Origin: an uncultured Bacteroidales bacterium | GTDB taxonomy: Bacteria; Bacteroidota; Bacteroidia; Bacteroidales; Muribaculaceae | Reading direction: 5' to 3' | DNA length: 64,000 nt | NCBI GenBank assembly: GCA_905210435.1 | Contig: CAJLWO010000001.1 | Span: 42,652 to 106,651, forward strand | Shown: positions 1 to 64,000 of the stretch, piece by piece | How the letters are laid out: each line of letters begins with the position of its first letter | Position numbering within the stretch: the first letter of the stretch is position 1 | Notes under the pieces: model-generated | Database searches by the model: none | Seen by the model: only the letters and a program-made list of their open reading frames with translations | Told to the model about the DNA's origin: nothing | Translations under genes and position numbers: made by a program

Positions 1-315
1 GGCAAATGGGATACGGCCGTCGGGGGTCATGTGGACTACGGCGAGTCGACGGCCGACGCATTGCGGCGCGAGGTGCGCGAGGAATTAGGCATCACGGAGT
101 TCGTGCCGGAGCATATGGTATCATACGTGTTTGACAGCGAACGCGAAAGCGAATATGTCAATGTGTACCGTACTGTCTACGACGGCGAGGTGCGTCCGAG
201 CGAAGAACTTGACGGCGGACGTTTCTGGCCCCTCGCGGAGATACGTGCATCGCTCGGCCGGGGAGTATTCACGCCCAATTTCGAACAGGAATTCAAAAAA
301 TATTTTGAAGTATAA
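1..315 (+). CDS. NUDIX hydrolase, 5'-partial (start lies upstream of window)
   Basis: Frame continues from nt 1 (GKWDTAVGGHVDYGEST...); Nudix box ADALRREVREELGI (Rx4EExGI) visible; stop at 315. Confidence 0.7.
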   Translation, partial: GKWDTAVGGHVDYGESTADALRREVREELGITEFVPEHMVSYVFDSERESEYVNVYRTVYDGEVRPSEELDGGRFWPLAEIRASLGRGVFTPNFEQEFKKYFEV

Positions 316-508
316 TTTAAGTATAATTTATACAATTATGCATAATTGACGGGAAAACGCTTGCATTCAGGCAATTTTTCCGTATCTTTGCGCGATATTT
401 TGCGGCAACCGAGAGATGTGTCATCTCAATTACTTCCGCATTCAATTAATCTTAAATCATTTCCTTCCCCTTTTTGCAACATCGTAACTATTTTAACCAA
501 AGTCGACC

Positions 509-2797
509 ATGACCAGATTCTTATATTGTATTTCCCTGATATTGGGAATATTTATGGCCGTACCGACAGTCAGCGCACAAAATTTGACTGATGATGACGG
601 CTATCCGATAATGTATGTACGCGGCACCCAGACAGGCGACTGGAGCGCCAACGAAGACTACCGCTTCAGCCGCGAGGGCAACACCTATACCTTGCATCTT
701 GACGCGCTCGACGGGCATTTCAAAATCTCGAACGCCGACTGGACATGCAATTTCGGTGCAAACAGCGAGACCTCAACCGACATATCGCGCTCGGCAATCA
801 AGTCAGGCATTGCCGACGGATACAACTTCAACGCCATCGGCCTGCATGACGTTGACATATCGTTCGACCTGCAGCTCAACGGCGGACAGCTCCTCCCGAC
901 GCAGATAACATTTATCGTCGACGGCCGGCCTGCACCCGACCCCGAACCCGGTCCGGCTCCTGCTACCGGCGTATCGGGCACTCTCCCCGTGCTCCACATC
1001 AATGTATATCAGTATGACAGCGCCACCGAATCATTTATCCTCGACGGCGACGGCAACAAGATACTTGACAACGAGGTAATAAGCAAAGACTTGGGACACA
1101 AAGAGTATTTTCACGGCGAATACCGGCTCGATGTCAACGGCTGCCAGTGGCTTATCGACCTCGGCGCCACTTCGGTAGGGACAGAAGATGCACCGCTCCC
1201 CCTGCAGATCAAGGCACGCGGCAACTACACCCGCAAGGCCTTCGCAAAAAAGCCGTTCAAGCTCAAGCTCGACAAGAAGCAGAACCTCCTCAACATGAAC
1301 ATAAACGGCCAGAAATCAAAACATTGGGCGATACTGGCGCATGCCGATGACAACAAGGGCTATCTGCGCAACTTCACCGGCTTCGCGCTCGGCGAACGTA
1401 TCGGACTGCCCTGGACACCCCGCCAGCAGCCCATAGAGGTCATCATCAACGGCGACTACCGCGGCCTCTATTTCCTGACGGAGTCGATACGCGTGGGCGA
1501 CGGACGAGTGCCCGTAGAGGAGCTTGACGACAATGTCGACGACCGCGCGCTCGTGTCGGGCGGATATATCGTCGAACTTGACAACTACGACGAGCCCGAC
1601 GACGCCCAGATCCAAATGGAAGAAAAGGGGCAGTCCGACCAGTACAAAGACATGCTCCGCATCACGTTCGACACCCCCGAGGTCTACTCCGACCTGCAGC
1701 GCCGATTCATCACCGACCAGTTCACCGCCATCAACGACCTCATCGGCGAGGACTCCGACAACATGTGGAAATATCTGGACCTCGACGACGCCGCCCGCTA
1801 CTATGTGGTGGAGGAAATCATATCGCACACGGAGTCATACCACGGCTCGACCTATCTCTACCGCGACCGCGGAGAGGGCCGGAAATGGCACTTCTCCCCG
1901 CTTTGGGACTGCGGCAACGCTTTCAACGGACTGACCGACGCCTATTTCTATGACTGCGACCCGTATGGCAACACATGGATACCGTCGCTGCGCATGAACG
2001 CCACATTCAACGCCAAGGTGAAAGAGACATGGCAATGGTTCATGGGCACACAGGGCGGATACGCCGGCCTTACCGACGACATCGACATCTACTGCTCGCG
2101 CATAGCCGAGGCTGCCAAAGCCGACGCCCGACGCTGGCGCGGACAGCCTGTGCCTGTCGACGGAATGGATGTGACCGACAACAGCGACATGGAGTCGTGC
2201 AAGAAGACCGTGCTCCGTCACCTCAACGCCAAGATAAACTGGCTCGCGCAGCAAAACGATTTCGGCGCCATAGGGGGCAATTACCCCGAACCGGCACGCG
2301 ACACTACTCCCGCCGAACCTCTCCCCTCCTATGCCCGCGAACCCGACCCCGAGCAGACCATAACAGTATATTTCATCGACGACAGCAATGAGCCGTGGGA
2401 CGAAGTGTATGCCTACGTATATGGCCCCACCGAGGACGGCATCGAAAACTATCAGGCGCTCGGCGCATGGCCCGGCACCCTCATGCAGCCAGCGACAATC
2501 GAGGGAAAGAGCGGCTATATGCTCACTTTCGAGCCGGAACATAAACTTGCCGCGACAGCCTGCATAATAATCAACGGCGGCCTTGACGCGGCGCAGACCA
2601 AGACCTTCCCCCTCGCCGACGGAAACATCTACTACCGTTCGGGCAAATTCACCGATGCCGACATCGTAATCGAGGATGCCGCCGACACCGCAGCTGAATA
2701 TTTCGACGTCATGGGACGCCGTGTAGCCACTCCCCGACCCGGCGGCATCTACATTGTGCGTCGCGGAAACAACATAACCAAAATGCTCGTAAAATAG
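509..2797 (+). CDS. Secreted CotH kinase-family protein with C-terminal T9SS (Por) sorting domain
   Basis: N-terminal signal peptide (MTRFLYCISLILGIFMAVPTVSAQ); central region KPFKLKLDKK...INGDYRGLYFLTESIR resembles CotH domain; C-terminal YIVRRGNNITKMLVK is typical of a T9SS type-A CTD. Confidence 0.6.
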   Translation: MTRFLYCISLILGIFMAVPTVSAQNLTDDDGYPIMYVRGTQTGDWSANEDYRFSREGNTYTLHLDALDGHFKISNADWTCNFGANSETSTDISRSAIKSGIADGYNFNAIGLHDVDISFDLQLNGGQLLPTQITFIVDGRPAPDPEPGPAPATGVSGTLPVLHINVYQYDSATESFILDGDGNKILDNEVISKDLGHKEYFHGEYRLDVNGCQWLIDLGATSVGTEDAPLPLQIKARGNYTRKAFAKKPFKLKLDKKQNLLNMNINGQKSKHWAILAHADDNKGYLRNFTGFALGERIGLPWTPRQQPIEVIINGDYRGLYFLTESIRVGDGRVPVEELDDNVDDRALVSGGYIVELDNYDEPDDAQIQMEEKGQSDQYKDMLRITFDTPEVYSDLQRRFITDQFTAINDLIGEDSDNMWKYLDLDDAARYYVVEEIISHTESYHGSTYLYRDRGEGRKWHFSPLWDCGNAFNGLTDAYFYDCDPYGNTWIPSLRMNATFNAKVKETWQWFMGTQGGYAGLTDDIDIYCSRIAEAAKADARRWRGQPVPVDGMDVTDNSDMESCKKTVLRHLNAKINWLAQQNDFGAIGGNYPEPARDTTPAEPLPSYAREPDPEQTITVYFIDDSNEPWDEVYAYVYGPTEDGIENYQALGAWPGTLMQPATIEGKSGYMLTFEPEHKLAATACIIINGGLDAAQTKTFPLADGNIYYRSGKFTDADIVIEDAADTAAEYFDVMGRRVATPRPGGIYIVRRGNNITKMLVK

Positions 2798-2846
2798 CCT
2801 CATTCCTAAGAGCTTGTCTAAAATTCAGTGCATGGCGCTGCAATAT

Positions 2847-2893
2847 AACCACCGGCCTTGAGCGTGTATCAAAACTCGATTTTATCAGCCCGC
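2847..2893. repeat. Short intergenic repeat family 2 (cttgagNgtgtatcaaaaNtNgattttatcagccNgc), copy 1
   Basis: About 38/43 identity with 23561-23600; both copies lie 3' of convergent or terminal genes. Confidence 0.55.
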
Positions 2894-3007
2894 GGTTTTT
2901 AGCGAACAACAGATCATCAAGTATCATGCACCGTAATTTCAGCTTATGCCCTTATTATCAAGCATGACTGAAGGCGATAAGCCGCGTTTGCAATAATATG
3001 GATTTAT

Positions 3008-3047
3008 ATTACTACGGCCGGGCCGGCAAATCGGATGATTTGCCGGC
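3008..3047. terminator. GC-rich perfect hairpin (17-bp stem, 4-nt loop), likely bidirectional terminator between CotH gene and hemD
   Basis: ggccgggccggcaaatc-ggat-gatttgccggcccggcc followed by T-rich tract; sits between convergent genes. Confidence 0.55.
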
Positions 3048-3098
3048 CCGGCCTGTTATCGCTTGTTATGACTTTTGTTATGAGTTACGGCACGAGTG

Positions 3099-3842
3099 TC
3101 AGCCGGCTTCCTGCTCGGTGAGGTACATGTCGAGAGCTGCGGTAACGGAGGGAGCCTTTACTGTGGGGGCCTCCATGTCAAGACGGAATCCTGCATCCTT
3201 TATGGCTTTGGCCGTCGCTCCTCCGAAGCATCCTATCTTGATGTCGCCCTGATCGAAAGCGGGGAAGTTCTTCTGTAAAGACGCTATGCCTGAGGGGCTG
3301 AAGAAGAGCAACATGTCGTAGTCGAAAGGCTCGTCGGCCGTGAAGTCGTTGCTGACAGTGCGGTACATCACCGCCTTGGTGTAGTCGATTTTGTTGTCGA
3401 GGATACCGGTGTCGTCCTTATGCACGTCGGAGATGGCATAGAGGAATTTCTCCTTTGCGTGCTTGGTGAGGAACGGAAGCAGATCGGCCAGTTTGCCTGT
3501 GGAGGCATGGAAGATTTTGCGCTTGCGGTACTGGATATATTTCTGAAGATAGAGAGCGATGGCTTCGGTAGTGCAGAAATATTTCATAGTGTCAGGAATG
3601 GTGATGCGCATTTCCTCGCAAAGACGGAAGAAATGGTCAATGGCCGTACGCGCCGTGAATATCACCGCTGTAAAGTCCTGGATATTGATTTTTTGCTGAC
3701 GAAACTCCTTTGAAGAAAGACCCTCGACTTTGATGAACGGACGAAATACCACTTCTACATGATGACGTTGAGCAATGTCGAAATAAGGAGATTTATCGGA
3801 CGTCGGTTTAGGCTGAGATACTAAAATCTTTTTTATTTTCAC
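3099..3842 (-). CDS. hemD: Uroporphyrinogen-III synthase
   Basis: ILVSQPKPTSDKSPYFD...FRPFIKVEG... pattern typical of Bacteroidetes HemD; ORF 3099..3920, probable GTG start at 3842 (VKIKKILVSQ); followed upstream by DUF4271 as in other Bacteroidales. Confidence 0.7.
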   Translation of the reverse strand: MKIKKILVSQPKPTSDKSPYFDIAQRHHVEVVFRPFIKVEGLSSKEFRQQKINIQDFTAVIFTARTAIDHFFRLCEEMRITIPDTMKYFCTTEAIALYLQKYIQYRKRKIFHASTGKLADLLPFLTKHAKEKFLYAISDVHKDDTGILDNKIDYTKAVMYRTVSNDFTADEPFDYDMLLFFSPSGIASLQKNFPAFDQGDIKIGCFGGATAKAIKDAGFRLDMEAPTVKAPSVTAALDMYLTEQEAG

Positions 3843-4636
3843 GCTGTAAATTCTAAATAACGCAGAACGGATAGGGATAATCTGCGTAAAATTAATAGGG
3901 GTGTTATTTCTAAGGCGCAAAGGTACAAAATAAAATAAAGCAACGAGCCAAAATTGGTATAAAAAATTCTAAATCCCTTGCAAATAAATAAAATCCGCGT
4001 CAAAATATAGCATCCGGCGGCCAATATGAGCATCACGTCGGTGAGTCCGGTGTAGAAAAGCGACAGCAGCGCGGGCACGATAAGAAGCATGGACAGGAGG
4101 GTCTGCGAGGCGTTGAATCCCGAGAGCCACTGGCGGGTGGCGTCGCGGTCGGCGAATGCATACCCCACGGTGCTGTACACTGCGAGCTGCCACAGGTAAT
4201 AGCACAGGGCGACCAGCGCGAGCAGCATCGTCATGGCCAGCGCGCCGGTGTCCTCTCTTACTATTCCGTCAGACACGGCGGCGGAAAACATCAGTATCCC
4301 CTCGCTCAGACACAGCAGCACGATGATGATGCACAGGGTGCGTGTCTCGTTGGCCGTGCGGTTGTCGAATGCATTGGCACGCATCCTTATGCCTATGAGG
4401 TTTTGCCTGAAGTTTTTGAAAAGCTGCCGGCAATGGCTGATATTGAGGGCTATGATTACGAGCATGGCGACGATAATGGTCGAGAGCCATGAGTTCTCGC
4501 CATAACCGACAGGACGCTGCGTCCCTTCGAGGCCCTGCATGTAGGTTGAGACGGGCTTCGACGGTGTCACTGCTTTTTCCGCACGTGAGAACGGTGCGTC
4601 GGCTTCGGTACTATATCGTAAAAATTCGTTTTCCAA
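3839..4636 (-). CDS. DUF4271 family multi-pass membrane protein
   Basis: Several hydrophobic helices; conserved position immediately upstream of hemD; exact start uncertain. Confidence 0.5.
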   Translation of the reverse strand: MENEFLRYSTEADAPFSRAEKAVTPSKPVSTYMQGLEGTQRPVGYGENSWLSTIIVAMLVIIALNISHCRQLFKNFRQNLIGIRMRANAFDNRTANETRTLCIIIVLLCLSEGILMFSAAVSDGIVREDTGALAMTMLLALVALCYYLWQLAVYSTVGYAFADRDATRQWLSGFNASQTLLSMLLIVPALLSLFYTGLTDVMLILAAGCYILTRILFICKGFRIFYTNFGSLLYFILYLCALEITPLLILRRLSLSVLRYLEFTA

Positions 4637-4698
4637 CTGAAAGGATTAATATCAAAAGGATTAATATTATCGGAGATGGTCGTATTATCGTATTATAT

Positions 4699-4779
4699 TG
4701 TAGGGACGCACGGTCTGTGCGTCCGGAATGCGCGCATTGGTTATCAGCTGATTTTCGGACGCACAGACCGTGCGTCCAT
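4699..4779. repeat. Doubly palindromic REP/MITE-like element (family 1, GACGCAC subtype)
   Basis: tgtaggg-GACGCACGGTCTGTGCGTCC-ggaatgcgcgcattgg-ttatcagctgat-tttc-GGACGCACAGACCGTGCGTCC; the two arms are reverse complements; shares TGTAGGG end and TTATCAGCTG core with copies at 32247, 57627, 59178. Confidence 0.65.
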
Positions 4780-4816
4780 ACCTTGTTTGCCGAAATTTAG
4801 CAGTTTTATACCGGCA

Positions 4817-5416
4817 TCAACGCTTTATGTCGAGTTTCTGTGAGAACTCGCGTATCTCCACCGGCTTGACTATGCGGGCTACGGCATCCTCGACCGAGTC
4901 GGTCACATACCATAGCTTGCGGTGGTCGTCGTTCATGAAGTGCTCGGCTATGGAGCGGTCGAGCATTCCGATGAGCGGGTCGTAGTAGCCGTCGACGTTG
5001 AGTATCACGACATGGCCCTGATACAGTCCGAGCTGACGCCATGTGATGATTTCAAGCAGTTCCTCGAATGTGCCGCAGCCTCCGGGGAGGGCAACCGCCG
5101 CGCGCGATAGGGAGGCCATAGTGCGTTTGCGCTCATGCATCGACCCCACTGTTATCATCTCGCTCAGGCCGGGATAATTCCACCCGCGCTCTACCATGAA
5201 GTCAGGGAGCACACCGACGGCGCGGCCTCCGGCTTCGAGCGCACCGGTGATTGCCGCAGCCATCAGGCCTTCGCGGCCGCCTCCCGACACGAGGTCAAGT
5301 CCCACCCGGGCGATAGCCTGCCCGAGCGCATAGGCCGCCTCCTTGTATTTTCTTGCCACAAGCGGCGACGAAGCGCCGTAGACGGTCACTGCCTGTCTGT
5401 TTTCACATTCTGTCAT
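4817..5416 (-). CDS. LOG family protein (cytokinin riboside 5'-monophosphate phosphoribohydrolase-like, TIGR00730)
   Basis: PGGCGTFEEL and GGGREGLM motifs characteristic of LOG/YvdD family. Confidence 0.8.
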   Translation of the reverse strand: MTECENRQAVTVYGASSPLVARKYKEAAYALGQAIARVGLDLVSGGGREGLMAAAITGALEAGGRAVGVLPDFMVERGWNYPGLSEMITVGSMHERKRTMASLSRAAVALPGGCGTFEELLEIITWRQLGLYQGHVVILNVDGYYDPLIGMLDRSIAEHFMNDDHRKLWYVTDSVEDAVARIVKPVEIREFSQKLDIKR

Positions 5417-7245
5417 CTCCCCGCACGTTGAAATTCATCTTTTACGGCATCCACCACATTGATGATATAGTCGCCGGTCTTCTCGAGGGTCGATACTATG
5501 TCCATGTAATAGATACCTGCCTGATATTCGTAATGATGCTCCTTGATATTCTCTATATTTGCCGAGCGGAGCGTATTGCGCATGTTGTTGATTTCGCGCT
5601 CGCGGTTATACGACGATATGATGTCCTCGCGGCTGTTGTTTTCCAGGTCGCGGAGCAGAAGGAGCATATTGTCCATAGCCTTTTGCACGTAGTCGAACAT
5701 CACGTCGATATTATGGTATATTTCCTCGTTGAAATGTACGTTGCCCTGCTGTTTGCGCAGCAGTATCTTGCCTACTCCGGAGCAGCAGTCGGCGATGCTT
5801 TCAATCTCCGACACGATGGCGAGCATGGCCGACACGTGGCGCTTGCCCTCGTTGGAGAGGCGGCCCTCGGCGCATCGGTTGAGATAGTTGGCAATCTCAA
5901 GCTCCATGCGGTCGGAAATATCCTCGTATTTTTCCAGACGCGATGACAGTCGGTTGAAATCTTCCGAATTTTCCTTGGTATGCACAAGTTCCTTTGCCAT
6001 CGAAAGCATGCGGTTGACCCTGTCGGCAAACACGGCAATCTCTTTCTCGGCCTGTGTGATGTTGAGTTCGGAAGCCGAAAGCATGCCCGACGAGATGAAT
6101 TTGAGCTGGAACTCGTCGTCGCCTTTGCGTTTGGCGGGGAGCAGCCATTCAACAATCTTGACGTAGACTTTCGTCAGCCATATCATGATTGAGAGGTTGA
6201 TAAGGTTGAAGAGGGTGTGGAATATCGAGAGGCCGAACGACACCGATATCTGCAGCGTCATGATTGTAGTGAGATGGTGCGTGATAAGCGGGTCGGTGGC
6301 AGGCAGTTCCGACTGCATCACGCGGGCATAAAGCGCGGGATCCGAGGCTTCAAGACCGGCTACATAGTTATAGAGCTGCGCCGGGTCGCCCTGCCCTATC
6401 TCCTGTGTCACCCATTGTGTCAGATCGACGAAGGGGAAGAATATCGCAAGAGTCCATAGCGTACCCAACAGGTTGAACAGCAGGTGGCCCATTGCCGTAC
6501 GTTTGGCGGCCACATTTCCGCTTAACGACGCCAGCAGCGGGGTGATTGTCGTACCGATATTCGAGCCGAGCACCAGCGCGCAGGCGAGGTCGAAAGTAAT
6601 CCATCCCTTGCTGCACATTATAAGGGTGATGGCGAATGTTGCGGCCGACGACTGGATTATCATCGTGACGATGATACCTACCAGACAGAATATCAGCACC
6701 GAGCCGAAACCCATCGTGGTGTAGCGCTGCAGGAACTCGAACATCTCCGGGTTCTGCTGCAGATCGGGCACATACTTGCTGATGAGCGACAAGCCCATGA
6801 ACAGGAACGCGAAACCGATACCGAACTCACCTATCGACTTCGTGCGGCTCTTCTTGGAAAAAAGCAACGGCACCGACACGCCAATCAATGGCAGTGCGAA
6901 TGCCGCTATATCCACTTTAAACCCGAAAAGGGCTATAATCCAGGCCGTAAACGTAGTTCCCACGTTGGCACCCATTATCACAGCCATTGACTGCGATAAT
7001 GTCATCAGTCCCGCATTTACAAAACTCACCACCATGACAGTAGAGGCTGAAGAACTCTGAATCAAGGCGGTGATAAAAAATCCTGTAATAGTACCGGTAG
7101 CACGATTGCGGGTCATTGCTCCGAGTATGTTACGGAGACGGTCGCCCGCTGCTTTCTGCAGACCTTCGCTCATCACTTTCATTCCGTAGAGGAACAAACC
7201 GACAGCTCCTATAAGGCCCAATAGGTCAAGTAAACCGTAATTCAT
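5413..7245 (-). CDS. Na/Pi-cotransporter family protein with C-terminal PhoU-like domains
   Basis: Two NptA-type transmembrane repeats (GANVGTT / GSNIGTT) followed by soluble helical PhoU-like region; 4-nt overlap with LOG gene suggests operon. Confidence 0.75.
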   Translation of the reverse strand: MNYGLLDLLGLIGAVGLFLYGMKVMSEGLQKAAGDRLRNILGAMTRNRATGTITGFFITALIQSSSASTVMVVSFVNAGLMTLSQSMAVIMGANVGTTFTAWIIALFGFKVDIAAFALPLIGVSVPLLFSKKSRTKSIGEFGIGFAFLFMGLSLISKYVPDLQQNPEMFEFLQRYTTMGFGSVLIFCLVGIIVTMIIQSSAATFAITLIMCSKGWITFDLACALVLGSNIGTTITPLLASLSGNVAAKRTAMGHLLFNLLGTLWTLAIFFPFVDLTQWVTQEIGQGDPAQLYNYVAGLEASDPALYARVMQSELPATDPLITHHLTTIMTLQISVSFGLSIFHTLFNLINLSIMIWLTKVYVKIVEWLLPAKRKGDDEFQLKFISSGMLSASELNITQAEKEIAVFADRVNRMLSMAKELVHTKENSEDFNRLSSRLEKYEDISDRMELEIANYLNRCAEGRLSNEGKRHVSAMLAIVSEIESIADCCSGVGKILLRKQQGNVHFNEEIYHNIDVMFDYVQKAMDNMLLLLRDLENNSREDIISSYNREREINNMRNTLRSANIENIKEHHYEYQAGIYYMDIVSTLEKTGDYIINVVDAVKDEFQRAGR

Positions 7246-7345
7246 TTAGTAGTCTATTTAATCTACCGCAAAGATAGTGAAATAATGTTTCACTCCAAAA
7301 TATTGCATACGATTTGCATATTTTTTCCACCGGCAGCAATATCAG

Positions 7346-7388
7346 GTCGGACATGTCGGACGAGTCTGACCCGTCCGACCGTTCTGAC
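7346..7388. repeat. 9-bp periodic array of palindromic heptamer GTCNGAC x5
   Basis: GTCGGAC(7346) GTCGGAC(7355) GTCTGAC(7364) GTCCGAC(7373) TTCTGAC(7382), exact 9-bp phase; intergenic between U32 peptidase stop and Na/Pi transporter start. Confidence 0.7.
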
Positions 7389-7410
7389 TTATCGGAAATC
7401 GAGTCAGCGG

Positions 7411-8658
7411 CTACGGGTTTACCCTCCACAGGTAGAGGCGGTCGGACTGGCGCACTTTGGCGGGAACGGGGATGGAAAAGTCGGCGCCTTTTACTACGGT
7501 GTCGACGGGGCCGGAGTCAAGACGCATCTCGTCAAGTTCAAGCTCGATTACTCCGGTGGTGGGGCCGATAATCAGTATTGTGTCGCCGCGGTGAAGCTCG
7601 CCCGTCTCCATGTGGAATTCGGCTACCCCCAGACGCGCGAAATAGCGTGTCGCCTTCGCCATGTATACCTTGGTACGCGTGGCCGATGACCCGTATTTGC
7701 CCGACCATTCACCCAACCGCTGCCCGAGATAGTAGCCATCCCAGAAATCGCGATTGAAGATGCGGCGCAGACGTTCGTCCCAGCCATCGACCTTCTCGCG
7801 GGAGTACGTGCCGTCGACAATGGAGGCGATAGCCTCGTTGTAGCAGCTTACGGCTGTGGCCACATACTCGGGGCCGCGGGCGCGTCCCTCGATTTTGAAC
7901 ACCCTGACGCCGGCATCGATCATGCGGTCGAGGAAATGGATTGTCTTCAGATCCTTGGGCGACATTATGCGCTCGTTGTCGACGGCGAGTTGGTCGCCGG
8001 TCTCGCGGTCGGTGACGGTATACGTGCGGCGGCATATCTGGGTGCATCCGCCGCGGTTGGCACTCGAATTCATCTGATGCAGACTCAGATAGCATTTGCC
8101 CGACACGGCCATGCACAGCGCGCCGTGGCAGAACATCTCGATACGTACCAGTTCGCCGTGCGGACCGCGTATCCCCTCGTCAACAATAGCCCGGTGTATG
8201 GCGCTGACCTGGTCGAGATTGAGTTCGCGTGCGAGCACAACGACGTCGGCCCACTGCGAATAAAATCTGACGGCCTCGATATTGGTGATGTTGCACTGCG
8301 TGGAGATATGCACCTCCACCCCCTCGCTGCGGGCTATCATGATGGCGGCGATGTCGGAGGCTATGACGGCCGATATGCCGCTTTCGCGTACGGCACGGCA
8401 TATCTCGCGGCACTTCTCCAGCTCATTGTCATAGATTACGGTGTTGACCGTAAGATATGTCTTGACACCGGCGGCATTGCACGTGGCAGCGATATCGCGC
8501 AGGTCGTCGAGCGTGAAATTGGCCGACGAACGCGCACGCATGTTCAGACCCTCCACGCCGAAATATATCGCATCGGCACCGGCATTGATTGCGGCATGCA
8601 GCGACTCGAAGCTGCCCACCGGCGCCATTATCTCAAAATCTTTTCTATTCATACACAT
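7411..8658 (-). CDS. Peptidase U32 family protein (collagenase-like)
   Basis: N-terminus MNRKDFEIMAPVGSFESLHAAINAGADAIYFG matches U32 family signature. Confidence 0.8.
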   Translation of the reverse strand: MCMNRKDFEIMAPVGSFESLHAAINAGADAIYFGVEGLNMRARSSANFTLDDLRDIAATCNAAGVKTYLTVNTVIYDNELEKCREICRAVRESGISAVIASDIAAIMIARSEGVEVHISTQCNITNIEAVRFYSQWADVVVLARELNLDQVSAIHRAIVDEGIRGPHGELVRIEMFCHGALCMAVSGKCYLSLHQMNSSANRGGCTQICRRTYTVTDRETGDQLAVDNERIMSPKDLKTIHFLDRMIDAGVRVFKIEGRARGPEYVATAVSCYNEAIASIVDGTYSREKVDGWDERLRRIFNRDFWDGYYLGQRLGEWSGKYGSSATRTKVYMAKATRYFARLGVAEFHMETGELHRGDTILIIGPTTGVIELELDEMRLDSGPVDTVVKGADFSIPVPAKVRQSDRLYLWRVNP

Positions 8659-8821
8659 TACTTATATTCTGCAAAGTTAATTGAAATAACCCACCTCACA
8701 AAATTTAACATGAAACCTTACACCAAATCATGAACTTTCAGCCATATCCCGGTGTTTTGTCTATGCGAGGGCATAAAGCAGAAACCTCGCGCTAAAACAC
8801 ACCCCTACCCCCACGGGTAAG

Positions 8822-8850
8822 AAAAAGCTGCCCCCACGGCAGCTTTTTTT
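8822..8850. terminator. Rho-independent terminator-like hairpin flanked by A and T runs
   Basis: aaaaagctgcccccacggcagcttttttt. Confidence 0.5.
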
Positions 8851-9063
8851 AGTTAATATTGCATTAATATGCATTCTTACGGAATATATTCAATATATAT
8901 TCTCCGACAAGCATATTTTTATCATGGAAAATTGTTTCAATCATCACAATTTTTATTTATCTTTGCAACAATTTCATGCTTTAGACTATCATAAAGTCAT
9001 ACTTTATAAAACTCAAATTCAATTCACAACAATTGTATAAAAATCAAAAACGACATAATTACA

Positions 9064-10422
9064 ATGGAAAAACAGAAACGATTCATCCTCCCCGAGTCAG
9101 AGATACCCCGCTACTGGTATAATATTCAGGCCGACATGGTCAACAAACCACTGCCGCCGCTCAACCCCGCCACTAAGGAGCCTCTCAAACCCGAGGACTT
9201 ATACCCCATATTCGCCGAAGAGCTTTGCCGCCAGGAACTCAACCAGACCGACGCCTGGATTGAGATACCCGACCAGGTGAGGGAGATGTACAAATATTAC
9301 CGCTCGACCCCGCTTGTGCGCGCCTACGGTCTTGAAGAAGCGTTGGGTACTCCGGCCCACATATATTTCAAGAACGAGAGCGTAAGCCCAATGGGCTCAC
9401 ACAAGCTAAATTCAGCCATACCGCAGGCCTACTACTGCAAGCAGGAGGGAGTCAAGAACGTCACAACCGAGACCGGCGCCGGACAATGGGGCGCGTCGCT
9501 GGCCTACGCCGCACGTCTTTTCGGACTCGAGGCCGCAGTTTACCAGGTGAAAATCAGCTACGAGCAGAAGCCCTACCGCCGCTCTATCATGCAGACATTC
9601 GGCGCGCAGGTGACACCCTCCCCCTCCATGTCGACCCGTGCCGGCAAGGATATACTTACTGCCAACCCCAACCATCAGGGTTCGCTCGGCACCGCCATCT
9701 CCGAGGCCGTGGAGCTTGCCCGCACCACCCCCGACTGTAAATACACCCTCGGCTCGGTGCTCAGCCATGTCACCCTCCACCAGACCGTCATCGGCCTCGA
9801 AGCCGAAAAGCAGATGGAGATGGCCGGCGAATATCCCGACACCATCATAGCATGCTTCGGCGGAGGCTCCAACTTCGGCGGCCTCGCGTTCCCGTTCATG
9901 CGCCACACTATCCTGGAAGGTAAAAAGATACGTTTCATCGCCGCCGAACCGGCATCATGCCCCAAACTGACGCGCGGTAAATTCCAGTACGACTTCGGCG
10001 ACGAGGCCGGCTACACCCCGCTGCTGCCCATGTACACCCTCGGCCACAATTTCGCTCCGGCCAACATTCACGCCGGCGGTCTGCGCTACCACGGCGCGGG
10101 CGTCATCGTATCGCAGCTGCTCAAGGACGGCATGATGGAAGGAGTCGACATCGAGCAGCTCGAATCGTTTGAGGCCGGCACACTCTTCGCGCGCGCCGAA
10201 GGCATCATCCCCGCCCCCGAATCGTGCCACGCCATCGCCGCCACCATCCGCGAAGCCAAGAAATGCATCGAGACAGGCGAAAAGAAAGTAATCCTCTTCA
10301 ACCTCTCTGGCCACGGCCTCATCGACATGGCATCCTACGACAAATATTTCGCCGGCGACCTCGTCAACTACAAACTCTCCGACGAAGAAATCCAGCGCAA
10401 CCTCGACGAAATCAACAAATAA
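9064..10422 (+). CDS. TrpB-like pyridoxal-phosphate-dependent enzyme (tryptophan synthase beta-subunit-like, TrpB2/COG1350)
   Basis: 452 aa; N-terminal ESEIPRYWYNIQADM and PLP-fold motifs (GSHKLN, GGGSNFGG) typical of TrpB2. Confidence 0.75.
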   Translation: MEKQKRFILPESEIPRYWYNIQADMVNKPLPPLNPATKEPLKPEDLYPIFAEELCRQELNQTDAWIEIPDQVREMYKYYRSTPLVRAYGLEEALGTPAHIYFKNESVSPMGSHKLNSAIPQAYYCKQEGVKNVTTETGAGQWGASLAYAARLFGLEAAVYQVKISYEQKPYRRSIMQTFGAQVTPSPSMSTRAGKDILTANPNHQGSLGTAISEAVELARTTPDCKYTLGSVLSHVTLHQTVIGLEAEKQMEMAGEYPDTIIACFGGGSNFGGLAFPFMRHTILEGKKIRFIAAEPASCPKLTRGKFQYDFGDEAGYTPLLPMYTLGHNFAPANIHAGGLRYHGAGVIVSQLLKDGMMEGVDIEQLESFEAGTLFARAEGIIPAPESCHAIAATIREAKKCIETGEKKVILFNLSGHGLIDMASYDKYFAGDLVNYKLSDEEIQRNLDEINK

Positions 10423-10440
10423 TCCCCTGAATCAGTATAA

Positions 10441-10490
10441 ATAAAGAGGGTGTTGCAAAACGTAATCAAACTGTTTTGCAACACCCTCTT
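10441..10490. terminator. Bidirectional rho-independent terminator (18-bp perfect stem)
   Basis: aagagggtgttgcaaaac-gtaatcaaact-gttttgcaacaccctctt followed by tttgttttattt; lies between convergent trpB-like and GH13 genes. Confidence 0.75.
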
Positions 10491-10508
10491 TGTTTTATTT
10501 TACAGTTG

Positions 10509-12833
10509 TCAGTTCATTTTGATGAATACGGGAATCCAGGCTTTTACCGAGACTGTGCCGCTTACGGTGCCGCCGTTGAGGAGGTCTTCACCGGTGCCGC
10601 CTATGCTTACCGAGGTGTCCTGCTGGGGGAAGATGCAGATTACCCTGTTGCCGGTCTCGGCGTCGGTCTTGGTTATTATCTCCACGTTGTTGCCCATCTG
10701 CTGCCGCTGTACGCTGCCGCGCCACAGTGCGGGGTTCTCGGCGCGTGCCTTGAACACTTTTGCCACGTAGTCGTGGACGCGCTGCTCGTTGGGGCTGAAG
10801 CCTGAGATGCGGCCTGAGGTGCGCGCCTTGTTGTCGGCGTTGCCGTTGCCGCTCTTGTCGCCGATTTCATCGCCGTAGTAGGTACATGTCGGTCCGGAGT
10901 ATGCGGCTACGGCGGCATGGCGTGTCATCAGTCCTTCGGGTGAGGTATTGATGTCGACGAAGTCGCCCACGCGCGATGTGTCGTGATTGCTGAGGAAGAT
11001 GGTGGGGTTGACGCCTGCGTCGCGGTAGCCGCGCGATGATGCGTCGTTTGACAGGAACCAGCCGATTGAGCCTACGCCGCGGCTGAGGTTGACGAGGTTA
11101 TCCTTGCCGTCGAAGTCCATGACGCTCTTGAGGCCGTCCTGCTGGGTGACGGTGATGCCGCCGGCACTTGTCCAGTCCTCGCCGACCATGTAGCCGAGAG
11201 TGCCCCACTGCTCGCCGCGTGCCTTGCGCTCGGCAGCTACGGCCTCTACCTCGAGGCGGAGGTCATGCCAGTAGTTGTGGCCACCCTGATATACCTGGTA
11301 GCACTGGTCGAGACGCCATCCGTCGACGCCGAAGTTGTCCATCCAGTAGCGTACCACCTCCTTGAAGTAGTTTAGCGAACCGGGGTAGGAGATATTGCCG
11401 GCGTCGGAGCCGCGCACGTTGGATGCGGTGCGGTTGTCAATATAGTTGCCCTTGGGCGATGCTCCGGTGCAGTTGCTGTGGTGGCCGAAGACGCCGTCGA
11501 GTATGATGTAGATGCCGCGTTCGTGGGCCTTGTCGACAAGTTCGCGGAAATCGGCTTCGGTGCCGAAGTGCGGGTCGATTTTGAAGTAATCGTTGGCGAA
11601 ATAGCCTGTGGCCTTGAGGCGTTCGTCGCCGTGGCCGCCGTTCGACGAGTCGAATACCGGGGTAAGCCAGATGGCGTTCATGCCGAGGTCCTTGATATAG
11701 TCGAGCGCTTCGGTCACGCCTTTGATGTTGCCGTTCTTACGGTGTCCTTCGGGGCCCCACATCTGGCTGTAGCCCGATGCTCCGCGGTCGCTGTGCTGGA
11801 ACGAGCCTACCATCACCTGATAGATGGAGAGTTCGCGCCAGTCGCCGGTAAGGCCCGACACGATGACGGTATCGTCACGGTTGAATGTGGCCGAGAATTC
11901 CGTGGTGCCGATAGCGTTGGTGGCGCTTATCGTCATTGTGGCTGATTCTCCGTCGGCGAGATAATCGCTCACGGCGATTGAGTTGCTTCCGTTGGCGAGG
12001 CTGAGCTGACGGCCGTTGAACGAACCGCTCACCGAGGTAGCATCGTTGGCGATGTCGACAGTGATTACCGAGGTTCCTTTCACTTTGCCCGATGCGGGGC
12101 TTACGGTGATTGACGGTTTCTGCGGCCCCTCGGGGTTGGATGAGTACCATTTCTTATCCTTAAGGAGATACCATCCGTGGTTGCCGTCGAAGTCGAGGGC
12201 TATGCCCGCTTCGCCGGCGGCCGGATAGCGTTCGTTGTCGCTGTTTCCGGTGTTGAATATCACCAGTGCGTTTTTGTCGGCCGTGTCGGGGAGTGTGTAG
12301 GTGAACCATCCGTTGGAATCGGCGGTCATCCGTACGCCCGGCCATGTGCCGGCATGTTCGGTAAGAGGCGATGCGGTGTATATGTAGGCATACGGCTGAT
12401 TGTTCCATTCACCTTTGAAGTGGACGGTGCGGCCTGTCTCAATGACGCGGGGGCCGACCTTGACGGTGTAGGTCTTCGTAGCGTTGCTGCTTGTCACCTT
12501 GCAGCTTACGGTGTTGCTGCCGTTGATGAGTCCGGCTACGGAGTGGTTGGTATAGGGCTGGCCGTTGACGGTGAAGTCGACGATGGCGTCGGAAGCTGCG
12601 GGAGCGGCCGAGATGGTGGCAGTCACCGGAAGGTTTTCAATAGTGACGTCGTAGGCGGTGACTGACGAGCTGAACCCGTCGACGATGTTGCTGCCGTCGA
12701 CTTTGATTTCAAGCCGGTTGAGTGACGCGTCGCCGCTGTTGACAGCCGCTGTGGCCTTGACGGATGCCCAACCAAGAAGCAGGGCCATGCTTAACGAGCG
12801 CATTATGCGCGTTATATTGCTTATATTTTTCAT
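10509..12833 (-). CDS. Secreted alpha-amylase family glycoside hydrolase (GH13) with N-terminal Ig/cadherin-like beta-sandwich domains
   Basis: Signal peptide; GH13 motifs (GMNAIWLTPVFDS, YIILDGVFGHH, DGWRLDQC, FLSNHDTSR). Confidence 0.75.
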   Translation of the reverse strand: MKNISNITRIMRSLSMALLLGWASVKATAAVNSGDASLNRLEIKVDGSNIVDGFSSSVTAYDVTIENLPVTATISAAPAASDAIVDFTVNGQPYTNHSVAGLINGSNTVSCKVTSSNATKTYTVKVGPRVIETGRTVHFKGEWNNQPYAYIYTASPLTEHAGTWPGVRMTADSNGWFTYTLPDTADKNALVIFNTGNSDNERYPAAGEAGIALDFDGNHGWYLLKDKKWYSSNPEGPQKPSITVSPASGKVKGTSVITVDIANDATSVSGSFNGRQLSLANGSNSIAVSDYLADGESATMTISATNAIGTTEFSATFNRDDTVIVSGLTGDWRELSIYQVMVGSFQHSDRGASGYSQMWGPEGHRKNGNIKGVTEALDYIKDLGMNAIWLTPVFDSSNGGHGDERLKATGYFANDYFKIDPHFGTEADFRELVDKAHERGIYIILDGVFGHHSNCTGASPKGNYIDNRTASNVRGSDAGNISYPGSLNYFKEVVRYWMDNFGVDGWRLDQCYQVYQGGHNYWHDLRLEVEAVAAERKARGEQWGTLGYMVGEDWTSAGGITVTQQDGLKSVMDFDGKDNLVNLSRGVGSIGWFLSNDASSRGYRDAGVNPTIFLSNHDTSRVGDFVDINTSPEGLMTRHAAVAAYSGPTCTYYGDEIGDKSGNGNADNKARTSGRISGFSPNEQRVHDYVAKVFKARAENPALWRGSVQRQQMGNNVEIITKTDAETGNRVICIFPQQDTSVSIGGTGEDLLNGGTVSGTVSVKAWIPVFIKMN

Positions 12834-12842
12834 GAGTCGGGA

Positions 12843-14468
12843 TTACTTCTTGATTATTTTGAATACTGACCTGTTGGCCGCGGAATCAGTCACGTTGAGT
12901 ATGTACATGCCGGCCGGCATATGCGACAGGTCGAGGGTGGCGCTGTCGGCTCCGGCACAGTCAGTGCCTGCCATGAGCGCTCCGTTGAGGTTGTAGAGCG
13001 CTACTGATGCGAGCGGGGTGGTCGATGCGACAGTCAGCTCCCCTTCGGTGGGATTGGGGCCGGCTGTCACTATGGCTGCCGCGGTGTCCGACATGATGCC
13101 GTCGGCGCCTCCCACATTGCTGTAAAACACTTCGGGGAGCGTGCATGCCTGCGACGAGAGGCCGCGGAGTGCGGGATAGCTCTTGCCGTTGTCGGTGCGC
13201 CATTCCCACACGTTGTCGAAGTCCCAGCCCGTCATTGCCTTGAAGCGGCTGAAGTCGACGATTGCGTCGGCGTTGCGTGTCGATGCATGGTCGCCGTATG
13301 CTGTCCATGTCAGGTGTCCGGCGGGGATGTTGTCCCAGCTGTAGTTGTCTGTCGAGCTGTTGCGCGGGTTGTTGTTGCCGCCGAAGCGTGCCGCATAGTC
13401 GCTCGCCGATGTGATGCCGGCGTTAAGGGCTACGGAGCTTTCCACGCGTCCGTAGTTGGCGCCTGCCACTCCTCCGGCGTAGTCAAAGCCGGTGACGTCG
13501 CCCGAAGCGTAGGTGTTGGCCACCGTGCCCGAGTTTTTGCCTACAAGGCCGCCGGTGGCATAGTCGTCGCGGTTGTCGACTGTGGCTGTGGAGTAGCAGT
13601 CGGTGACTGTGGCGCCGGCATTGTCGCCGATAAGGCCGCCCACGCAAACCGATGTGCCTGTAACTGAGCCGGTCGAGAAGCAGCGTTCCACTGAGCCGCT
13701 GCGTGCATAGCCGGCAAGAGCGCCGACATAGGTGGCACCGCTCACCGTGGCGCTGACAACGCCGAGGTCGCTTATCGCGGCGCCGTCAATTGCCCCGAAG
13801 AGTCCCGTCGCTGAGCCTACGGCGGTGTTTGTGGCCTTGAAGCCTTTGATTGAGTGGCCGTTGCCGTTGAAATGTCCTTTGAACGGATTGTCAATCGAGC
13901 CGATCATACCCTTCACGGTCGAGGCGTCGATGTCGGCGTCAAGCCTGAACCACGCCGATGCCTTCCAGTCGTCGGGAGTGGAGACAAGTGCCGACAGGTC
14001 GTCGGCCGAAGCTATGATATAGGGGTCGGCCTGCGAGCCGGTGCCTCCTGAATAGGATGAACCGCCCCCCTGCTCGACATTGACAAAGCAGTCGGCGGTC
14101 TGTGCTCCCGATGTGGTTTTTGCAATGAATCCGAGTTTTTTGAGACCCTGCAGCTCGGAGTCGCTGAGTCCGTAGAACTGCTTGATGTCGGCGATTTTAA
14201 GGGTGTACACGCCGTTGCTTCCCGACATGCGGAATTTGTCGGTGTGCACATCGCCCCATTGCCATGGCGATTTCGAACTGCCGTTGATGTCGGCGCACCA
14301 GGTGTAGCAGAATACTTCCGAGCCGAGATTGTCGGTCGTGATGGTGACCTCCAGCGGGCTGCCGGATAGCGCCGGCGACGGATTGGTCGTGACTGTGGCA
14401 TTGCTCCCCGCGCTCCACGATGGAAGCGATGTCAGCAACCCAAGCAGACATAGATAAAATTTTTTCAT
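12843..14468 (-). CDS. GLUG-motif repeat protein with N-terminal carbohydrate-binding-like domain and T9SS C-terminal sorting domain
   Basis: Repeats GGLIGDNAGATVTDCYSTATV / TGGLVGKNSGTVANTYASGDV / AGGVAGANYGRV (GLUG-like); C-terminal PAGMYILNVTDSAANRSVFKIIKK; start set at internal MKKFYLCLLGLL signal peptide (ORF extends to 14582). Confidence 0.6.
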   Translation of the reverse strand: MKKFYLCLLGLLTSLPSWSAGSNATVTTNPSPALSGSPLEVTITTDNLGSEVFCYTWCADINGSSKSPWQWGDVHTDKFRMSGSNGVYTLKIADIKQFYGLSDSELQGLKKLGFIAKTTSGAQTADCFVNVEQGGGSSYSGGTGSQADPYIIASADDLSALVSTPDDWKASAWFRLDADIDASTVKGMIGSIDNPFKGHFNGNGHSIKGFKATNTAVGSATGLFGAIDGAAISDLGVVSATVSGATYVGALAGYARSGSVERCFSTGSVTGTSVCVGGLIGDNAGATVTDCYSTATVDNRDDYATGGLVGKNSGTVANTYASGDVTGFDYAGGVAGANYGRVESSVALNAGITSASDYAARFGGNNNPRNSSTDNYSWDNIPAGHLTWTAYGDHASTRNADAIVDFSRFKAMTGWDFDNVWEWRTDNGKSYPALRGLSSQACTLPEVFYSNVGGADGIMSDTAAAIVTAGPNPTEGELTVASTTPLASVALYNLNGALMAGTDCAGADSATLDLSHMPAGMYILNVTDSAANRSVFKIIKK

Positions 14469-14834
14469 TAAAAAACAATTAAAATTAAAAAATGTAAGTA
14501 GATATATGTATAACTTTCCTCGGCATGGCTCCGCTGAGTCATGTCGGGATACAATACGTAATGGCGGAAAACTATAAATCAACCGCTCGCAACGATATTG
14601 TGAATGCGTTAAGGCGAAATTACAGAAATATTAGTAATGACGTATGCAAATATAAACATTTTAAACTGAAAGCCAAAGAAAAGTTACATTTATCTCGTCA
14701 ACACATCCAAAATCTGTCCTGCCGCAAAGCTGTATCCTCCCCGGCCATATAAAATGTACCGCATAAAATACACCGGGAGGGTGCGACGCATTGAATCGCG
14801 TCACAACAAATCCGTTTGTGTAATTTGAGTTTTG

Positions 14835-14920
14835 CGATACCCCGCCGGGCAGCTGATAATCAGCCCTCACTATCGGGTGCGACGGGTAGCAGCCCTACAT
14901 CAGCGACGGCAGTGCTTGTT
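14835..14920. repeat. Degenerate copy of family-1 REP/MITE-like element
   Basis: cagctgataatcagccctcactatcggg...gcagccctacatca matches core and right end of copy at 32247-32365, but second palindrome decayed. Confidence 0.5.
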
Positions 14921-15050
14921 TTGCAACACCCGGCCATATCTTTGCGGTACGTGTTGATTATTTTTGAACAAAAATGTTTTTTGAGGGCTATGGTATATGA
15001 TTTTTCATTATCTTTGTGAAGTCGGTGGGTTAGTTATTTGTGTGAGCCTG

Positions 15051-16529
15051 ATGAAGAAATTATTTATAGCAATCGGTCTTATGGTGCTGTGTCTGGTGTC
15101 GGTATCCGACGCTTGGGCAAAGCCGCGCTCATCAAAAAGCGTCAAGCATCAGCAACGCATTACCGAACATAAAATCAAGCAGACCGACACTCAGATCAAG
15201 GAGAATGCCCGTCAGCTCAAATCAAAGCTCAACGACCTCAACCGCCTGCAGGCCGAGTCGCAGACCATCGGCAGCGCCATAACGGCCATTCAGGCGTCAA
15301 TCGACTCGCTCGATGTGGCGGCAAAGGCGGCGCGCGACTCTGCGGCCAGACTCGACGGCAAGCTCACCGAACTGAAAGATGTCTATGCCGACATATTGCG
15401 CAACTCGCGCCGCTCGCGCATGTCGATGAGCAATCTCGCATTCATTTTCTCTTCCGAATCGTTCACGCAGGCATTCCGGCGTGCCAACGCGCTCAAGCAG
15501 TTCTCGCGCTGGCGCCAGCGCAAGGTGGCCAATATCAATGCTGTGAAAGCGCAGCTCGACGAGCGCAGGCGCTATATCGACACGCTCATGACGCAGAACA
15601 GGGAACTTGCCATGCGCATGTCGATGCGTCATGCCGAGCTAAGCCGGCGTGCCGCCGAGACCGACCGCATCGTGGCCTCGCTCAAAGGGAAGGAGAGCGA
15701 CTTGCGCAAAGTGCTCCGCGACCAGCAGCGGCAGGCAGCAGCGCTCGACCGCGAGCTTGACCGTATCATAAAGGAGGAACAGCGCAAAGCTCTCATTGAG
15801 GAGCAGAAACGCAAACAACGAGAGGAGGAGCAGCGTCGTGCCGAGGAAAAACGACGCGCCGAGGAGCAGCGCAAGGCCGAAGAGCGCCGCAAAGCCGAGG
15901 AACGCAAAGCCGCCGAACAGAAGGCATCGGCAACACCCGCCCCTTCCGCTGACAAAGCCGCCAAGCCCGGCACAACTCCGACAACTCCACCAGGTCAGAC
16001 CGGTCGGACAGGTCAGACACGTCCAACCAATCCGACTACTACCGCCCCGACAACCTCAGCGCCGAAAACAGGCGGGAAGAAGCAGCCGTCTCCGGCACTC
16101 GCATCCGATTTTGCCGCCAACAAAGGGCGCCTGAGCTATCCGGTCAATCCCCACAACATAGTGAAACGCTTCGGCCGACAGCAGCATCCGCTCCACAAGC
16201 ATGTCGTCACCGAAAACGCGGGTATAGACATGGAGACATCGAGCGGTGCCACGGTCAAGAGCGTGTTTGACGGCGAGGTGTCGGCGATATTCTGCCCCGA
16301 CGGCTACAACAACGTGGTGCTGGTGCGCCACGGCCATTACCTTACCGTCTACGCCAATCTCGGCACACTCGCCGTGCGCACTGGCGATAAGGTGAAGACC
16401 GGCCAGAAATTAGGCACCGTCTACGTCGACGCCGCCGACAACAACCGTTCCATACTCCATTTCGAGATACGCAACGCTGCCAATGCGAAATCGGTAACCA
16501 AAGAAAATCCCGAAGTATGGCTGCGGTGA
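15051..16529 (+). CDS. Murein hydrolase activator EnvC-like / M23 family peptidase with long coiled-coil region
   Basis: Signal peptide, extended coiled-coil with K/E/R-rich low-complexity tract, C-terminal M23 LytM domain (GIDMETSSGATVKSVFDGEV...HGHYLTVYANL). Confidence 0.75.
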   Translation: MKKLFIAIGLMVLCLVSVSDAWAKPRSSKSVKHQQRITEHKIKQTDTQIKENARQLKSKLNDLNRLQAESQTIGSAITAIQASIDSLDVAAKAARDSAARLDGKLTELKDVYADILRNSRRSRMSMSNLAFIFSSESFTQAFRRANALKQFSRWRQRKVANINAVKAQLDERRRYIDTLMTQNRELAMRMSMRHAELSRRAAETDRIVASLKGKESDLRKVLRDQQRQAAALDRELDRIIKEEQRKALIEEQKRKQREEEQRRAEEKRRAEEQRKAEERRKAEERKAAEQKASATPAPSADKAAKPGTTPTTPPGQTGRTGQTRPTNPTTTAPTTSAPKTGGKKQPSPALASDFAANKGRLSYPVNPHNIVKRFGRQQHPLHKHVVTENAGIDMETSSGATVKSVFDGEVSAIFCPDGYNNVVLVRHGHYLTVYANLGTLAVRTGDKVKTGQKLGTVYVDAADNNRSILHFEIRNAANAKSVTKENPEVWLR

Positions 16530-17977
16530 AAGGCGTAGGCAAAAACACGTCGGGCAAGGTAGTCAGGACGATGTGGCTCTTCTCTTGGGTGCAGCTCGTG
16601 ACTATCGGCTGCGGCATAGTCCGCACGAAGCTCGTGGCGCTGTGGCTCGGCTCGATGGGCGTGGGCCTTTTCGGCCTGTTCAACACCGCCATGGATGCCA
16701 TCACCACCCTCACGCAGCTCGGTATCCGCCAAAGCCCGGTGCGCAATATCGCATCGGCCTGTGATGGCGGCAAGTTGCGGCGTGTGGTTGCCGCCGTGCG
16801 TGGATGGGCATGGATACTCGGCATAGCCGGCGCATTCCTCACACTTGTTTTCTCACCGCTGCTGAGCCGGCTTACATTCGGCAACGAACAATACACCCTC
16901 GGTTTCATAATACTCTCCGTGGCCGTCATGCTCTCGGCTGTCACCAACGGCGAACTTGCCGTCATGCAGGGTATAGACCGTCTCAACCGCCTGGCACGCG
17001 CCACGGTATGGGGCACTCTCGGCGGACTCGCCGTGTCGGTGCCGCTTTATTGGTTTATGGGGGAGGAGAGCGTGGTGTGGTCCATTCTCGCATATTTCGC
17101 CTGCCAGGCTGCGGCTGTTTTCGTTTTGCGCGAGAAACGCGTCGGAACATGCGCCGAAGGCTCCCGCCCTGTGCGGCTGACGCGGCGTGAACTTATGTCC
17201 GAGGGGAAGGACTTCGTCACGCTCGGCATCTATATGACGCTCTCGGTATTCATAGCAATGGCCGTCAATTATATTTTCATGGCTTACCTTAACCATGAGG
17301 CCGGAATCGACGAGGTGGGACAGTATCAGGCCGGTTACACCATAGTCAACAAATATCTCGGACTGCTCTTCACCGCGATAGGATTTGAATTCTTTCCGCG
17401 TATAAGCAAGGTGCAGGCTTCGGTGAGGAAGGTGTCGACCTTTGTCAGCCACGAAGTCATGGTGGCCGTGCTTGTCGTGCTCCCCGGAGCCACTATGATG
17501 ATGACACTCGACGACGTAATCATAAGGTTGCTTTACAGCGACGAATTCATGCCCGCCGCCGGATATGTCAATGCGGCGTTGGCGGGAACGGTGTTCCGCG
17601 CGTTGTCATGGTGCATGGCCTACACGCTTCTTGCGCGTGGCGACGGCCGCGTGTACCTGCTGACCGAAAGCGCCAGCGGCGCGGCGTTCCTTGTGCTGAG
17701 TTTCGCCGGATACCGTCTCGGAGGGCTCGACGGCCTCGGGGTTGCCTATACTATATGGTACGGCCTGTATGTCGTAATCACCGGCGCGGTGTATTTCGGG
17801 CGCTACAGGATGCGGCTCAACCGCCGCGTGGCGCTCCTTTCGGCCGCAGCGGTGCTGATAACCGCCGGATGCGCATGGGCGCGCATTGAAGGGGTACGCA
17901 TCGTTCCGGCGATGGTCGCGCTCGTATCGTCGGTGGCAGCATTCCGTGTACTGAAATCAATGATAACGGGACGATGA
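16517..17977 (+). CDS. Oligosaccharide/polysaccharide flippase family protein (Wzx/MOP superfamily)
   Basis: About 12 predicted TM helices, 486 aa; 13-nt overlap with envC-like gene. Confidence 0.6.
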   Translation: MAAVKGVGKNTSGKVVRTMWLFSWVQLVTIGCGIVRTKLVALWLGSMGVGLFGLFNTAMDAITTLTQLGIRQSPVRNIASACDGGKLRRVVAAVRGWAWILGIAGAFLTLVFSPLLSRLTFGNEQYTLGFIILSVAVMLSAVTNGELAVMQGIDRLNRLARATVWGTLGGLAVSVPLYWFMGEESVVWSILAYFACQAAAVFVLREKRVGTCAEGSRPVRLTRRELMSEGKDFVTLGIYMTLSVFIAMAVNYIFMAYLNHEAGIDEVGQYQAGYTIVNKYLGLLFTAIGFEFFPRISKVQASVRKVSTFVSHEVMVAVLVVLPGATMMMTLDDVIIRLLYSDEFMPAAGYVNAALAGTVFRALSWCMAYTLLARGDGRVYLLTESASGAAFLVLSFAGYRLGGLDGLGVAYTIWYGLYVVITGAVYFGRYRMRLNRRVALLSAAAVLITAGCAWARIEGVRIVPAMVALVSSVAAFRVLKSMITGR

Positions 17978-18012
17978 TACCGCGACCGGTACAGCAATAA
18001 AATATAACGGAT

Positions 18013-18387
18013 ATGGATACGAAACATTCGATTACTACACGTATACAGGTCAACGGCCTGCGCCTGCGGGGCTACCACGGCGTTTTCGAGCAGGAAACGC
18101 GCGTCGGAAATATTTTCAGCTACGATGTCGATGTGACCGTGCCGTGGCTTGAGGCTGCCGGAACTGACAATATAGAGCTTACCTTAAGCTATGCCGACAT
18201 CGTGGAGGTGGTGCGCGAGGTCAATTCCTCCCCCTCGCGGCTTCTCGAGCACGTGGCCTTCAGATTACGTAAGGCACTTGTGGAAAAGTGGCCGCAGATA
18301 ACGGCCGGCTATGTAAGGGTGGCGAAAATCAAGCCTCCGATTGCCTGTTCGGAACTTGACAGTGCCGCAGTCGTGATAGACTGGTAA
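18013..18387 (+). CDS. folB: Dihydroneopterin aldolase
   Basis: 124 aa; ITTRIQVNGLRLRGYHGVFEQETRVGNIF matches FolB family. Confidence 0.8.
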   Translation: MDTKHSITTRIQVNGLRLRGYHGVFEQETRVGNIFSYDVDVTVPWLEAAGTDNIELTLSYADIVEVVREVNSSPSRLLEHVAFRLRKALVEKWPQITAGYVRVAKIKPPIACSELDSAAVVIDW

Positions 18388-18418
18388 AAATGAAATTCCA
18401 TCCGGAATTGCATCAAAC

Positions 18419-18445
18419 GGGCGCTTTTTTGACACAAAAGCGCAT
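18419..18445 (+). terminator. Terminator-like hairpin after folB
   Basis: gggcgcttttttgacacaaaagcgc. Confidence 0.45.
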
Positions 18446-18845
18446 TTTATTGCCTGCGGGGTAGCAAATCAGCTATAAATAGGTGTATTAATTATACTCC
18501 GATACCGGAGAAACTTAGTAAATTTGCTTAAACGTCATGGAAATGACGGCTCGTCCTGTACAGGCACGTTTCCTATATTGTGCTCTATATTGCGGGAAAA
18601 CATTTTTAGCGGTATTGCCGCATAAGTAACTGTTCAAAATTATTTTGACTATTATGACGGAAGGATTTTTCAGGCGATTTCCGGTGAGGAAGAAGGAGTG
18701 TAGCGAGCTACATGACTGATGACGAGACGGAAAGCGACGAAAAAGACTCCGGCAGAATATTAAAATAATGAGAATGGTTAGTATAAAATAATTTTAAACA
18801 GTTACTTATCTTTTTTTAACCTAACACCAAAATCCTTATATTGCC

Positions 18846-20327
18846 ATGTATCTTCTCGGTTACGACGTAGGGTCGTCGTCAGTCAAAGCATCGTTAGTTG
18901 AAGTAGAGTCGGGACGCACTGTCGCCGGCGATTTCTATCCGCGCGCCGAAGCGCCCATCAAGGCGTTGCGCCCGGGGTGGGCCGAGCAGCGGGCCGCCGA
19001 CTGGTGGAGCTACCTCAAGGAGGTCACTGCGTCGGTGCTGTCGCAGTCGAAGGTGAACCCTGCCGACATAAAGGCCATAGGCATATCCTACCAGATGCAT
19101 GGCCTCGTGGCGATAGACCGCGACGGACGCGAGCTGCGCGACGCCATCATCTGGTGCGACTCGCGCGGGGTGCCATACGGCGAAAAGGCGTTTGCCGAAA
19201 TCGGAGCTGACAGATGTCTCGACCGGTTGCTCAATTCGCCCGGCAACTTCACTGCGGCCAAACTGCAATGGGTGAAGGAGAACGAACCCGAAATCTTCGA
19301 AAAAATATACAAAGTGATGCTTCCGGGCGACTATATCGCCTATCGCCTTACCGGCGAGATATGCACCAATCCCGAGGGGTTGTCGGAATATATGCTGTGG
19401 GACTTCAAGGAGAATGCTCCCGCCCGGTTCCTCCTCGACTATTACGGCTACAATCCCGACATACTGCCCGAGGTGAAAGCCACATTCGCACCGCAGGGTA
19501 CGGTGACAGCCGCCGTGGCCGCCGAACTCGGTCTCGCCGAAGGTACGCCGGTGACATACCGTGCGGGCGACCAGCCCAACAACGCGCTGTCGCTCGGTGT
19601 GCTTGAGCCCGGACAGGTGGCGTCGACCGCCGGAACTTCGGGCGTGGTCTACGGCATCAACGGCACGGTCGACTACGACCCGCTGTCGCGTGTCAACAAT
19701 TTCGCCCACGTCAACCATTCCGCCGATCGGACACGCGTGGGTGTGATGACCTGCATCAACGGCACCGGTATACTCAACTCATGGATAAAGCGCAACGTGG
19801 CTCCTGCGGGATGCGGATACGCCAAGATGAACGACCTTGCCGCCGAGGTGCCCGTAGGGAGCGGCGGGGTGACGATACTGCCGTTCGGCAACGGAGCGGA
19901 GCGCGTGCTCCGGAACAAAGAAATCGGCTGCTCGATGCACGGCATCAACTTCAACGTGCATGACCGCCGCCACATCATGCGTGCCGCCCAGGAGGGAATA
20001 GTGTTCTCGTTTATGTACGGCATGGAGATAATGCAGGAGATAGGCATGAAAATCGACTGCATATCGGCCGGAAAAGCCAATATGTTCCTTTCTCCGATAT
20101 TCCGCGATACGCTCGCGTCGGTGTCGGGCGCTACAATCCGCCTGTATGAGACCGACGGCTCGGTGGGCGCCGCCCGCGGTGCAGGCATCGGAGCAGGCAT
20201 ATACAGGAATGCGGCCGAAGCATTCGAATCGCTGCAGCTCATCGGCGAGATTGCTCCCGCCGCCGACCGCACCCCCTACCTCGAGGCCTATGCCCGCTGG
20301 AAATCGGTGCTTGGGACAATGTTGTAG
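18846..20327 (+). CDS. xylB: Xylulokinase (FGGY carbohydrate kinase)
   Basis: MYLLGYDVGSSSVKASL N-terminus and FGGY motifs; first gene of xylB-xylA-transporter cluster. Confidence 0.85.
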   Translation: MYLLGYDVGSSSVKASLVEVESGRTVAGDFYPRAEAPIKALRPGWAEQRAADWWSYLKEVTASVLSQSKVNPADIKAIGISYQMHGLVAIDRDGRELRDAIIWCDSRGVPYGEKAFAEIGADRCLDRLLNSPGNFTAAKLQWVKENEPEIFEKIYKVMLPGDYIAYRLTGEICTNPEGLSEYMLWDFKENAPARFLLDYYGYNPDILPEVKATFAPQGTVTAAVAAELGLAEGTPVTYRAGDQPNNALSLGVLEPGQVASTAGTSGVVYGINGTVDYDPLSRVNNFAHVNHSADRTRVGVMTCINGTGILNSWIKRNVAPAGCGYAKMNDLAAEVPVGSGGVTILPFGNGAERVLRNKEIGCSMHGINFNVHDRRHIMRAAQEGIVFSFMYGMEIMQEIGMKIDCISAGKANMFLSPIFRDTLASVSGATIRLYETDGSVGAARGAGIGAGIYRNAAEAFESLQLIGEIAPAADRTPYLEAYARWKSVLGTML

Positions 20328-20493
20328 TTAAACAGGAGCACAATAGCTATGGCAGGAGCACAAAAATAATTTTGTCCTTTTGTTAAATCTTTTGTTCTCC
20401 TGTTTGAAATGTCCATCCGGACGCGGACGCGATGAATCGCGTCCCTACAAAATAAATAAACATAATAATCAACAACATAAACACTTTTATATT

Positions 20494-21813
20494 ATGGCTA
20501 CAAAAGAGTATTTTCCCGGGATAGGAAAAATTAAATTTGAAGGAACAGAGTCTTACAACCCCATGGCTTACCGCTACTACGACGCTGACCGCGTGGTGCT
20601 CGGCAAACCGATGAAAGAATGGCTTAAATTCGCCATGGCATGGTGGCATACACTTTGCGCCGAGGGTGCCGACCAGTTCGGCGGCGGCACAAAGAAATTC
20701 CCCTGGAACGAGGGTACGACCGATGCCGTAGAGCTTGCAAAACAGAAAGTTGACGCAGGCTTCGAGTTCATGACCAAGATGGGTATCGAATATTTCTGCT
20801 TCCACGATGTCGACCTCGTAAGCGAGGGCAACTCAATCGAGGAGTATGAAGCCAACCTCAAAGCCGTTGTGGCCTATATCAAGGAGAAGATGGCCGAGAC
20901 AGGCATAAAGAACCTGTGGGGCACAGCCAATGTGTTCGGCCACGCACGCTATATGAACGGCGCCGCCACCAACCCCGACTTCGACGTCGTGGCCCGCGCA
21001 TGCGTCCAGATCAAGAACGCTATCGACGCCACTATCGAACTCGGCGGTACTAATTATGTGTTCTGGGGCGGCCGTGAAGGCTACATGAGCCTGCTCAACA
21101 CCGACCAGAAACGTGAGAAAGAGCATCTCGCAACAATGCTCACAATGGCACGCGACTATGCCCGTGCAAAAGGATTCAAGGGCACATTCCTCATCGAACC
21201 GAAACCGATGGAACCGTCGAAGCATCAGTATGACGTTGACACCGAGACTGTAATCGGATTCCTCAAAGCCCACGGACTCGACAAGGATTTCAAGGTGAAC
21301 ATCGAGGTGAACCACGCCACTCTCGCCGGCCACACTTTCGAGCATGAACTCGCAGTAGCCGTTGACAACGGCATGCTCGGCTCTATCGACGCCAACCGCG
21401 GCGACTACCAGAACGGCTGGGATACCGACCAGTTCCCCATCGACAACTACGAGCTCACCCAGGCCATGATGCAGATTATCCGCAACGGCGGTCTCGGCAA
21501 CGGCGGCTGCAACTTCGACGCCAAGACACGCCGCAACTCGACCGACCTCGAGGATATTTTCATTGCCCATATCGCCGGCATGGACGCCATGGCACGCGCG
21601 CTTCTCTCGGCTGCCGACGTGCTCGAGAAATCGCCCTACAAGAAGATGCTCGCCGACCGCTACGCATCATTCGACGCAGGCGAAGGCAAGGCATTCGAAG
21701 AGGGCAAACTCTCGCTCGAGGATGTAGTGGCCTATGCCAAGAAAAACGGCGAGCCGAAGCAGACCTCAGGCAAGCAGGAACTCTACGAAGCCATCGTCAA
21801 CATGTATGTATAA
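20494..21813 (+). CDS. xylA: Xylose isomerase
   Basis: [17 protein letters not shown]...FHD...WGGREGY... classic XylA; ORF opens at 20380 but conserved start MATKEYF at 20494 (439 aa). Confidence 0.9.
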
Positions 21814-21845
21814 TCCGTCATTGTAAAAACATGAAATGACGATAT

Positions 21846-21924
21846 AACGCGGTTAAAAACCGCGTCTACTACCTGCTTGACAATCGGTCGATGACGATTA
21901 GTAGACGCGGTTTGAAACCGCGTT
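21846..21924. promoter_or_regulatory. Large dyad symmetry (26-bp arms, about 27-bp spacer) between xylA and the sugar porter gene
   Basis: aacgcggttaaaaaccgcgtctacta ... tagtagacgcggtttgaaaccgcgtt; arms nearly perfect reverse complements; each arm also contains a small hairpin (gcggtt-aaa-aaccgc). Confidence 0.5.
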
Positions 21925-21944
21925 ATGAATTAAATAAATATACC

Positions 21945-23429
21945 ATGAGCAAATATATGAATTTACCACAGAAGGGGTCGATGGGCTATCTCTACGGCAT
22001 CGTGGCCGTGGCGGTGCTCGGAGGCTTGCTTTTCGGATATGATACAGCCGTCATTTCCGGAGCGGAAAAGGGATTGCAGGCATTCTTCTCGGGTGCCTCT
22101 GACTTCACCTATACCGACACAATGCACGGCATAACATCTTCGAGCGCGCTGATAGGCTGTATCATAGGCTCGGTGCTGTCGGGCTTCTTCGCGTCGCGTT
22201 TCGGCCGCAAGCGTTCGCTGCTTATCGCCGGCGTGTTCTTCTTCGTGTCGGCATTGGGAAGTTATTGCCCCGAATTCCTCTTCTTCGAGCATGGCAACCC
22301 GTCGCTCAGCCTTCTCTACATGTTTAATTTCTACCGCATCATCGGCGGTATCGGTGTCGGACTCGCTTCGGCCGTATGCCCGATGTATATCGCCGAAGTG
22401 GCTCCCGCCGACAAACGAGGAGCTTTGGTGTCGTGGAACCAGTTTGCCATCATCTTCGGACAGCTTGTTGTCTACGTAGTCAACACGCTGATACTCGGCG
22501 ACCACCTTCAGCCCACAGTCGAACAGATAGCACATCTGTCGTTCCCCGCCGAAGCACAGTGGACGGTCGAGACCGGCTGGCGCTATATGTTCGGAAGCGA
22601 GGCCTTCGTGGCCGGCGCGTTCATCATCCTTGTATGCTTCGTACCGATGTCGCCCCGTTTCCTCGCCATGAAGGGGCGCGACGAGCAGGCGCTTTATGTG
22701 CTTGCCCGCATCAACGGTGTGGCCAAAGCGCGTGAGATACTTTCCGACATAAAGGCTACCACAAGTGTGAAAAACGAGCGTCTGTTCTCGTTCGGCATCA
22801 TGGTGGTGTTCGTCGGCATCATGCTTTCAGTGTTCCAGCAGGCCATCGGCATCAATGCAGTGCTCTACTACGCACCGCGCATATTCGAGTCGATGGGCAT
22901 GGGCAACCCGATGGTGCAGACCGTCATAATGGGCGTGATCAATATCGCGTTCACCGTGCTCGCCATCTTCACCGTAGAGCGCTGGGGACGCAAACCGCTG
23001 CTCATCACCGGTTCGATAGGTATGGCTGTCGGCGCTTTCGGCGTGGCACTGCCTAATCTTGTAGCGCTTCCCCCCGTGGTTTCGGTTGCCGCCATCATGA
23101 TTTATTCGGCATGCTTCATGTTCTCATGGGGTCCGATATGCTGGGTACTCATTTCCGAGATATTCCCCAACACCATCCGCAGCGCGGCCATCGCCATCGC
23201 AGTGGCCTTCCAGTGGATATTCAACTTCATCGTGTCATCGACATTCATCCCGATGTACAACATGAAAGTGGGCGGAATGGACAACTTCGGCCACGTGTTC
23301 ACCTACGCCCTCTACGGCGTAATCTGTATCCTCGCCGCATGGTTCGTGCTCAAACTCGTGCCCGAAACCAAAGGCAAGACCCTCGAGCAGATGACCGGCT
23401 ACTGGCGCAACCGCCGCAACAAGGCATGA
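21945..23429 (+). CDS. Sugar porter family MFS transporter (D-xylose:H+ symporter-like)
   Basis: LFGYDTAVISGA, PESPRF-like and PETKG motifs of sugar porter family; position after xylB-xylA; start among Met codons 21891-21957. Confidence 0.8.
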   Translation: MSKYMNLPQKGSMGYLYGIVAVAVLGGLLFGYDTAVISGAEKGLQAFFSGASDFTYTDTMHGITSSSALIGCIIGSVLSGFFASRFGRKRSLLIAGVFFFVSALGSYCPEFLFFEHGNPSLSLLYMFNFYRIIGGIGVGLASAVCPMYIAEVAPADKRGALVSWNQFAIIFGQLVVYVVNTLILGDHLQPTVEQIAHLSFPAEAQWTVETGWRYMFGSEAFVAGAFIILVCFVPMSPRFLAMKGRDEQALYVLARINGVAKAREILSDIKATTSVKNERLFSFGIMVVFVGIMLSVFQQAIGINAVLYYAPRIFESMGMGNPMVQTVIMGVINIAFTVLAIFTVERWGRKPLLITGSIGMAVGAFGVALPNLVALPPVVSVAAIMIYSACFMFSWGPICWVLISEIFPNTIRSAAIAIAVAFQWIFNFIVSSTFIPMYNMKVGGMDNFGHVFTYALYGVICILAAWFVLKLVPETKGKTLEQMTGYWRNRRNKA

Positions 23430-23560
23430 TGCCGGCAATCAACGGTTGATAAAACCAGTTTTTCCGACATCAATTTTTATCGCACAACCTGCCGTAGAGA
23501 GTGTTGCAGGCTCATAATATATTGTAAATACTACATATATTGTAAATACTACCCGTCAGC

Positions 23561-23600
23561 TTGAGGGTGTATCAAAATTAGATTTTATCAGCCTGCATAA
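23561..23600. repeat. Short intergenic repeat family 2, copy 2
   Basis: cttgagggtgtatcaaaattagattttatcagcctgc matches 2847-2893; with acgccctcaa at 23625 it can form a long-loop hairpin; preceded by tandem atatattgtaaatactac x2 (23516-23551). Confidence 0.55.
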
Positions 23601-23765
23601 GGTCTAGTTTTGCAACGCCCTCAATACCAAACTAAAACTTTGACATACACCGAAAATTCGGCATGCGCCCTAAAATAACCTGCACATATTGAACTGCACC
23701 CCAAAAGTTAGACAAAAAACTTTAGGGGTGCAGTTAATTTTGCAACAGCCACTTTTTTTGGGGCT

Positions 23766-24341
23766 TTAGAAATAAAAATTCATTGATTTGGGGTAGAAAA
23801 GCATGCCGGAGCCTATCTGCTGGGCTATGCTTTCGCCCATCGAGCCGGCGACTATGGCGAGTGCGAAGCGCAGGGCCGAGGCGGGTCCGTTGGCCGTTAT
23901 GAGATTGTCAAGCGCGATTACCGGGGCGTCGCGCCACATCGCCTTGGGGACTGATGCCTGTGTGCCGGGGTATCCTGTGCATTCCCGTCCGTCAAGGAGC
24001 CCGAGAGAACCGAGAACGACAGCCGGCGCGGCGCATATCGCGGCTATTTTACCGCCTTTGGCAGCATGCTCCTTAAGCAGTGTGCCGAGAGGCGCATATT
24101 GCGCGAGATTGCTCGACCCGGGCATTCCGCCTGGGGTTATGAGCCATTCGATATTGTCAAACCGAGCTTTTGAAAATAGCAAATCTGCTTCGACAATGAT
24201 GCCATTAGCTCCCGTGACTTTATGTTCGGGAATAATGGATACCGTCTTGATGTCCATGCCTGCACGACGCATTACATCGACTACTGTAAGGGCTTCTATT
24301 TCTTCGAAGCCCGGAGCCAGAAATAAAAATGAGCGATTCAT
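23766..24341 (-). CDS. DJ-1/PfpI family protein
   Basis: 191 aa; conserved ...AICAAP... nucleophile-elbow region of DJ-1/ThiJ fold. Confidence 0.75.
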   Translation of the reverse strand: MNRSFLFLAPGFEEIEALTVVDVMRRAGMDIKTVSIIPEHKVTGANGIIVEADLLFSKARFDNIEWLITPGGMPGSSNLAQYAPLGTLLKEHAAKGGKIAAICAAPAVVLGSLGLLDGRECTGYPGTQASVPKAMWRDAPVIALDNLITANGPASALRFALAIVAGSMGESIAQQIGSGMLFYPKSMNFYF

Positions 24342-24434
24342 AATAGATAGGTTTAGTGTGAGTTTATTGTGTTAAAACAAAGGTATAAAATTTTTGTTTT
24401 AAAAAAAATGTTTACTTTTGAAAAAAATCATTTT

Positions 24435-25457
24435 ATGCTGAAAAATATGTTGAAAATATTGCAGGCAGTGGCATTAATACTGATGGCCGCCGGATGCAGC
24501 ACCCCGCAGAAACACAATGCGTACACCACGATAGAAGGGAGCGTATGGCACACGACCATGCGTATCACCTACGGCTCTGAACGCGACCTGAAGGACTCGG
24601 TGATAGCTGTCACCAACCGCGTGGAGGCCTCGCTGTCGCCGTTCCTCCCCGATTCGAGAATATCGCTAATAAACCGCAACGAGGATATGACGACCGACGG
24701 ATATATCGAAAGGGTGTTCGCCGAGTCGCAACGCGTCAATGCCGCGTCGGGCGGTGCGTTTGACCCCACGGTGGCGCCGCTTGTCAATCTGTGGGGGTTC
24801 GGTTACGAGGGCTCCGACGGCGAGCCCACACGCGAACAGACCGACAGTTGCCTGGCGCTCGTCGGAATAGCCGATTGCCGCACCGAAGGGGGCGTGATGG
24901 TCAAGAAAGCTCCGGGAACCCAGTTTAATTTCTCGGCTATCACCAAGGGCTTCGGCATCGACTGCGTAGCCGAAATGCTCCGCAACGAGGGTATAGAGAA
25001 CTATATGGTAGAAATAGGGGGCGAAATGGCGCTCAGGGGGAGGAACCGCAACGGCGAGAAATGGCACATACAGATTGACGCGCCTGTACTCGACAACACC
25101 GAGCATGAACGGCTGGTGATGATAGAGGTGACCGACTGCTGCATAGCCACTTCGGGCAATTACCGCAACTACCGCGCCACGAGCGGCGGACGCGTGGGAC
25201 ACACCATCTCGCCCGTGACGGGAATGCCCTATGCCAACGACGTGATGTCGGCCACCGTGATAGCATCCTCGACCATGACGGCCGACGCGCTTGCCACAGC
25301 ACTCATGGCTATGGATGCCCGCGCAGGGCTGACGATGATTGAAGGGATGGAGGATGTTGAAGCGTTGCTCGTAATCGCCGACGGAGAGGGATGGCGCCTG
25401 ATGAAAACGCCCGGATTTCCTTTAAGAGAGCCAAGCTGTGAGCCCGAACGGAGATAA
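24435..25457 (+). CDS. apbE: FAD:protein FMN transferase (ApbE family lipoprotein)
   Basis: Lipoprotein signal (LILMAAGCS), ApbE motifs (GGAFDPTV, AITKGFGID, IGGEM). Confidence 0.75.
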   Translation: MLKNMLKILQAVALILMAAGCSTPQKHNAYTTIEGSVWHTTMRITYGSERDLKDSVIAVTNRVEASLSPFLPDSRISLINRNEDMTTDGYIERVFAESQRVNAASGGAFDPTVAPLVNLWGFGYEGSDGEPTREQTDSCLALVGIADCRTEGGVMVKKAPGTQFNFSAITKGFGIDCVAEMLRNEGIENYMVEIGGEMALRGRNRNGEKWHIQIDAPVLDNTEHERLVMIEVTDCCIATSGNYRNYRATSGGRVGHTISPVTGMPYANDVMSATVIASSTMTADALATALMAMDARAGLTMIEGMEDVEALLVIADGEGWRLMKTPGFPLREPSCEPERR

Positions 25458-25560
25458 TGCAGACAAAAATGTATATTGACAGACCGTGCGTCCCTACATT
25501 GTCGGCCAAAATTTCGCAGTTTTGCAACACCTTCATATAAAAGTATATATAAAAGAAAAA

Positions 25561-25628
25561 TCGGCTGTCATCCCGACATCCGATAAATCTTTAACCTTAA
25601 ATCTAATACCATGAAAAACACAGTGCAA
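25561..25628 (+). repeat. Intergenic repeat family 3 (about 70-80 bp), copy 1, upstream of response-regulator gene
   Basis: gtcatcccgac...aatcttt-aaccttaaatctaataccatgaaaaacaca; near-identical inverted copy at 42611-42680. Confidence 0.65.
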
Positions 25629-25761
25629 ATATAGTAATTATGACATTATAACAATACGCACGGTATAGTGTTTGGGAAAACATTTATATTTAACATATAT
25701 TAACAATGCCGATTGTAGGAAATTTGCTATCTTCGTAAACACCAACAAGAAAAACATTTTT

Positions 25762-26472
25762 ATGCGCGTAAAGATATTAGTAGTAGATGACGAAGAGTCA
25801 TTTTGCGAGGTTCTTAAATTCAATCTTGAAAAAGAGGGATATGAAGTGACAACTGCCAACAGCGCCGAAGAAGCGCTCGGCCTCGACCTGCCGGCATTCT
25901 CACTTATGATAGTGGACATCATGATGGACAGGCTCAGCGGATTTGATTTCGCCAAACGCCTGCAGAACAGTTCGTCGACAGAAAACATACCCATCATATT
26001 CTGCTCGGCGCTCAACGGCGAGGACGATACCGTGATGGGGCTCAACATAGGAGCCGATGACTATATCACCAAACCGTTCAAGATAAGCGAGGTGATAGCC
26101 CGCGTCAGGGCCGTGCTCCGCCGCAGCAATGTTGCGCAGCAGCTTAACTACAATGTGTCGAAAAGCATCTATGAGCCCGACATCACGTTCCACGGACTAC
26201 GCATAGACCGCAACGAGAAGCAATGCTATATCGACGGCGAGGCACTTGAGCTTACCCCCACGGAGTTCGGCCTCATACTGTATTTCCTTACCCACCGCAA
26301 CCGCATATACTCCCGCGAGGAAATCATACGTCAGGTGTGGGACGGCCAGGAGGTGACGACACGCACGGTCGACACCAACATGGCGCGCCTGCGCAAGAAA
26401 CTGGGTAAATACGGCAACCACATACGTACAAAACCCGGATTTGGATATGGATTTAAAGAAGAAGAAGATTAA
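25762..26472 (+). CDS. OmpR-family two-component response regulator (RprY-like)
   Basis: MRVKILVVDDEES...receiver domain with D residues; C-terminal winged-helix (trans_reg_C); 236 aa. Confidence 0.8.
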   Translation: MRVKILVVDDEESFCEVLKFNLEKEGYEVTTANSAEEALGLDLPAFSLMIVDIMMDRLSGFDFAKRLQNSSSTENIPIIFCSALNGEDDTVMGLNIGADDYITKPFKISEVIARVRAVLRRSNVAQQLNYNVSKSIYEPDITFHGLRIDRNEKQCYIDGEALELTPTEFGLILYFLTHRNRIYSREEIIRQVWDGQEVTTRTVDTNMARLRKKLGKYGNHIRTKPGFGYGFKEEED

Positions 26473-27949
26473 CTACCAGCTGAAGCTGTTTCTGCCGATA
26501 GTCGGATTGCTGTGGGTAATCATCATTGCGGTGGAGGTGTCGCAGTACAACCGCGAAAAAGAATACCGCGCCCAGATGATACGCTCCCGCATCGAGTTCA
26601 TGAACCAGCGGTTGCTCAGTCTTATGGAAGAGGGAGTGGACCCGTCGGCATTTTTACATTTTGTCGACAAATACTACAAGGCATCGGAACTCGACAACCT
26701 GTCGATGACACTCTATGACACGAAGACAGGCAAGGAAAAGGTACGTATCGGCTTCCCCACCCCGCTTCCGGAGCAGATGAGCACCCGCGGCAAGACAGAC
26801 GGAGCGTTCATAGTTGCCAACAACAATGACGACTCGACCTACATTCAGCCCGACAAAGCATTTTATTACAGTGTGAACAAATCGTCGGACGGAAGCCTCC
26901 TGGTACAGACGTTCATGCCTCTCAATTCCAAAATAGCGGCTGAAATCAAGGGCAATCCGTGGCTGCGGTTCTTCATGTTGCTCGGCTGCGCCGGCATCAC
27001 TATCGTGACCTATATAGCCACACGCCATCTGACCAAGAATATCCGCCTGCTGCGCGAATTTGTGTCGAACGCATCCAACGACCATGATTTCGTGGCTATT
27101 GACAAATTCGCCAACGATGACCTCGGCGAAATATCGCGGCAGGTAGTGAATATGTACAACATGCGCAAGGCCGCGCTGGCTTCGCGCGAACTCGAGCACA
27201 GGGTGGCGCTTAAAGCCACCGAAGAGCGTTCGAACCTCAAGCGGCAGATGACCAACAATATAAACCACGAGCTGAAGACGCCCGCCGGAATCATAAAGGG
27301 ATATATCGACACCATCATAGACAATCCGGATATGGACGACGAGTCGCGCAACCACTTCCTGCAAAAGACACAGGAGCACATCGAGCGGCTATGCAACATA
27401 CTCAACGACCTGTCGACCATGACGCGCCTTGAGGACGGAGCACAGAACATCTCGCTGGAAAGGATAGAATTCAAAGAATTTGTCGACAACATCAGGAATG
27501 ATGTAGAGGAAAGCGGCATCAACGGCGACATGACACTGACCGTCGATGTACCCGACAACTGCTATGTAAAGGGCAACAACTCGTTGCTGACAGGCGCCAT
27601 AATGAACCTGGTGAAGAATGCGGTGGCTTACTCCAAAGGCACGGAGATGAAGCTGAAACTGCTTACGGAGAATCAACGGTTCTATACATTCGTGTTCGCC
27701 GACAACGGTCAGGGCGTGCCTCCGGAGTCGATACCGATGCTGTTCGAGCGCTTCTACCGCGTGGACAAAGGCCGTTCGCGCAAGGCGGGAGGAACCGGAC
27801 TCGGGCTTCCGATTGTGCGCAGTTCGCTCAACACCATAGGCGGCTCGATATCTGTTAACAACGGCGAAGAGGGTGGTCTGGAATTTATATTCACTTTGCA
27901 GAAATGGCGCACGAAACCGCCAGTGAACAATGAGGAAAAGAACGCTTGA
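26441..27949 (+). CDS. Sensor histidine kinase (RprX-like), two TM segments
   Basis: HisKA H-box NHELKTPAGIIKGYIDTI and HATPase_c G-boxes (DNGQGVP, GGTGLGL); overlaps regulator gene by 32 nt. Confidence 0.8.
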   Translation: MDMDLKKKKINYQLKLFLPIVGLLWVIIIAVEVSQYNREKEYRAQMIRSRIEFMNQRLLSLMEEGVDPSAFLHFVDKYYKASELDNLSMTLYDTKTGKEKVRIGFPTPLPEQMSTRGKTDGAFIVANNNDDSTYIQPDKAFYYSVNKSSDGSLLVQTFMPLNSKIAAEIKGNPWLRFFMLLGCAGITIVTYIATRHLTKNIRLLREFVSNASNDHDFVAIDKFANDDLGEISRQVVNMYNMRKAALASRELEHRVALKATEERSNLKRQMTNNINHELKTPAGIIKGYIDTIIDNPDMDDESRNHFLQKTQEHIERLCNILNDLSTMTRLEDGAQNISLERIEFKEFVDNIRNDVEESGINGDMTLTVDVPDNCYVKGNNSLLTGAIMNLVKNAVAYSKGTEMKLKLLTENQRFYTFVFADNGQGVPPESIPMLFERFYRVDKGRSRKAGGTGLGLPIVRSSLNTIGGSISVNNGEEGGLEFIFTLQKWRTKPPVNNEEKNA

Positions 27950-29375
27950 CAAAGGTTTCACGGCCTCGATTGAAGCGCTGCGCAGCCGACCGTGCGGCGA
28001 AGTGCTCGACGGCCTCGTGACTTCGCTTGAGAATGATGAGCCTACGGTGGCGATAAGGATAAACACGCGTAAAGCCGACGCGCTCCCGCTGCGCCCCGTG
28101 CCCTGGAGCCTTGGCGGATATTATATCGACGGGGAGCGTCCGCGCTTCACGTTTGACCCGGCGCTCCATCAGGGGCTGTATTATGTGCAGGACCCGTCGT
28201 CGATGGTCATCGGACGCATTGCCGGCGCGTTGTCGTCAGCCGCGTTTGGCGGCGAGCCAATCATATATATCGACGCGTGCGCCGCCCCCGGTGGCAAGAC
28301 CACGGCGGCAATCAACGCGCTTCCCGACGGGTCGCTCGTCATCGCCAACGAGTTTGACCGCCGCCGTGCCGAAGTGCTCGTGGAGAATATTGTGAAATGG
28401 GGCTACCCCGACGTGGTTGTCACGCAGGGCGACTCGGCGAAGTTCGCCGGCCTCGGACCGGTTGCCGACATCGTGGCGGCCGACGTGCCCTGCTCCGGCG
28501 AGGGTATGATGCGCAAGGAGGATGCGGCAATAGAGCAATGGTCAGCGGGACTTGTGGCGCAATGCGCCGCGCTCCAGCGCACCATTATCGACAATATGTG
28601 GAAAGCACTCCGTCCGGGAGGATTTTTCATATACTCGACATGCACCTTCAATCACTCCGAGAATGAGGAGAACCTCGCATATATCGTGGAGGAGCTTGGC
28701 GGAATACCGCAGGAACTCCGACAGATGACAGGCGGATGCGGGCTGATTGCCGGAGCAATCGACTCGCCGTATCCCGCGGCACGGTTCATCCCGGGACGCA
28801 CCGAGGGGGAAGGGCTCTTCGTGGCCGTGGTGCGGAAGCCGCTTGCCGACACCGGCGGCACGCCTGACACGCCGAAAGGAAAGCATAAGGATGTACGCAC
28901 GCCGAAGGGCAAGACAGCCGCCAAACCGTCCGCAGTGCCTCCGGAGATAAAGTCGTGGACAAATGCCGATGGCTACACGCTCGCCGTCGACGGAGACAGA
29001 ATAACGGCGTTGCCCGAGGCCCGGCTTCCGCTTATATCCGACATCAGGAAGAAGCTCAACGTGATTTATGCGGGCACGGAGGTGGCCGTCATGAAAGGAC
29101 GCGAATACATCCCCTCGCAGGCGCTTGCATTAAGCGCGATTGCGGCTCCCGGGACATTTCCAGAAGCGGAGGTCGATTATGCCACGGCGATGCAGTATCT
29201 GGGACGTCAGGCCGTGACACTCGATGACGCGCCGAAAGGGATAGTGCTGCTCACATACCGCCACCGTCCGCTCGGATTCGTCAAAAACCTCGGCAACCGC
29301 GCCAACAACCTTTATCCGCAGGGATGGGCCATACGCTCGACACACGTGCCCGACAACGCCCCGGATTTAATATAA
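27930..29375 (+). CDS. RsmB/RsmF (NOL1/NOP2/Sun) family rRNA cytosine-C5 methyltransferase
   Basis: SAM-binding DACAAPGGKT and catalytic DVPCSGEGMMRK motifs. Confidence 0.75.
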   Translation: MRKRTLDKGFTASIEALRSRPCGEVLDGLVTSLENDEPTVAIRINTRKADALPLRPVPWSLGGYYIDGERPRFTFDPALHQGLYYVQDPSSMVIGRIAGALSSAAFGGEPIIYIDACAAPGGKTTAAINALPDGSLVIANEFDRRRAEVLVENIVKWGYPDVVVTQGDSAKFAGLGPVADIVAADVPCSGEGMMRKEDAAIEQWSAGLVAQCAALQRTIIDNMWKALRPGGFFIYSTCTFNHSENEENLAYIVEELGGIPQELRQMTGGCGLIAGAIDSPYPAARFIPGRTEGEGLFVAVVRKPLADTGGTPDTPKGKHKDVRTPKGKTAAKPSAVPPEIKSWTNADGYTLAVDGDRITALPEARLPLISDIRKKLNVIYAGTEVAVMKGREYIPSQALALSAIAAPGTFPEAEVDYATAMQYLGRQAVTLDDAPKGIVLLTYRHRPLGFVKNLGNRANNLYPQGWAIRSTHVPDNAPDLI

Positions 29376-29382
29376 TAATCTT

Positions 29383-30393
29383 ATGATAAAAAGCGAACGC
29401 ATAGCGGGGCTTGACACCCTGCGCGGCATTGGTATTCTTGTAGTGGTAATGGTACACGCCGGACTGACGGGGACGGCCGTCAACGGGGCGCTTGTGTTCG
29501 CAGTGCCGCTGTTTTATGTCGTTGCGGGATGCCTCTACCGCGACATGCCGTCGCTGAAGGCATTGCTCGCCGACAAGACGAGACGACTTATCATTCCATT
29601 CCTGTTTTTTGCTCTTGCAGGGCTGACTCTCTACGTGGCGGGAAATTGCGTCATACTCCACAAGTCCTTCAACCCGCATCTGTTCAACATACTCTCGACC
29701 GACAGGTATTACCTCCCCTACCCTGCGGCGCTATGGTTTTTCATGAGCATATTCTGGTGCTATATATTTTACGGCGTGTTGTGCAGGTTCGCCCATACTG
29801 ATGCCGCAAAGGGGATAGCATCTCTGTGCATCGGCGCGGGTGGCTGGATACTCAGCCGGCATGCGGCACTTCCGCTGAGCCTGGATACCGCAATGAGCTG
29901 GTTGCCGTTTTTCTATATCGGCAACATGATAGCGAATCACAGCGTCGGGCAACAACTGTTGAAAGGGAAGTACGCTTTTGCCGGCGCAATCATGGCCGCG
30001 GCATGCTGCGCGCTCCATATTTATGCCGGACTGAATACGGGCTATTGCTATAACCTGTTCGTGGGGAGCATTCCATTGATAATACTGCTGTGCCTCGGAG
30101 CTACCATGGGCATGCTCATGGTATGCTGCAAAATCGGGGAACTGCCGGTGATAAGCTATATCGGCAGGAATTCACTCGTGATTTTCGCCTGCCACCAGCA
30201 TTTCATGATAATAATGGAGCAGGGCATGAAACAGCTCAACATTGCCAACGATGGCAGAATTTTCAACTATATAATATTCGTCGTATCTATCGCCGCAAGT
30301 GCTGGTGCGGCAATATTATTGAGAAAATTCGCTCCGCGTTTAATCGGAGAACGAAAAAAAATACGCATTGACGAATGCACTCAGTTGGCATAA
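29383..30393 (+). CDS. Acyltransferase family 3 membrane protein
   Basis: N-terminal RIAGLDTLRGIGILVVVMVHAG consensus; about 10 TM helices. Confidence 0.7.
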   Translation: MIKSERIAGLDTLRGIGILVVVMVHAGLTGTAVNGALVFAVPLFYVVAGCLYRDMPSLKALLADKTRRLIIPFLFFALAGLTLYVAGNCVILHKSFNPHLFNILSTDRYYLPYPAALWFFMSIFWCYIFYGVLCRFAHTDAAKGIASLCIGAGGWILSRHAALPLSLDTAMSWLPFFYIGNMIANHSVGQQLLKGKYAFAGAIMAAACCALHIYAGLNTGYCYNLFVGSIPLIILLCLGATMGMLMVCCKIGELPVISYIGRNSLVIFACHQHFMIIMEQGMKQLNIANDGRIFNYIIFVVSIAASAGAAILLRKFAPRLIGERKKIRIDECTQLA

Positions 30394-30522
30394 ACAACAC
30401 CCGCAGCGCCTATATAATGCCTAATTTCGCCTCCAAACCATAGACAAAATGCCTAATCTTTGGTATAATACAGAAGAAAAAATCAACTAAATTAATTTTT
30501 TTGAAAAAAATATTCGAAAATA

Positions 30523-30553
30523 TTTGCACAACTCAAAAACCTGTATTACCTTT
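30523..30553 (+). promoter_or_regulatory. Bacteroidetes sigma-AB-type promoter (-33 TTTG / -7 TAccTTTG) for tRNA-Asp
   Basis: TTTG at 30523-30526, 19-bp spacer, TACCTTTG at 30546-30553, about 65 nt upstream of tRNA. Confidence 0.5.
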
Positions 30554-30617
30554 GCAAACGCAAACGGCAAGGAAGTCAACCGAAACGACAGAAAAGCCGA
30601 AACGATCTTTAAAATAC

Positions 30618-30691
30618 GGTGTGGTAGTTCAGCTGGTTAGAATACCTGCCTGTCACGCAGGGGGTCGCGGGTTCGAGTCCCGTCCATACCG
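30618..30691 (+). tRNA. tRNA-Asp (anticodon GTC)
   Basis: Cloverleaf: acceptor GGTGTGG/CCATACC, anticodon loop CTGTCAC, T-loop GGTTCGAGTCC; CCA not encoded. Confidence 0.85.
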
Positions 30692-31037
30692 CCGGAGAGA
30701 GAGGAGAATGAGTAGCATTAGTCTTATAGACTTTGTTGCTCATTCTTTTTTTGTATACACCCCGCAGCATATAGTGGGTCAGATACAATACGGATCAATG
30801 CAAAAACTCAGTTGTTAAAATTCCGACAGCGGAGAGCCGGAGATTATGCTCCTGAAAATGATTTGGGAGGTTGGGCATTTCGGGTGATGATTTTTATTCA
30901 TATTGCTTTTTAACATTTCAACCGGGTTTTGCTACTGACCCAAACTTTCGTTCGTATATTTTGAACTTTGCAGCCCATCTAAAATAAAAAAGTCCGGAAG
31001 GAAAACCTCTCGGACTTTTTTGCTTTTGAGAATTTTG

Positions 31038-31111
31038 TCGGGGTGACTAGACTCGAACTAGCGACCTCACGCCCCCCAGACGCGTACTCTAACCAACTGA
31101 GCTACACCCCG
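31038..31111 (-). tRNA. tRNA-Pro (anticodon GGG, tentative)
   Basis: Reverse complement CGGGGTGTAGCTCAGTTGGTTAGAGTACGCGTCTGGGGGGCGTGAGGTCGCTAGTTCGAGTCTAGTCACCCCGA; acceptor CGGGGTG/CACCCCG; anticodon loop CTGGGGG; -7 box TAacTTTG about 20 nt upstream on minus strand. Confidence 0.7.
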
Positions 31112-31325
31112 ATTGAGCTTCAAAAGCGCTGCAAAGTTAAGCATGTTTTTCATATTTTCCAAATTTTTTAAGCAAATTCTTTCCGTTTTTTTCAAAAAGT
31201 TTTCAACATCATCTGCATATCATTAATATTCAAGCGATTATAATCGGCATATTTTTTATAAGGGCTCGAAGTAGATTATCTCGGGATATTTCATTAATTT
31301 TGCATGAATATTACATACATAAAAC

Positions 31326-32207
31326 ATGATGAAAGAGACAGATATTTGTTGCATCGGCCACATAACTCTTGACAAAATCGTAACACCGCGCATGACTGTG
31401 CATTCGCCCGGCGGCACGGCGTTCTATTTCGCCCACGCCATGAGCAGCCTGCATGCCGACAATTTTCTGCTTGTCACTTCGCTCGCCGAAAGCGAGATGA
31501 AGGCCGTCGACGATATTCGCGCCCTCGGCATAGAGGTGACAGTGCTGCCGAGCCGCAAATCGGTATATTTCGAAAACCGTTACGGCGAGGACCAGAACCA
31601 CCGCACACAGCGTGTGCTTGCCAAGGCTGACCCGTTCACTCCGGAGGGCGTAGCCGGAATCAAGGCCCGCTACTATCATTTGGGGAGCCTGCTCGCCGAC
31701 GATTTTTCAATCGACATAATAAAGGCGCTCAGCGAAAAAGGGATTGTCTCGGTCGACGCGCAGGGCTATCTGCGCGAGGTACGCGGCGACAAGGTATACC
31801 CTGTCGACTGGAGCGACAAACTCGAAGCTCTCAAATATATCGACATACTCAAGGTCAACGAACATGAAGCTGCCGTGCTCACCGGAGCCACCGACCCGCG
31901 CCGCGGCGCCGAAATACTTGCCGGCTGGGGCGTGAAAGAGGTCGTGCTGACGCTCGGAAGCATGGGTTCGGTAATACTCGCCGACGGACGTGCTTACGAA
32001 ATACCGGCATTCACGCCGACCGACATTGTCGACGCCACAGGATGCGGCGACACCTACATGGCCGGCTACCTGTATATGCACAACAAAGGTGCCGGATATG
32101 AGGAAGCGGGACGCTTCGCGGCCGCGATGTGCACCATCAAACTGCAGGCAACCGGACCCTTCCGCTCGTCGACCGCAGAGGTCAGACAGCTCATTGAGAA
32201 AATTTAA
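31326..32207 (+). CDS. PfkB family carbohydrate kinase (ribokinase-like)
   Basis: PfkB signatures GGTAFYFA (site 1) and DATGCGDTYMAGYL (site 2). Confidence 0.75.
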   Translation: MMKETDICCIGHITLDKIVTPRMTVHSPGGTAFYFAHAMSSLHADNFLLVTSLAESEMKAVDDIRALGIEVTVLPSRKSVYFENRYGEDQNHRTQRVLAKADPFTPEGVAGIKARYYHLGSLLADDFSIDIIKALSEKGIVSVDAQGYLREVRGDKVYPVDWSDKLEALKYIDILKVNEHEAAVLTGATDPRRGAEILAGWGVKEVVLTLGSMGSVILADGRAYEIPAFTPTDIVDATGCGDTYMAGYLYMHNKGAGYEEAGRFAAAMCTIKLQATGPFRSSTAEVRQLIEKI

Positions 32208-32246
32208 TCTTTAACCGGAGGGGTGCAAAACTTCCAATATACAGTA

Positions 32247-32365
32247 ATATGATACGCCATCTTGTAGGGCTGCACCCCGGTGCAGCCGCAAAGCAGCTGA
32301 TAATCAGCCTTTACTATCGGCTGCTCCGGGGAGCAGCCCTACATCATGCGACCGTCAACATCAGT
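32247..32365 (+). repeat. Family-1 doubly palindromic REP/MITE-like element, copy A
   Basis: aatatgatacgccatcttgtaggg-GCTGCACCCCGGTGCAGCC-gcaaagcagctgataatcagcc...GGCTGCTCCGGGGAGCAGCC-ctacatcatgcgaccgtcaacatcag; about 90% identical to 59178-59297 and inverted copy 57627-57735. Confidence 0.75.
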
Positions 32366-32412
32366 TATGCAATACCATCCCTCTATAATATCCAAGTAAC
32401 CAAACTGCTATC

Positions 32413-33639
32413 ATGGCTGACATAAAGACACAAGGCGCAAAGCTGATCGACCGGCGGTATCTCGTGCCGTTCATACTCATTGCCTCGCTATTTTTCCTGT
32501 GGGGATTCTCACGTTCGATACTCGACGTGCTCAACAAGCATTTCCAGGATGTCATGTCGCTGTCGAAAACCGAATCGGCGCTGATACAGGTGGCCGTCTA
32601 CTCGGCATATTTCCTGATGGCGCTCCCGGCGGGATTCTTTATAATGAGGAAAGGCTACCGCAGCGGCGTCGTGTTCGGACTGCTGCTTTTCGCCGCGGGG
32701 GCGTTCATGTTCATCCCCGGCGAGCTGTGCGGCTCGTTCGGCATATTCCTGACGGCACTGTTCGTGCTCGGGTGCGGACTCGCCTTTCTCGAGACTGCCG
32801 CCAACCCGTATGCCGCGGGGTTGGGCGATCCGACAACGAGCGCAAGCCGACTCAACTTAGCTCAGTCGCTCAACGGTATGGGCTGCATATTCGGCCCGCT
32901 TATTTTCGGACAGATACTGTTCGGCAAGGAGGGAGCGGAGAGCGACGCGCAGCTGGCGCTCCCCTACAGCATACTCGGCGTCATAGTGATAATCGCGGCC
33001 GTCATATTCACCCGCGTGAAGCTGCCTGAAATCAAAAGCGAGGACACTCCCGTAGAAAAGGGCGACCGTCAAGCCATCAGGAGCCTGTGGCGACGTCCGC
33101 TGTTCGTATTCGGCCTCGCCGCGATATTCTGCTACGAGATTTCCGAGATAGCCATCAACAGTTTCTTCATCAATTTTGTGACCGACGACAGCAGCATATC
33201 CAACGACACGGCGTCGAAGATGCTCTCGATATGCGGGCTCGGGCTATTTTTCACGGGACGCCTGATAGGCAGCCGCGTTATGAGCCGGATACGCGCCGAG
33301 AAGGTACTGCTGGTGTGCGCATGCTGCACGGTGGCGTGCACACTGACGGTGATACTCGCCGGCGGCATCGTGTCGATTGTGGCGCTCTGCGCGTGCTATC
33401 TGTTCGAGTCAATCATGTTCCCCACCATATTCGCGCTGTCGCTCAGCGGGCTCGGCAACCTCACAAAGTTGGGTTCGTCGTTCCTGATGATGAGTCCTAT
33501 CGGCGGCGCCATAGGCACACTCACGATGGGCTACATAGCCGACCGCGCAGGCATGTCGCTGTCATTCTTAGTGCCGATGGCCGGCTACGGCGTAGTGCTC
33601 CTTTTCGCGCTCTACTACACCCGCCGCCATCGCGCATGA
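32413..33639 (+). CDS. MFS sugar permease of the L-fucose:H+ symporter (FucP/GluP) family
   Basis: 408 aa, 12 TM; N-terminal RRYLVPFILIASLFFLWGFSRSILDVLNKHFQ typical of FucP family. Confidence 0.7.
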   Translation: MADIKTQGAKLIDRRYLVPFILIASLFFLWGFSRSILDVLNKHFQDVMSLSKTESALIQVAVYSAYFLMALPAGFFIMRKGYRSGVVFGLLLFAAGAFMFIPGELCGSFGIFLTALFVLGCGLAFLETAANPYAAGLGDPTTSASRLNLAQSLNGMGCIFGPLIFGQILFGKEGAESDAQLALPYSILGVIVIIAAVIFTRVKLPEIKSEDTPVEKGDRQAIRSLWRRPLFVFGLAAIFCYEISEIAINSFFINFVTDDSSISNDTASKMLSICGLGLFFTGRLIGSRVMSRIRAEKVLLVCACCTVACTLTVILAGGIVSIVALCACYLFESIMFPTIFALSLSGLGNLTKLGSSFLMMSPIGGAIGTLTMGYIADRAGMSLSFLVPMAGYGVVLLFALYYTRRHRA

Positions 33640-33832
33640 CAAGCCGCCTATTTATAACAAAAGGACAAAAGAGTCAACAACAGAACATTATTTATACTTA
33701 GGGGAGGGATTGCGTCTGTTGTTTTTTATTTAAACAAAAGAACAAAGGAACTGGAGTGCTGACTACGAAACAAAATCTATTTTTGTGCTTTTGTTACGGC
33801 TTTTGTACTATTGTTTATATTAATGCGATTGA

Positions 33833-34726
33833 CTATCTGTTTTTAAGGCCGAGGACGGTGAATTGGAGGAGGGGTTTGGCTATGCGGAGCGTCGGCCGGT
33901 AGCGCAATGAGCGGCACAACGCGCGGAATGCTCCGCCATACATCCTGTGGGCCAGACAGCGGCTCATGCGCATGTTGTACCATAGGGCAAGGTAGCGTTT
34001 CAATCCCGGAGTGTTTTTATTTTCGCGGTAAAGCAGTTCGAGTTGACGACCCACTTCGTCGACAGCCTCGGGCGGACGGGGATTGCTGAAACCGCGGTGA
34101 TATACCGCCGACGGCTCCGTGCAATACGCTATGCCGTAACGTGAGGCGAGGCGTGCCCACGTCAGCAGGTCCTCCCCCGACTTTATACCTTCGGGAAATC
34201 CCCCTACCGCCTGCAGCGCATCGCGGCGAGCCATCACCGCCGACGTCCACAGCGGAGGATTCGACTCCGCAGCCATCACGAAGTAATTGTCGATAACGCC
34301 GGTGTCGCCCGTGAACGGGAGGCGCGACAGCCGGTTGGGCACAATGCGCCCGTCGGCCATCAGATTCTCATAGTTTGTTGCGAATACCGCGCACTGAGGG
34401 TAGTTTCGGGCAAGCGCGGCAAGTGCCTGCAAGTGACCGGGACGCCACTCGTCGTCGGCGTCAAGAAATGTGACATATTCGCCGCGTGCCTCGGCTATGC
34501 CGCGGTTGCGCGCCGCCCCCACCCCGGCATTATCTTGCGGGATGACGCGGAGCATGTCGAGGCCATGTACGGCGGCGTAGCGGCGCACCACCTCCGCGCT
34601 GTCGTCGGTCGAACCGTCGTCGACCACGACGACCTCGCAATCGTGGAAATCCTGCGCCACAATCGAGCCGAGAGAGCGCTCTACGAGTTTCGCTTTGTTA
34701 TAAAGCGGTATTACGATGGATATCAT
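33833..34726 (-). CDS. Glycosyltransferase family 2
   Basis: MISIVIPLYNKAKLVERSLGSIVAQDF...VVVDDGSTDDS and DADDE (DXD) motifs; start set at MISIVIP (34726) rather than ORF start 34804. Confidence 0.8.
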   Translation of the reverse strand: MISIVIPLYNKAKLVERSLGSIVAQDFHDCEVVVVDDGSTDDSAEVVRRYAAVHGLDMLRVIPQDNAGVGAARNRGIAEARGEYVTFLDADDEWRPGHLQALAALARNYPQCAVFATNYENLMADGRIVPNRLSRLPFTGDTGVIDNYFVMAAESNPPLWTSAVMARRDALQAVGGFPEGIKSGEDLLTWARLASRYGIAYCTEPSAVYHRGFSNPRPPEAVDEVGRQLELLYRENKNTPGLKRYLALWYNMRMSRCLAHRMYGGAFRALCRSLRYRPTLRIAKPLLQFTVLGLKNR

Positions 34727-34777
34727 ATGCACAAATTTAGTAATTTTGCAGGAATTTTTGAAAGAGGACTGATAAAT

Positions 34778-35704
34778 ATGAGTGACTTTAACCTGAAAGG
34801 GCATCTGGCGATGTTCGGTGCCAATCTGACATGGGGACTCATGTCGCCCGTAGTGAAAATAGTGCTTGCATCGGGCACGGTGGCGCCGATGCTTCTTGTC
34901 GATTTCCGCATGGCCGGAGCGGCGGCGCTGTTCTGGCTTACATCATTGTTTCTGCCCCGCGAACATGTGCCTGCGCGCGACAAACTGCTGCTGTGCGGCG
35001 CCGGAATGCTCGGCATACTTTTCAATCAGGGTTGCTTCATACTCGGAGTGAGCATGACTACGCCGAGCGAGGCGAGCCTCGTGACTACCACCATGCCGAT
35101 GTGGGTGATGCTGCTGGCATGGCTGATACTGCGCGAACCTATCAGCCTGAAAAAGGCTGGAGGCATAGCGGTCGGAGCGACCGGAGCGCTTATACTGATG
35201 CTCGGCAGCCCGTCGCAAAGCGCCACGGCCTCCAATCCGCTCTTGGGCGATGTCATAGTGCTTACGGCGCAGCTCAGTTTCGCGCTCTACCTCACCCTCT
35301 ACCGCAACTTCATACGCAAATATTCGCTCGTGACGCTGATGAAGTGGATGTTTCTGTCGGCCACGGTGATTTCACTGCCCGTGAGCATCCCCGTTGTGCT
35401 GAGCACGTCGTGGGGCGCAATCAGCGCCGTGGAATGGTGCGGAGCAGCCGCAGTGGTAGTGTTTGCGACCTACCTTGCCTACATCGGAGTGATGACCGGC
35501 CAAAAACTTCTGCGCCCCACCGTCGTAGGCATCTACAACTACCTCCAGCCCATCGTAGCCACCATAGTAGGCATAACCCTCGGCATGGACAGCTTCACAC
35601 TGATAAAAGGCATAGCAGTAATCCTGATATTCAGCGGCGTATGGCTCGTAACAACAAGCCGCGCCCTCCCCACCGACCGACCCTCCGCACCTAAAGCAGC
35701 ATAA
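34778..35704 (+). CDS. DMT superfamily (EamA-like) transporter
   Basis: 10 TM, two EamA repeats; ORF track extends to 34433 only as antisense of GT2 gene; true start MSDFNLKG at 34778. Confidence 0.7.
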   Translation: MSDFNLKGHLAMFGANLTWGLMSPVVKIVLASGTVAPMLLVDFRMAGAAALFWLTSLFLPREHVPARDKLLLCGAGMLGILFNQGCFILGVSMTTPSEASLVTTTMPMWVMLLAWLILREPISLKKAGGIAVGATGALILMLGSPSQSATASNPLLGDVIVLTAQLSFALYLTLYRNFIRKYSLVTLMKWMFLSATVISLPVSIPVVLSTSWGAISAVEWCGAAAVVVFATYLAYIGVMTGQKLLRPTVVGIYNYLQPIVATIVGITLGMDSFTLIKGIAVILIFSGVWLVTTSRALPTDRPSAPKAA

Positions 35705-35850
35705 AATAAACAAAAACACAAAGGCCTTGACAAAGGAATAAAAATTTTATTGTGTTTTTGTATACGGATACTCATCAAAAACGCCTTAGATACGCTATAT
35801 AAGATACGAGATTTTTACTATCCCGATCCTTCGTCCTTACTGTTCTAAGG

Positions 35851-37290
35851 TCAGTTTTCAACTTTCCAATATCCCCCTTTTGAGCCCCCGACTCTCTCTA
35901 ATAGACCTTCTGATTTCAGTTTTTCTATATGGAATTGAACAGTCGACGTTGTGATATGTAAAGTTTCAGCAAGTTCATTCCTTGTAATCCTGGGATTTTC
36001 GCATATTAATTTCAATAATCTTTCCCGGGTCGGCAACTTTTTCTGACCGATTTTCTGACCGATTTTCTGACCGATTTTCTGACCGATGATAGGTCTGAAA
36101 TATGTGATTGTGGAAGTCGCCATGTCACTTTCAATCTCAACTTTTTCTCCCGTCAGGGATTCCCATTTCTTTATGCGGCCTATTCCGTAACCTGCATTTT
36201 CTGCCAAACGCGCATAACGAAAGAACATGATTATATTGGGATTACGTGGTATTGATTTAATCTTCTTGACATTTCCGGTTAGAGCCACAGGGAATTGCCC
36301 GGGGTTCTGAAATTCGATTTTATCATTGTAGATAGTGACAGATGAATGCATCGGACCAAAATAATCGGCATGTGCCAAAAGATTTATCAATCCCTCGCGA
36401 AGACTGTACAATTGAGAGTTGTCTTCAGGAGAAAAACCGTCAGGTCCTGGCATGAACGGATTGTCAGCAAAAGACCGTAGCCGTTGTATGAGCATCTGAA
36501 AGTATTCCCAGATGTTCTCCTGTTCCGGCATACGATAGGTATAGCGCACTTCCGCATCATCGTAGGAACTACCGGGAATCTCTCGGTAATCAATCCAAAA
36601 ATGGCGAAGATGTTTGATTATAACATTCCTGCGTCCAAAAGTCAACAATCCGCCAAAGGTCAGCACCCCATTGTCAGCTATGCCTGTCCGTTCACAAAAC
36701 TCATCATGACCTAACGAATTGAACTCCAGTTCCGGATTGAACCGTTGCAACCGACGACGGTAAGTTTCGATTGAATTAGCATTTAAGTCATTTAAAGACG
36801 TGCCCGGAACTGCCATTTCAGACTTACATCCAAACGTTTTCTCTCTGAGCAATATACCAATCTCGATATCGGTTGCACGTTGATCACCGCTACCCACACG
36901 GATATAGGTATTAGACAGGTTATTGTTCATATACACAGGCTTGCTGTCACTTGGTGGTATATATACGGCAAAAACTATATTCCCATCAAAGTCCATTCGG
37001 TCTATTCTTGCCAATATGGGAACATTAAACTTTGACGTCGAACGTAGAATTGCAGCCAAGTCTTGTTCCATCTTTTCCGGCTTGTCCACACCAACAATCT
37101 CAAACGTAGAAATCCTCTTCCCTTTTTCCTCGTGTACGCCGAGAATTATCCAGCCCCCTGCGGTGTTGGAAAAAGCACTTACAGTTTCCCACATGGATTT
37201 AGGGAGACCACCCGAGGCCTCCTTTACCTCAAAGTCATTCCATTCTATATCGTTGAGCCTTTGCCGCAGTTCTTCTTTTGTCATCTCCAT
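35851..37290 (-). CDS. COG2865-type putative regulator/ATP-binding protein: AlbA_2 (Schlafen-like) domain + GHKL-like HATPase_c_4 domain + C-terminal winged HTH
   Basis: N-terminal LPKSMWETVSAFSNTAGGWIILGV (AlbA_2/Schlafen box); C-terminal ELAETLHITTSTVQFHIEKLKSEGLLERVG HTH; gene much more AT-rich than flanks; contains IGQK x4 repeat. Confidence 0.65.
   Translation of the reverse strand: MEMTKEELRQRLNDIEWNDFEVKEASGGLPKSMWETVSAFSNTAGGWIILGVHEEKGKRISTFEIVGVDKPEKMEQDLAAILRSTSKFNVPILARIDRMDFDGNIVFAVYIPPSDSKPVYMNNNLSNTYIRVGSGDQRATDIEIGILLREKTFGCKSEMAVPGTSLNDLNANSIETYRRRLQRFNPELEFNSLGHDEFCERTGIADNGVLTFGGLLTFGRRNVIIKHLRHFWIDYREIPGSSYDDAEVRYTYRMPEQENIWEYFQMLIQRLRSFADNPFMPGPDGFSPEDNSQLYSLREGLINLLAHADYFGPMHSSVTIYNDKIEFQNPGQFPVALTGNVKKIKSIPRNPNIIMFFRYARLAENAGYGIGRIKKWESLTGEKVEIESDMATSTITYFRPIIGQKIGQKIGQKIGQKKLPTRERLLKLICENPRITRNELAETLHITTSTVQFHIEKLKSEGLLERVGGSKGGYWKVEN
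36043..36090. repeat. Perfect 12-bp tandem repeat x4 inside COG2865 gene (encodes IGQK x4)
   Basis: ttttctgaccga repeated four times exactly, in frame. Confidence 0.9.
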
Positions 37291-37469
37291 ATTTCCTTTC
37301 GACGCAAAATTACGAATTTTTCGGAAGATATAACGTAAGTCTCTGATTTTATTAGTAAGTTATGCGACTGAATGGCAGAAAAAAACGAAGACACAAAAGC
37401 CATGACAAAAGATTGTACTTTTGCCTTGGCTTTTGTGCCTTTGTTTAGATAATTATACTGCGCTATACG

Positions 37470-39539
37470 TTATTTCCAGTCGGCGTCCTCGCCGTTGGCG
37501 AACCATGTGCAGCTCTTGTATTGGAACTGGCCTTTGCCGGTGACGGTGTAGACCACGGTCTCTACCGAGCGGGCGCCGGTGTAGGCGGTGAAGTTGACGG
37601 TATAGGTCACTTCCATGCCGTCGACGGGCACTGCGTCGGGATTAAGCTGTGCGAGTACGGCGGGCATTGTCTCGAGGCAGAAACGTTTCTGCATGAGGGC
37701 GGTCACCTCGTCGTCGGTGTACTCTTCGTAGAGTTCGGGGAACTTGCTCTTGGCGTTGGCACCGCGTATGTCGACGTTGCAGTAATAGAACGATGTGCCG
37801 GAATAGAATTCCGAATTACCGTATTTCACATCCATGTAGGGACCGTCCTTAAGCGATACGCCACCCATAGGCTTGGAAATATTCTCGAACACCCACTCTA
37901 CGGCGGCAGTGTAGTACGTAACGGAAGGCTCGGTACGGCTTTCGGGGAGCGTGATGACTACCGACGGGTCATAGAGCCAGAAACCGTTGCGCTTTACAAA
38001 CTGCGAAGTGGTCTCGCCGGCGTTGACCACCCATTCGGTGCCGTTGAAGATATACTGTGCGGCCTGATAAGAGGCACCGGAACCGTTATAGTAGTTGTAG
38101 GCTACGACGATCTCATCTTCGGCGGCAGCGTATGGATATTTGTTTTTAAGGTAGACGGGAAGAAGCTCGGCGGGAAGAGTTCCCGAGAGATTTCCGTAAG
38201 TCTGTCCCATGGCCTTGTAGTCGGCAGGCTGGAGCACTTCGACTCCGGTCATCGACAACCACGATGTGCCGTCGAAATACAGGATGGCATTTTTGACCGT
38301 AGTGGAAACTTCATTGACAGGAGCACGATGTACGGGAGCACCCGAAGCATTGGCGGCATTCTCAACCGACGTGATTACGACGTTGAAGAATTTGCCCGAT
38401 GAAACCGACGCGAAATATCCGCGGACAATATAAGTCTCGCCGGCTGTAATCTGGTCGCGTATGAACTGCGGCACCTGATAACCGCTTCCCTGTGCGGTCG
38501 AAGCGCCGTCGACAGCGAAGTTATAATAGTTGCCGCTGACGGATGCCTTGCCGGTGAACTGCACATACTGCGCAAGCTCGTTGCCGGTACGTGCCACTGC
38601 CTCGTCCATCATGGCGCCGGTGTAGACCACGGGAGCGGGATAGGTGTATTCGCCCGTTCCCTCTACCGTATAGCTCTCTTCGGTAATTGCAATCTGCAGG
38701 CCTTTGCCGTATGACCCCACCTCGCCGCTAAGCGAAATCTGGTTGCCTACCGCAACAGAAGCCACATCAAAGCCCGAAGCCTGGTAGCAAAGGATAGAGC
38801 CGGAGTTGTCGGTAAGGATAAAACCGCGGTTGTTGACAGCGGTGATATATCCCTTGATGTCGACCGCGTCACCCTCGGCTGCGGAGCCTATGACCGAAGT
38901 CGGCTCGAACGACGGTTCGGGGACATCCGGGTCGCCGCCGATTGTGCCGAAAATCGGGTTTTCGGAAGCCTCGTTGTAAGTCACGACTGCATACTGTCCG
39001 GCTTCGGCATCGGGGAACTCAGCTTTGAGGATACCGTTGACTGTACGCGACGAGAACGGATGTGAGGGCGAAAAAGCATTGATGTAGTTGTCATCGCTGC
39101 CCCATATCGTCATGTAATCGTCTTCCGAGAGGGTCAGCAGCTCCACTCCCTTATTGATAAGGAGTACGCTCTGCGGACGGTTGGCGGCTACGTTGTATGT
39201 CACCTTGACAGCCGAACCGTTGGAGAGGGCGAAGAAATTGTTGGTCGAGTCGCGCAGTATCGCAGGGATAAACTGACGAGCCTCGGCGTCGGTAGTAAAT
39301 GAATTTGTAGCGGCAATCAGCGCTCTCTCCTCCTGGGTGCCTATTGAAGTATAAGGCGCCTGGTTCAGGATTTTGGTATAGTCGGCAACAGTGAGAGTAT
39401 AGTTTAACGTCTCTACCGACGTGCCCGGTTCCGGCACTTCGAAACCGTCGAGTTTATCGTTCCAGTCGTTCTCGTCGCAACCGGCGAGGAGTGCCACGGC
39501 GCCGAGAGCAAGGAAACTGTGTTTTATAATTGTATTCAT
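37470..39539 (-). CDS. Large surface lipoprotein of unknown function, partner of upstream TonB-dependent receptor
   Basis: Signal peptide with lipobox LLAGCDEN; 689 aa; no motif I can assign; 24-nt gap to receptor gene. Confidence 0.45.
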   Translation of the reverse strand: MNTIIKHSFLALGAVALLAGCDENDWNDKLDGFEVPEPGTSVETLNYTLTVADYTKILNQAPYTSIGTQEERALIAATNSFTTDAEARQFIPAILRDSTNNFFALSNGSAVKVTYNVAANRPQSVLLINKGVELLTLSEDDYMTIWGSDDNYINAFSPSHPFSSRTVNGILKAEFPDAEAGQYAVVTYNEASENPIFGTIGGDPDVPEPSFEPTSVIGSAAEGDAVDIKGYITAVNNRGFILTDNSGSILCYQASGFDVASVAVGNQISLSGEVGSYGKGLQIAITEESYTVEGTGEYTYPAPVVYTGAMMDEAVARTGNELAQYVQFTGKASVSGNYYNFAVDGASTAQGSGYQVPQFIRDQITAGETYIVRGYFASVSSGKFFNVVITSVENAANASGAPVHRAPVNEVSTTVKNAILYFDGTSWLSMTGVEVLQPADYKAMGQTYGNLSGTLPAELLPVYLKNKYPYAAAEDEIVVAYNYYNGSGASYQAAQYIFNGTEWVVNAGETTSQFVKRNGFWLYDPSVVITLPESRTEPSVTYYTAAVEWVFENISKPMGGVSLKDGPYMDVKYGNSEFYSGTSFYYCNVDIRGANAKSKFPELYEEYTDDEVTALMQKRFCLETMPAVLAQLNPDAVPVDGMEVTYTVNFTAYTGARSVETVVYTVTGKGQFQYKSCTWFANGEDADWK

Positions 39540-39563
39540 ATTGTTATTTTATTGGGAGGTGAA

Positions 39564-42275
39564 TTAGAACGCTATTTTAAGACGGAGAGAATAAGTGCGG
39601 CCGAACGAATAGAACACGCGGTAGGCGTTTTCCCATGTGCCGCGGCTGCCCGATGCGGTGTATGCGTCAACAACATAGTTGTAGTTGAAGAGGTTGTTGA
39701 CATTGCCGAACAGGGTGGCTTCGAAGCCGGCCATCTGGAACTTGTAGCTTGCCGACATGTCGAGCTGGTTGCCCCAGGGAATTCTCCACGGATCGGCCAC
39801 GTTGACCTCCTTGAAGGGAATAAGGTCGTTGTCAGATACCGTATAGTCGGAGTAGTTGCGTGCCGAGAATGTCCAGTCGGCGCCTATGCGCATGCCTTTG
39901 AACGGTTTTACGGTCACACCGATTGCACCTGTGGTCTGTGCCGAGCCGCCCACTTTGCGTCCTTTCTGGTTGAGTATTGACCATGCATGGTCTTCGGCGA
40001 ACACGCCCGAAGCAAGTTTGCCCGAGGTGTTGGCAAGAGGCTGTCCGAGGTCATTGTAGTAGTAACCCTTGGCGTTTGAATCCCAGTTCCAGTCGCCTAT
40101 CGAGAGCATACCGTCGATATCGAGCCACTGTGTGGGGCGGTATTTCAGGTTGAGCTCCAGACCCATGTGACGGGCGTCGACACCCGACATGTTGAGATAG
40201 TAGCGCGAGCCGTCGCCCATTGTCGACGAGCGGGTGGTAGTCTTGTCCATCCACTTCGTGTAGTAAGCGTTGAATGTGGCCGTGAATATCGGCGAATGGT
40301 ATTCGTAACCTACTTCAATCGAACCGCATTTTTCATTGACGGGATCGGGGTTGATGGCGTTGGATGTGGCCTGCGCGGCAAATACGCCTTTGGCGAAGAA
40401 GGGGGCGCGGGTGAGGTAACCGCCGTTGAAGTATACGTTGTTATGCTTGTCGATATTATAGTTGGCGCCACCTTTTACCGAACCGGCGATAAAGTTGGGC
40501 TTCTCCGAAGTGCCGTGTTCCTTGTCATAATAGAAACGGTCGACACGCCAGTAGGTAGTGTTGTTGAGCGAGCCGGCGAGCACCATAGTCAGCTTGTCGG
40601 AGAGGGTGGTGTATTCCACCTGGGCGAAACCGCCTTCCTGCACCGTATAGCCGTCATAGTCGCGGTACACGACATCGCCTACGCCGAGTTTCTGGTACTT
40701 CCAGTTGGGGTCGGCAGCCGCTGCATTGTTGGCGGGATTGACACCTTTACGGCTCGAGTCATCCATGAAGTACGCACCGTTGTAGAGGTCGGTGATTTCG
40801 TTGGTGTGCTTGCCGATATAGTAGCGCACGTCGATACCGGCGGTAAGATTGAGTTTCTTCTCGATAAGCTCATTCTTATAGGTCGATACGAGGCCGAACC
40901 ACTTGTGGGAGTTGATTGACTTCGACATAATCATGTTTGAACCGGTCTCCGACGCCATGTTCATCTCCTGGATGGCGGCGTAGTCAAACGTACCGTCCTC
41001 GCGGCGGAAAAGGGTGTTTAGGTTACCGTTGGATGCGCCGTACCACGAAGCATTGCTGAGCGACTGGCCGTTGTAGGTGCCGCGTCCCTGACCCGACGAA
41101 CCGTATCCGCTTGCGAGCGACACATATACTGCCGACGACAGCGACGACTTGTGGTCAATCTGCCAGATATGGTTCAATGAAATCTGAGGCTTGTGATATA
41201 CGTTCTTTGTCGACGAGCGTACCTGGCCGTCCATGTCGTAACCGAATGTCGGGTTGTAGCGGTACATGCTCTCGCCGTCCATATAGTTCTTGACATTCTG
41301 CCAGTTCTCGATTGAGAGACCGTCCTGCGACGAACGTTTGTAGTGCACTTGCGGCGAGCCGAATGCGGTCAACGACAACTGGTGCGCGTCATTGATGCGT
41401 TTCGACACGTTGACGAAATAGGTGTAGGCGTTGAAGTTGGTGCCCTGCACGTAGCCGTCGCCCCATTTGCGCGTGCCCATCAACGACACCGCCCAGCCGT
41501 TTTTCATCAGGCCGGTCGACACATTGAATCCGATATGGTTCATGCCGTCATTGCCCATGCCGTAGAATACAGCGCCGCCCTTCTTGGCGTCGAGCGAGCG
41601 AGTGGTGATATTGAGCGTACCGCCCACCGAGGGAACGGAGATGATTGATGCGCCCAGACCGCGCTGCACCTGCATCATCGAAGTCACGTCGGAGAGGCCG
41701 GCCCAGTTCGACCAGTACACCCATCCGCCTTCCATATCGTTGACCGGAATACCGTTGACAAGCATACCTGTGTTCTCCGACTTGAAGCCGCGGATATTGA
41801 TTTTGGCGTCGCCGTAGCCGCCGCCGTCCTTTGTGGCCCACACGCCCGGAGTAGTCTTGAGCACTTCGGGGAATTCCTGGCCGCCAAGTTTATTCTCAAT
41901 AAGAAGAGCGTCGACGCTCGATGCCGCAACCGGGGTCTTGCGCGTGCGTGCAATCGATTGGGTCACAACGACGTCCTTGAGCATCTGTGAAGCGACCTCG
42001 AGAGTGATGTTGCCCATCGAGGCCGATGCTGGAACTTTGGCCGTCTTGTAACCGATATACTCGATGGTCAGCTCCTTGGTGTTGTCTGGCACCTTGATGG
42101 TGAAATTACCGTCGATATCAGTGGTGACGCCGGTTTTGGCTCCGGGTACCATAACAGAAGCTCCGATGAGAGGTTCGCCCTGTTCATCGGTGATTGTGCC
42201 ACGACACACATAGTCGGCAAAGGCGGTGGAACCCGCCACCAACAATGTTGTGGCAAAGAGAGTGATTCTCTTCAT
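39564..42275 (-). CDS. TonB-dependent outer-membrane receptor with N-terminal carboxypeptidase-regulatory-like domain
   Basis: Signal peptide; CarbopepD_reg-like segment (DEQGEPLIGASVMVPGAKTGVTTDIDGNFTI); plug; C-terminal beta-barrel ending in aromatic F. Confidence 0.75.
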   Translation of the reverse strand: MKRITLFATTLLVAGSTAFADYVCRGTITDEQGEPLIGASVMVPGAKTGVTTDIDGNFTIKVPDNTKELTIEYIGYKTAKVPASASMGNITLEVASQMLKDVVVTQSIARTRKTPVAASSVDALLIENKLGGQEFPEVLKTTPGVWATKDGGGYGDAKINIRGFKSENTGMLVNGIPVNDMEGGWVYWSNWAGLSDVTSMMQVQRGLGASIISVPSVGGTLNITTRSLDAKKGGAVFYGMGNDGMNHIGFNVSTGLMKNGWAVSLMGTRKWGDGYVQGTNFNAYTYFVNVSKRINDAHQLSLTAFGSPQVHYKRSSQDGLSIENWQNVKNYMDGESMYRYNPTFGYDMDGQVRSSTKNVYHKPQISLNHIWQIDHKSSLSSAVYVSLASGYGSSGQGRGTYNGQSLSNASWYGASNGNLNTLFRREDGTFDYAAIQEMNMASETGSNMIMSKSINSHKWFGLVSTYKNELIEKKLNLTAGIDVRYYIGKHTNEITDLYNGAYFMDDSSRKGVNPANNAAAADPNWKYQKLGVGDVVYRDYDGYTVQEGGFAQVEYTTLSDKLTMVLAGSLNNTTYWRVDRFYYDKEHGTSEKPNFIAGSVKGGANYNIDKHNNVYFNGGYLTRAPFFAKGVFAAQATSNAINPDPVNEKCGSIEVGYEYHSPIFTATFNAYYTKWMDKTTTRSSTMGDGSRYYLNMSGVDARHMGLELNLKYRPTQWLDIDGMLSIGDWNWDSNAKGYYYNDLGQPLANTSGKLASGVFAEDHAWSILNQKGRKVGGSAQTTGAIGVTVKPFKGMRIGADWTFSARNYSDYTVSDNDLIPFKEVNVADPWRIPWGNQLDMSASYKFQMAGFEATLFGNVNNLFNYNYVVDAYTASGSRGTWENAYRVFYSFGRTYSLRLKIAF

Positions 42276-42610
42276 ACTGTGTAATTTAATTGGTTAATAA
42301 TTTTTACTTTTTCATGCCGCAATGGCTGATGCAATAGGAAAAAACAACCACAGCACCGTGTGATTTTTTAACCCTGTTTCACAAAGTTAATAATAAATGT
42401 AAAAATAAACGACTCGGGGCGACAAAATTTAAAGGAATTTTAATAAAATCTAAGCGTCGTTTATGACCATTTTATTTGCACGAACGCCTTTTTGCCATAT
42501 TATTGCCGTATTATAGAGCATTTCAATGGCAAAAGTGTTAAAATAAAGTTAAATTGATATTTTTTTGCCAAAAAATTATGTTATATAACATAAAGTATAT
42601 ATCTTTGCAA

Positions 42611-42680
42611 TGTGTTTTTCATGGTATTAGATTTAAGGTTAAAAAAGATTATTCGTCGGGATGACGGATAATTTTTTTTG
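42611..42680 (-). repeat. Intergenic repeat family 3, inverted copy 2 (in divergent promoter region of TonB receptor and rnhB)
   Basis: Reverse complement reads gtcatcccgacgaataatcttttttaaccttaaatctaataccatgaaaaacaca, about 85% identical to 25561-25628. Confidence 0.65.
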
Positions 42681-42751
42681 TCCATACCGATGAGTTAAGA
42701 AACCATGTCAGCAAAGCAGGGACGCTACAATACATTCACAAACATACAATA

Positions 42752-43360
42752 ATGAAATCTCCACTTGCGATATGCAATATGCCCGGCATCAATGAGGCCG
42801 GATGCGACGAAGCTGGGCGCGGCTGTCTGGCCGGCGACGTATACGCCGCCGCCGTAATACTGCCCGACGACTTCTCCCATCCCCTCCTCAACGACTCCAA
42901 GCAGCTCACCGAACGACAGCGCGACACGCTCCGTCCCATCATCGAACGCGAGGCCGTGGCATGGGGCGTAGGCATAGTAACAGCGGCGGAAATCGACGAA
43001 ATCAACATACTCAACGCCTCCATTCTCGCCATGCACCGCGCGCTCGACCTGCTCGCGGTACGCCCACAGGCCATAATAGTCGACGGCAACCGGTTCAAAC
43101 CCTACGGCGACATACCGTTCACCACCTTCGTAAAAGGCGACGGCCGCTTCGCCAACATTGCCGCCGCCTCAGTGCTCGCCAAGACCCACCGCGACGAAGC
43201 GATGATGCAGCTCCACGCCCGATACCCCATGTACCACTGGGACGACAACAAGGGCTATCCCACCCGTGCCCACCGTCAGGCCATCGCGGAATACGGTCCC
43301 TCCCCCTTCCACCGCATGTCGTTCCGCCTCCTCGACACCCAGCTCACCCTCGACCTGTAA
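42752..43360 (+). CDS. rnhB: Ribonuclease HII
   Basis: [22 protein letters not shown]-terminal catalytic motif, about 200 aa. Confidence 0.85.
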
Positions 43361-43570
43361 CAGCGTTTTGTGTGCCAATGTAAAAAAAATAGGTTGTTAA
43401 AAATTAGCGACAAATAGCCTATAAATATAATTTTTTTAAATTCAACCCGGCTTTGCAACTGAGCTTTTTTATATTGAAAAATTGACCGCAGCTCTTTTTT
43501 TTGCTATCTTTGTGCTCTTATCATTTATCCCCACAGACCGAATTCATCAAACAAACACGACAGACATACC

Positions 43571-44674
43571 ATGTATCAGACAGACCAACGCATTGTCATC
43601 ACCCTTGACGCCGGGGGGACTAACTTCGTATTCGGCGCCATGCGCGGCAACCGGTTCATAATCGACCCGATAACCAAGCCGTCCAATTCCCACGACCTCG
43701 ACCTTTGCATCAGGACTCTCATATCGGGATTCGAGGAGGTCATAGCATCGCTCGAGCAACTGCCCGTAGCCATCAGTTTCGCATTTCCCGGTCCGGCCGA
43801 CTACGCCAACGGCATCATCGGCGGCTACCTGCCCAACTTCCCGTCGTTCCGCGACGGCGTGGCCCTCGGCGAAATACTCCGCCGCCGCTTCGGCATCCCC
43901 GTCTATATCAATAACGACGGCGACCTCTTTGCACTCGGCGAAGCGATGGAAGGCCTTCTGCCCGAAGTCAACGCCCGCATAGCCGCGATGGGTGGCGAAA
44001 AGAAATACACCAACCTGCTCGGCTATACCTTCGGCACCGGGTTCGGCATCGGCTCCGTAGTGGGCGGACGCCTCAACCGCGGCAACAACTCATGCATCGA
44101 GACATTCTGCCTGCCCGACACATTCGACAGCAATATCATCATAGAGGACAGCGTGGCAATCCGCGCCATCAAACGCGTCTACGGCGAACTTACCGGCAAC
44201 CCCGACCACGGCCTGACGCCAAAGGATATATGCGAGATTGCCGACGGCACCCGTGAGGGCGACCGCGACGCCGCCAAAGAAGCATTCCGCCGCTTCGGCA
44301 TCGCCGCCGGCGATGCCATGGCCACTGCCGTGACCCTCACCGACTCGCTCGTAGTGATAGGCGGAGGCCTTACCGGAGCCGCCCGCCACATCATGCCGGC
44401 GCTCCTGGAGAAGATGCGCTCCTCAATAAGCACTCTTGGCGGCGACAAGGTGAACCGCGTGCAGATGAATGTCTACGACCTCGACAACGAGAACGAGTTC
44501 CGCGAATTTGCCCGCGGCAACGGCCGTCCGCTGAAAATCCACGGCACCGAAGATACCGTGACTTACGACCCCGTGAAACGTACCGGCGTGGCAATATCCC
44601 GTCTCGGCGCCAGCGAGGCCATCTCGATAGGCGCCTACGTGTTCGCTCTCGCATCACTCGATGGAAAACAATAA
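43571..44674 (+). CDS. ROK family sugar kinase/regulator-like protein
   Basis: ITLDAGGTNFVFGAM N-terminal ATPase motif and ROK fold; -7 box TAtcTTTG at 43507-43514. Confidence 0.65.
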   Translation: MYQTDQRIVITLDAGGTNFVFGAMRGNRFIIDPITKPSNSHDLDLCIRTLISGFEEVIASLEQLPVAISFAFPGPADYANGIIGGYLPNFPSFRDGVALGEILRRRFGIPVYINNDGDLFALGEAMEGLLPEVNARIAAMGGEKKYTNLLGYTFGTGFGIGSVVGGRLNRGNNSCIETFCLPDTFDSNIIIEDSVAIRAIKRVYGELTGNPDHGLTPKDICEIADGTREGDRDAAKEAFRRFGIAAGDAMATAVTLTDSLVVIGGGLTGAARHIMPALLEKMRSSISTLGGDKVNRVQMNVYDLDNENEFREFARGNGRPLKIHGTEDTVTYDPVKRTGVAISRLGASEAISIGAYVFALASLDGKQ

Positions 44675-44692
44675 CCGCAATCCGATTCCCAC

Positions 44693-45673
44693 ATGAACAA
44701 GATATTCACATTCAAGCCCTACCTCAAGCCCGTGGTATGGGGCGGAGACAAGATAAAGGAGTTCAAGAACATTGACACCGACCTGGCCAACATAGGCGAA
44801 AGCTGGGAGATTTCCGGCGTGCCGGGACATGAATCGGTGGTCGACTCGGGCGAGGACCGCGGCCTCACCATCACGCAGCTTATCGACAAATACGGCGCCG
44901 ACCTCGTAGGCGAAGAGGTCTACCGCCGCTTCGGCGACAGTTTCCCGCTGCTCATAAAAATCATCGATGCCCGCGACAACCTGTCAGTGCAGGTACATCC
45001 CGACGACGAGCTTGCCGGACGCCGCCACAACAGCCCCGGCAAGACCGAGATGTGGTACGTGATCGATGCTGACGACAACGCCGACATCATATCCGGCCTC
45101 TCGAAGGAGATAACGCCCTACGAATACCGCAGCCGCGTGGCCGACAACACCATCACCGATGTGCTTGCATGCCACAAGTCGCATCCGGGCGATGTATTCT
45201 TCCTCCCCGCCGGACGCATCCACGCAATCGGAGGGGGCAACCTCATCGCTGAGATACAGCAGACATCCGACATAACATACCGCGTGTACGACTACGACCG
45301 CCGCGGCCTCGACGGCAAGCCCCGCCAGCTCCACGTCGAAGAGGCTGTCGATGCCATCGACTACCGCGTCTACGACAACTATGTCACCGACTATGACCGC
45401 GCGGCCAAAGGGGAAGTGCCCTTGGTGAAATGCAATTATTTCGACGTGCAGAAAATCACCGTCAACGGCCAGCTCTCACTCCAGCACCTGAGCGAATCGT
45501 TCACCGCGCTGATATGCATCGACGGCCGATGCACGGTCGACGTAGACCGCGAAGCCGCATGCGACATATCGCGCGGCCACACAGTGCTCGTCGCGGCATC
45601 CGCACGCTCCGTCACACTGACAGGCAACGCCGTGCTCATAGCCGCCTCCGTCCCCCGCGACTCCGCAAAATAG
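44693..45673 (+). CDS. manA: Mannose-6-phosphate isomerase, class I
   Basis: KPVVWGG..., SWEISG, QVHPDD, EMWYV cupin motifs of type I PMI. Confidence 0.8.
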   Translation: MNKIFTFKPYLKPVVWGGDKIKEFKNIDTDLANIGESWEISGVPGHESVVDSGEDRGLTITQLIDKYGADLVGEEVYRRFGDSFPLLIKIIDARDNLSVQVHPDDELAGRRHNSPGKTEMWYVIDADDNADIISGLSKEITPYEYRSRVADNTITDVLACHKSHPGDVFFLPAGRIHAIGGGNLIAEIQQTSDITYRVYDYDRRGLDGKPRQLHVEEAVDAIDYRVYDNYVTDYDRAAKGEVPLVKCNYFDVQKITVNGQLSLQHLSESFTALICIDGRCTVDVDREAACDISRGHTVLVAASARSVTLTGNAVLIAASVPRDSAK

Positions 45674-45792
45674 CGGCAAAGCGGCCAAAACTCGATTTCA
45701 CGCTGCCGGTCATCGCCGCTGGCGCTTTACACAAATAAAACGCGGCTGCCATACGAAGCGATTCTGCAATCGGCTTGTCGGCAGCCGTTTTT

Positions 45793-46674
45793 TTAACTGC
45801 GGCTTGATATCGCCGTATCCGGCTCATGCCGCATCTTGTTGCGGTAGCGTATCGGCGACATACCGGTCAGCTTGCGGAATATGCGGCAAAGGTATGACGG
45901 GTCGTCATAATGAAGCCACTGTGCTATCTGCTTCACCGAAAGATCTGTCGTGTCAAGCAGCATTTTCACCACCTGACCGATGCGCATGTTTATCTGCTCC
46001 TTAGCGGTCGTGCCCGTGCACCGGCGCGTTATTATATTGAGATAATTGGGAGTTACATTCAGGCGGTCGGCATAATAGCCCACGTCGTGACACACGGCAT
46101 AATTGCGCTCGACAAGCGCTACAAAATCATTGACAAGCGCCCATGCCCTGTTCTTCACCGGACTCGCTCCGAGCTGCCCGTAGCGCGCCTCAATCTGCCC
46201 GGCCATATTGATGATGAAATTTTCCGACTCATTGCGCATCATCTTGTCACGTATCGCATCCGGGCAGTTGGCCGACAGCCATGCAGTCAGCGCAAACCAG
46301 TGTCCGACCGGCGCCGCGAGGTCTGAGGGCACCACGAATACAGGCGACTTGTATACGAAATCCCAGAATCGGTTGGACGTGACGAGAAAGAATATATCCT
46401 GCGCCGCCTCAAATCCTATCGACAGAAACTTCGCCTCAAAATCAGCCGATACTCCGCGCAACACCGTCAGCATGTCAAACGACATGAAAGCCATCCGCCC
46501 CGGCCTCATCACGAACCGCCGGGAGTTGACCGACAATTGTGCCTCCCCTCTTTCGCAAAGCATTATCAGGCATCCGTCCACTGCAAGCGGATGACCCGCA
46601 ACCCGGCTCATACCACCTATGGTGCCGCATTCAAACGCCGCGCCGTTCTTTATAATATCGTTATTTCCTGTCAT
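45793..46674 (-). CDS. AraC family transcriptional regulator
   Basis: C-terminal HTH_AraC (IAQWLHYDDPSYLCRIFRKLTGMSPIRYR). Confidence 0.75.
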   Translation of the reverse strand: MTGNNDIIKNGAAFECGTIGGMSRVAGHPLAVDGCLIMLCERGEAQLSVNSRRFVMRPGRMAFMSFDMLTVLRGVSADFEAKFLSIGFEAAQDIFFLVTSNRFWDFVYKSPVFVVPSDLAAPVGHWFALTAWLSANCPDAIRDKMMRNESENFIINMAGQIEARYGQLGASPVKNRAWALVNDFVALVERNYAVCHDVGYYADRLNVTPNYLNIITRRCTGTTAKEQINMRIGQVVKMLLDTTDLSVKQIAQWLHYDDPSYLCRIFRKLTGMSPIRYRNKMRHEPDTAISSRS

Positions 46675-46873
46675 ACCTTATCCCGTCTTTAAGCAAAGAT
46701 ACTATAAAACAACGGCAACAATGCCTGTTTTGTTATAAAAAGTACCCAATCTGTAATATTTTCCACCGAGCATAATATATAATATGTGAGTACCTTTGCA
46801 GTCTCTTATATAGAGTGTTGACACCCTCTAAGAGCTCGTCTAAATCCAAACACTCTCTAAAACACGCAAAAAA

Positions 46874-48241
46874 ATGGAAAGAGATAAACTTGACTTTGGA
46901 AACGAGAGAATCGGGCGCCTGTTCCGCGCCATGTTCTTCCCTACGCTCATAGGCATGCTGTTCAACTCGGTGCTCAACCTGTGCGACGGCATGTTCGTAG
47001 GACATGGGGTCGGCAGCAACGGCCTGGCGGCAATAAATATCGTGGCGCCGCTGTTTCTCATCTGCACCGGCATAGGACTGATGTTCGGCATCGGCGCATC
47101 CGTCGTAGGCAGCATCCGCCTTGCCGAGGGCAACGTCAAGGCAGCCCGGATAATAATGACACAGGCCTACATAGCCGGAGCCGTGATTTTCGGCGTGGTA
47201 ATTGCCGTATCGCTTCTTTTCACACGTCACGTGCTTTATGCTCTCGGCTGCAGCCCCGCGCTCGAAAGCCTCGCCTCCGACTACCTGCTGTGGCTTCTGC
47301 CGGGCCTGATGTTTTTCTACGTGCAGTGCGTCGGCATGATGCTCATACGTCTCGACGGCTCCCCGAAATTCGCAATGAGCATACAGATTGCCGCCGCCGT
47401 GCTCAATATATTTCTCGACTGGCTGATGGTGTTCCCGCTCGGCATGGGCATAAAAGGAGCGTCGATAGCGACCTCGATTTCATGCATCGTCGGCGGACTG
47501 ATGGTACTCGGATATTTCCTTTTCTTCTCCGACAAACTGAAATTCTACCGTCTGAAACTGTCGGTCAAATCGTTACGCCTGTCGCTCCGCAACACCGGAT
47601 ACATGGTCAAGATCGGACTCGCCACATTCATCGCCGAACTCTCGATAGGCATAATGATGGTGACAGGCAACTACGTGTTTCTCGACACACTCGGCGAAGC
47701 GGGAGTGGCCGCATTCAGCATCGGCTGCTACCTGTTCCCGCTCATATTCTCGATAAGCAACGCCGTGGCTCAGGCATCGCAGCCTATCATAAGCTTCAAC
47801 TACGGAGCCGGGCAGTTTGAGCGCGTCACCCGTACGTTGCGGATAGCCGCAGTGACAGCCTGCATCTGCGGAGCCATAATCTCAACCGGCATGTGGTCGG
47901 GAGCATCGCTGCTGACTCAGGTATTCCTCAGCCCGTCCGAACCGGCCTACGCCATAGCCGTGGAAGGGCTCCCCGTGCTCGGCATCTGCGCCCTCTTTTT
48001 CGCGCTCAACATCACATTCATCGGCTACTACCAGAGCCGCGAACAGTCAGCCCGCTCCATCATCTACATGCTGTTGCGCGGAGTGATATTCGTAGTCCCC
48101 GGCTTCTTCCTCCTCCCCCGCATATTCGGCGAAACCGGCCTATGGCTCGCCATCCCCGTATCCGAATTCCTCACCCTCCTCGTAATAACCGCCGCCTGCC
48201 TCACCGTCCGCACCCGCCATCAAATTCCCGCCGAGCACTAA
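46874..48241 (+). CDS. MATE family efflux transporter
   Basis: 455 aa, 12 TM, N-terminal RLFRAMFFPTLIGMLFNSVLNLCDGMFVGHGVG typical of MATE/NorM. Confidence 0.75.
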   Translation: MERDKLDFGNERIGRLFRAMFFPTLIGMLFNSVLNLCDGMFVGHGVGSNGLAAINIVAPLFLICTGIGLMFGIGASVVGSIRLAEGNVKAARIIMTQAYIAGAVIFGVVIAVSLLFTRHVLYALGCSPALESLASDYLLWLLPGLMFFYVQCVGMMLIRLDGSPKFAMSIQIAAAVLNIFLDWLMVFPLGMGIKGASIATSISCIVGGLMVLGYFLFFSDKLKFYRLKLSVKSLRLSLRNTGYMVKIGLATFIAELSIGIMMVTGNYVFLDTLGEAGVAAFSIGCYLFPLIFSISNAVAQASQPIISFNYGAGQFERVTRTLRIAAVTACICGAIISTGMWSGASLLTQVFLSPSEPAYAIAVEGLPVLGICALFFALNITFIGYYQSREQSARSIIYMLLRGVIFVVPGFFLLPRIFGETGLWLAIPVSEFLTLLVITAACLTVRTRHQIPAEH

Positions 48242-48424
48242 TGATGACATATTAACACAAAGTATTTTAACACAAAGTATTCGAGCACATTACTTGTTAA
48301 CTGGAAAAGGCGCGTGCGTTTGACCCCTTCGGGCACGCGGGATTTGACCCCTCGGGCAAAATAAGAATGACCCCTTAAAAGTCCTGGCGGCGGGGGTCAA
48401 TGTTATTTTACCTCATTTGGTTTG

Positions 48425-49204
48425 TCAGGCTTTTCTAGCCTTCAGTTTGCGCATGCTTTCTCCGGACAGCTCGATTGTGTGCGCCGAGTGTACTATACGG
48501 TCGAGGATGGCATCGGCCACAGTCGGGTCACCGACCATGTCGTACCAGCTTGAGGAAGGGTACTGGGAGGTGATGATGATCGATTTGCGCTCGTTGCGGT
48601 CTTCGATTATGTCGAGCAGGATCGGACGCTCCTTCGCGTCAAGGGGCACCAGAAAAAGATCGTCGAGGATGAGCAGCTGACATCGTTCGATTTTCTTGAG
48701 CTCGGGCTCAAGATTGTTCTTGACTTTTGCGACCTTTAGCTGTCCGAGCAGTTTGGAGGCGTTGGCATACAGGGTGCGTATGCCACGTTTGCAAGCCTCA
48801 TGTCCCAGTGCGCAGGCCAGGAAGCTTTTACCTGTGCCTGATGATCCGGTGATGAAGAGATTCTGACCGTTTCGGACGAAGTCGAGTGTCGCCAGGCGCT
48901 CCATCTGGTTGCGGTCGAGCCCCCGGTTTGTGGCGTAGTCGATTTCCTCGAGATATGCCTTGTAGCGGAACGCCGCGTTTTTTGTCAGGCGCATTACGGC
49001 GGCTTGTGCGCGCCAGTCCCATTCGCGGTGCAGGAGCATCGACAAGAAGGAATCCGGAGTCATTGACTGTGCGGTTGTTCCGGCAAGGCTTTCGCGGAAG
49101 GCCTCTGCCATTCCGTGCATCTTCATGCGGTTCATCAGGTCCAGCGATGTTGTGTTCTGGTCCGGTTGCTGGGTGGCCGGTGCGGTTTTATCTGTTGTTT
49201 CCAT
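48425..49204 (-). CDS. istB: IS21-family helper ATPase IstB
   Basis: Walker A GSSGTGKSFLACALGHEA, Walker B LLILDDLF; start assumed at internal METTDK overlapping istA stop. Confidence 0.85.
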   Translation of the reverse strand: METTDKTAPATQQPDQNTTSLDLMNRMKMHGMAEAFRESLAGTTAQSMTPDSFLSMLLHREWDWRAQAAVMRLTKNAAFRYKAYLEEIDYATNRGLDRNQMERLATLDFVRNGQNLFITGSSGTGKSFLACALGHEACKRGIRTLYANASKLLGQLKVAKVKNNLEPELKKIERCQLLILDDLFLVPLDAKERPILLDIIEDRNERKSIIITSQYPSSSWYDMVGDPTVADAILDRIVHSAHTIELSGESMRKLKARKA

Positions 49205-50786
49205 TACTGTTGGTGTTGTTGGGTTCGTTTTTGCGGCTGTAGTATTCGCGGCCGCGGATGTTCTTGTGTACCGGAGCAGGGACTGCAGCCGTCGGGCCAC
49301 AGGCAGTTCCGTCCTCATCCGGCAGGAAGTCAGCGTCTTCGCCCTGTTCGAGGATTTTCCTGACGGTCTGATAGCCATATGCCGCCTTCATCGACGCGCA
49401 GGCGCACGCCGCCACGAGTCGGTCTGTGCCATACTTCTTTTCAAGCGACAGTATGCCGCGGCAGCTGCTGAAGGATTTCGGCGGATACTGCATCATGGCA
49501 TCCACTTCGTGGAGGTAGTCAAGAACGATGTTGTCCATTTCAGCGGCTCGCTTGAAGAGTTCCTCCAGATCCTTGTCATACGGGCCGTAATGGCCGGGCA
49601 GGTTGTGTTCCTTCTTCCATGAGTATGTGTAGGGTATGTCGCAGCGGTCGTGTGTGGCCACGAGATTGAGGCCGCAGTAGATCTCAACCGTGTCCGCGTC
49701 ATAAAGGATGACCACACGTTTGCCGACATGCTCGCGCGGCACGCTGTAATGGTGCTTGAACAGGGAGACATAACAGTTCTTGCCCACTGTCATCAGCTTT
49801 CGTTCCTTGATGACAAACGGTTTCTCGGGAAGGGGACGCAGGAAGTCCTTTTCGCCCTGCAGGAACATGTCTTTACGCGACATATTCCTTCCTGCCATCA
49901 GCCTTTCGTTGAAATCGTGCAGCGATATGTGAATCGCCGTGTTCAGTTCGTCCAGCGACGGGAAGACAATCCCCTCTATGTCAAGATACACTGACTGGTA
50001 CAGCAGCTTGACGGCGTTCTCGACAAGGGCCTTGTCTTTGGGATGGCGGACCCGCGCGGGATATACGGCGCATCCGTAATGTTCGGCGAAGGCCGCGAAC
50101 TCCTCGTTGATCACAGGCTCGTTCCGGTCGCTGGTCTTTACCGCCGCCTTCAGGTTGTCGGGCACGATGGCGGCCGTCACGCCTCCGAAGTACTCAAATG
50201 CATTCTGACAGGCCTTGATCAGGTCTTCCTTCCGTTGCGACCATACCGCCTCGCAGTACGTGTAGTGGCTGAACGGAAGGATGGCGACGAACACTTCCGC
50301 TTTCTTGACCTCTCCCGTCATTCCGTCCACCACTTCCAGCTTGTCTCCTGCGAAGTCGACATACATCTGGTCGGCGGCATAGTGCTCGACGTGCCCCACA
50401 ACCGTGGTGTGGAACCTGTACTGCCGGACGGAGCGTTTGAACACGGACTCCTGAAAGCCGTCGGGATGCTCGCTTCTGTACTCGTTGAAAAGCTTGCGGA
50501 CTGTCATGCCCTTGCGGGAAAGCCGGGCGACATAGCCCGGTATCAGTGCGTCAAGTTCCAGTTGACGCTGCGACGGCTCGCGGTGACGGAACTCCGTGCA
50601 TCCGAACATCTCACGGAGATGCTCTTCCGAGAGTTCAAGCAGCTGTTCGGTAGTCTTGCCGCTTGAAATGAACAGCCGGACATACTTGCGTACGGTGTTG
50701 CGGGAAAGGTGAAACGTGTTGGCCGTCTCTTTTATTCCCATTCCGACTGCGTAACATCGAAGGATGTTTTTTAATTTTGCAATCAT
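49188..50786 (-). CDS. istA: IS21-family transposase IstA
   Basis: N-terminal HTH (GMGIKETANTFHLSRNTVRKYVR), DDE integrase core; likely start MIAKLKN at 50786 (ORF opens 50828). Confidence 0.85.
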   Translation of the reverse strand: MIAKLKNILRCYAVGMGIKETANTFHLSRNTVRKYVRLFISSGKTTEQLLELSEEHLREMFGCTEFRHREPSQRQLELDALIPGYVARLSRKGMTVRKLFNEYRSEHPDGFQESVFKRSVRQYRFHTTVVGHVEHYAADQMYVDFAGDKLEVVDGMTGEVKKAEVFVAILPFSHYTYCEAVWSQRKEDLIKACQNAFEYFGGVTAAIVPDNLKAAVKTSDRNEPVINEEFAAFAEHYGCAVYPARVRHPKDKALVENAVKLLYQSVYLDIEGIVFPSLDELNTAIHISLHDFNERLMAGRNMSRKDMFLQGEKDFLRPLPEKPFVIKERKLMTVGKNCYVSLFKHHYSVPREHVGKRVVILYDADTVEIYCGLNLVATHDRCDIPYTYSWKKEHNLPGHYGPYDKDLEELFKRAAEMDNIVLDYLHEVDAMMQYPPKSFSSCRGILSLEKKYGTDRLVAACACASMKAAYGYQTVRKILEQGEDADFLPDEDGTACGPTAAVPAPVHKNIRGREYYSRKNEPNNTNSNGNNR

Positions 50787-51032
50787 ATTCTGTAGTTTTT
50801 GAGATTGATCCCCGCCGTGCCAGGACAAGGAGTCTCAAAGCTACAAAAAATTCCCCTGCCGATGCTTCGACAGGGGTCATTTTTATGGCGCCCGCAAGGG
50901 TCATTCTTATTTCGCCCAAAGGGGTCAAATCCCGCGTGCCCGAAGGGGTCAAACGCACGCGCCTTTTCCACTATCTTTACTTCTGTAAGTAAGATATACC
51001 AGACAATTTGTTTTTCTGTCATTTTCTTGTTC

Positions 51033-51545
51033 TTATCTAATTGTTAGGCTCATTGTTGTTATACATTGTTTAATTATAGATAAATCGTGAATATCCTTCT
51101 CTCTTAAATCGTAGCCCGAATGGAATACTTGTTGCCCTTTTGCAGAAATGCAAGGGATGCTTCTGCCTTCAAAGACTGCTGTTCCAAAATAGTCCGGTTG
51201 AAATTCATACCAGCCTCCATCCAAGTCGGCTTGTTTGGAAGTGCCGTCCGCATTCAAGACAAAAGGATGGATATCAATATAGCCTAATTCTTTGCTATAC
51301 AGTTCCATACGGGTGGGCAACCAATTTGTTTCAATTTGATATCCTCTCTCCTGCAAAAGATCAAGGAGTTGGTCTGTATAATTGGCATCAAAATCAATGT
51401 CAATATCTCTATGCAAGCGGGTTTGCTGTCCGTACAAGACATCCACTCCCCAGCCTCCATCCAACCAAAACTGCATGTCCAGGCTTTCCAACAAGTCCAA
51501 AACTTGAAATAACTCTGTAATCGTAGTGTGTTCTTTCTTTGTCAT
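51033..51545 (-). CDS. lnu: Lincosamide nucleotidyltransferase, Lnu(A)/Lnu(AN2) family
   Basis: 170 aa; ELFQVLDLLESLDMQFWLDGGWGVDVLYGQQTRLHRDIDIDFDA...IPCISAKGQQVFHSGYDL closely matches LinA/LinAN2 sequences as I recall them. Confidence 0.8.
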   Translation of the reverse strand: MTKKEHTTITELFQVLDLLESLDMQFWLDGGWGVDVLYGQQTRLHRDIDIDFDANYTDQLLDLLQERGYQIETNWLPTRMELYSKELGYIDIHPFVLNADGTSKQADLDGGWYEFQPDYFGTAVFEGRSIPCISAKGQQVFHSGYDLREKDIHDLSIIKQCITTMSLTIR

Positions 51546-51569
51546 ATAATAATTCTTTAATAAATAATA

Positions 51570-52775
51570 CTATGCGTAATTATCCAACTGCTTGATTGAA
51601 GAAATAAAATTTGCACCCACTCCAATCAGAAAGATAACCCATCCGCTGATCATAAAGACGGATGTGATACCCCATGCTTCCACCCAATATCCTGAAGCTA
51701 CGATACCCAGCATTGATGGAAAGGTACTCAAACTAAAGATGAGAGAAAAAGTCCGTCCAAGCATGTCCGAAGCCAAGTTCTGCTGAATAATAGCGATGAA
51801 AAGCGCATGGTAAATGGAATAGGCTATGCCTCCTGTAAATGTTAGGCAAACAAAACCTATAAATGCGCTTGATGGTAAATAACTGGCGCTAATCAGATAC
51901 AATCCCAATATCACATAAGCCGTATGCATCACTAATGTTTGCTTGCTTTTCAAAGCCTTACAGGCAAGTACTAAACCGCCCAACAATGCCCCTGAGCCCC
52001 AACCCATTTCCACAACTCCCATTTGCAAAATGTTTCCGTTGAAATGCAGAAGCGTCATAAAAGGAAATAACGTAAAAACAGGCATAAGGACAAAAGTCAC
52101 CAGCGTAAAGCATACGAATAAAGGCAAAATGCCCATTGTACGCCGCAAGGTATGCCAACATTCCGTCAGTTCTTTTTTGAAATCTGGAAGAACTTTCGTT
52201 TTTTGAAGAGAAGGAATCTGGACACAAAGTAAGGTCAGACAAGCAGCAACAGCTCCGATCACATCTATGAGCAGAATATACTGTATGGGAAGCCAAACAA
52301 CGAGGCTTGCCCCTACAACGGGAGCTATCACCTCACTGAAGGATTGAATGGAATGGTACAAACCTGATACCCTGACAAGATGGTGCTTGGGAACCAGTAG
52401 AGGGATGCTTGCCTGTAAAGCAGGTGCATGAAACGTACTGCCTATTGAACGACAAGCAGTCAATAGATAAAAAAAAGAAAGGTCTTTATAACCCTTGGTT
52501 ATCACAATAAAAAGACATAGGGTACAGAACGCGATGAACAAGTCCGAATAAAACATCGTTTTCTTTCGATTCCATCTGTCAACATAGACCCCGGCAAACA
52601 AGCCTAATACAAATTGTGGTAAAAATCCAGCTAAAATAGCCAGAGATAAAGCTGTCGGGGATTTAAATTCGTTGCTAATCCAAAAAATAATGGAGAAGCC
52701 AACAATCGTACTTGTTAAAATAGATATGAGTTGGCCTATTCCTATCACGGCCAAAGTTGATTTCCAATGATTCAT
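51570..52775 (-). CDS. mef: Macrolide efflux MFS transporter, Mef(En2)-like
   Basis: 401 aa, 12 TM MFS; adjacent to lnu gene as in NBU2; AT-rich codon usage. Confidence 0.65.
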   Translation of the reverse strand: MNHWKSTLAVIGIGQLISILTSTIVGFSIIFWISNEFKSPTALSLAILAGFLPQFVLGLFAGVYVDRWNRKKTMFYSDLFIAFCTLCLFIVITKGYKDLSFFYLLTACRSIGSTFHAPALQASIPLLVPKHHLVRVSGLYHSIQSFSEVIAPVVGASLVVWLPIQYILLIDVIGAVAACLTLLCVQIPSLQKTKVLPDFKKELTECWHTLRRTMGILPLFVCFTLVTFVLMPVFTLFPFMTLLHFNGNILQMGVVEMGWGSGALLGGLVLACKALKSKQTLVMHTAYVILGLYLISASYLPSSAFIGFVCLTFTGGIAYSIYHALFIAIIQQNLASDMLGRTFSLIFSLSTFPSMLGIVASGYWVEAWGITSVFMISGWVIFLIGVGANFISSIKQLDNYA

Positions 52776-53102
52776 TGTGCTAATATTTCATGCGTTTATA
52801 GATAAGTACTTTCGTACATTAAGCAAAACGAAATTCTATCCACACAAAAAACTTGTATTATAATCCACTCCTGACGTTGGAATACAATAACAAATACTTT
52901 CAGGACGATGTAAAGTCCTGAAAAATCAAACTGAATGGATAGATAAATATTAGTCTTTTCTCATCGGATTCTTTTAATATCGCTACTCTTTTATTATGTA
53001 GTGGTTGTATTATCTTAAATAAAACAAAAACACCCGACTTTACATTCTTGGGTGCAAAACTGGGTGTTTGTTTTGCAATTTGCTGATTTTCAGCGTTTGT
53101 TG

Positions 53103-53187
53103 CGGAGAGAGAGGGATTCGAACCCCCGGAGGTGTGACCCTCAACGGTTTTCAAGACCGCCGCAATCGACCACTCTGCCATCTCTCC
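53103..53187 (-). tRNA. tRNA-Ser (anticodon TGA), type II with long variable arm
   Basis: Reverse complement GGAGAGATGGCAGAGTGGTCGATTGCGGCGGTCTTGAAAACCGTTGAGGGTCACACCTCCGGGGGTTCGAATCCCTCTCTCTCCG; anticodon loop CTTGAAA. Confidence 0.85.
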
Positions 53188-53424
53188 ATTGACTATTTCC
53201 GGTGTCGCTACGAGCTATTATACATCTAATCCCCAAGCGACTGCAATGTTTCTCATCTTCGACCACTGTCGACCATTCTCCATTGCGAGTGCAAAGTTAT
53301 GTCTTTTTTTTTAATTGTCCAAATTTTCAATTGCATTTTTTTGACGATTTTTCGTATATTTGCACATTATTACATCATTACAATTACATCATTACACCCA
53401 AACATCCAAAACACCAAATCTAAC

Positions 53425-55950
53425 ATGAAGAAATTCGTATGCATTCTGGCTTTATCAACACTCTTGTCGACAGGAGCCATATTCAACGCCGACGCGGCCT
53501 CCATCAACACCGGATCAACCACTACACGCCCCGACGGCAGCACGAATTTCAACCACGGCTGGACTTTCAATCTCGGCGACATCGACGGCGCAGAAATGCC
53601 CGGCTTCGACGACTCCGCATGGCGCACTCTCTCGCTCCCCCACGACTGGGCCATCGAAGGCGACTTCAGCGAAGACAACCCCTCGGGCGCAGGCGGCGGC
53701 GCACTCCCCGGAGGCATTGGCTGGTACCGCAAGACATTCACCCTGCCCGACAACGCCGGGGGCAAACGCATATTCATCGACTTCGACGGCGCATACATGA
53801 ACTCGTCGGTCTACATCAACGGCCGATACGCCGGCGGACGCCCTTACGGCTACGCTTCGTTCAGCATCGACGCCACCGACCTGCTCAACGACGGCAACAA
53901 CACCATCGCCGTGAAAGTCGACAACGCCGAGCAGCCCAACTCCCGCTGGTACTCCGGCTGCGGCATCTACCGCAACGTGTGGCTGCGGCCCGAAAACGCC
54001 CTGTTCATACCAAAGAACGGCACATACATCACCACCGACGGCAACGACATCAATATCGCAACAACCGTCGACAACACCACTTCCGCGCCGCAGGCCGTAA
54101 AGGTCGTAACCACCGTGCGCGACAGCAAAGGAAAAAAACTCACATCCGCACAGACAAACGTCATCGCCCATAACGACAGCAACACCATAGCCCATCAGAC
54201 TCTCACGGTAAAATCCCCCGAACTCTGGAGCCCGAAATCACCGACGCTCTACACCGTCACAACCGAACTCTTCGACAGCAAAGGCAGGAAACTCGACACC
54301 GATGTCACCCGCACCGGTTTCCGCACATTCCGTTTTGACGCCGACAAAGGTTTCTTCCTCAACGGCAATCACATGAAGCTCAACGGCGTATGCCTCCACC
54401 ACGACGCCGGCGCACTCGGAGCCGTAGTCAACCGCGCGGCTATCCGCCGTCAGCTCACCATGCTCAAAGATATGGGATGCAACGCCATACGCTGCACCCA
54501 CAATCCTCCCGCCCCCGAGCTTCTCGACATGTGCGACGAGATGGGATTCCTTGTGATGGACGAAGCCTTCGACATGTGGCGCAAACGGAAAACCACCTAC
54601 GACTACGCCCGTTATTTCAACGAGTGGCACGAACGTGACCTCGACGACTTCATACGCCGCGACCGCAATCACCCTTCCATAATAGTATGGAGCATCGGCA
54701 ACGAAGTGCTTGAACAATGGAACGATGCAGGCGCCGACACCCTTTCACTTGCCGAAGCCAACCTGATACTCAACTTCGGGCACTCCCCCGAGCAGCTCGC
54801 GGCCGACGACGGCACAATGTCGGTCAACTCCCTGCTCACCAAAAAACTTGCCGACCGGGTGCGCGCCCTCGACCCGCAGCGACCCGTGACCGCCGGATGC
54901 AACGAGGCCGACCCCGGCAACCACCTTTTCCGTTCGGGCGCACTCGACATCATCGGCTTCAACTACCACGACAGCTGGTTTGCAGGCGTCCCGCAGAACT
55001 TCCCCGGCAAACCGTTTGTCATCACCGAAAGCGTATCGGGACTGATGACCCGCGGTTTCTACATGATGCCGTCCGACCGGTTCTATATCTGGCCCGACAG
55101 CTGGGATCGTCCGTTCTACCACGACTCAATGTCATGCTCCTCCTACGACAACTGCTACGTGCCCTGGGGCAACTATCACGAAGGGACGATGAAACATGTG
55201 CGCGACAACGACTTCATTTCAGGCCAGTTCGTATGGACGGGATTCGACTATCTCGGCGAACCCACCCCTTACCAGTGGCCGGCGCGCAGCAGCTATTTCG
55301 GCATAATCGACCTCGCCGGATTCCCCAAGGACATCTATTACCTCTACCAAAGCGAGTGGCAGAACGACACCGACGTGCTCCACATCTTCCCCCACTGGAA
55401 CTGGACCGAGGGTGAGGAGGTCGACATCTGGGCATACTACAACAATGCCGATGAGGTTGAACTGTTTCTCAACGGCGAGTCGCTCGGCACCGCGTCAAAG
55501 ACTCCCGACCGCCTCCACGCCATGTGGCGTATACCGTTTGCTCCCGGCACACTTACAGCCGTAAGCCGGCGCGACGGAGCCGAAGTGGCCCGCGACACTG
55601 TCACGACGGCGGGGACTCCGCACAGCCTGCGTCTGACACCCGACCGCACCGTCATCGGCGCCGACGGCACAGACCTATGCTATCTCACGGTCGAGGTTGT
55701 CGATGCCGACGGCAATCTGTGTCCCCTCGCCGACAACGAAATCACATTCAGTGTCGACGGCACGGCATTCAACGCCGGAGTCGACAACGGCTGCCAGTTC
55801 TCCCACGAGCGGTTCAAGTCAGACAAGCGCAAGGCTTTCTACGGCAAAGCGTTGCTCATCGCGCAGAACGACGGCCGCGCCGGCCGGTTCACCGTCACCG
55901 CCACTTCGCCGGGACTCAACCCCGCGTCGCTGTCCCTCGCATCCGAATAA
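53425..55950 (+). CDS. Glycoside hydrolase family 2 (beta-galactosidase-like), secreted
   Basis: Signal peptide MKKFVCILALSTLLS; GH2 sugar-binding WRTLSLPHDWAIEG, WYSGCGIYRNVWL, catalytic NHPSIIVWSIGNE; ORF opens 53299 but start set at MKKF (53425). Confidence 0.8.
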   Translation: MKKFVCILALSTLLSTGAIFNADAASINTGSTTTRPDGSTNFNHGWTFNLGDIDGAEMPGFDDSAWRTLSLPHDWAIEGDFSEDNPSGAGGGALPGGIGWYRKTFTLPDNAGGKRIFIDFDGAYMNSSVYINGRYAGGRPYGYASFSIDATDLLNDGNNTIAVKVDNAEQPNSRWYSGCGIYRNVWLRPENALFIPKNGTYITTDGNDINIATTVDNTTSAPQAVKVVTTVRDSKGKKLTSAQTNVIAHNDSNTIAHQTLTVKSPELWSPKSPTLYTVTTELFDSKGRKLDTDVTRTGFRTFRFDADKGFFLNGNHMKLNGVCLHHDAGALGAVVNRAAIRRQLTMLKDMGCNAIRCTHNPPAPELLDMCDEMGFLVMDEAFDMWRKRKTTYDYARYFNEWHERDLDDFIRRDRNHPSIIVWSIGNEVLEQWNDAGADTLSLAEANLILNFGHSPEQLAADDGTMSVNSLLTKKLADRVRALDPQRPVTAGCNEADPGNHLFRSGALDIIGFNYHDSWFAGVPQNFPGKPFVITESVSGLMTRGFYMMPSDRFYIWPDSWDRPFYHDSMSCSSYDNCYVPWGNYHEGTMKHVRDNDFISGQFVWTGFDYLGEPTPYQWPARSSYFGIIDLAGFPKDIYYLYQSEWQNDTDVLHIFPHWNWTEGEEVDIWAYYNNADEVELFLNGESLGTASKTPDRLHAMWRIPFAPGTLTAVSRRDGAEVARDTVTTAGTPHSLRLTPDRTVIGADGTDLCYLTVEVVDADGNLCPLADNEITFSVDGTAFNAGVDNGCQFSHERFKSDKRKAFYGKALLIAQNDGRAGRFTVTATSPGLNPASLSLASE

Positions 55951-55995
55951 ACATCCGCTGATTAAACTTTTTGACATTGAGATTGTCATAATGTT

Positions 55996-56754
55996 ATGAG
56001 AAAATTTTTATTCATACTGTTTTTTGTAGCAGGCATAGCCTTTGGCGGACATGCCGACGTGGCCGGCGGAGAGTCGGTCAACTACCGCGTGATGTATAAA
56101 TGGGGGCTTGTCAACAAGCAGGCCGGACGTGTCAACCTGTCGACCCGCCGTGCCGGTTCAGGCGCTATTGATGCGCGGCTCGTGGCACGCTCCGAGAAAT
56201 GGGCCGATGCTTTCTACAGCGTCCGCGACACCCTCCTCGGCCGCATGAACATCGCGACCATGGAACCATCATACTACGAGAAAATCACCCACGAAGGGGG
56301 CGAATACAAGCGCGACCTCATCAACTACACCCGCAAAGGCAACCACGTGTCAGCCACCTGCAAGCGCTGGAAACAGAAATCAAAGAAAAAACCGCTCACC
56401 GAGTCGGAAATAAAACTCGAAGCCGAAGGCCTCACCCTCGACATGCTCAGTTCGTTCTACTACATGCGCTCGCTCGACTACGCCGCGATGAAGCCGGGCG
56501 ACAAGAAAGGACTGACAGTATTCTCGGGCAAACGCAAGGAACGCCTCACCATCACCTATCACGGCCGCGAGAATGTCAAAATCGACAAGGAGGAATACCC
56601 CGCCTATAAAATCTCATTCAGTTTCACCGGCGAAGGAGGCAAAAAGACATCCGACGACATGGAAGCCTGGATTTCAACCGCACCCGACAGGATTCCCCTC
56701 AAACTCGAAGGCAAACTTCCCGTAGGCAAAGTGCAGTGCTTCTACATGAAATAA
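55996..56754 (+). CDS. DUF3108-like secreted protein (hypothetical)
   Basis: Signal peptide; 252 aa; size and composition resemble Bacteroidetes DUF3108 proteins; weak assignment. Confidence 0.4.
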   Translation: MRKFLFILFFVAGIAFGGHADVAGGESVNYRVMYKWGLVNKQAGRVNLSTRRAGSGAIDARLVARSEKWADAFYSVRDTLLGRMNIATMEPSYYEKITHEGGEYKRDLINYTRKGNHVSATCKRWKQKSKKKPLTESEIKLEAEGLTLDMLSSFYYMRSLDYAAMKPGDKKGLTVFSGKRKERLTITYHGRENVKIDKEEYPAYKISFSFTGEGGKKTSDDMEAWISTAPDRIPLKLEGKLPVGKVQCFYMK

Positions 56755-56883
56755 TCCCCCGTCCCCGCCCTGCATGACCGGGCACTGTTAATATCTTTTG
56801 ACGAAATTATTTGTTGATGGTAATGAAAAGTTTTATCTTTGGTAAAATTTTTCATTACCGTTCACACACATACACCGCCGACC

Positions 56884-57507
56884 ATGAATCGCAAAGGCAA
56901 ACTCTACTTCAGATATGGCACAATGGGATCAGCCAAAACGGCACTGCTCCTTACCACAGCATACAACTTCGAGGAACGCAACATGCGCTACCTTTGCATG
57001 AAGCCCGTAATCGACACCCGCGACAAGGATAACGTAATCAAATCGCGTATCGGCATACAGCGCAAATGCGAATGGATATACCACGACACCGACCTCTACG
57101 CTTTCGCTCACGACATGTTTGAGAAAACGATGTCGGTGATTGACTGGTTCCTCCTCGACGAAGCGCAGTTCCTTACCGCCGAGCAGGTTGACCAGCTCTC
57201 GCGCGTGGTCGACGATTTCGGATCCAATGTCATATGCTACGGACTCCGCACCGACTTCCAGTCGCATCTTTTCGAAGGCTCGCGCCGCCTCTTCGAGATT
57301 GCCGACACAATCGATGAAATAAAATCGACCTGCACCTGCGGCCACAAAACCATCATCAACGCCCGCATCGACGCCAACGGCGACTTCGTAGAGGAAGGAA
57401 ACCAGGTGGAAATCGGCGGCGACGACCGCTACATAGCCGTATGCCGTAAATGCTGGCGCAACAAACGCATAGAGCAATCCTCACGCGACACCCTCCCATT
57501 CATTTAA
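56884..57507 (+). CDS. tdk: Thymidine kinase
   Basis: P-loop GTMGSAKTALLL, zinc ribbon CTCGHKTIINARID...CRKCW; start MNRKGKLYF at 56884. Confidence 0.85.
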   Translation: MNRKGKLYFRYGTMGSAKTALLLTTAYNFEERNMRYLCMKPVIDTRDKDNVIKSRIGIQRKCEWIYHDTDLYAFAHDMFEKTMSVIDWFLLDEAQFLTAEQVDQLSRVVDDFGSNVICYGLRTDFQSHLFEGSRRLFEIADTIDEIKSTCTCGHKTIINARIDANGDFVEEGNQVEIGGDDRYIAVCRKCWRNKRIEQSSRDTLPFI

Positions 57508-57626
57508 TTCATAATTCACAATTCATAATTCATAATTATCCCCTCCCGCGCAAGAGAGGGTTGCGAACCTCAAAATATACGAACGCAATTGTAGGGATGG
57601 TGTTGCAGAACTCATGTTTACAATTT

Positions 57627-57735
57627 AATGATGTAGGGCTGCTCCCCGGAGCAGCCGATAGCAAAGGTTGATTATCAGCTGCTTTGCGGCTGCACCGGGG
57701 TGCAGCCCTACAAAAAGGCGTGTCATATTTTCGAT
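57627..57735 (-). repeat. Family-1 REP/MITE-like element, copy C (inverted), nested between about 30-bp inverted AATTCATAA repeats
   Basis: Reverse complement matches copy A; flanked by ttcataattcacaattcataattcataat (57508-57540) and its reverse complement (57763-57793). Confidence 0.7.
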
Positions 57736-57794
57736 ATATTATAAGTCCTGCAACACCCTAATTATGAATTATGCATTATGAATTATGAATTGCC

Positions 57795-58979
57795 TCAGTC
57801 TTCTTCGAGTTCAATCGAGTCAAGGTCCGCATCGTCGAGCATTTCGTCGATGTCGTCCGCATCGTCCGGCTCCGGAGTATCTTCAAGCTCCGCAACTTTC
57901 CCTTTTGTCTTCTTCGCCTTCGGTTTGCCGCTTTTCTCCGCCTCGGCCAACGCCTCCATGATGCGCGCCTCAAGTTCGGCGGCGAGTTCGGGATTATCGT
58001 CGATTGCACGCTTGGCCGCATCGCGACCCTGCGCGAGATTGCGCCCTTCGTAGCGGAACCACGAACCCGATTTCTGTATGATGTTGTATTCCACGCCTAA
58101 GTCAAGTATCTCGTATGACTGCGATATACCCTCGCCGAACATTATGTCGAACTCGCAGCGTCGGAACGGAGGAGCCACCTTGTTCTTCACCACCTTCACT
58201 TTCACATGCCGCCCCAGCACATTGTCGCCGTCCTTCACCGACGTACCCGGACGTATGTCCACCCTCACCGACGAATAGAATTTCAGCGCGTTGCCTCCGG
58301 TCGTCGTCTCCGCCGGACCGAACATCGACCCGATATTCGCACGCAGCTGGTTGATGAATATGCACGTACTGTTGGTGCGCGCGATGGCTCCCGTCAGCTT
58401 ACGCATGGCCTGCGACATCAACCGTGCCTGCAGCCCCATGTTGCGGTCGCCCATCTCACCCTCAAGCTCATTCTTTGGAGTAAGCGCAGCCACCGAGTCA
58501 ACCACAATCAGGTCGACCGCCGCCGAACGTATCAGCTGCTCCACAATCTCCAGCGCCTGCTCCCCGTTGTCGGGCTGCGACATGAGCAACTCGCTGACGT
58601 CAACGCCTAATTTCTCGGCATAAAAACGGTCGAAAGCGTGCTCGGCGTCGATGATGGCCGCAATGCCGCCCTGCTTCTGCACCTGCGCGATTGCGTGTAT
58701 GGCAAGCGTCGTTTTGCCTGATGATTCCGGACCGAATATCTCGATTATCCTCCCTTTCGGGAAACCGCCCACACCAAGCGCAAAGTTCAGTCCTATCGAC
58801 CCGGTAGGAATCACCTCGACCGGCTCCGCAACCGTATCGCCCATACGCATTATCGCACCCCGCCCGAACGCTTTTTCTATCTGACCCATAGCGGCTTTGA
58901 GCGCATTGAGTTTCGCATCCTTGCCGTTGGCGGCATCCTTTATCGCCGCGGCCATTTTCTTTGTCTTTTCTGCTGCCAT
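57795..58979 (-). CDS. recA: Recombinase RecA with extended acidic C-terminal tail
   Basis: Walker [11 protein letters not shown]1/L2 loops; 394 aa with about 40 extra K/D/E-rich residues at C-terminus. Confidence 0.9.
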
Positions 58980-59177
58980 AACTTTTATCTTTTAGAGAGA
59001 ATTGTATTTCTAAGGGAATAATTGTAATCTTCATCGCAAAGATACGCCCCGACATGGGCATGATTCATTCCCACCGTACAAAATAAATGTTAACAATTTC
59101 ATTCCGACAGCCCATACGCCCGCAATCTTGCTATCTTTGTAAACAGTAGGAGGGCATTGCAGAATAATATATTGGAA

Positions 59178-59297
59178 ATATGATACGCCATCTTGTAGGG
59201 CTGCACCCCGGTGCAGCCGCCAGACAGCAGATAATCAACTTCGTCACCGGCTGCTCCGGGGAGCAGCCCTACTTCATGCAGCCGTCAACATCACTCC
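59178..59297 (+). repeat. Family-1 REP/MITE-like element, copy B
   Basis: aatatgatacgccatcttgtagggctgcaccccggtgcagccgcc...ggctgctccggggagcagccctacttcatgcagccgtcaacatca. Confidence 0.75.
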
Positions 59298-59346
59298 TGC
59301 AACTCCCTCAAAACCACCCGACCAAAACAAAACGCCCGGTTAAGTC

Positions 59347-60249
59347 ATGATACGCATAAAAGAAGGATTTCGCGGACAACGCTCCATTGTCATCCCCAAG
59401 ATGATTACCGACATGCTCGAGCGCGACCCGCTCGGTGCCGCGCTGCATATCACCGACATAGGCTACTACCCCTCGGCACGCCACCATTTCCGCGAACGCC
59501 CCGAGGCACCCGGCCAGTTTGTGCTGATATACTGCGTGGAGGGATGCGGCTGGTACCGTCTCGGCGACACGCGCCATGAGATAACCGACGGCCAGTTCTT
59601 CATTCTCCCGCCCGACCGCCCGCATGCCTATGGCTCCGACGACACATGCCCCTGGACCATATATTGGGTACATTTCAACGGCTCGCTCGCCGCGCAGTAT
59701 GCCGAGGGAATGCATGTGCCGCACCGTATAACACCCTCCGGCAACTCCCGCATATCCGACCGCATCGCACTGTTCGAGGAGATTTTCTTCACCCTAAAAG
59801 CGGGCTACAGCATCGAAAACCTACACTACGCCCTTTCCCTCTTCCATCACTACCTCGGCTCGCTGCGCTACATACGCCAGTTCCGTCTCGCCGGAGCCTC
59901 GGCGGCCGAAACAGCCCATTCCGATACCGATGCCGCCTGCCGGTCGGCAATAAAATACATGAAAGAGAACCTCGAGCGGCACATCACACTGGCACAGATT
60001 GCCCGGTTCACCGGCTACACTCCCAACCATTTCTCGGCTATATTCAAGCGCGCCGTCGGGCATGCGCCCATCTCCTACTTCAATCTCATCAAAATGCAGG
60101 CCGCATGTCAGATGCTCGACTCCACCGACATGAGCATCAACCAGATAGCAGCCAAACTCGGGTTTGAGGACTCCTACTATTTCTCGCGCCTGTTCACAAA
60201 AATCATGGGTATGCCTCCAACAGCCTACCGCACCACAGAACGCGGCTGA
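59347..60249 (+). CDS. AraC family transcriptional regulator (cupin sensor + HTH)
   Basis: N-terminal AraC-binding-like cupin, C-terminal HTH_AraC (IARFTGYTPNHFSAIFKRAVGHAPISY). Confidence 0.75.
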   Translation: MIRIKEGFRGQRSIVIPKMITDMLERDPLGAALHITDIGYYPSARHHFRERPEAPGQFVLIYCVEGCGWYRLGDTRHEITDGQFFILPPDRPHAYGSDDTCPWTIYWVHFNGSLAAQYAEGMHVPHRITPSGNSRISDRIALFEEIFFTLKAGYSIENLHYALSLFHHYLGSLRYIRQFRLAGASAAETAHSDTDAACRSAIKYMKENLERHITLAQIARFTGYTPNHFSAIFKRAVGHAPISYFNLIKMQAACQMLDSTDMSINQIAAKLGFEDSYYFSRLFTKIMGMPPTAYRTTERG

Positions 60250-60272
60250 CAGATACGCCCGTGCGGAACGCG

Positions 60273-60668
60273 CTACTCTATCCTCCCCACGATGCGCAGC
60301 GTCACAGGCCGTCCCGGTGCCGACGTATCCATTACCCTGATTTTCTTGACAAACGACCCCGCAGGCTGCCCCGACGCATCAAACGCCACAGTCACCTCCG
60401 CCGTATCGCCCGGCTCGACAGGCTCATGCGGATATTGCGGCACGGTACATGCGCACGATGATGCCGCGCCGTATATGCTCACCGCACTGTCCGACACATT
60501 GACCGCCCTGAAGCGGCATTCATGCATATACGACCGCGCGCTCACGCCACCCACATCCATCACCGTGTCGGCATACTGCAGCGCCCTGCCTCCCGCACCG
60601 TCGGCCGCCCCGCATACGATAATGCAGAGCGCCGAGGCCGCGACAGTATGTATCCGGCGCCATCTCAT
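60273..60668 (-). CDS. DUF1573 domain protein (small secreted Ig-like protein)
   Basis: CxC...P motif (SSCACTVPQYPHEPVEPGDTAEVTVAFDASG) typical of DUF1573; 4-nt overlap with upstream CotH gene. Confidence 0.6.
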   Translation of the reverse strand: MRWRRIHTVAASALCIIVCGAADGAGGRALQYADTVMDVGGVSARSYMHECRFRAVNVSDSAVSIYGAASSCACTVPQYPHEPVEPGDTAEVTVAFDASGQPAGSFVKKIRVMDTSAPGRPVTLRIVGRIE

Positions 60669-63097
60669 CGTCCCGCCATCACTTTTCTGACCGTACGCGA
60701 GCCGTCGCCGAGCACTGCCTCAACGACATATACCCCACCCCCGTTTACCTGCAACTGCGCGGACGCCGTCATCGGCGCGGTGACCGCCACACGCCGCCCG
60801 GCCACATCGGTCAAAGTCAGCGATTCAATGACATCGCCGGCCTCGACCACAATGATTTTGCCGCATACATTCACACTGACACGTGCGCTCTCATCGGCCG
60901 TAACATTGCCGACACCCGACATCTGATACGCCTCCAGGCGCACGCTCTCCACATTTTCACTCGGCGTGACGGTATATTCTGGCGACTGCACCTCATACTT
61001 ATTCCTCCGCCCCGTCTTGGCCGTGACCGTCACTTTCCACCCCATATCGGGATTGTCGCTCCTGACAGTCATGCCGCGACCCGTAGGCCACTTCCCCTCG
61101 AACGTATCACCCTTGACTTCGATACCGTTGATACTGATTACGGACTGTGCCCCGTCCACACTCACCGCCACCGGCGAGCCGAGCCCGAAATAGCTGCATA
61201 TGATACCGGGCATCGCCTCCGTACGCTGCGCGCACCACTGCTTCAGATTGTCCACGCGGTGCACCCACCCCTCATAACTTATAGGATTGCCGTAGCACAG
61301 AAGGTGTGCGCGATACTCCGGAGCAAGCTCATCGCGCTGCTCGTCGATAAGCGCCGCCGTGCACGCCGGGCGCAGGAAATCGCCGAGATACACGAAGAAT
61401 CGGTCGATGAACGGCTCGCGGAACTCCTCCATCGCCGTCATCACCTTGAACAGTTTCACCGCATGATGCGCGTTGCCCTCGCCGATATTGCCGTAGGCAT
61501 AGTCGCCGGTGTGCAGCACGAAATCAAAATAGTTGAAATCAGCCGGATTTGACGCTAAGAAATCGAGGTCTTTCATAATCCAGCGCCATTTGCCGCCTTC
61601 GGCTGTCGGGCGCCACATCACGATATTGTTGCCCGGGAAGTCGGTGTTCGTGGCCCATACGTTGGCGATATACAGGTTGGCGAAATTCTCCACATCGATG
61701 GCCTTCTCCATCTGCTCATAGCTCGGATTGCCCTCATACAGGCGCTTCAGCTCCTCGAAACTGTCGGTAGTACCCGCTTTCAGCTCCTCCCAGTTCTCAA
61801 GCATGTCGATATCCTCCAGCCCGTCGTAACAATCCTCGACATAATCCTCGTTTGAGCGCTGGCGCAACGCGTATATACCGCGGTATTTGCCGTTGATATA
61901 GCATATCACGGGCCGGTAGGCCTGCCAGTCGAGATTGTCGCAGTTGCGGCCGAACAGCGTCTGCACGAACGAGTCATTGATACGCGCCTCGCCGAAACAG
62001 TTGCCGCCGTTGCGCAGCACGAATGATTTCGACTTCTTCACGTCGGGCTTGTCGCTCCAGAACGGATAGCTGTATTTCTTCGTACCGAAACGCTTGTTGG
62101 AATACACTGCAAACGATTTCTGCGGCTGGTTTCTCGACCATCCGCCATGTATCCTGAATTCCCCGAGCTGGTTTATGGGACTCTCCTTCCCCGACTCGTA
62201 GAAATACTCCACATTGACCGGACGCCGCCAGTCCTCGTTGAAATTCATCCATATCCCCATATCGGGGTCGTCAATATAGTCCTGGTTGGTGTTCAGCGAT
62301 ATGATAGGAATATCCACCTCGCGCGAGTGATAGATATAGGAATGCGTCGTGGCGCGGGGCGATATTGCCTCCGCCGATATAAGTTTGGCACGGAGCACCA
62401 TCGACTGCGACGTGCGCGCGGTGTACTCCCTGTCATAACCCGGAGAGTCAGGTGTCGGCTCGGAGCCGTCGGTCGTCACATACAGCCGCGTGTCGGCCGG
62501 CAGGTCGACACCCTCGGGAATGCTTATCGTCACCTCCTCGATTTTCTTCACATTGTAACGCGCATTGCCCTTGACCGAGAACACCGGTTCGGGCAGCACC
62601 GTAGCCGTGACACCCCCGCCGTTGGCGGCGCGAGGCGTTGGTGTCAGCTCATACCCCCATTCGTCGCCGGCATCCTCCGTGCGGCCGTAACCCACATTGG
62701 GCGCCGGCATCTTGGGGTATGACACACAGTCGACAACCTCCCCCTGCGGATTGAACAGATACAGTTTTCCCTTGCCCGAATCAAGGCGGAAATCGGTATG
62801 ATGTCCCGTCCCTACCTTGTCGCAGTAAATCACGGTGTAACCGTTGCGCCCCACGCCAACCGAACGGTTGAGCACAAATGCCTTTTCAAAGTCCTCGCTG
62901 TCGCCCACACGGTAGTTGGTAAGGCGCACGGCGTTGTCGCTGTCATTATATATCTCGAACCATGAATCCGGGAAATCGCCGCCGGCAAATACGCAGTCGA
63001 TATTCGACTGCATCAGTTCGTTAATCCACAATTTGGCGTCGGCCTGTATCCCGACAAACATCAGCGCCACCGCGCCGACAGCATATCTCTTTTTCAT
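60665..63097 (-). CDS. CotH kinase-family protein with N-terminal lamin-tail-like domain and T9SS C-terminal domain
   Basis: Signal peptide; LWINELMQSNID (LTD-like); CotH core (KKSKSFVLRNGGNCFGEARINDSF...ICYINGKYRGIYALRQR); C-terminal beta-strand-rich tail. Confidence 0.65.
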   Translation of the reverse strand: MKKRYAVGAVALMFVGIQADAKLWINELMQSNIDCVFAGGDFPDSWFEIYNDSDNAVRLTNYRVGDSEDFEKAFVLNRSVGVGRNGYTVIYCDKVGTGHHTDFRLDSGKGKLYLFNPQGEVVDCVSYPKMPAPNVGYGRTEDAGDEWGYELTPTPRAANGGGVTATVLPEPVFSVKGNARYNVKKIEEVTISIPEGVDLPADTRLYVTTDGSEPTPDSPGYDREYTARTSQSMVLRAKLISAEAISPRATTHSYIYHSREVDIPIISLNTNQDYIDDPDMGIWMNFNEDWRRPVNVEYFYESGKESPINQLGEFRIHGGWSRNQPQKSFAVYSNKRFGTKKYSYPFWSDKPDVKKSKSFVLRNGGNCFGEARINDSFVQTLFGRNCDNLDWQAYRPVICYINGKYRGIYALRQRSNEDYVEDCYDGLEDIDMLENWEELKAGTTDSFEELKRLYEGNPSYEQMEKAIDVENFANLYIANVWATNTDFPGNNIVMWRPTAEGGKWRWIMKDLDFLASNPADFNYFDFVLHTGDYAYGNIGEGNAHHAVKLFKVMTAMEEFREPFIDRFFVYLGDFLRPACTAALIDEQRDELAPEYRAHLLCYGNPISYEGWVHRVDNLKQWCAQRTEAMPGIICSYFGLGSPVAVSVDGAQSVISINGIEVKGDTFEGKWPTGRGMTVRSDNPDMGWKVTVTAKTGRRNKYEVQSPEYTVTPSENVESVRLEAYQMSGVGNVTADESARVSVNVCGKIIVVEAGDVIESLTLTDVAGRRVAVTAPMTASAQLQVNGGGVYVVEAVLGDGSRTVRKVMAGR

Positions 63098-63234
63098 GGT
63101 TATATATTTGTTACAGCCGGTAGGGACGCAGTGGGGCGGGGGTGTCTCGCCCCCGCGGTATTAATCTCGGAAAATTACACCGAGGGCGAGACGCCCTCGC
63201 CCCACTTTATCATCCCCATTGACGGGTATTATAT

Positions 63235-64000
63235 TTACTTCACTTCAACTTCGCCGTGGAGACGGATATCGTCGGACGATGCGCCCACGTATATCTCGTA
63301 ACGACCCTGCGGGGTCACGAAGCCGCCGGTATTATCGTCCCAGTAACGCAGCTCGGCATACGGGATATTCACCTTCACGGTCTCCGACTTGCCGCGTGGC
63401 ACGCTGATGCGCTCGAATCCGCGCAACTGCTTGATAGGCATATATGTGCCCGTATCGGGATATTTCACATACACCTGCGCCACCTCGTCGCCGTCGCGCT
63501 TGCCGGTGTTGCGCACCTTGAAGCTGATGTCAACACCATCGGCTGTTGTGTCCACCTTGAGGTCACTGTATTTGAACTTGGTATAGCTCAGTCCGTAGCC
63601 GAATTCATACAACGGCTTGCCTGTGAAATACTGGTAGGTGCGGCCCGGGCCGTTGACGAGCGAATAGTCGTCGAATTCGGGAAGATCGTCCATCGAGCGG
63701 TAGAACGTAAGAGGCAGACGTCCGCCGGGGTTGTATTCGCCGAACAGCGCCTCGGCCACTGCATTTCCACCCTGCTCGCCGGGATACCACGCATAGAGTA
63801 TCGCGGGGATATTCTCGTCAATCCAGTTGATGGCGAGCGAGCTTCCGGCCACCATCACCACCACCGTGTTGGGATTGATTTTGTATATCTCCTTTATGAA
63901 TTCCTGCTGGTCGGCGGGGAGTTCGAGTGTATAGCGGTCCTGACCCTCGCGTTCGATTGATTTGTCGATACCCATTACCGCGATGGTCATATCGGCCTCA
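63235..64000 (-). CDS. Glycoside hydrolase family 3 (beta-glucosidase-like), C-terminal portion; N-terminus beyond window end
   Basis: GH3 C-terminal and Fn3-like domain (PLYEFGYGLSYTKFKYSDL...AQVYVKYP...LRGFERISV); reading frame open to nt 64000. Confidence 0.75.
   Translation of the reverse strand, partial: EADMTIAVMGIDKSIEREGQDRYTLELPADQQEFIKEIYKINPNTVVVMVAGSSLAINWIDENIPAILYAWYPGEQGGNAVAEALFGEYNPGGRLPLTFYRSMDDLPEFDDYSLVNGPGRTYQYFTGKPLYEFGYGLSYTKFKYSDLKVDTTADGVDISFKVRNTGKRDGDEVAQVYVKYPDTGTYMPIKQLRGFERISVPRGKSETVKVNIPYAELRYWDDNTGGFVTPQGRYEIYVGASSDDIRLHGEVEVK

Follow-up and report, generated by a model that had tools for sequence, protein, structure and literature searches.

GTAG-Tagged Hairpin Doublets of the REPIN Type in Intergenic Regions of Muribaculaceae and Their Likely Mobilization by a RAYT

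Genomic Context and Inventory of the Repeats

In the window, that is the whole stretch of DNA analyzed here with its length of 64,000 nucleotides, short tagged palindromes lie between ordinary genes, among them those for a pfkB kinase, an MFS transporter, a thymidine kinase (TK), recA, an AraC regulator, a LOG-family protein, and apbE. The window also contains an unrelated IS21 element, and positions 47795–64000 are 100% identical to scaffold_73 of the human-gut metagenome ENA ERZ28575934. The host belongs to Muribaculaceae, under which name the relatives of its RecA protein are recorded. A preliminary description of this DNA had listed six copies of the repeat as a minimum; all six were recovered at or near the same positions, and further ones were found at 20425–20448, 14786–14812, 21847–21923, 10447–10490, and 63120–63206. 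The repeat unit consists of the tag GTAGGG, a 9-bp stem arm, two central bases and the second 9-bp stem arm, and it comes in three types, namely type A (GTAGGGCTGCACCCCGGTGCAGCC), type B (GTAGGGACGCACGGTCTGTGCGTCC), and type C (GTAGGGACGCGATTCATCGCGTCC). Two inverted units with their tags pointing outward and about 31 nt apart form a doublet, the spacer of which has CAGCTGATAATCA(G). Doublets that are enclosed by a further, outer inverted repeat are called composites in the following inventory.

32217..32383 (+): composite copy 1, type A, in the spacer between the pfkB and MFS genes (nhmmer match 32209-32383, E 3.7e-53); outer inverted repeat GGAGGGGTGCAAAAC / GTTATGCAATACCATCCC plus AT-rich arms
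32263-32343: inner head-to-head REP dimer of copy 1, with unit 32264-32287 (+), GTAGGGCTGCACCCCGGTGCAGCC, and unit 32319-32342 (-), GTAGGGCTGCTCCCCGGAGCAGCC; spacer of 31 nt, including CAGCTGATAATCAG
59143..59314 (+): composite copy 2, type A, located where recA and the gene of the AraC-type regulator diverge; units 59195-59218 (+) and 59249-59272 (-)
57589..57765 (-): composite copy 3, type A, inverted, in the loop of a host (AATTCAT)n hairpin in the convergent thymidine kinase/recA spacer; units 57633-57656 (+) and 57688-57711 (-); outer repeat GTAGGGATGGTGTTGCAGAAC / GTCCTGCAACACCC
57506..57791: host inverted repeat (AATTCAT)n that encloses copy 3; arms 57506-57538 and 57759-57791
14786..14930 (+): degenerate region in a divergent spacer, with a decayed type C unit (14786-14812)
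14842-14930: remnant of a type A composite that follows in this region, made up of the spacer, the right unit in decayed form (14875-14898), and the right arm; search match 14843-14930, E 7.8e-11
4699..4812 (+): type B head-to-head dimer; unit 4700-4724 (+), GTAGGGACGCACGGTCTGTGCGTCC; partner unit 4757-4781 (-), its tag decayed to GTATGG and followed by a decayed right arm; spacer including TTATCAGCTGAT
25479..25531 (+): solo truncated type B right unit, ..ACAGACCGTGCGTCCCTACA, with a right arm ending in GTTTTGCAACACC; downstream of apbE and adjoining a FopS sRNA gene
20425..20448 (-): solo type C unit, GTAGGGACGCGATTCATCGCGTCC
21847..21923: another GTAG-tagged unit, present twice as a tail-to-tail dimer, GTAGACGCGGTTTTTAACCGCGT (-) and GTAGACGCGGTTTGAAACCGCGT (+)
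10447..10490: hairpin of the outer repeat only, between convergent genes, AGAGGGTGTTGCAAAAC-11 nt-GTTTTGCAACACCCTCT; either a composite that lacks the inner dimer or what a deletion left of a complete one
63120..63206 (+): related tagged double palindrome, GTAGGGACGC, then arms AGTGGGGCGGGGGTGTCTCGCCC / GGGCGAGACGCCCTCGCCCCACT

The three copies of approximately 170 nt (32217–32383, 59143–59314, and the inverted 57589–57765) are pairwise about 77–93% identical depending on the segment, and truncated, solo, and variant copies accompany them in the window. A repeat finder reported 90% complementarity over 137 nt between 32246–32382 and 57593–57729, identities of 93% between 32246–32306 and 59177–59237 and of 85% between 32318–32379 and 59248–59309, and, for the shorter copies, identities of 85% between 14842–14902 and 32286–32346 and of 87% between 4763–4807 and 25479–25523. 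The repetition reported in the preliminary description is thus real, while its figures of about 90% identity over roughly 110 bp have to be replaced by the greater length and the wider range of identities given above. The framework of TGTAGGG and CCCTACA ends likewise holds in general, the exceptions being the 4.7k copy, with a degenerate right end (CCATAC), and the 59k copy, which terminates in CCCTACT.

The motif TGTAGGG occurs 15 times in the window compared to 3.8 expected occurrences, and this number was reached in none of 100 shuffles. Hairpins of at least 7 bp directly after a GTAG were found 12 times vs. 0–4 times in 20 local shuffles; ten of these 12 units are located between long ORFs, and the remaining two (6658 and 32027) are intragenic and resemble chance occurrences. 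The load of the 64-kb window amounts to about ten canonical and five decayed units, all of them between long ORFs. For two units the claim that all copies are intergenic has to be qualified: 20425–20448 and 21901–21923 overlap the first possible starts of the program-called ORFs 20380.. and 21891.., so that their intergenic status hangs on the true start codons. Searches with Rfam 15 gave no match at the gathering score overlapping any copy, generic hairpin matches being far below the threshold; elsewhere in the window, Rfam matches were obtained for tRNAs and for two FopS sRNAs.

Architecture and Folding of the Composite

Alignments with copies from other genomes revealed that the similarity of the three long copies reaches well past the tags, into an outer shell of AT-rich arms and an inverted repeat of the form (GTAGG)GAGGGTGTTGCAGAAC ... 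GTTCTGCAACACCC(TAC). It follows from this extended similarity and from the outer inverted repeat beyond the tags that the full element measures approximately 170 nt. The motif GTTTTGCAACACC was also considered as a Bacteroidetes promoter box, which was rejected since its spacing to TAnnTTTG-like motifs does not fit and the motif is part of the outer inverted repeat.

When folded, the composite forms a single long nested hairpin. Its folding energy is −41 kcal/mol for DNA (z −6.9), compared to −76 kcal/mol for RNA (z −7.7); the 4.7k copy folds as DNA with −34.8 kcal/mol (z −9.8). In all three composites of the window and in a composite from another species, L089, the left unit carries an A:T pair where the right unit carries T:A. 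As a consequence of this asymmetry each arm is a perfect hairpin on its own, while pairing from arm to arm would include two mismatches, and its presence in the three window copies as well as in L089 shows that whole doublets were copied. The foot of the stem is GGC/GCC in type A, and types B and C have two G-C pairs followed by A-T, similar to the published AsuiA01 units in the part of the published table compared (see below).

Distribution and Covariation Across Genomes

A scan of 185,579 species genomes with the pattern GTAGGGCTGCNCCNNGGNGCAGCC matched at least 109 stretches. Among the matches listed, most belong to Muribaculaceae MAGs from dozens of assemblies, including the early S24-7 bins M3 and M5, with one MAG alone accounting for at least 15 separate loci; matches also come from several MAGs of Opitutaceae, Lacunisphaera, and Opitutales. 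One further match was recorded in a MAG that carries the label Pseudoflavonifractor. No match to the composite was obtained in plasmid or phage records, nor any to the unit pattern among 2.9 million viral contigs.

Using a hairpin finder, 268 units of GTAGG plus hairpin were collected from the matched loci and the window. They form 67 head-to-head, 22 tail-to-tail, and 16 head-to-tail dimers, with a mode of 31–32 nt for the head-to-head spacer. Heterodimers, in which the arms differ at compensated positions, account for 48 of 54 head-to-head dimers. In the 68 distinct 24-nt units GTAGGG and the closing CC are invariant, and seven of the nine stem pairs change on both sides; 96.6% of stem cells are paired in these units, which were chosen for pairing, and the covariation score is 0.494 compared to 0.143 in shuffles for the same units selected for pairing. 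Because of this pre-selection, the stem pair that had been left free in the scan pattern was used as an unbiased test: it is Watson-Crick in 128 of 133 cases (82 A:T and 46 T:A) where 70 would be expected. A 9-bp palindrome follows GTAGGG in 224 of its 519 occurrences in the loci and the window. Examples of compensated stems are CTGCACC/GGTGCAG, CTGCTCC/GGAGCAG, CTGGACC/GGTCCAG, ATGCACC/GGTGCAT, and ACATGCC/GGCATGT. The spacer motif TGATTATCA recurs in the Muribaculaceae copies despite their different stems and is absent from the Opitutaceae copies.

Filled and Empty Insertion Sites

Composites are present at non-orthologous loci of other species (L089, L076, L043, and L112); in L089, for instance, the composite follows raiA, and in L043 it separates bioF from tig. 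In the recA region, four relatives, whose RecA proteins are 86–88% identical, keep the gene order CotH-DUF1573-AraC-recA-TK-DUF3108-GH2. In these genomes the recA/TK spacer is composed as follows.

Window: 288 nt; type A composite, enclosed by the loop of the (AATTCAT)n hairpin
L146: 70 nt; empty; (AATTCAT)n hairpin as in the window, its loop being 17 nt long
L141: 76 nt; empty; a small hairpin of another kind
L144: 193 nt; type B composite, enclosed by the loop of a hairpin of the L141 type
L148: 260 nt; a third, different doublet within another inverted repeat

The AraC/recA spacer has 368 nt and is filled in the species of the window, and it has 140–238 nt and is empty in all four relatives. 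Compared to the empty site in L146, the AraC/recA insertion ends exactly at ...CCCTCCTAC|TGTTTACAAAG, which equals the outer tag (outer CTAC). L148 contains a type C unit at 813–836. On the time scale that separates species the elements behave as insertions. Strains at approximately 96% identity retain both copies flanking recA, the spacer length is constant at two other sites, and no presence/absence polymorphism was observed among the same-species strains examined. The comparison of orthologous intergenic regions suggested in the preliminary description therefore yielded polymorphism between species, but none within this species. With copies fixed in all strains examined and paralogues about 7–23% divergent by segment, there is no sign of current activity.

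The inverted copies at 57.6k and 59.2k were also considered as the frame of a composite transposon with recA as its cargo. This was rejected because the synteny of recA is kept in species without the copies.

Several observations bear on the possibility that the elements are MITEs derived from a DDE-type insertion sequence, the terminal repeats of which would be represented by the TGTAGGG...CCCTACA ends or by the outer repeat and which would be mobilized in trans. The elements are short and non-coding, their terminal inverted repeats begin with TG and end with CA, and the unrelated IS21 of the window demonstrates that DDE transposases exist in this genome. However, direct target duplications are not visible at the AraC/recA and recA/TK boundaries in comparison with the empty sites of L141 and L146 (three sites compared), and in the 109 matched loci listed the 1.2 kb around the units hold no recurrent transposase or other protein family; instead, the neighbours differ from locus to locus, which argues against ends of insertion sequences. 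The lack of plasmid, phage, and viral-contig matches reported above speaks against such a parent element too, and each arm is a perfect hairpin with compensated changes, which would be needless for DDE ends. We therefore regard a DDE origin as highly improbable, and the MITE alternative of the preliminary description gains no support, neither target duplications nor a parent insertion sequence having been found at the sites and loci compared.

With respect to the sites that were chosen, exact flanking inverted repeats of at least 8 nt were found for 12 of 60 doublets vs. three in shuffled controls. Nesting in hairpins is therefore frequent, although it is not the rule.

A Possible Role as Host Elements

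The stable folds raise the question whether the repeats could be structural or regulatory elements selected by the host, such as bidirectional terminators, stabilizers of mRNA 3′-ends or protein-binding palindromes like CTGATAATCAG, that were spread by recombination or gene conversion. Besides the folds themselves, this is suggested by several copies located downstream of genes or between convergent genes, by the recurrence of the spacer motif TGATTATCA across Muribaculaceae subtypes with different stems, and by the stability of the copies within a species. However, the 59k and 14.8k copies are located between divergent gene starts, neither a T-run nor a terminator-like site was found at the two copies flanking recA (57400–59400 scanned), and no Rfam family is assigned at the gathering score. 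Moreover, one and the same intergenic site contains three subtypes or nothing in sister species, as predicted for insertion and not for a conserved requirement in regulation, and the copies in Opitutaceae are without the spacer motif. Since copies are found in divergent promoter regions and the T-run is missing in the scanned recA region, termination or transcript stabilization cannot be a general function; both are possible as additional uses by the host. As an explanation for the family, host selection appears unlikely to us, and it is at the same time compatible with an identity of the elements as REPs. REPs are often co-opted by their hosts. A function as 5′-UTR or riboswitch-like leader was likewise considered, as two copies precede start codons, and was rejected because stop codons border the third copy on both sides and further copies occupy divergent spacers.

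Comparison With Known GTAG REPs

GTAG REPs were described with stems of 6–13 bp, compensated subfamilies, and mostly head-to-head dimers 20–100 bp apart (Di Nocera et al., 2013, PMC3733652), and their relatives include the REP/BIME elements of E. coli and the REPINs of Pseudomonas (Bertels and Rainey, 2011, PMC3116915). The elements reported here resemble them in the GTAG that marks the base of a GC-rich stem, in the small loop and the compensated changes of this stem, in the predominance of head-to-head dimers with spacers of 20–100 bp, in the intergenic position of the window copies, and in the coexistence of subfamilies and of solo, dimeric, and decayed forms (PMC3733652). They show all structural traits of GTAG-type REPs arranged in REPIN-like doublets. 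The likeness to enterobacterial REP/BIME elements noticed in the preliminary description is borne out in this respect: the tag sits at the foot of a GC-rich hairpin, head-to-head dimers have spacers of about 31 nt, several copies occur in the window and in other genomes listed, and they agree with the published REPs in the parts of the sources compared. They differ in the phylum of their host, since GTAG repeats were reported from Proteobacteria, Cyanobacteria, Chloroflexi, and PVC including Opitutus terrae, and only CGTC repeats from Bacteroidetes, and in the wrapping of the doublet by a second tagged inverted repeat to a total of about 170 nt (PMC3733652).

In the classification of the associated enzymes by Quentin et al. 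(2018, PMC6006769), REPs that carry GTAG and a stem starting with three G-C pairs flank the genes of subclass 2.4 TnpA_REP proteins, which occur in Bacteroidetes as well as in Cyanobacteria and further phyla. The REPs of subclass 2.4, or RAYT Group 4, share GTAGGG, a stem of 8–9 bp, a loop of 2–5 nt, and a G-C stem bottom with the units described here, as far as the entries of that source that were compared are concerned (PMC6006769). In the part of its Table S1 that was compared, GTAGGGACGCACTGCGTGCGTCC is listed with protein AFU18914.1 and species code AsuiA01, and its stem is the same as that of the type B unit of the window, GTAGGGACGCACGGTCTGTGCGTCC; GTAGGCGCGCGATTTATCGCGCGC, listed there with protein AFL80743.1 and code AesuA01, resembles the type C unit, GTAGGGACGCGATTCATCGCGTCC. 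The dominant type A unit, GTAGGGCTGCACC..GGTGCAGCC, is by contrast absent from the part of Table S1 compared (PMC6006769). The assumption of an undescribed repeat family can be upheld only in part: GTAG REPs and the corresponding RAYT subclass are known, the latter also from Bacteroidetes, and no account of the GTAGGG doublet family in Muribaculaceae was found in the literature searched. The family belongs to a known type of element, and its occurrence in Muribaculaceae appears to be new with respect to the literature searched.

GTAG families are also known from Opitutus terrae (Verrucomicrobia; Di Nocera et al., 2013), and the 9-bp stem GGCTGCACC of the Muribaculaceae elements recurs, together with head-to-head heterodimers, in several of the Opitutaceae and Lacunisphaera MAGs listed. 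These copies differ in that the spacers are unrelated and that both the motif TGATTATCA and the outer repeat are missing in the Opitutaceae copies. The identity of the stem may go back to common descent, to transfer, or to convergence on the preference of one enzyme.

Search for the Cognate Transposase

No Y1 or RAYT gene is present in the 64-kb window, and in approximately 1 Mb of loci chosen for containing units no class 2 RAYT or Y1 gene with GTAGGG-type termini was found; the same holds, in the window and the loci, for a subclass 2.4 gene next to a type A unit. Searches by regular expressions and by tblastn with approximate IS200 and YafM queries returned only two subclass-1.2 genes, and a Y1 HMM run against six-frame ORFs of 155 loci and the window detected only the subclass-1.2 family. 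The two Y1_Tnp genes (in L042 and L053) are of the Y..Q..HH type, which is subclass 1.2, and belong to a family of 57 protein clusters with the Pfam domain Y1_Tnp, some of which are named Muribaculaceae. These genes are framed by their own inverted repeats of 60–100 nt, which share [C/G]TACAACC. The only Y1 genes near units are those of L042 and L114, which are subclass-1.2-like with their own different terminal repeats; in both loci the GTAGGG doublets are located directly outside the repeat arrays of the gene. Scanning metagenomes with an alignment of the 1.2 type yielded six loci, all with their own repeats.

From these data it might be proposed that single-copy IS200-like Y1 genes of subclass 1.2, rather than a classical RAYT, mobilize the doublets. 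Such genes do exist in Muribaculaceae, the doublets of L114 and L042 adjoin their repeat arrays, and the gene of a relative, L115, is flanked by GTAGGCTTCTCCGAAGC hairpins. On the other hand, the repeats of these genes share [C/G]TACAACC and not GTAGGG, and the tag is on the opposite side of the hairpin; four further loci of the subclass-1.2 type contain no GTAG unit within 700 nt; and the published association of GTAGGG-type REPs, in the part of the source compared, is with subclass 2.4 (PMC6006769). We consider mobilization by subclass-1.2 enzymes quite improbable. The layout of these genes corresponds to that of TIRtrons or TIRYT, i.e., Y1 transposase genes framed by long inverted repeats (PMC3733652), and is found at the Muribaculaceae loci L042, L053, L120, and L126, where the repeats differ from the GTAGGG units. 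We treat the subclass-1.2 Y1 genes as a TIRtron-like system of their own, which these bacteria carry separately from the GTAGGG units.

With an approximate alignment of subclass-2.4-like RAYTs as the probe, at least 8000 RayT-like proteins were obtained. Among the matches listed, the sole protein labelled Bacteroidales is P0285, encoded inside a type I restriction-modification operon of a genome with 38.6% GC. Its RayT-like gene contains an in-frame GTAGGG head-to-head dimer that encodes VGADLRVCP, which fits a published oddity of subclass 2.4; it is not from the lineage studied here. The idea of the preliminary description that the repeats are targets of a RAYT-like enzyme agrees with the tag and the hairpin, which match those of subclass 2.4 REPs in the part of the source compared, while a cognate RAYT gene was not found in the window or the loci.

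Proposed Nature and Mechanism of Spread

Taken together, we interpret the elements as GTAG-tagged REPs in head-to-head REPIN-type doublets, which are non-coding and non-autonomous, reside in Muribaculaceae, and are likely mobilized by a subclass 2.4 RAYT, and we assign this reading a probability of roughly 0.65. Among the mechanisms considered, the action of a subclass 2.4-type RAYT on single strands in folded form has the best support, by analogy and by the published association of REPs and enzymes, and both the enzyme and the single-strand route are inferred on this basis. The hairpins would fold on single-stranded DNA, and the tag together with the hairpin would be recognized by a REP-associated tyrosine transposase (RAYT) of the HUH/Y1 kind, most likely one that belongs to subclass 2.4. 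Its gene would be expected to be flanked by, or to contain, units of the GTAGGGCTGC type. By cutting and rejoining at the tags, the RAYT may copy the whole doublet to new intergenic sites without a target duplication, the targets at the sites examined being the loops of existing hairpins. Later, the copies would be inherited vertically and decay to solo and degenerate units.

It is conceivable, if rather unlikely, that a true REPIN population exists in Muribaculaceae, which would be the first in Bacteroidota, and that it prefers hairpin loops as targets, has heterodimeric arms, and uses a 9-bp stem identical to that in Opitutaceae. If this were true, the preference for loops would yield a nesting of the inner doublet in the outer tagged repeat and of the latter in a host terminator hairpin. 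The identity of the stem with Opitutaceae would then indicate either a transfer of a REPIN-RAYT system across phyla or a tight convergence imposed by one type of enzyme. REPIN-RAYT systems are otherwise thought to be inherited strictly vertically.

To our knowledge, REP/REPIN elements have been studied almost only in Proteobacteria, and a GTAG-REP family in Muribaculaceae, a dominant and poorly characterized family of gut bacteria, broadens the range of these elements. Of particular interest are the host phylum, the nested composite, the sites in hairpin loops, the prevalence of heterodimers as a rule, and the stem that Opitutaceae have in common with Muribaculaceae. Sites that are cleanly filled or empty provide material for studying how such elements choose their targets, and the GTAGGG doublets may serve as a marker for strain typing and may account for breaks in assemblies. 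Structured insertions of about 170 nt beside core genes such as recA are flagged by this analysis, which annotation pipelines leave blank or call as tiny ORFs. A comparison of the translated doublet with 1.84 billion proteins returned only five tiny spurious ORFs of 46–72 amino acids and one unrelated repeat translation.

Insertion site and genomic distribution of GTAGGG doublets

Between the convergent genes encoding thymidine kinase and recA lies a hairpin built of (AATTCAT)n heptamer repeats, which in the window is the insertion site for a composite, i.e., the nested element of approximately 170 nt with an inner head-to-head doublet and an outer inverted repeat. The hairpin is kept in a sister species (L146), where its loop comprises 17 nt.

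57506-57538 and 57759-57791, window: arms of the (AATTCAT)n hairpin
3182-3253, L146: (AATTCAT)n hairpin

Composite copies in public assemblies bear predicted ORFs of 46-72 amino acids (P0298-P0302), which were generated by gene callers and are probably annotation artefacts arising from an open frame of the composite.

Doublets of GTAGGG units were also found in other genomes.

L009, L010, L029, L030, L047, L050, L064, L068, L082, L083, L086 and L090: heterodimers in loci of Opitutaceae and Lacunisphaera MAGs
1197-1263, L026, and 7496-7650, L089: doublets downstream of xerD-raiA

The heterodimers of Opitutaceae and Lacunisphaera are arranged head-to-head and are composed of GTAGGGCTGCACC.. and GTAGGGCTGGACC.. 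units, and the 9-bp stem of the GTAGGGCTGCACC.. unit is that of the Muribaculaceae type A, despite the phyla being unrelated. Two of these loci, L030 and L090, appear to carry an orthologous copy. The same xerD-raiA pair is followed in two species (L026 and L089) by doublets of different subtypes, reflecting either one ancient insertion common to both or a site that was used repeatedly.

Tyrosine transposase genes

In a Bacteroidales genome of 38.6% GC, a type I restriction-modification operon of the order HsdS-RayT-DUF2188-Fic-HsdR (L150) includes a RayT-like gene set within it with gaps of 2 nt. This gene contains an in-frame head-to-head GTAGGG dimer encoding the peptide VGADLRVCP...

10001-10561, L150: RayT-like gene
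10274-10299 (+) and 10327-10352 (-), L150: GTAGGG units

Single IS200-like Y1 genes of the Y..Q..HH type were found in Muribaculaceae. On either side of them lie repeat arrays in inverted orientation, whose 60-100-nt repeats have in common a [C/G]TACAACC motif beside a hairpin. These genes and their framing repeats form a TIRtron-like system and are separate from the GTAGGG units.

2560-3660, L042; 780-1800, L053; 2313-3078, L120; 1819-3117, L126: Y1 genes with repeats

Further elements in the window

48302-50970: IS21-family insertion sequence with rve and IstB genes and perfect 51-bp terminal inverted repeats
63120-63206: double palindrome AGTGGGGCGGGGGTGTCTCGCCC / GGGCGAGACGCCCTCGCCCCACT after a GTAGGGACGC tag
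36039-36098 and 15813-15884: tandem 12-mer TTTTCTGACCGA (five copies) and 18-nt repeat inside an M23 peptidase gene
25551-25621 (-) and 42612-42681 (+): FopS sRNA, Bacteroidetes family RF04319 (67 and 75 bits)

The IS21-family element is probably strain-specific, since three strains with 96% identity to the window (L110, L112, and L113) differ from it at this position. A sequence similar to the double palindrome, GGGGCGGGGGCGTCTCG, is located immediately beside the L089 composite (about 7665-7700). The FopS copies form an inverted pair (44 nt, 95% complementarity) spaced by about 17 kb, and one of them adjoins the solo REP unit at 25479-25531.

Follow-up and report, generated by a model that had tools for sequence, protein, structure and literature searches.

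Schlatpases are proteins built on a supradomain of SLFN_AlbA_2 and GHKL ATPase, standing alone or followed by a C-terminal helix-turn-helix (HTH) domain, and the Schlafen nuclease is recognized by the motif E(x)4(D/E)xK together with the SAFAN box (bioRxiv 10.64898/2026.05.29.728809). A GHKL domain is carried by 60,692 of 103,533 prokaryotic Schlafen proteins, most of them small and with an HTH or nothing else besides. No class of prokaryotic Schlafen proteins is larger than the stand-alone Schlafen-GHKL-HTH form, with its tens of thousands of members. The solved Schlatpase structure is that of DIP2311 from C. diphtheriae (PDB 3LMM). For RzAgo, a Schlafen-Argonaute protein (SLFN-pAgo), ATP binding by the GHKL ATPase drives tetramerisation and tRNA cleavage. 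In the literature on prokaryotic Schlafen proteins we found no experimental test of a stand-alone Schlatpase-HTH protein.

We describe such a gene, encoding 479 amino acids (aa), in a Muribaculaceae species of the mouse and human gut. The window analysed is a stretch of 64,000 nucleotides, and its relevant features are collected in Table 1. The original prediction took the gene for a cassette inserted site-specifically between two 23-bp direct repeats. Its GC content of 0.431 lies below that of the whole window (0.537) and of the flanking genes (0.55-0.60), as expected from the predicted AT-richness against the neighbours; across hosts the gene keeps a GC content of 0.42-0.44 with flanks of 0.54-0.57. 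Proteins of this architecture had been said to recur in defence islands; the neighbours at this locus are housekeeping genes, and for that reason the gene is placed outside any defence island here. PADLOC gave weak matches, driven by the HTH except for a pAgo model aligned to aa 30-361 (E 2e-5).

Table 1. Features of the Schlafen-GHKL-HTH locus, in positions of the window
Feature	Positions	Strand	Basis or remarks
Palindrome copy, full length	20329-20405		HMM
Palindrome copy between MFS and GT2 genes	33739-33817	minus	HMM; conserved in another species (L010)
EamA transporter, core flank, convergent toward cassette	34778-35704	plus	
'L', EamA-proximal palindrome remnant, with left 23-mer	35707-35761	plus	HMM match partial (model 24-77)
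Junction core TTGTGTTTTTGT (reverse complement of ACAAAAACACAA)	35750-35761	plus	Twice in L062, once in empty site
Segment missing from empty site L065	35762-37447		1,686 bp in place of ~134 bp
Schlafen-GHKL-HTH CDS, 479 aa	35851-37290	minus	ORF and Pfam
Winged HTH (HTH_24, aa 421-465)	35896-36030	minus	Pfam, Foldseek
Tandem repeat, linker before HTH	36039-36087	minus	Period 12, 4.1 copies, 100% matches, consensus TTTTCTGACCGA
HATPase_c_4 match, aa 317-375	36166-36342	minus	Pfam, alignment, Foldseek
SLFN_AlbA_2 domain, aa 16-139	36874-37245	minus	Pfam
G5 homopolymer, codons 45-46	37154-37158	minus	G6 in three contigs
Promoter region, moves with gene	37295-37330	minus	Motif ATCT(T/C)CCGAAAAATT-GTAATTTTG
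'R', complete palindrome followed by U-run	37382-37447	minus	HMM E 9e-16; -35.7 kcal/mol, z -10
689-aa protein (p689), core flank	37470-39539	minus	No Pfam match
TonB-dependent receptor, with the 689-aa gene downstream of it	39564-42275	minus	

The architecture had been called AlbA_2/Schlafen, GHKL ATPase and C-terminal HTH, and Pfam HMMs matched all three domains: SLFN_AlbA_2 (PF04326; E 8e-19, 68.8 bits, cut-off 25.3), C-terminal to it the GHKL ATPase domain (HATPase_c_4, PF13749; E 1.5e-10, 41.3 bits, cut-off 26), and HTH_24 (E 3e-12). The Schlafen nuclease motif E16-WNDF-E21-V-K23 (E-x4-E-x-K) and the 'Schlafen box' S38-AFSN42 (SAFSN, aa 38-42) can be read off the protein sequence. In an alignment of 35 homologues the catalytic motifs of both nuclease and ATPase are conserved, E16, E21 and K23 being kept in at least 90% of them; E72/E75 are invariant in the SLFN_AlbA_2 domain. 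The GHKL motifs fall within aa 299-369 (N-box E299/N303, N329-P-G331 and G367-Y-G369). The AlphaFold model has a pLDDT of 80, and its best Foldseek matches in the PDB are 3LMM and 2KYY, followed by PDK/BCK GHKL kinases, the N-terminal domain (NTD) of SLFN11, and MarR. The match to 3LMM is full length (E 1e-18); the SLFN part also matches 2KYY and the SLFN11 NTD (7FEX), and the GHKL part matches the CA domains of PDK, BCK and histidine kinases. NCBIfam gave no specific family for the protein, with HTH matches only, below cut-off. Exact-protein look-up returned no match for it, nor for a 202-aa RNase HII ORF of the window; RNase HII taken from its 193-aa start did give matches. E-x4-E-x-K, SAFSN and E299/N303 match motifs on which SLFN-pAgo and CRISPR-associated Schlafen (Cash) depend to cleave tRNA and to tetramerise with ATP. 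Together with the domain and fold matches, the alignment to the pAgo model, and distant homologues on plasmids and Streptococcus phage satellites, this makes the 479-aa protein probably an ATP-gated tRNA nuclease.

The gene has its own promoter, which includes CCGAAAAATTCGTAATTTTG; homologues at other genomic sites have the promoter motif conserved in their upstream regions. Inside the motif lies a -7 box (TAATTTTG, 37305-37312) of Bacteroidetes type, for which we take the consensus to be TAnnTTTG. A scan for sigma-70 promoters and terminators was uninformative for this Bacteroidota genome. As a terminator of its own, the 3' UTR of the cassette was not significant (folding z -0.9). The perfect 12-bp repeat that was predicted to encode IGQK four times over is present without a mismatch; it encodes (I)GQK x4 in a linker that is disordered in the AlphaFold model (pLDDT below 50 at aa 403-418). 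Variation of its copy number in frame, likewise anticipated, is seen as 3-5 GQK units among conspecific strains and 2-5 in the near clade. In L066, L068 and L069 the G5 homopolymer has become G6, which shifts the frame and brings a stop after 63 aa; this could be a homopolymer assembly error.

Within the species the locus is found empty, filled with either of two junction types, occupied by a 50%-identical allele, frameshifted, and with the differing linker lengths just given. A comparison of 18 genomes by synteny and tblastn found the site empty in the sister species L011 and L012. It is also empty in a conspecific contig, L065, whose flanks are 98% identical; here the window matches through 35761 and resumes at 37469. 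The original prediction expected an empty site with a single repeat copy, and L065 does have one copy of the left repeat. A three-way alignment gives a clean indel bounded by ACAAAAACACAA. The cassette splits a resident palindrome of ~77 nt at the apex of its hairpin. In L065 this palindrome is whole (4385-4461), with a full-length match to the palindrome HMM (E 3e-10) and a hairpin energy of -32 kcal/mol, as against -14.7 kcal/mol for L in the window. The actual footprint shows in the filled contig L062, where an exact 12-nt duplication (ACAAAAACACAA), inside an imperfect one of ~40 nt, encloses the insert. The 12-nt duplication is seen in this one contig because the common haplotype, the window included, has lost the footprint on the p689 side.

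The direct repeats that led to the cassette proposal have another identity. A similar flanking pair does exist (left 23-mer 35715-35737, 1 nt off the earlier 35714-35736; right 23-mer 37390-37412), but 'near-identical' was generous for 19 of 23 positions. As 22-mers they differ by three mismatches and are the sole such pair in the 64 kb; 0 of 100 shuffles yielded any. The similarity of the flanks reaches 58 nt at 71% identity. The imperfect palindrome noted around the right repeat was recovered with 29-nt arms (37383-37411 and 37418-37446, 86% complementary), the right 23-mer being its inner arm. This 23-mer belongs to the complete palindrome R, the intrinsic terminator for the 689-aa gene upstream, and the two 23-mers do not stand as paired products of one insertion. 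Each is an arm of a different copy within a dispersed family of ~77-nt palindromic, terminator-like elements, and together they form no att/TSD pair. Of the cassette proposal, then, what stands is an AT-rich single-gene insert that varies between strains and has known empty sites; the 23-mers are not its footprint.

We modelled the palindrome family as a 79-column HMM, which finds four copies in the window. Copies sit 30-60 nt past the stop codons of unrelated genes and fold with z scores of -7 to -10. Genome-wide commonness of the flanking 23-mers, which the original prediction named as evidence against itself, is found in part: the same palindrome recurs at the two further window sites of Table 1 and at ~13 metagenome loci. 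At the latter it stands beside diverse genes, and the DNA examined there contains no AlbA_2 gene. The family seems limited to a few Muribaculaceae lineages, since the other loci examined gave no HMM match. REP/BIME-like palindromes are known insertion targets of mobile DNA.

On balance we consider it fairly likely that the cassette is a horizontally acquired unit of promoter and ORF, encoding a predicted Schlatpase-HTH protein, that entered the intergenic space between the EamA gene and the TonB-receptor operon of one Muribaculaceae species at the apex of a palindrome and whose product would act as a defence nuclease. Insertion is favoured also by an 87%-identical copy elsewhere that has just promoter and ORF in common with this one. 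We propose recombination at the palindrome as the route of insertion, with catalysis in trans or microhomology between homeologous palindromes as its basis. This mechanism stays a proposal, because no recombinase, transposase or partner gene was found in or adjoining the unit. The difference between empty and filled sites may reflect insertion into an L065-type site or precise excision from an L062-like state. Homologous recombination, acting through the flanks and the gene's conserved 5' end, could later have swapped alleles. The protein would act as an oligomerising tRNA/RNA nuclease gated by ATP, with a role in defence or abortive infection; the HTH may sense DNA or be an autoregulator, with the GQK repeat as a flexible tether of variable length. 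We lean against R being the displaced 5' arm of the split palindrome, the similarity being ~25/36 by eye and at family level.

A minor but real chance must be allowed to a different history, in which the flank similarity is incidental, the palindromes are simply terminators of three genes, and the gene came with a larger segment by homologous recombination from a lineage already filled here. The dispersal of the palindromes behind unrelated stop codons suits such a history, as does the strong fold of R with its U-run. So does the type-B allele, which is 50% identical and occupies the same site in another conspecific strain: between type-A and type-B loci the EamA/GT2 flank is more diverged (95% identical) than the p689 flank (99%), and N-terminal segments are mosaic between the two types. 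However, two observations go unexplained in this way, the 12-nt/40-nt duplication of L062 and the precise placement of the insert at the apex of a palindrome found whole in the empty site, and the original insertion is merely shifted to another lineage.

We give a smaller chance to a site-specific integrative cassette, that is, CIME-like cargo moved by a tyrosine integrase in trans, with the flanking direct repeats as attL and attR. The single left-repeat copy of the empty site would agree with this, as would the exact 12-nt core within the ~40-nt imperfect direct repeat around the L062 insert, present once in L065, and the EamA-side junction, which haplotypes H1 and H2 share unchanged; in some strains integrases lie ~12 kb from the gene. 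Further encouragement comes from an 87%-identical copy elsewhere. There (P0003) the gene forms a one-gene module of ~2 kb bounded by pseudo-tRNA-Ser repeats of 65-95 nt, and the module adjoins a real tRNA-Ser(TGA), a tRNA-Ser integration hotspot; the copy (L003) stands beside a retron-type RT and a WYL gene. But the terminator-palindrome and tRNA-Ser sites have no att-like sequence in common, and the two units are alike only in promoter and ORF (window 37330-35848). The 23-mers of the window belong to two different palindromic elements, with an identical run of 7-8 nt at most. Nor do they accompany the insert: R is absent from L062, where an ancestral GC-rich terminator remains, and type-B strains, those with the 50% allele, have R but lack L. 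The unit has no linked integrase, and neither a pseudo-tRNA copy nor copies of the L009 MITE were found in the window. The circular junction GAGTATCCGTAT-ACAAAAACACAA-CAGTCCTAAC was not found in IMG/VR, a weakly relevant database, and IMG/VR viral contigs yielded no close relatives of the gene. Plasmid and phage collections gave homologues of 25-43% identity only, among them those on plasmids and Streptococcus phage satellites.

An ordinary transcription factor (COG2865, 'predicted transcriptional regulator'), using AlbA_2 and GHKL as sensors of ligand or nucleic acid and having no part in defence, is an improbable reading of the protein. The HTH_24 domain does score well as a MarR/ArsR-like winged HTH (wHTH), the promoter motif that homologues share across sites could act as an operator for autoregulation, and the gene stands by itself amid metabolic and transport genes. 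Against this, the catalytic nuclease and ATPase motifs are kept in the 35 homologues, and where relatives of the SLFN domain or of the SLFN-GHKL module have been tested in experiments, they are nucleases of defence. Presence/absence, replacement by a 50% allele and pseudogenisation among conspecific strains are also unlike a housekeeping regulator.

The most far-reaching extension, to which we attach very little credence, holds that stand-alone Schlatpase-HTH genes are minimal one-gene mobile defence modules of promoter and ORF, repeatedly captured at the apices of REP-like palindromes and at tRNA 3' ends with target duplications of ~12-90 nt, and mobilised in trans by resident integrases. More speculatively, the nuclease and DNA-binding activities of the protein itself would aid its mobilisation. 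If true, this would make the palindrome family a genome-wide landing pad for cargo. Finally, we rejected a reading in which the homology break with the sister species (35663-37447) marks the insert and both hairpins, their 35-nt arms 74% complementary, form its terminal inverted repeats, because the conspecific empty site shows L to be pre-existing and R to lie outside the original footprint.

The value of the locus is that of a well-defined natural test case. Its isogenic-like haplotypes include empty and filled sites, allele swaps and frameshifts, the catalytic motifs are intact, and the linker differs in length from strain to strain. It documents a dispersed family of palindromic terminators as an insertion point. 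It serves as a good illustration and as a subject for experiments, and brings no new principle. Presence/absence, allele swap and frameshift are what an accessory defence-type gene typically shows and make no new kind of system.

CIMEs, att-flanked cargo without an integrase at tRNA genes, are resembled by the 87%-identical one-gene module between pseudo-tRNA-Ser 3' fragments; the window cassette, in contrast, has no convincing att pair, and tRNA-Ser lies ~16 kb from the gene within the window. The palindrome family is like REP/BIME-like elements and intrinsic terminators in being made of ~77-nt imperfect palindromes, 3' of diverse genes, with strong folds and T-runs. The catalytic motif of the 479-aa protein recurs in the Schlafen nuclease domain of SLFN-pAgo (RzAgo) and Cash, and RzAgo also has the GHKL ATPase; unlike them, our protein has neither the Argonaute core of SLFN-pAgo nor a Csx15/CARF sensor, its only extra domain being the wHTH. 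Closest are the Schlatpases, which have the same three-part architecture and fold, with E-x4-E-x-K, the SAFSN box and the GHKL E/N box common to both. From these the 479-aa protein differs in no architectural respect, and what its gene adds is a variable GQK linker, insertion at a terminator palindrome, and polymorphism in the population.

The 23-mers flanking the 479-aa gene, at 35715-35737 and 37390-37412, are identical at 19 of 23 positions, and their 22-mer version is the sole pair in the window with three or fewer mismatches; no such pair arose in 100 shuffles, so the flanking repeats seen in the original prediction are confirmed. Ungapped likeness of the pair reaches 58 nt at 71%, and the right 23-mer falls in one of the two 29-nt arms of a palindrome. 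A palindrome profile built from full-length copies located elsewhere matched the window four times (see table), three of these copies falling within 3.7 kb. The family comprises imperfect palindromes of ~77 nt with the consensus TAAACAAAGGCACAAAAGCCTTGRCAAAAGCACAA-loop-TTGTGCTCYTGTCARGGCTTTTGT, found also at other compared loci (L030-L058). Dispersed through this species and related Muribaculaceae, its REP-like or terminator-like members sit immediately 3′ of genes of many kinds. A metagenome scan with a degenerate pattern gave 30 loci, five of them the present locus again. About 13 of the 30 were Muribaculaceae-like contigs, with unrelated genes whose stop codons are followed, 30-60 nt on, by long palindromes of the same family; by eye these genes were FG-GAP-type, LuxR-like, serpin, TatC and sugar transporter. 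The DNA fetched, about 1 to 15 kb per locus, contained no AlbA_2 gene.

Features at and around the cassette (window positions unless a contig is named; folds in kcal/mol)
Feature	Position	Strand	Support	RNA fold	z
Schlatpase-HTH CDS, 479 aa	35851-37290	minus	ORF
SLFN_AlbA_2 domain	aa 16-139		Pfam, 68.8 bits
HATPase_c_4 domain	aa 317-375		Pfam, 41.3 bits
HTH_24 domain	aa 421-465		Pfam, 46.2 bits
12-bp unit TTTTCTGACCGA, x4.1	36039-36087		Tandem Repeats Finder, 100% matches
Palindrome R	37382-37447		profile E 9e-16	-35.7 (R, then U7)	-10
Palindrome copy	33739-33817		profile E 2e-8
Palindrome copy	20329-20405		profile E 4e-8
Palindrome L, truncated	35709-35761		partial, model positions 24-77, profile E 9e-4	-14.7	-3.7
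Intact palindrome of empty-site haplotype E	L065		full-length, profile E 3e-10	-32.0	-7
GT2 gene	33833-34804
689-aa gene	37470-39539
Second variable region	48425-53187
tRNA-Ser(TGA)	53102-53187
MITE-like element, ~195 bp	L009, about 10174-10368
GC-rich MITE-like element	L010, 10277-10532
Second Schlafen/HATPase_c_4 paralogue, 476 aa	L067, 18529-19959
Tandem pseudo-tRNA-Ser fragments	L002, 7699-9908; L003, 7688-10121

From the profile matches and folding, the cassette split a resident terminator-like palindrome (L), and the left 23-mer is its remaining arm, on the EamA side; the right one is the inner arm of another copy (R), which terminates the 689-aa gene. The likeness of the two 23-mers is family likeness.

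Strain comparison shows the cassette to be inserted, as had been proposed, and strain-variable. Homologues and syntenic loci assign the window to a Muribaculaceae species. The flanks of MNQK01000005.1 ('Bacteroidales bacterium 52_46') are 99% identical to the window, and two compared contigs (L001, L008) carry the gene at the same site with 93-97% identity. Ten conspecific contexts, recovered by exact match to the 193-aa RNase HII, sort into four structural haplotypes. Haplotype E (L065, a 249-kb contig whose flanks match the window at 98.0% and 98.5% identity) is empty, and reads EamA stop, complete ~77-nt palindrome, spacer, ancestral GC-rich hairpin, 689-aa gene stop; relative to it, the window has 1,686 bp of extra DNA (35762-37447). 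Haplotype H1 (L062) contains the gene and keeps the GC-rich hairpin, its sole change from E being a clean insertion at the boundary of 5′ arm and loop, i.e. the hairpin apex, bordered by an exact 12-nt direct repeat, ACAAAAACACAA, with ~40 nt around this core repeated at 82% identity. Haplotype H2 (the window, L063, L060, L061, L066-L069, L001 and L008) shares the EamA-side junction of H1, and on the other side a different, complete palindrome (R), then a T-run, stands in place of ~290 nt that include the GC-rich hairpin; the window equals L063 at 100% over the 5 kb compared (34000-39000). Haplotype B (L064, L009) agrees with H2 in R, in the promoter and over the first ~25 codons, the rest of its gene being a 476-aa allele 50% identical to that of the window and without the GQK repeat; it lacks the L element and the last seven codons of EamA.

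Since R is missing from H1 and L from B, the 23-mers are ruled out as attL/attR or a target site duplication of one event; the insertion scars of the original prediction are instead arms of terminator palindromes. The empty site expected to carry one repeat copy does exist, L065 holding the left one, although the reason is the resident palindrome that the cassette split and not a scar. On sequence comparison, the true insertion footprint would be the 12-nt/40-nt duplication in H1. The only unexplained element is this apex insertion, which shows a 12-40-nt duplication and lacks a linked recombinase; it depends on one contig for each of the states E and H1.

Judging across species, the EamA/689-aa intergenic site looks like an insertion hotspot. 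Sister species with 82-85% identity in the 689-aa protein differ at the site: L011 and L012 have ~100 bp between the stop codons, with one GC-rich hairpin and no trace of a 23-mer in this intergenic region; L010 has instead 540 bp containing a 58-nt, MITE-like inverted repeat; and L013 and L025 miss EamA entirely. The GC-rich element of L010, at the orthologous site, has 58-nt terminal inverted repeats that are 91% complementary. A different MITE-like element, lying in some conspecific strains (L009, L064 and the start of L008) between R and the promoter of the cassette, has terminal inverted repeats CAGAGCTTGTCTAAATTT...AATTTTAGACAAGCTCTCAG and is flanked by a 3-4-bp duplication (TCAG); its insertion point corresponds to window 37367/37368, where the window lacks it, and no other copy was found in the window.

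The GT2 gene next to EamA is consistently more diverged among conspecific strains (94-95% amino-acid identity, against 97-100% for its neighbours), which suggests a recombination tract or diversifying selection beside the cassette. The 689-aa protein, encoded downstream of a TonB-dependent receptor, matches nothing in Pfam even with a cut-off of E 1e-3 and is conserved across Muribaculaceae, Alistipes and Rikenellaceae. A SusD-like partner gene is expected beside such a receptor, and the 689-aa protein occupies that position. Beside tRNA-Ser(TGA) the window carries IS21 (IstB and rve/Mu-type transposase), an aminoglycoside 2''-adenylyltransferase and an MFS_3 efflux gene; other conspecific strains have a tyrosine integrase element or a HipA toxin-antitoxin pair there, making this a second variable region, with resistance genes.

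The AT-rich three-domain gene with its in-frame repeat was borne out by ORF, Pfam, composition and repeat analysis. Its GC content, 0.431, is below that of both the window (0.537) and the adjoining genes (0.55-0.60); Pfam also gave many overlapping wHTH families, and an NCBIfam search gave no specific family. The 12-bp repeat encodes IGQK x4 in a linker that is disordered in the AlphaFold model (pLDDT below 50, aa 403-418). Its number varies among strains as predicted, with three GQK units (L066, L069), four (the window and five others) or five (L001, L045, L060, L067, L068) within the species; the next clade has 2-3, and GQK motifs also appear in more distant relatives, whose linker is longer. 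In three contigs, each from another sample, 37154-37158 reads G6 for G5, which cuts the protein after 63 aa; this could reflect true inactivation, phase variation or a homopolymer error. Some window-like (type A) alleles have the N-terminal LLSRLNGVEW of the 50%-identical type B, unlike the window, a sign of intragenic recombination.

The gene also occurs elsewhere. An 87%-identical protein (P0003) is encoded at an unrelated locus in other Muribaculaceae, where DNA likeness is confined to window 37330-35848, the ORF and ~40 nt of its promoter; a third locus, with a 68% homologue, conserves the promoter motif ATCTCCCGAAAAATT-GTAATTTTG ahead of that gene as well. The P0003 module of ~2 kb is this gene alone between 65-95-nt direct repeats, which are pseudo-copies of the 3′ part of tRNA-Ser(TGA) adjoining the real tRNA, a layout classic for decayed or cis-mobilisable integrative elements. 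In L002 and L003 such fragments, bounding a one-gene AlbA_2 module, stand in tandem ~105 nt apart, up to four (in the L003 strain) plus the real tRNA; L003 has an adjoining upstream island with a retron-type reverse transcriptase (PADLOC E 1e-88) and a WYL protein. GC stays at 0.42-0.44 in every copy, independent of the flanking host DNA. No close relative was found in IMG/VR; distant homologues, 25-43% identical, are on plasmids and Streptococcus phage satellites, in the latter near the record start (~1.3-2.8 kb of ~13 kb). One conspecific strain (L067) has a second paralogue ~8 kb beyond RNase HII, adjoining a sigma-70/GH97 block absent from the window.

Placement in a defence island does not hold within the window, where the neighbours are housekeeping genes. 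The gene's presence or absence by strain, its deeply diverged alleles and its pseudogenised copies are in keeping with a defence-type accessory gene, with moderate confidence because of those neighbours and weak PADLOC matches. The AlphaFold model (mean pLDDT 80) has as its best full-length Foldseek match 3LMM (DIP2311, a structural-genomics protein; E 1e-18); by domain, its N-terminal part matches 2KYY and the SLFN11 N-terminal domain, its middle part PDK, BCK and histidine-kinase GHKL domains, and its C-terminal part MarR-type wHTH proteins. Motifs include E16-x4-E21-x-K23, SAFSN (aa 38-42) and invariant E72/E75, with GHKL residues E299/N303 and G367-Y-G369. By analogy, the protein is probably an ATP-gated oligomerising RNA/tRNA nuclease, with a wHTH that would serve as a DNA sensor or in autoregulation through the conserved promoter. 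Cleavage of tRNA is reported for Cash (CRISPR-associated Schlafen) proteins. The pairing of SLFN and GHKL domains was named 'Schlatpase' in a 2026 preprint, which counts it in 60,692 of 103,533 prokaryotic Schlafen proteins, most being small with nothing else or a C-terminal HTH (bioRxiv 10.64898/2026.05.29.728809). The 479-aa protein is a further member of this very common class, its function assigned by prediction.

Follow-up and report, generated by a model that had tools for sequence, protein, structure and literature searches.

NBU2 is a mobilizable transposon, or integrative mobilizable element, of Bacteroides (Wang, Shoemaker, Wang and Salyers 2000, as summarized in PMC5704250), and its properties are also treated in PMC8849064 and PMC9259675. 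In the account given by PMC8849064, which cites Wang et al. 2000, the function of Lnu(AN2) was reported for NBU2, and that of Mef(En2) was left undemonstrated in the original work. We collected 12 NBU2 loci, among which L001, L092, L094, L095, L097 and L100 are intact. In the intact element the integrase gene comes first, followed by the mob and SnoaL genes, by lnu and mef, and finally by tRNA-Ser; its core-like direct repeats are spaced by 11.2 kb. Members of the IS21 family, the other type of element involved here, produce a short target-site duplication of 4-8 bp.

The locus that we describe consists of the tRNA-proximal 2.1 kb of NBU2 at a tRNA-Ser gene of a gut Muribaculaceae chromosome, with an intact IS21-family element at the break. 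Coordinates refer to the whole 64-kb stretch of DNA analysed (the window). An initial annotation had read the region as a truncated NBU2 lnu/mef cassette, located at tRNA-Ser and bounded by IS21 where the truncation occurred, that had lost its integrase and mobilization genes. Each of its proposed checks that we ran supported this main reading.

Results

Two host genes frame the locus, a MatE-family efflux gene (46874..48241, plus strand; Pfam MatE) on the left chromosomal flank and a GH2 glycoside hydrolase gene (53425..55950, plus strand; Pfam GH2 domains, gene call of 841 aa) on the right. The NBU2 remnant occupies positions 50971..53101 on the minus strand, 2131 bp out of the roughly 11.2 kb of a complete element, and was recognized by its DNA identity to NBU2 copies. 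It shows a single mismatch in 2131 bp to the NBU2 of L094, L095 and L097, and it is 99.8% identical to positions 10066-12195 of the Bacteroides finegoldii locus L001. Over all the NBU2 copies compared, from Bacteroides and Phocaeicola genomes, DNA identity ranges from 99.5 to 99.95%, so the BLAST comparison proposed in the initial annotation speaks for an NBU2 origin. The GC content of this interval is 38.8%, versus 56.9% in the MatE gene, 55.4% in the IS and 59.4% in the GH2 gene, and both 1-kb bins at 51-53 kb are the lowest in GC of the window. An AT-rich block of about 2 kb, much lower in GC than its surroundings (38.8% against flanks of about 55-57%), is thus present as had been stated.

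The remnant begins with a spacer downstream of lnu(AN2) that is cut by the IS (50971..51032, minus strand), as seen by alignment to intact NBU2. It is followed by intact lnu(AN2), encoding a lincosamide nucleotidyltransferase of 170 aa (51033..51545, minus strand; NF000153), and by intact mef(En2), a macrolide efflux gene of the MFS type encoding 401 aa (51570..52775, minus strand; NF000154). The end region between mef(En2) and tRNA-Ser (52776..53101, minus strand) scarcely differs from other NBU2 copies as far as the tRNA 3' end: compared with L095 there is one mismatch, and compared with L001 there are three, together with a gap of 1 bp. The two resistance genes keep the order and orientation that they have in NBU2, being transcribed away from the tRNA and toward the IS.

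In contrast to intact NBU2, the locus keeps only about 19% of the element; intN2, attL, the mob gene, oriT and the primase gene are missing, and the host is a Muribaculaceae bacterium and not Bacteroides or Phocaeicola. Eight backbone proteins of L001, the integrase among them, gave no hit in the 64-kb window by tblastn, and neither did the 9-kb backbone by blastn. The 467-aa product of the gene at the mob position of intact copies also has no similarity there, and the window contains neither a MobP relaxase gene nor an oriT region. The absence of integrase and mobilization genes, already noticed initially, thus extends to backbone DNA and protein similarity over the whole window. The homology to NBU2 begins at the very first base past the IS terminus. 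In the intact element this breakpoint falls inside a small ORF, annotated in L001 as the hypothetical CDS 9974-10117, which spans position 10066. To the left of it, 12 of 12 NBU2 copies read ...gggtgtcactgt, a sequence that is missing here.

Both resistance proteins were assigned with the allele-specific "exception" cut-offs of NCBIfam. Lnu(AN2) scored 403 bits against NF000153 (cut-off 340), covering model positions 1-170 of 170, and Mef(En2) scored 913 bits against NF000154 (cut-off 800), covering positions 1-401 of 401. What had been described as a LinA/Lnu(AN2)-like nucleotidyltransferase and a Mef-type MFS pump are therefore full-length proteins above these cut-offs; they are Lnu(AN2) and Mef(En2) themselves, contrary to the possibility, also considered at the outset, that close similarity to LinAN2 and MefEn2 would be lacking. 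In the public collection, 30,547 blocks contain exactly this Lnu(AN2) protein. The interval 52776-53101 is presumed to be the promoter region of the cassette. A motif search upstream of mef(En2) gave no Bacteroidetes -7 motif TAnnTTTG, a sigma-70 scan of the same region performed no better than on shuffled sequence, and a scan picked out positions 52897-52924 as a terminator-like hairpin, by consensus match only. We infer that mef(En2) and lnu(AN2) would be expressed and that they would confer lincosamide resistance.

The complete insertion sequence predicted at the opposite boundary was found at 48302..50970 on the minus strand. It is 2669 bp long, with 5'-TG...CA-3' ends and perfect terminal inverted repeats (48302-48352 and 50920-50970; 51 bp, 100% complementary), and its arms contain internal TTTGACCCCT sub-repeats at 24-bp spacing. 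The istA gene (49188..50741, minus strand) encodes a DDE transposase of 517 aa with rve and Mu-transpos_C_2 domains and scores 231 bits on NF033546 (cut-off 160). It is followed on the same strand, with a 17-nt overlap, by istB (48425..49204, minus strand), which encodes an AAA+ helper ATPase of 259 aa, also called as a gene in L003, with PF01695 and 257 bits on NF038214 (cut-off 200). The element thus shares with the IS21 family the overlapping genes for a DDE transposase and an AAA+ helper, the TG...CA ends, the length of about 2.7 kb and the long terminal inverted repeats with multiple internal repeats. It differs from the family in that this copy is flanked by gttaac on one side and ctatct on the other, without a target-site duplication. 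This is what would be expected if a deletion or recombination came after insertion. However, four related IS copies (L096, L184, L185 and L186) gave no clean duplication either, because several of them are nested or truncated, and for this reason we have downgraded the argument, which is weak alone.

The sequences next to the IS are of different origin on its two sides. AT-rich scraps had been noted on both; the right one (50971-51032) is NBU2, while the left one (48242..48301) is host intergenic DNA of 28% GC, with a 15-bp tandem duplication at 48249-48278. The left scrap has no match to NBU2 and aligns downstream of MatE in the sister strain L104, reaching the TTAAC at the IS boundary. Therefore the IS is not embedded in NBU2 on both sides. 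An exact-pattern scan of metagenome contigs with the left scrap returned nothing; a protein-based scan yielded the sister strains.

At the other end, the remnant stops at position 53101, and the intact host tRNA-Ser(UGA) gene predicted by ARAGORN, the target of NBU2 integration, lies at 53102..53187 on the minus strand, in agreement with the claim that the block ends exactly at the 3' end of this tRNA. As in NBU2, the junction lies inside the 13-bp core, here the attR core at 53103..53115 (minus strand), which forms the 3' end of the acceptor stem and was located by core search. In the window this core (CGGAGAGAGAGGG) is found in a single exact copy, at which NBU2 sequence stops. Read on the tRNA strand, it has a G in place of the C of the Bacteroides copies examined (CCCTCTCTCTCCG versus CCCTGTCTCTCCG). 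The tRNA as a whole is identical to that of the sister strain L115, differing at several positions from Bacteroides tRNA-Ser, and the empty sites of L115 and L029 have the same host-type core. Since both the body of the tRNA and its core are of Muribaculaceae type, NBU2 integration would have taken place in this lineage, rather than by co-transfer of the tRNA or by chimeric assembly. The sequence of the junction points to integration of NBU2 into the host's own tRNA-Ser.

While attR is present, attL is absent. The search for a second core copy that had been proposed to locate a former att site gave none with adjacent NBU2 sequence in the window, which favours a truncated NBU2. The only other near-match, at 30693 with one mismatch, was considered as a former attL and rejected as a chance occurrence; it is a GA-rich tail just past a tRNA-Asp gene, with no NBU2 sequence beside it.

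Relatives of the host locus were also compared. MatE relatives at 67-85% identity come nearly all from Muribaculaceae or from MAGs of uncultured Bacteroidales, and L104, L105 and L115 are sister strains as judged by 96% MatE protein identity. In L115 and L029 the attB is unoccupied and a host terminator directly adjoins the tRNA; L029 has the same order of MatE, tRNA-Ser and GH2 as here. The AT-rich block is missing from L104, L105, L115 and L029, and none of the other MatE-linked loci fetched from Muribaculaceae or Bacteroidales contains it. The comparison with related genomes that the initial annotation had recommended thus yields an unoccupied site and no AT-rich genes, which supports the truncation of an acquired NBU2. 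The MatE-to-tRNA-Ser content varies among the sister strains, and in a scan of 80 genome_contigs loci from Muribaculaceae and relatives the region downstream of MatE is mostly unconserved; only L029 and L115 were informative. Exact-protein look-ups of MatE, AraC, DUF3108 and IstA returned no conspecific intermediate, that is, full NBU2 or the IS alone at this site; they gave the same arrangement only, or short contigs breaking at repeats. The same arrangement is present in the independent assemblies ENA ERZ28575934 (scaffold_73) and NCBI GCA_900523045.1. It is therefore not an assembly artefact.

Discussion

We think it probable that NBU2 integrated at this locus and that an IS21-associated deletion followed, leaving a fixed resistance remnant. 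NBU2 would have entered a Muribaculaceae lineage, where the IntN2 tyrosine integrase would have inserted it in the 3' end of tRNA-Ser(UGA). Later, a resident IS21-family element may have served as the deletion site, either by IS-adjacent deletion or by homologous recombination across two IS copies in direct repeat; a second copy able to recombine is undocumented, as the exact IstA protein was found at this locus only. The deletion would have removed about 9 kb of NBU2, including attL, intN2, the PDDEXK, DUF3853, AAA and primase genes, the mob and oriT region and SnoaL, together with some host sequence downstream of MatE. Only the 2.1 kb nearest the tRNA would have been spared, with both resistance genes, mef(En2) and lnu(AN2), still intact. 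Both the role of the IS as the cause of the deletion and the order of events are inferred from this arrangement. Since the remnant has no integrase, attL, relaxase or oriT, NBU2-type excision and mobilization would be lost and the resistance genes fixed in the chromosome.

The IS could also be a bystander that landed at or near the joint after an unrelated deletion, by illegitimate recombination or aberrant excision, had truncated NBU2. The related IS copies that also have no recognizable target-site duplication are compatible with this, as the absence of a duplication here is no proof of an IS-mediated event. Nevertheless, such an IS would have had to land exactly on the junction between host and NBU2, given that the homologies reach both of its termini, and the same geometry recurs in an independent genome, at the Bacteroides locus L096, where another IS21 relative adjoins NBU2 at another position. 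We regard a bystander IS as unlikely, although not negligibly so. That IS21 itself brought lnu and mef to the site, as part of a composite transposon or by one-ended transposition and without NBU2 integration, would fit the presence of an intact and presumably active IS21 directly adjoining the cassette. Against this, blastn of the IS against the 64-kb window matches only itself, which means that it is not part of a composite transposon, and no second inverted repeat lies beyond the tRNA; the IS-delimited composite offered as an alternative in the initial annotation was not borne out. Moreover, the other end is a precise NBU2 attR junction in a host-type tRNA-Ser core, which is the signature of IntN2 integration, and the unit formed by IS and cassette is seen at this locus only. 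An IS-mobilized cassette is thus very improbable.

The source is probably a metagenome assembly, and contigs from short reads of other samples break near the IS or inside the tRNA (L086 ends at 48292 and L090 starts at 53151), as would suit an artificial join, at the conserved tRNA-Ser, between a Bacteroides NBU2 fragment and a Muribaculaceae contig. However, the entire tRNA is of host type, including the bases adjoining NBU2, the approximately 11 nt common to both sides of the junction are too short for a k-mer join, and at least two independent assemblies agree on this arrangement, which makes a chimera extremely improbable. As for an ancestral chromosomal locus, with AT-rich genes native to Muribaculaceae, we found no point in its support: the block is 99.95% identical at the DNA level to Bacteroides NBU2, lies 17-20 points under the host flanks in GC, and is missing from the related loci listed above. 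The initial suggestion that such genes might be found in taxa without NBU elements was therefore not confirmed, and we hardly give this explanation any credence.

The closest parallel to the IS21-associated truncation that we propose is L096 (ENA ERZ27273564 contig_174, Bacteroides), in which NBU2 is kept from 5566 to 11217, abutting an IS21 element, and the integrase side is lost. In both loci, what is kept of NBU2 lies next to the tRNA, contains lnu(AN2) and mef(En2) and adjoins an IS21-family element. They differ in the NBU2 breakpoint, which is 5566 in L096 and about 9074 here, in their IS elements, which are 73.6% identical, in the mob and primase genes, which are kept in L096, and in the host. 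It is tempting to speculate, although only tentatively, that the natural host range of NBU2 extends to Muribaculaceae through a tRNA-Ser(UGA) attB with a one-base core variant, and that IS21 elements recurrently truncate the integrase side. A mobilizable resistance element would thereby turn into a chromosomal lnu(AN2)/mef(En2) locus that is stably inherited, in a repeatable "domestication" of which this locus and L096 would be two cases.

Muribaculaceae are an abundant family with few cultured members and are difficult to work with genetically. With respect to host range, the very widespread lincosamide/macrolide cassette of NBU2 has reached this family. With respect to genetic tools, the precise junction indicates that IntN2 is able to use the Muribaculaceae tRNA-Ser site, which is of practical relevance because pNBU2 integration vectors are the standard tool for Bacteroides genetics. 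For surveillance, the locus would be a clean case of an insertion sequence that takes away the mobility of an element and spares its resistance genes; this affects the mobility assigned to a resistance gene in resistome surveys, as a match to lnu(AN2) alone does not imply a mobilizable NBU2. The overall importance is modest. All the components were already known, and the locus is real but ordinary resistance-gene biology, with nothing mechanistically new.

The GC content of the IS resembles that of the host. Its IstA has homologue clusters at 97% (n=297), 96% (n=1158) and 89% (n=1628 members) identity; the closest named IS21 homologue is just 80% identical, compared with 96-97% for the other closest clusters. 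Relatives of the IS are annotated as "IS21 family transposase [Muribaculaceae bacterium]" (P0019).

NBU2 remnant beside tRNA-Ser

Judged by its sequence, the AT-rich block beside tRNA-Ser is unambiguously a remnant of NBU2. In megablast searches of annotated records, window positions 50971-53188 match a Bacteroides finegoldii record at 99.5% identity and a Phocaeicola massiliensis record at 99.1%, with lnu(AN2) and mef(En2) labelled there by AMRFinder. The two genes are intact in the window, on the minus strand: lnu(AN2) (51033-51545, 170 aa) matches its NCBIfam model over the full length with 403 bits, and mef(En2) (51570-52775, 401 aa) scores 913 bits, the allele-specific cut-offs being 340 and 800 bits. 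An exact look-up placed the same Lnu(AN2) protein in 30,547 public-collection blocks, and all ten long contexts listed show it in the canonical NBU2 setting; against these NBU2 copies, the 2131-bp window block shows as few as one mismatch. GC content is 38.8% in 50971-53101 versus 56.9% in the MatE gene on the left (46874-48241), 55.4% in the IS21 element, a host-like value, and 59.4% in the GH2 gene on the right (53425-55950). The two 1-kb bins spanning 51-53 kb are the lowest of the whole 64-kb window.

The full element in B. finegoldii encodes a site-specific integrase, a PDDEXK nuclease, a hypothetical protein, DUF3853, an AAA ATPase, a toprim primase, a 467-aa gene in the mob position, a SnoaL-like ester cyclase, a small ORF, lnu(AN2) and mef(En2), followed by tRNA-Ser; core-like direct repeats are spaced 11.2 kb in this region. 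As the window block is near-identical to canonical copies, it represents the tRNA-proximal 19% of NBU2. No DNA or protein similarity to the NBU2 backbone was found elsewhere within the 64-kb window. The integrase, the mob gene and attL were each looked for and are absent, so the block does not qualify as a functional NBU2. The initial annotation had described an AT-rich block with LinA/Lnu(AN2)-like and Mef-type genes, read as a truncated NBU2 cassette at tRNA-Ser, lacking integrase and mobilization genes and adjoining a complete IS21 element with multi-repeat ends. This main reading is supported, and all its coordinates and features proved real (ARAGORN tRNA-Ser, GC, NCBIfam scores).

Expression of mef-lnu in the window is assumed. 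A scan revealed a terminator-like hairpin between tRNA-Ser and mef(En2), and a search upstream of mef(En2) found no canonical Bacteroidetes -7 motif. In the original NBU2 study, as far as it is related in PMC8849064, linAN2 was functional and mefEN2 apparently not expressed.

Right junction

The NBU2 end ...TTTCAGCGTTTGTT abuts GCGGAGAGAGAGGG, the 3' end of tRNA-Ser(tga) (ARAGORN, 53102-53187, minus strand). The body of this tRNA is of Muribaculaceae type: it matches that of sister strain L115 at every base and that of the more distant relative L029 at almost every base, and it differs at several positions, one inside the 13-bp core, from the Bacteroides tRNA-Ser found beside NBU2. IntN2-mediated integration into the lineage's own attB would produce such a junction. 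Co-transfer of a Bacteroides tRNA along with NBU2 is opposed by the Muribaculaceae-type body. The host-type tRNA also speaks against an assembly chimera, as does the recurrence of the same structure in independent assemblies. That the AT-rich genes are an ancestral chromosomal locus is refuted by the relatives without the insert: L115 carries an identical tRNA-Ser preceded by a host terminator hairpin and no NBU2 sequence, L029 reads MatE, a spacer of about 390 bp, an unoccupied tRNA-Ser and GH2, and all other MatE-linked Muribaculaceae or Bacteroidales loci retrieved lack the AT-rich genes. The initial annotation had suggested searching for the 13-bp core elsewhere to locate a former attR. 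The 13-mer CGGAGAGAGAGGA at 30693-30705, which differs from the NBU2 att core at a single position, begins on the final base of a tRNA-Asp; a hairpin comes next, with nothing resembling NBU2, and we judged it a chance match.

IS21 element and left junction

The IS21-family element (48302-50970, 2669 bp) is complete, with istB (48425-49204; NF038214, 257 bits, cut-off 200) and istA (49188-50741; NF033546, 231 bits, cut-off 160) overlapping by 17 nt. Its 51-nt inverted repeats are 100% complementary, start with 5'-TG and hold TTTGACCCCT sub-repeats at 24-bp spacing. The exact IstA protein was found solely at the present locus. Its nearest relatives in the protein collection form large clusters (297 and 1158 members) at 96-97% identity, with many members on contigs about 2.6 kb long, a pattern that fits a multicopy repeat. 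The nearest named relative carries a Muribaculaceae annotation. A related IS21 in a Muribaculaceae MAG (GCA_029060285.1, locus L186, 2322-4985; IstA about 80% identical) lies inside a prophage-like region, adjoining a truncated P22-type portal gene, with no recognizable target-site duplication. At the window element there is no target-site duplication either (flanks gttaac versus ctatct), which alone carries little weight because four related copies likewise showed none, partly since they are nested or truncated.

NBU2 homology starts at 50971, the first base past the IS terminus. All 12 NBU2 copies examined read ...gggtgtcactgt directly left of this breakpoint, and gggtgtcactgt is missing from the window. 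Of the NBU-like scraps that had been proposed on both sides of the IS, the right one is NBU2, but the left one (48242-48301), 60 bp separating the MatE stop codon from the IS, matches nothing in NBU2. Three sister strains, whose MatE is 96% identical, emerged from a protein-guided scan of metagenome contigs. In one of them, L104, the DNA downstream of MatE aligns to these 60 bp as far as TTAAC at the IS edge and then runs into unrelated host DNA; the window differs by three substitutions and by a tandem duplication of 15 bp. The IS is therefore flanked by host DNA on one side and by NBU2 interior on the other. The duplication (ATATTAACACAAAGT / ATTTTAACACAAAGT, 48249-48278) lies in the host spacer beside the IS and is single-copy in L104.

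Proposed history

Three steps make up the most economical history. NBU2 would have integrated at tRNA-Ser; an IS21 copy would have entered either NBU2, at a point 62 bp past lnu(AN2), or the MatE-tRNA spacer; and a deletion next to the IS, or recombination between two IS copies in direct orientation, would have removed the intervening DNA, with attL, intN2, the mob/oriT region and some host DNA downstream of MatE among the losses. We infer that the IS caused the deletion because both its termini coincide exactly with the two breakpoints and because an independent parallel exists in Bacteroides (L096, ENA ERZ27273564 contig_174), where NBU2 (5566-11217) abuts an IS21 relative 73.6% identical to ours and has lost its integrase side. 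The resulting remnant can neither excise nor be mobilized as NBU2. The IS-delimited composite also considered in the initial annotation is rejected, as the window contains only one IS copy, and a single IS cannot move the resistance block in that way.

All components (NBU2, Lnu(AN2), Mef(En2), IS21) are already known, and the locus adds one more case of a well-known process. The specific instance is probably undescribed, since a full-text literature search returned no paper treating NBU2 with IS21-mediated truncation, nor NBU2 in Muribaculaceae. It is of value as evidence that NBU2 integrated into the tRNA-Ser of a Muribaculaceae lineage and as a clean case of a resistance cassette immobilized in association with an IS.

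NBU2 seems to be hit often by IS elements, and such insertions are common among the sampled contexts (IS21 in L096, IS4-type in L093 and L099). In L093 (NCBI GCA_009741595.1) and L099 (ENA ERZ27273294), IS4-type (DDE_Tnp_1) insertions lie between mef(En2) and lnu(AN2), and L093 has a further one within the backbone. In L096 (region 8431-16746), host sigma/FecR/TonB-receptor genes are found past the IS21.

Strain variability around tRNA-Ser

The content of the MatE-tRNA interval varies among the sister strains. Downstream of MatE the three are completely different: L115 (region 8363-14269) carries hipBA (hipB/hipA) together with genes for a hexapeptide transferase and a GDE_C glycosidase, L104 (8394-10735) a SocA/Panacea-domain antitoxin gene and L105 (8350-11760) a myo-inositol-1-phosphate synthase, which suggests that the MatE side of tRNA-Ser is a strain-variable hotspot. 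The GH2 gene, located in the window between tRNA-Ser and a DUF3108 gene, is missing from L115, and therefore both sides of tRNA-Ser are variable among close strains. In L115 (14356-14615, the stretch compared) the DUF3108 gene follows tRNA-Ser almost directly.
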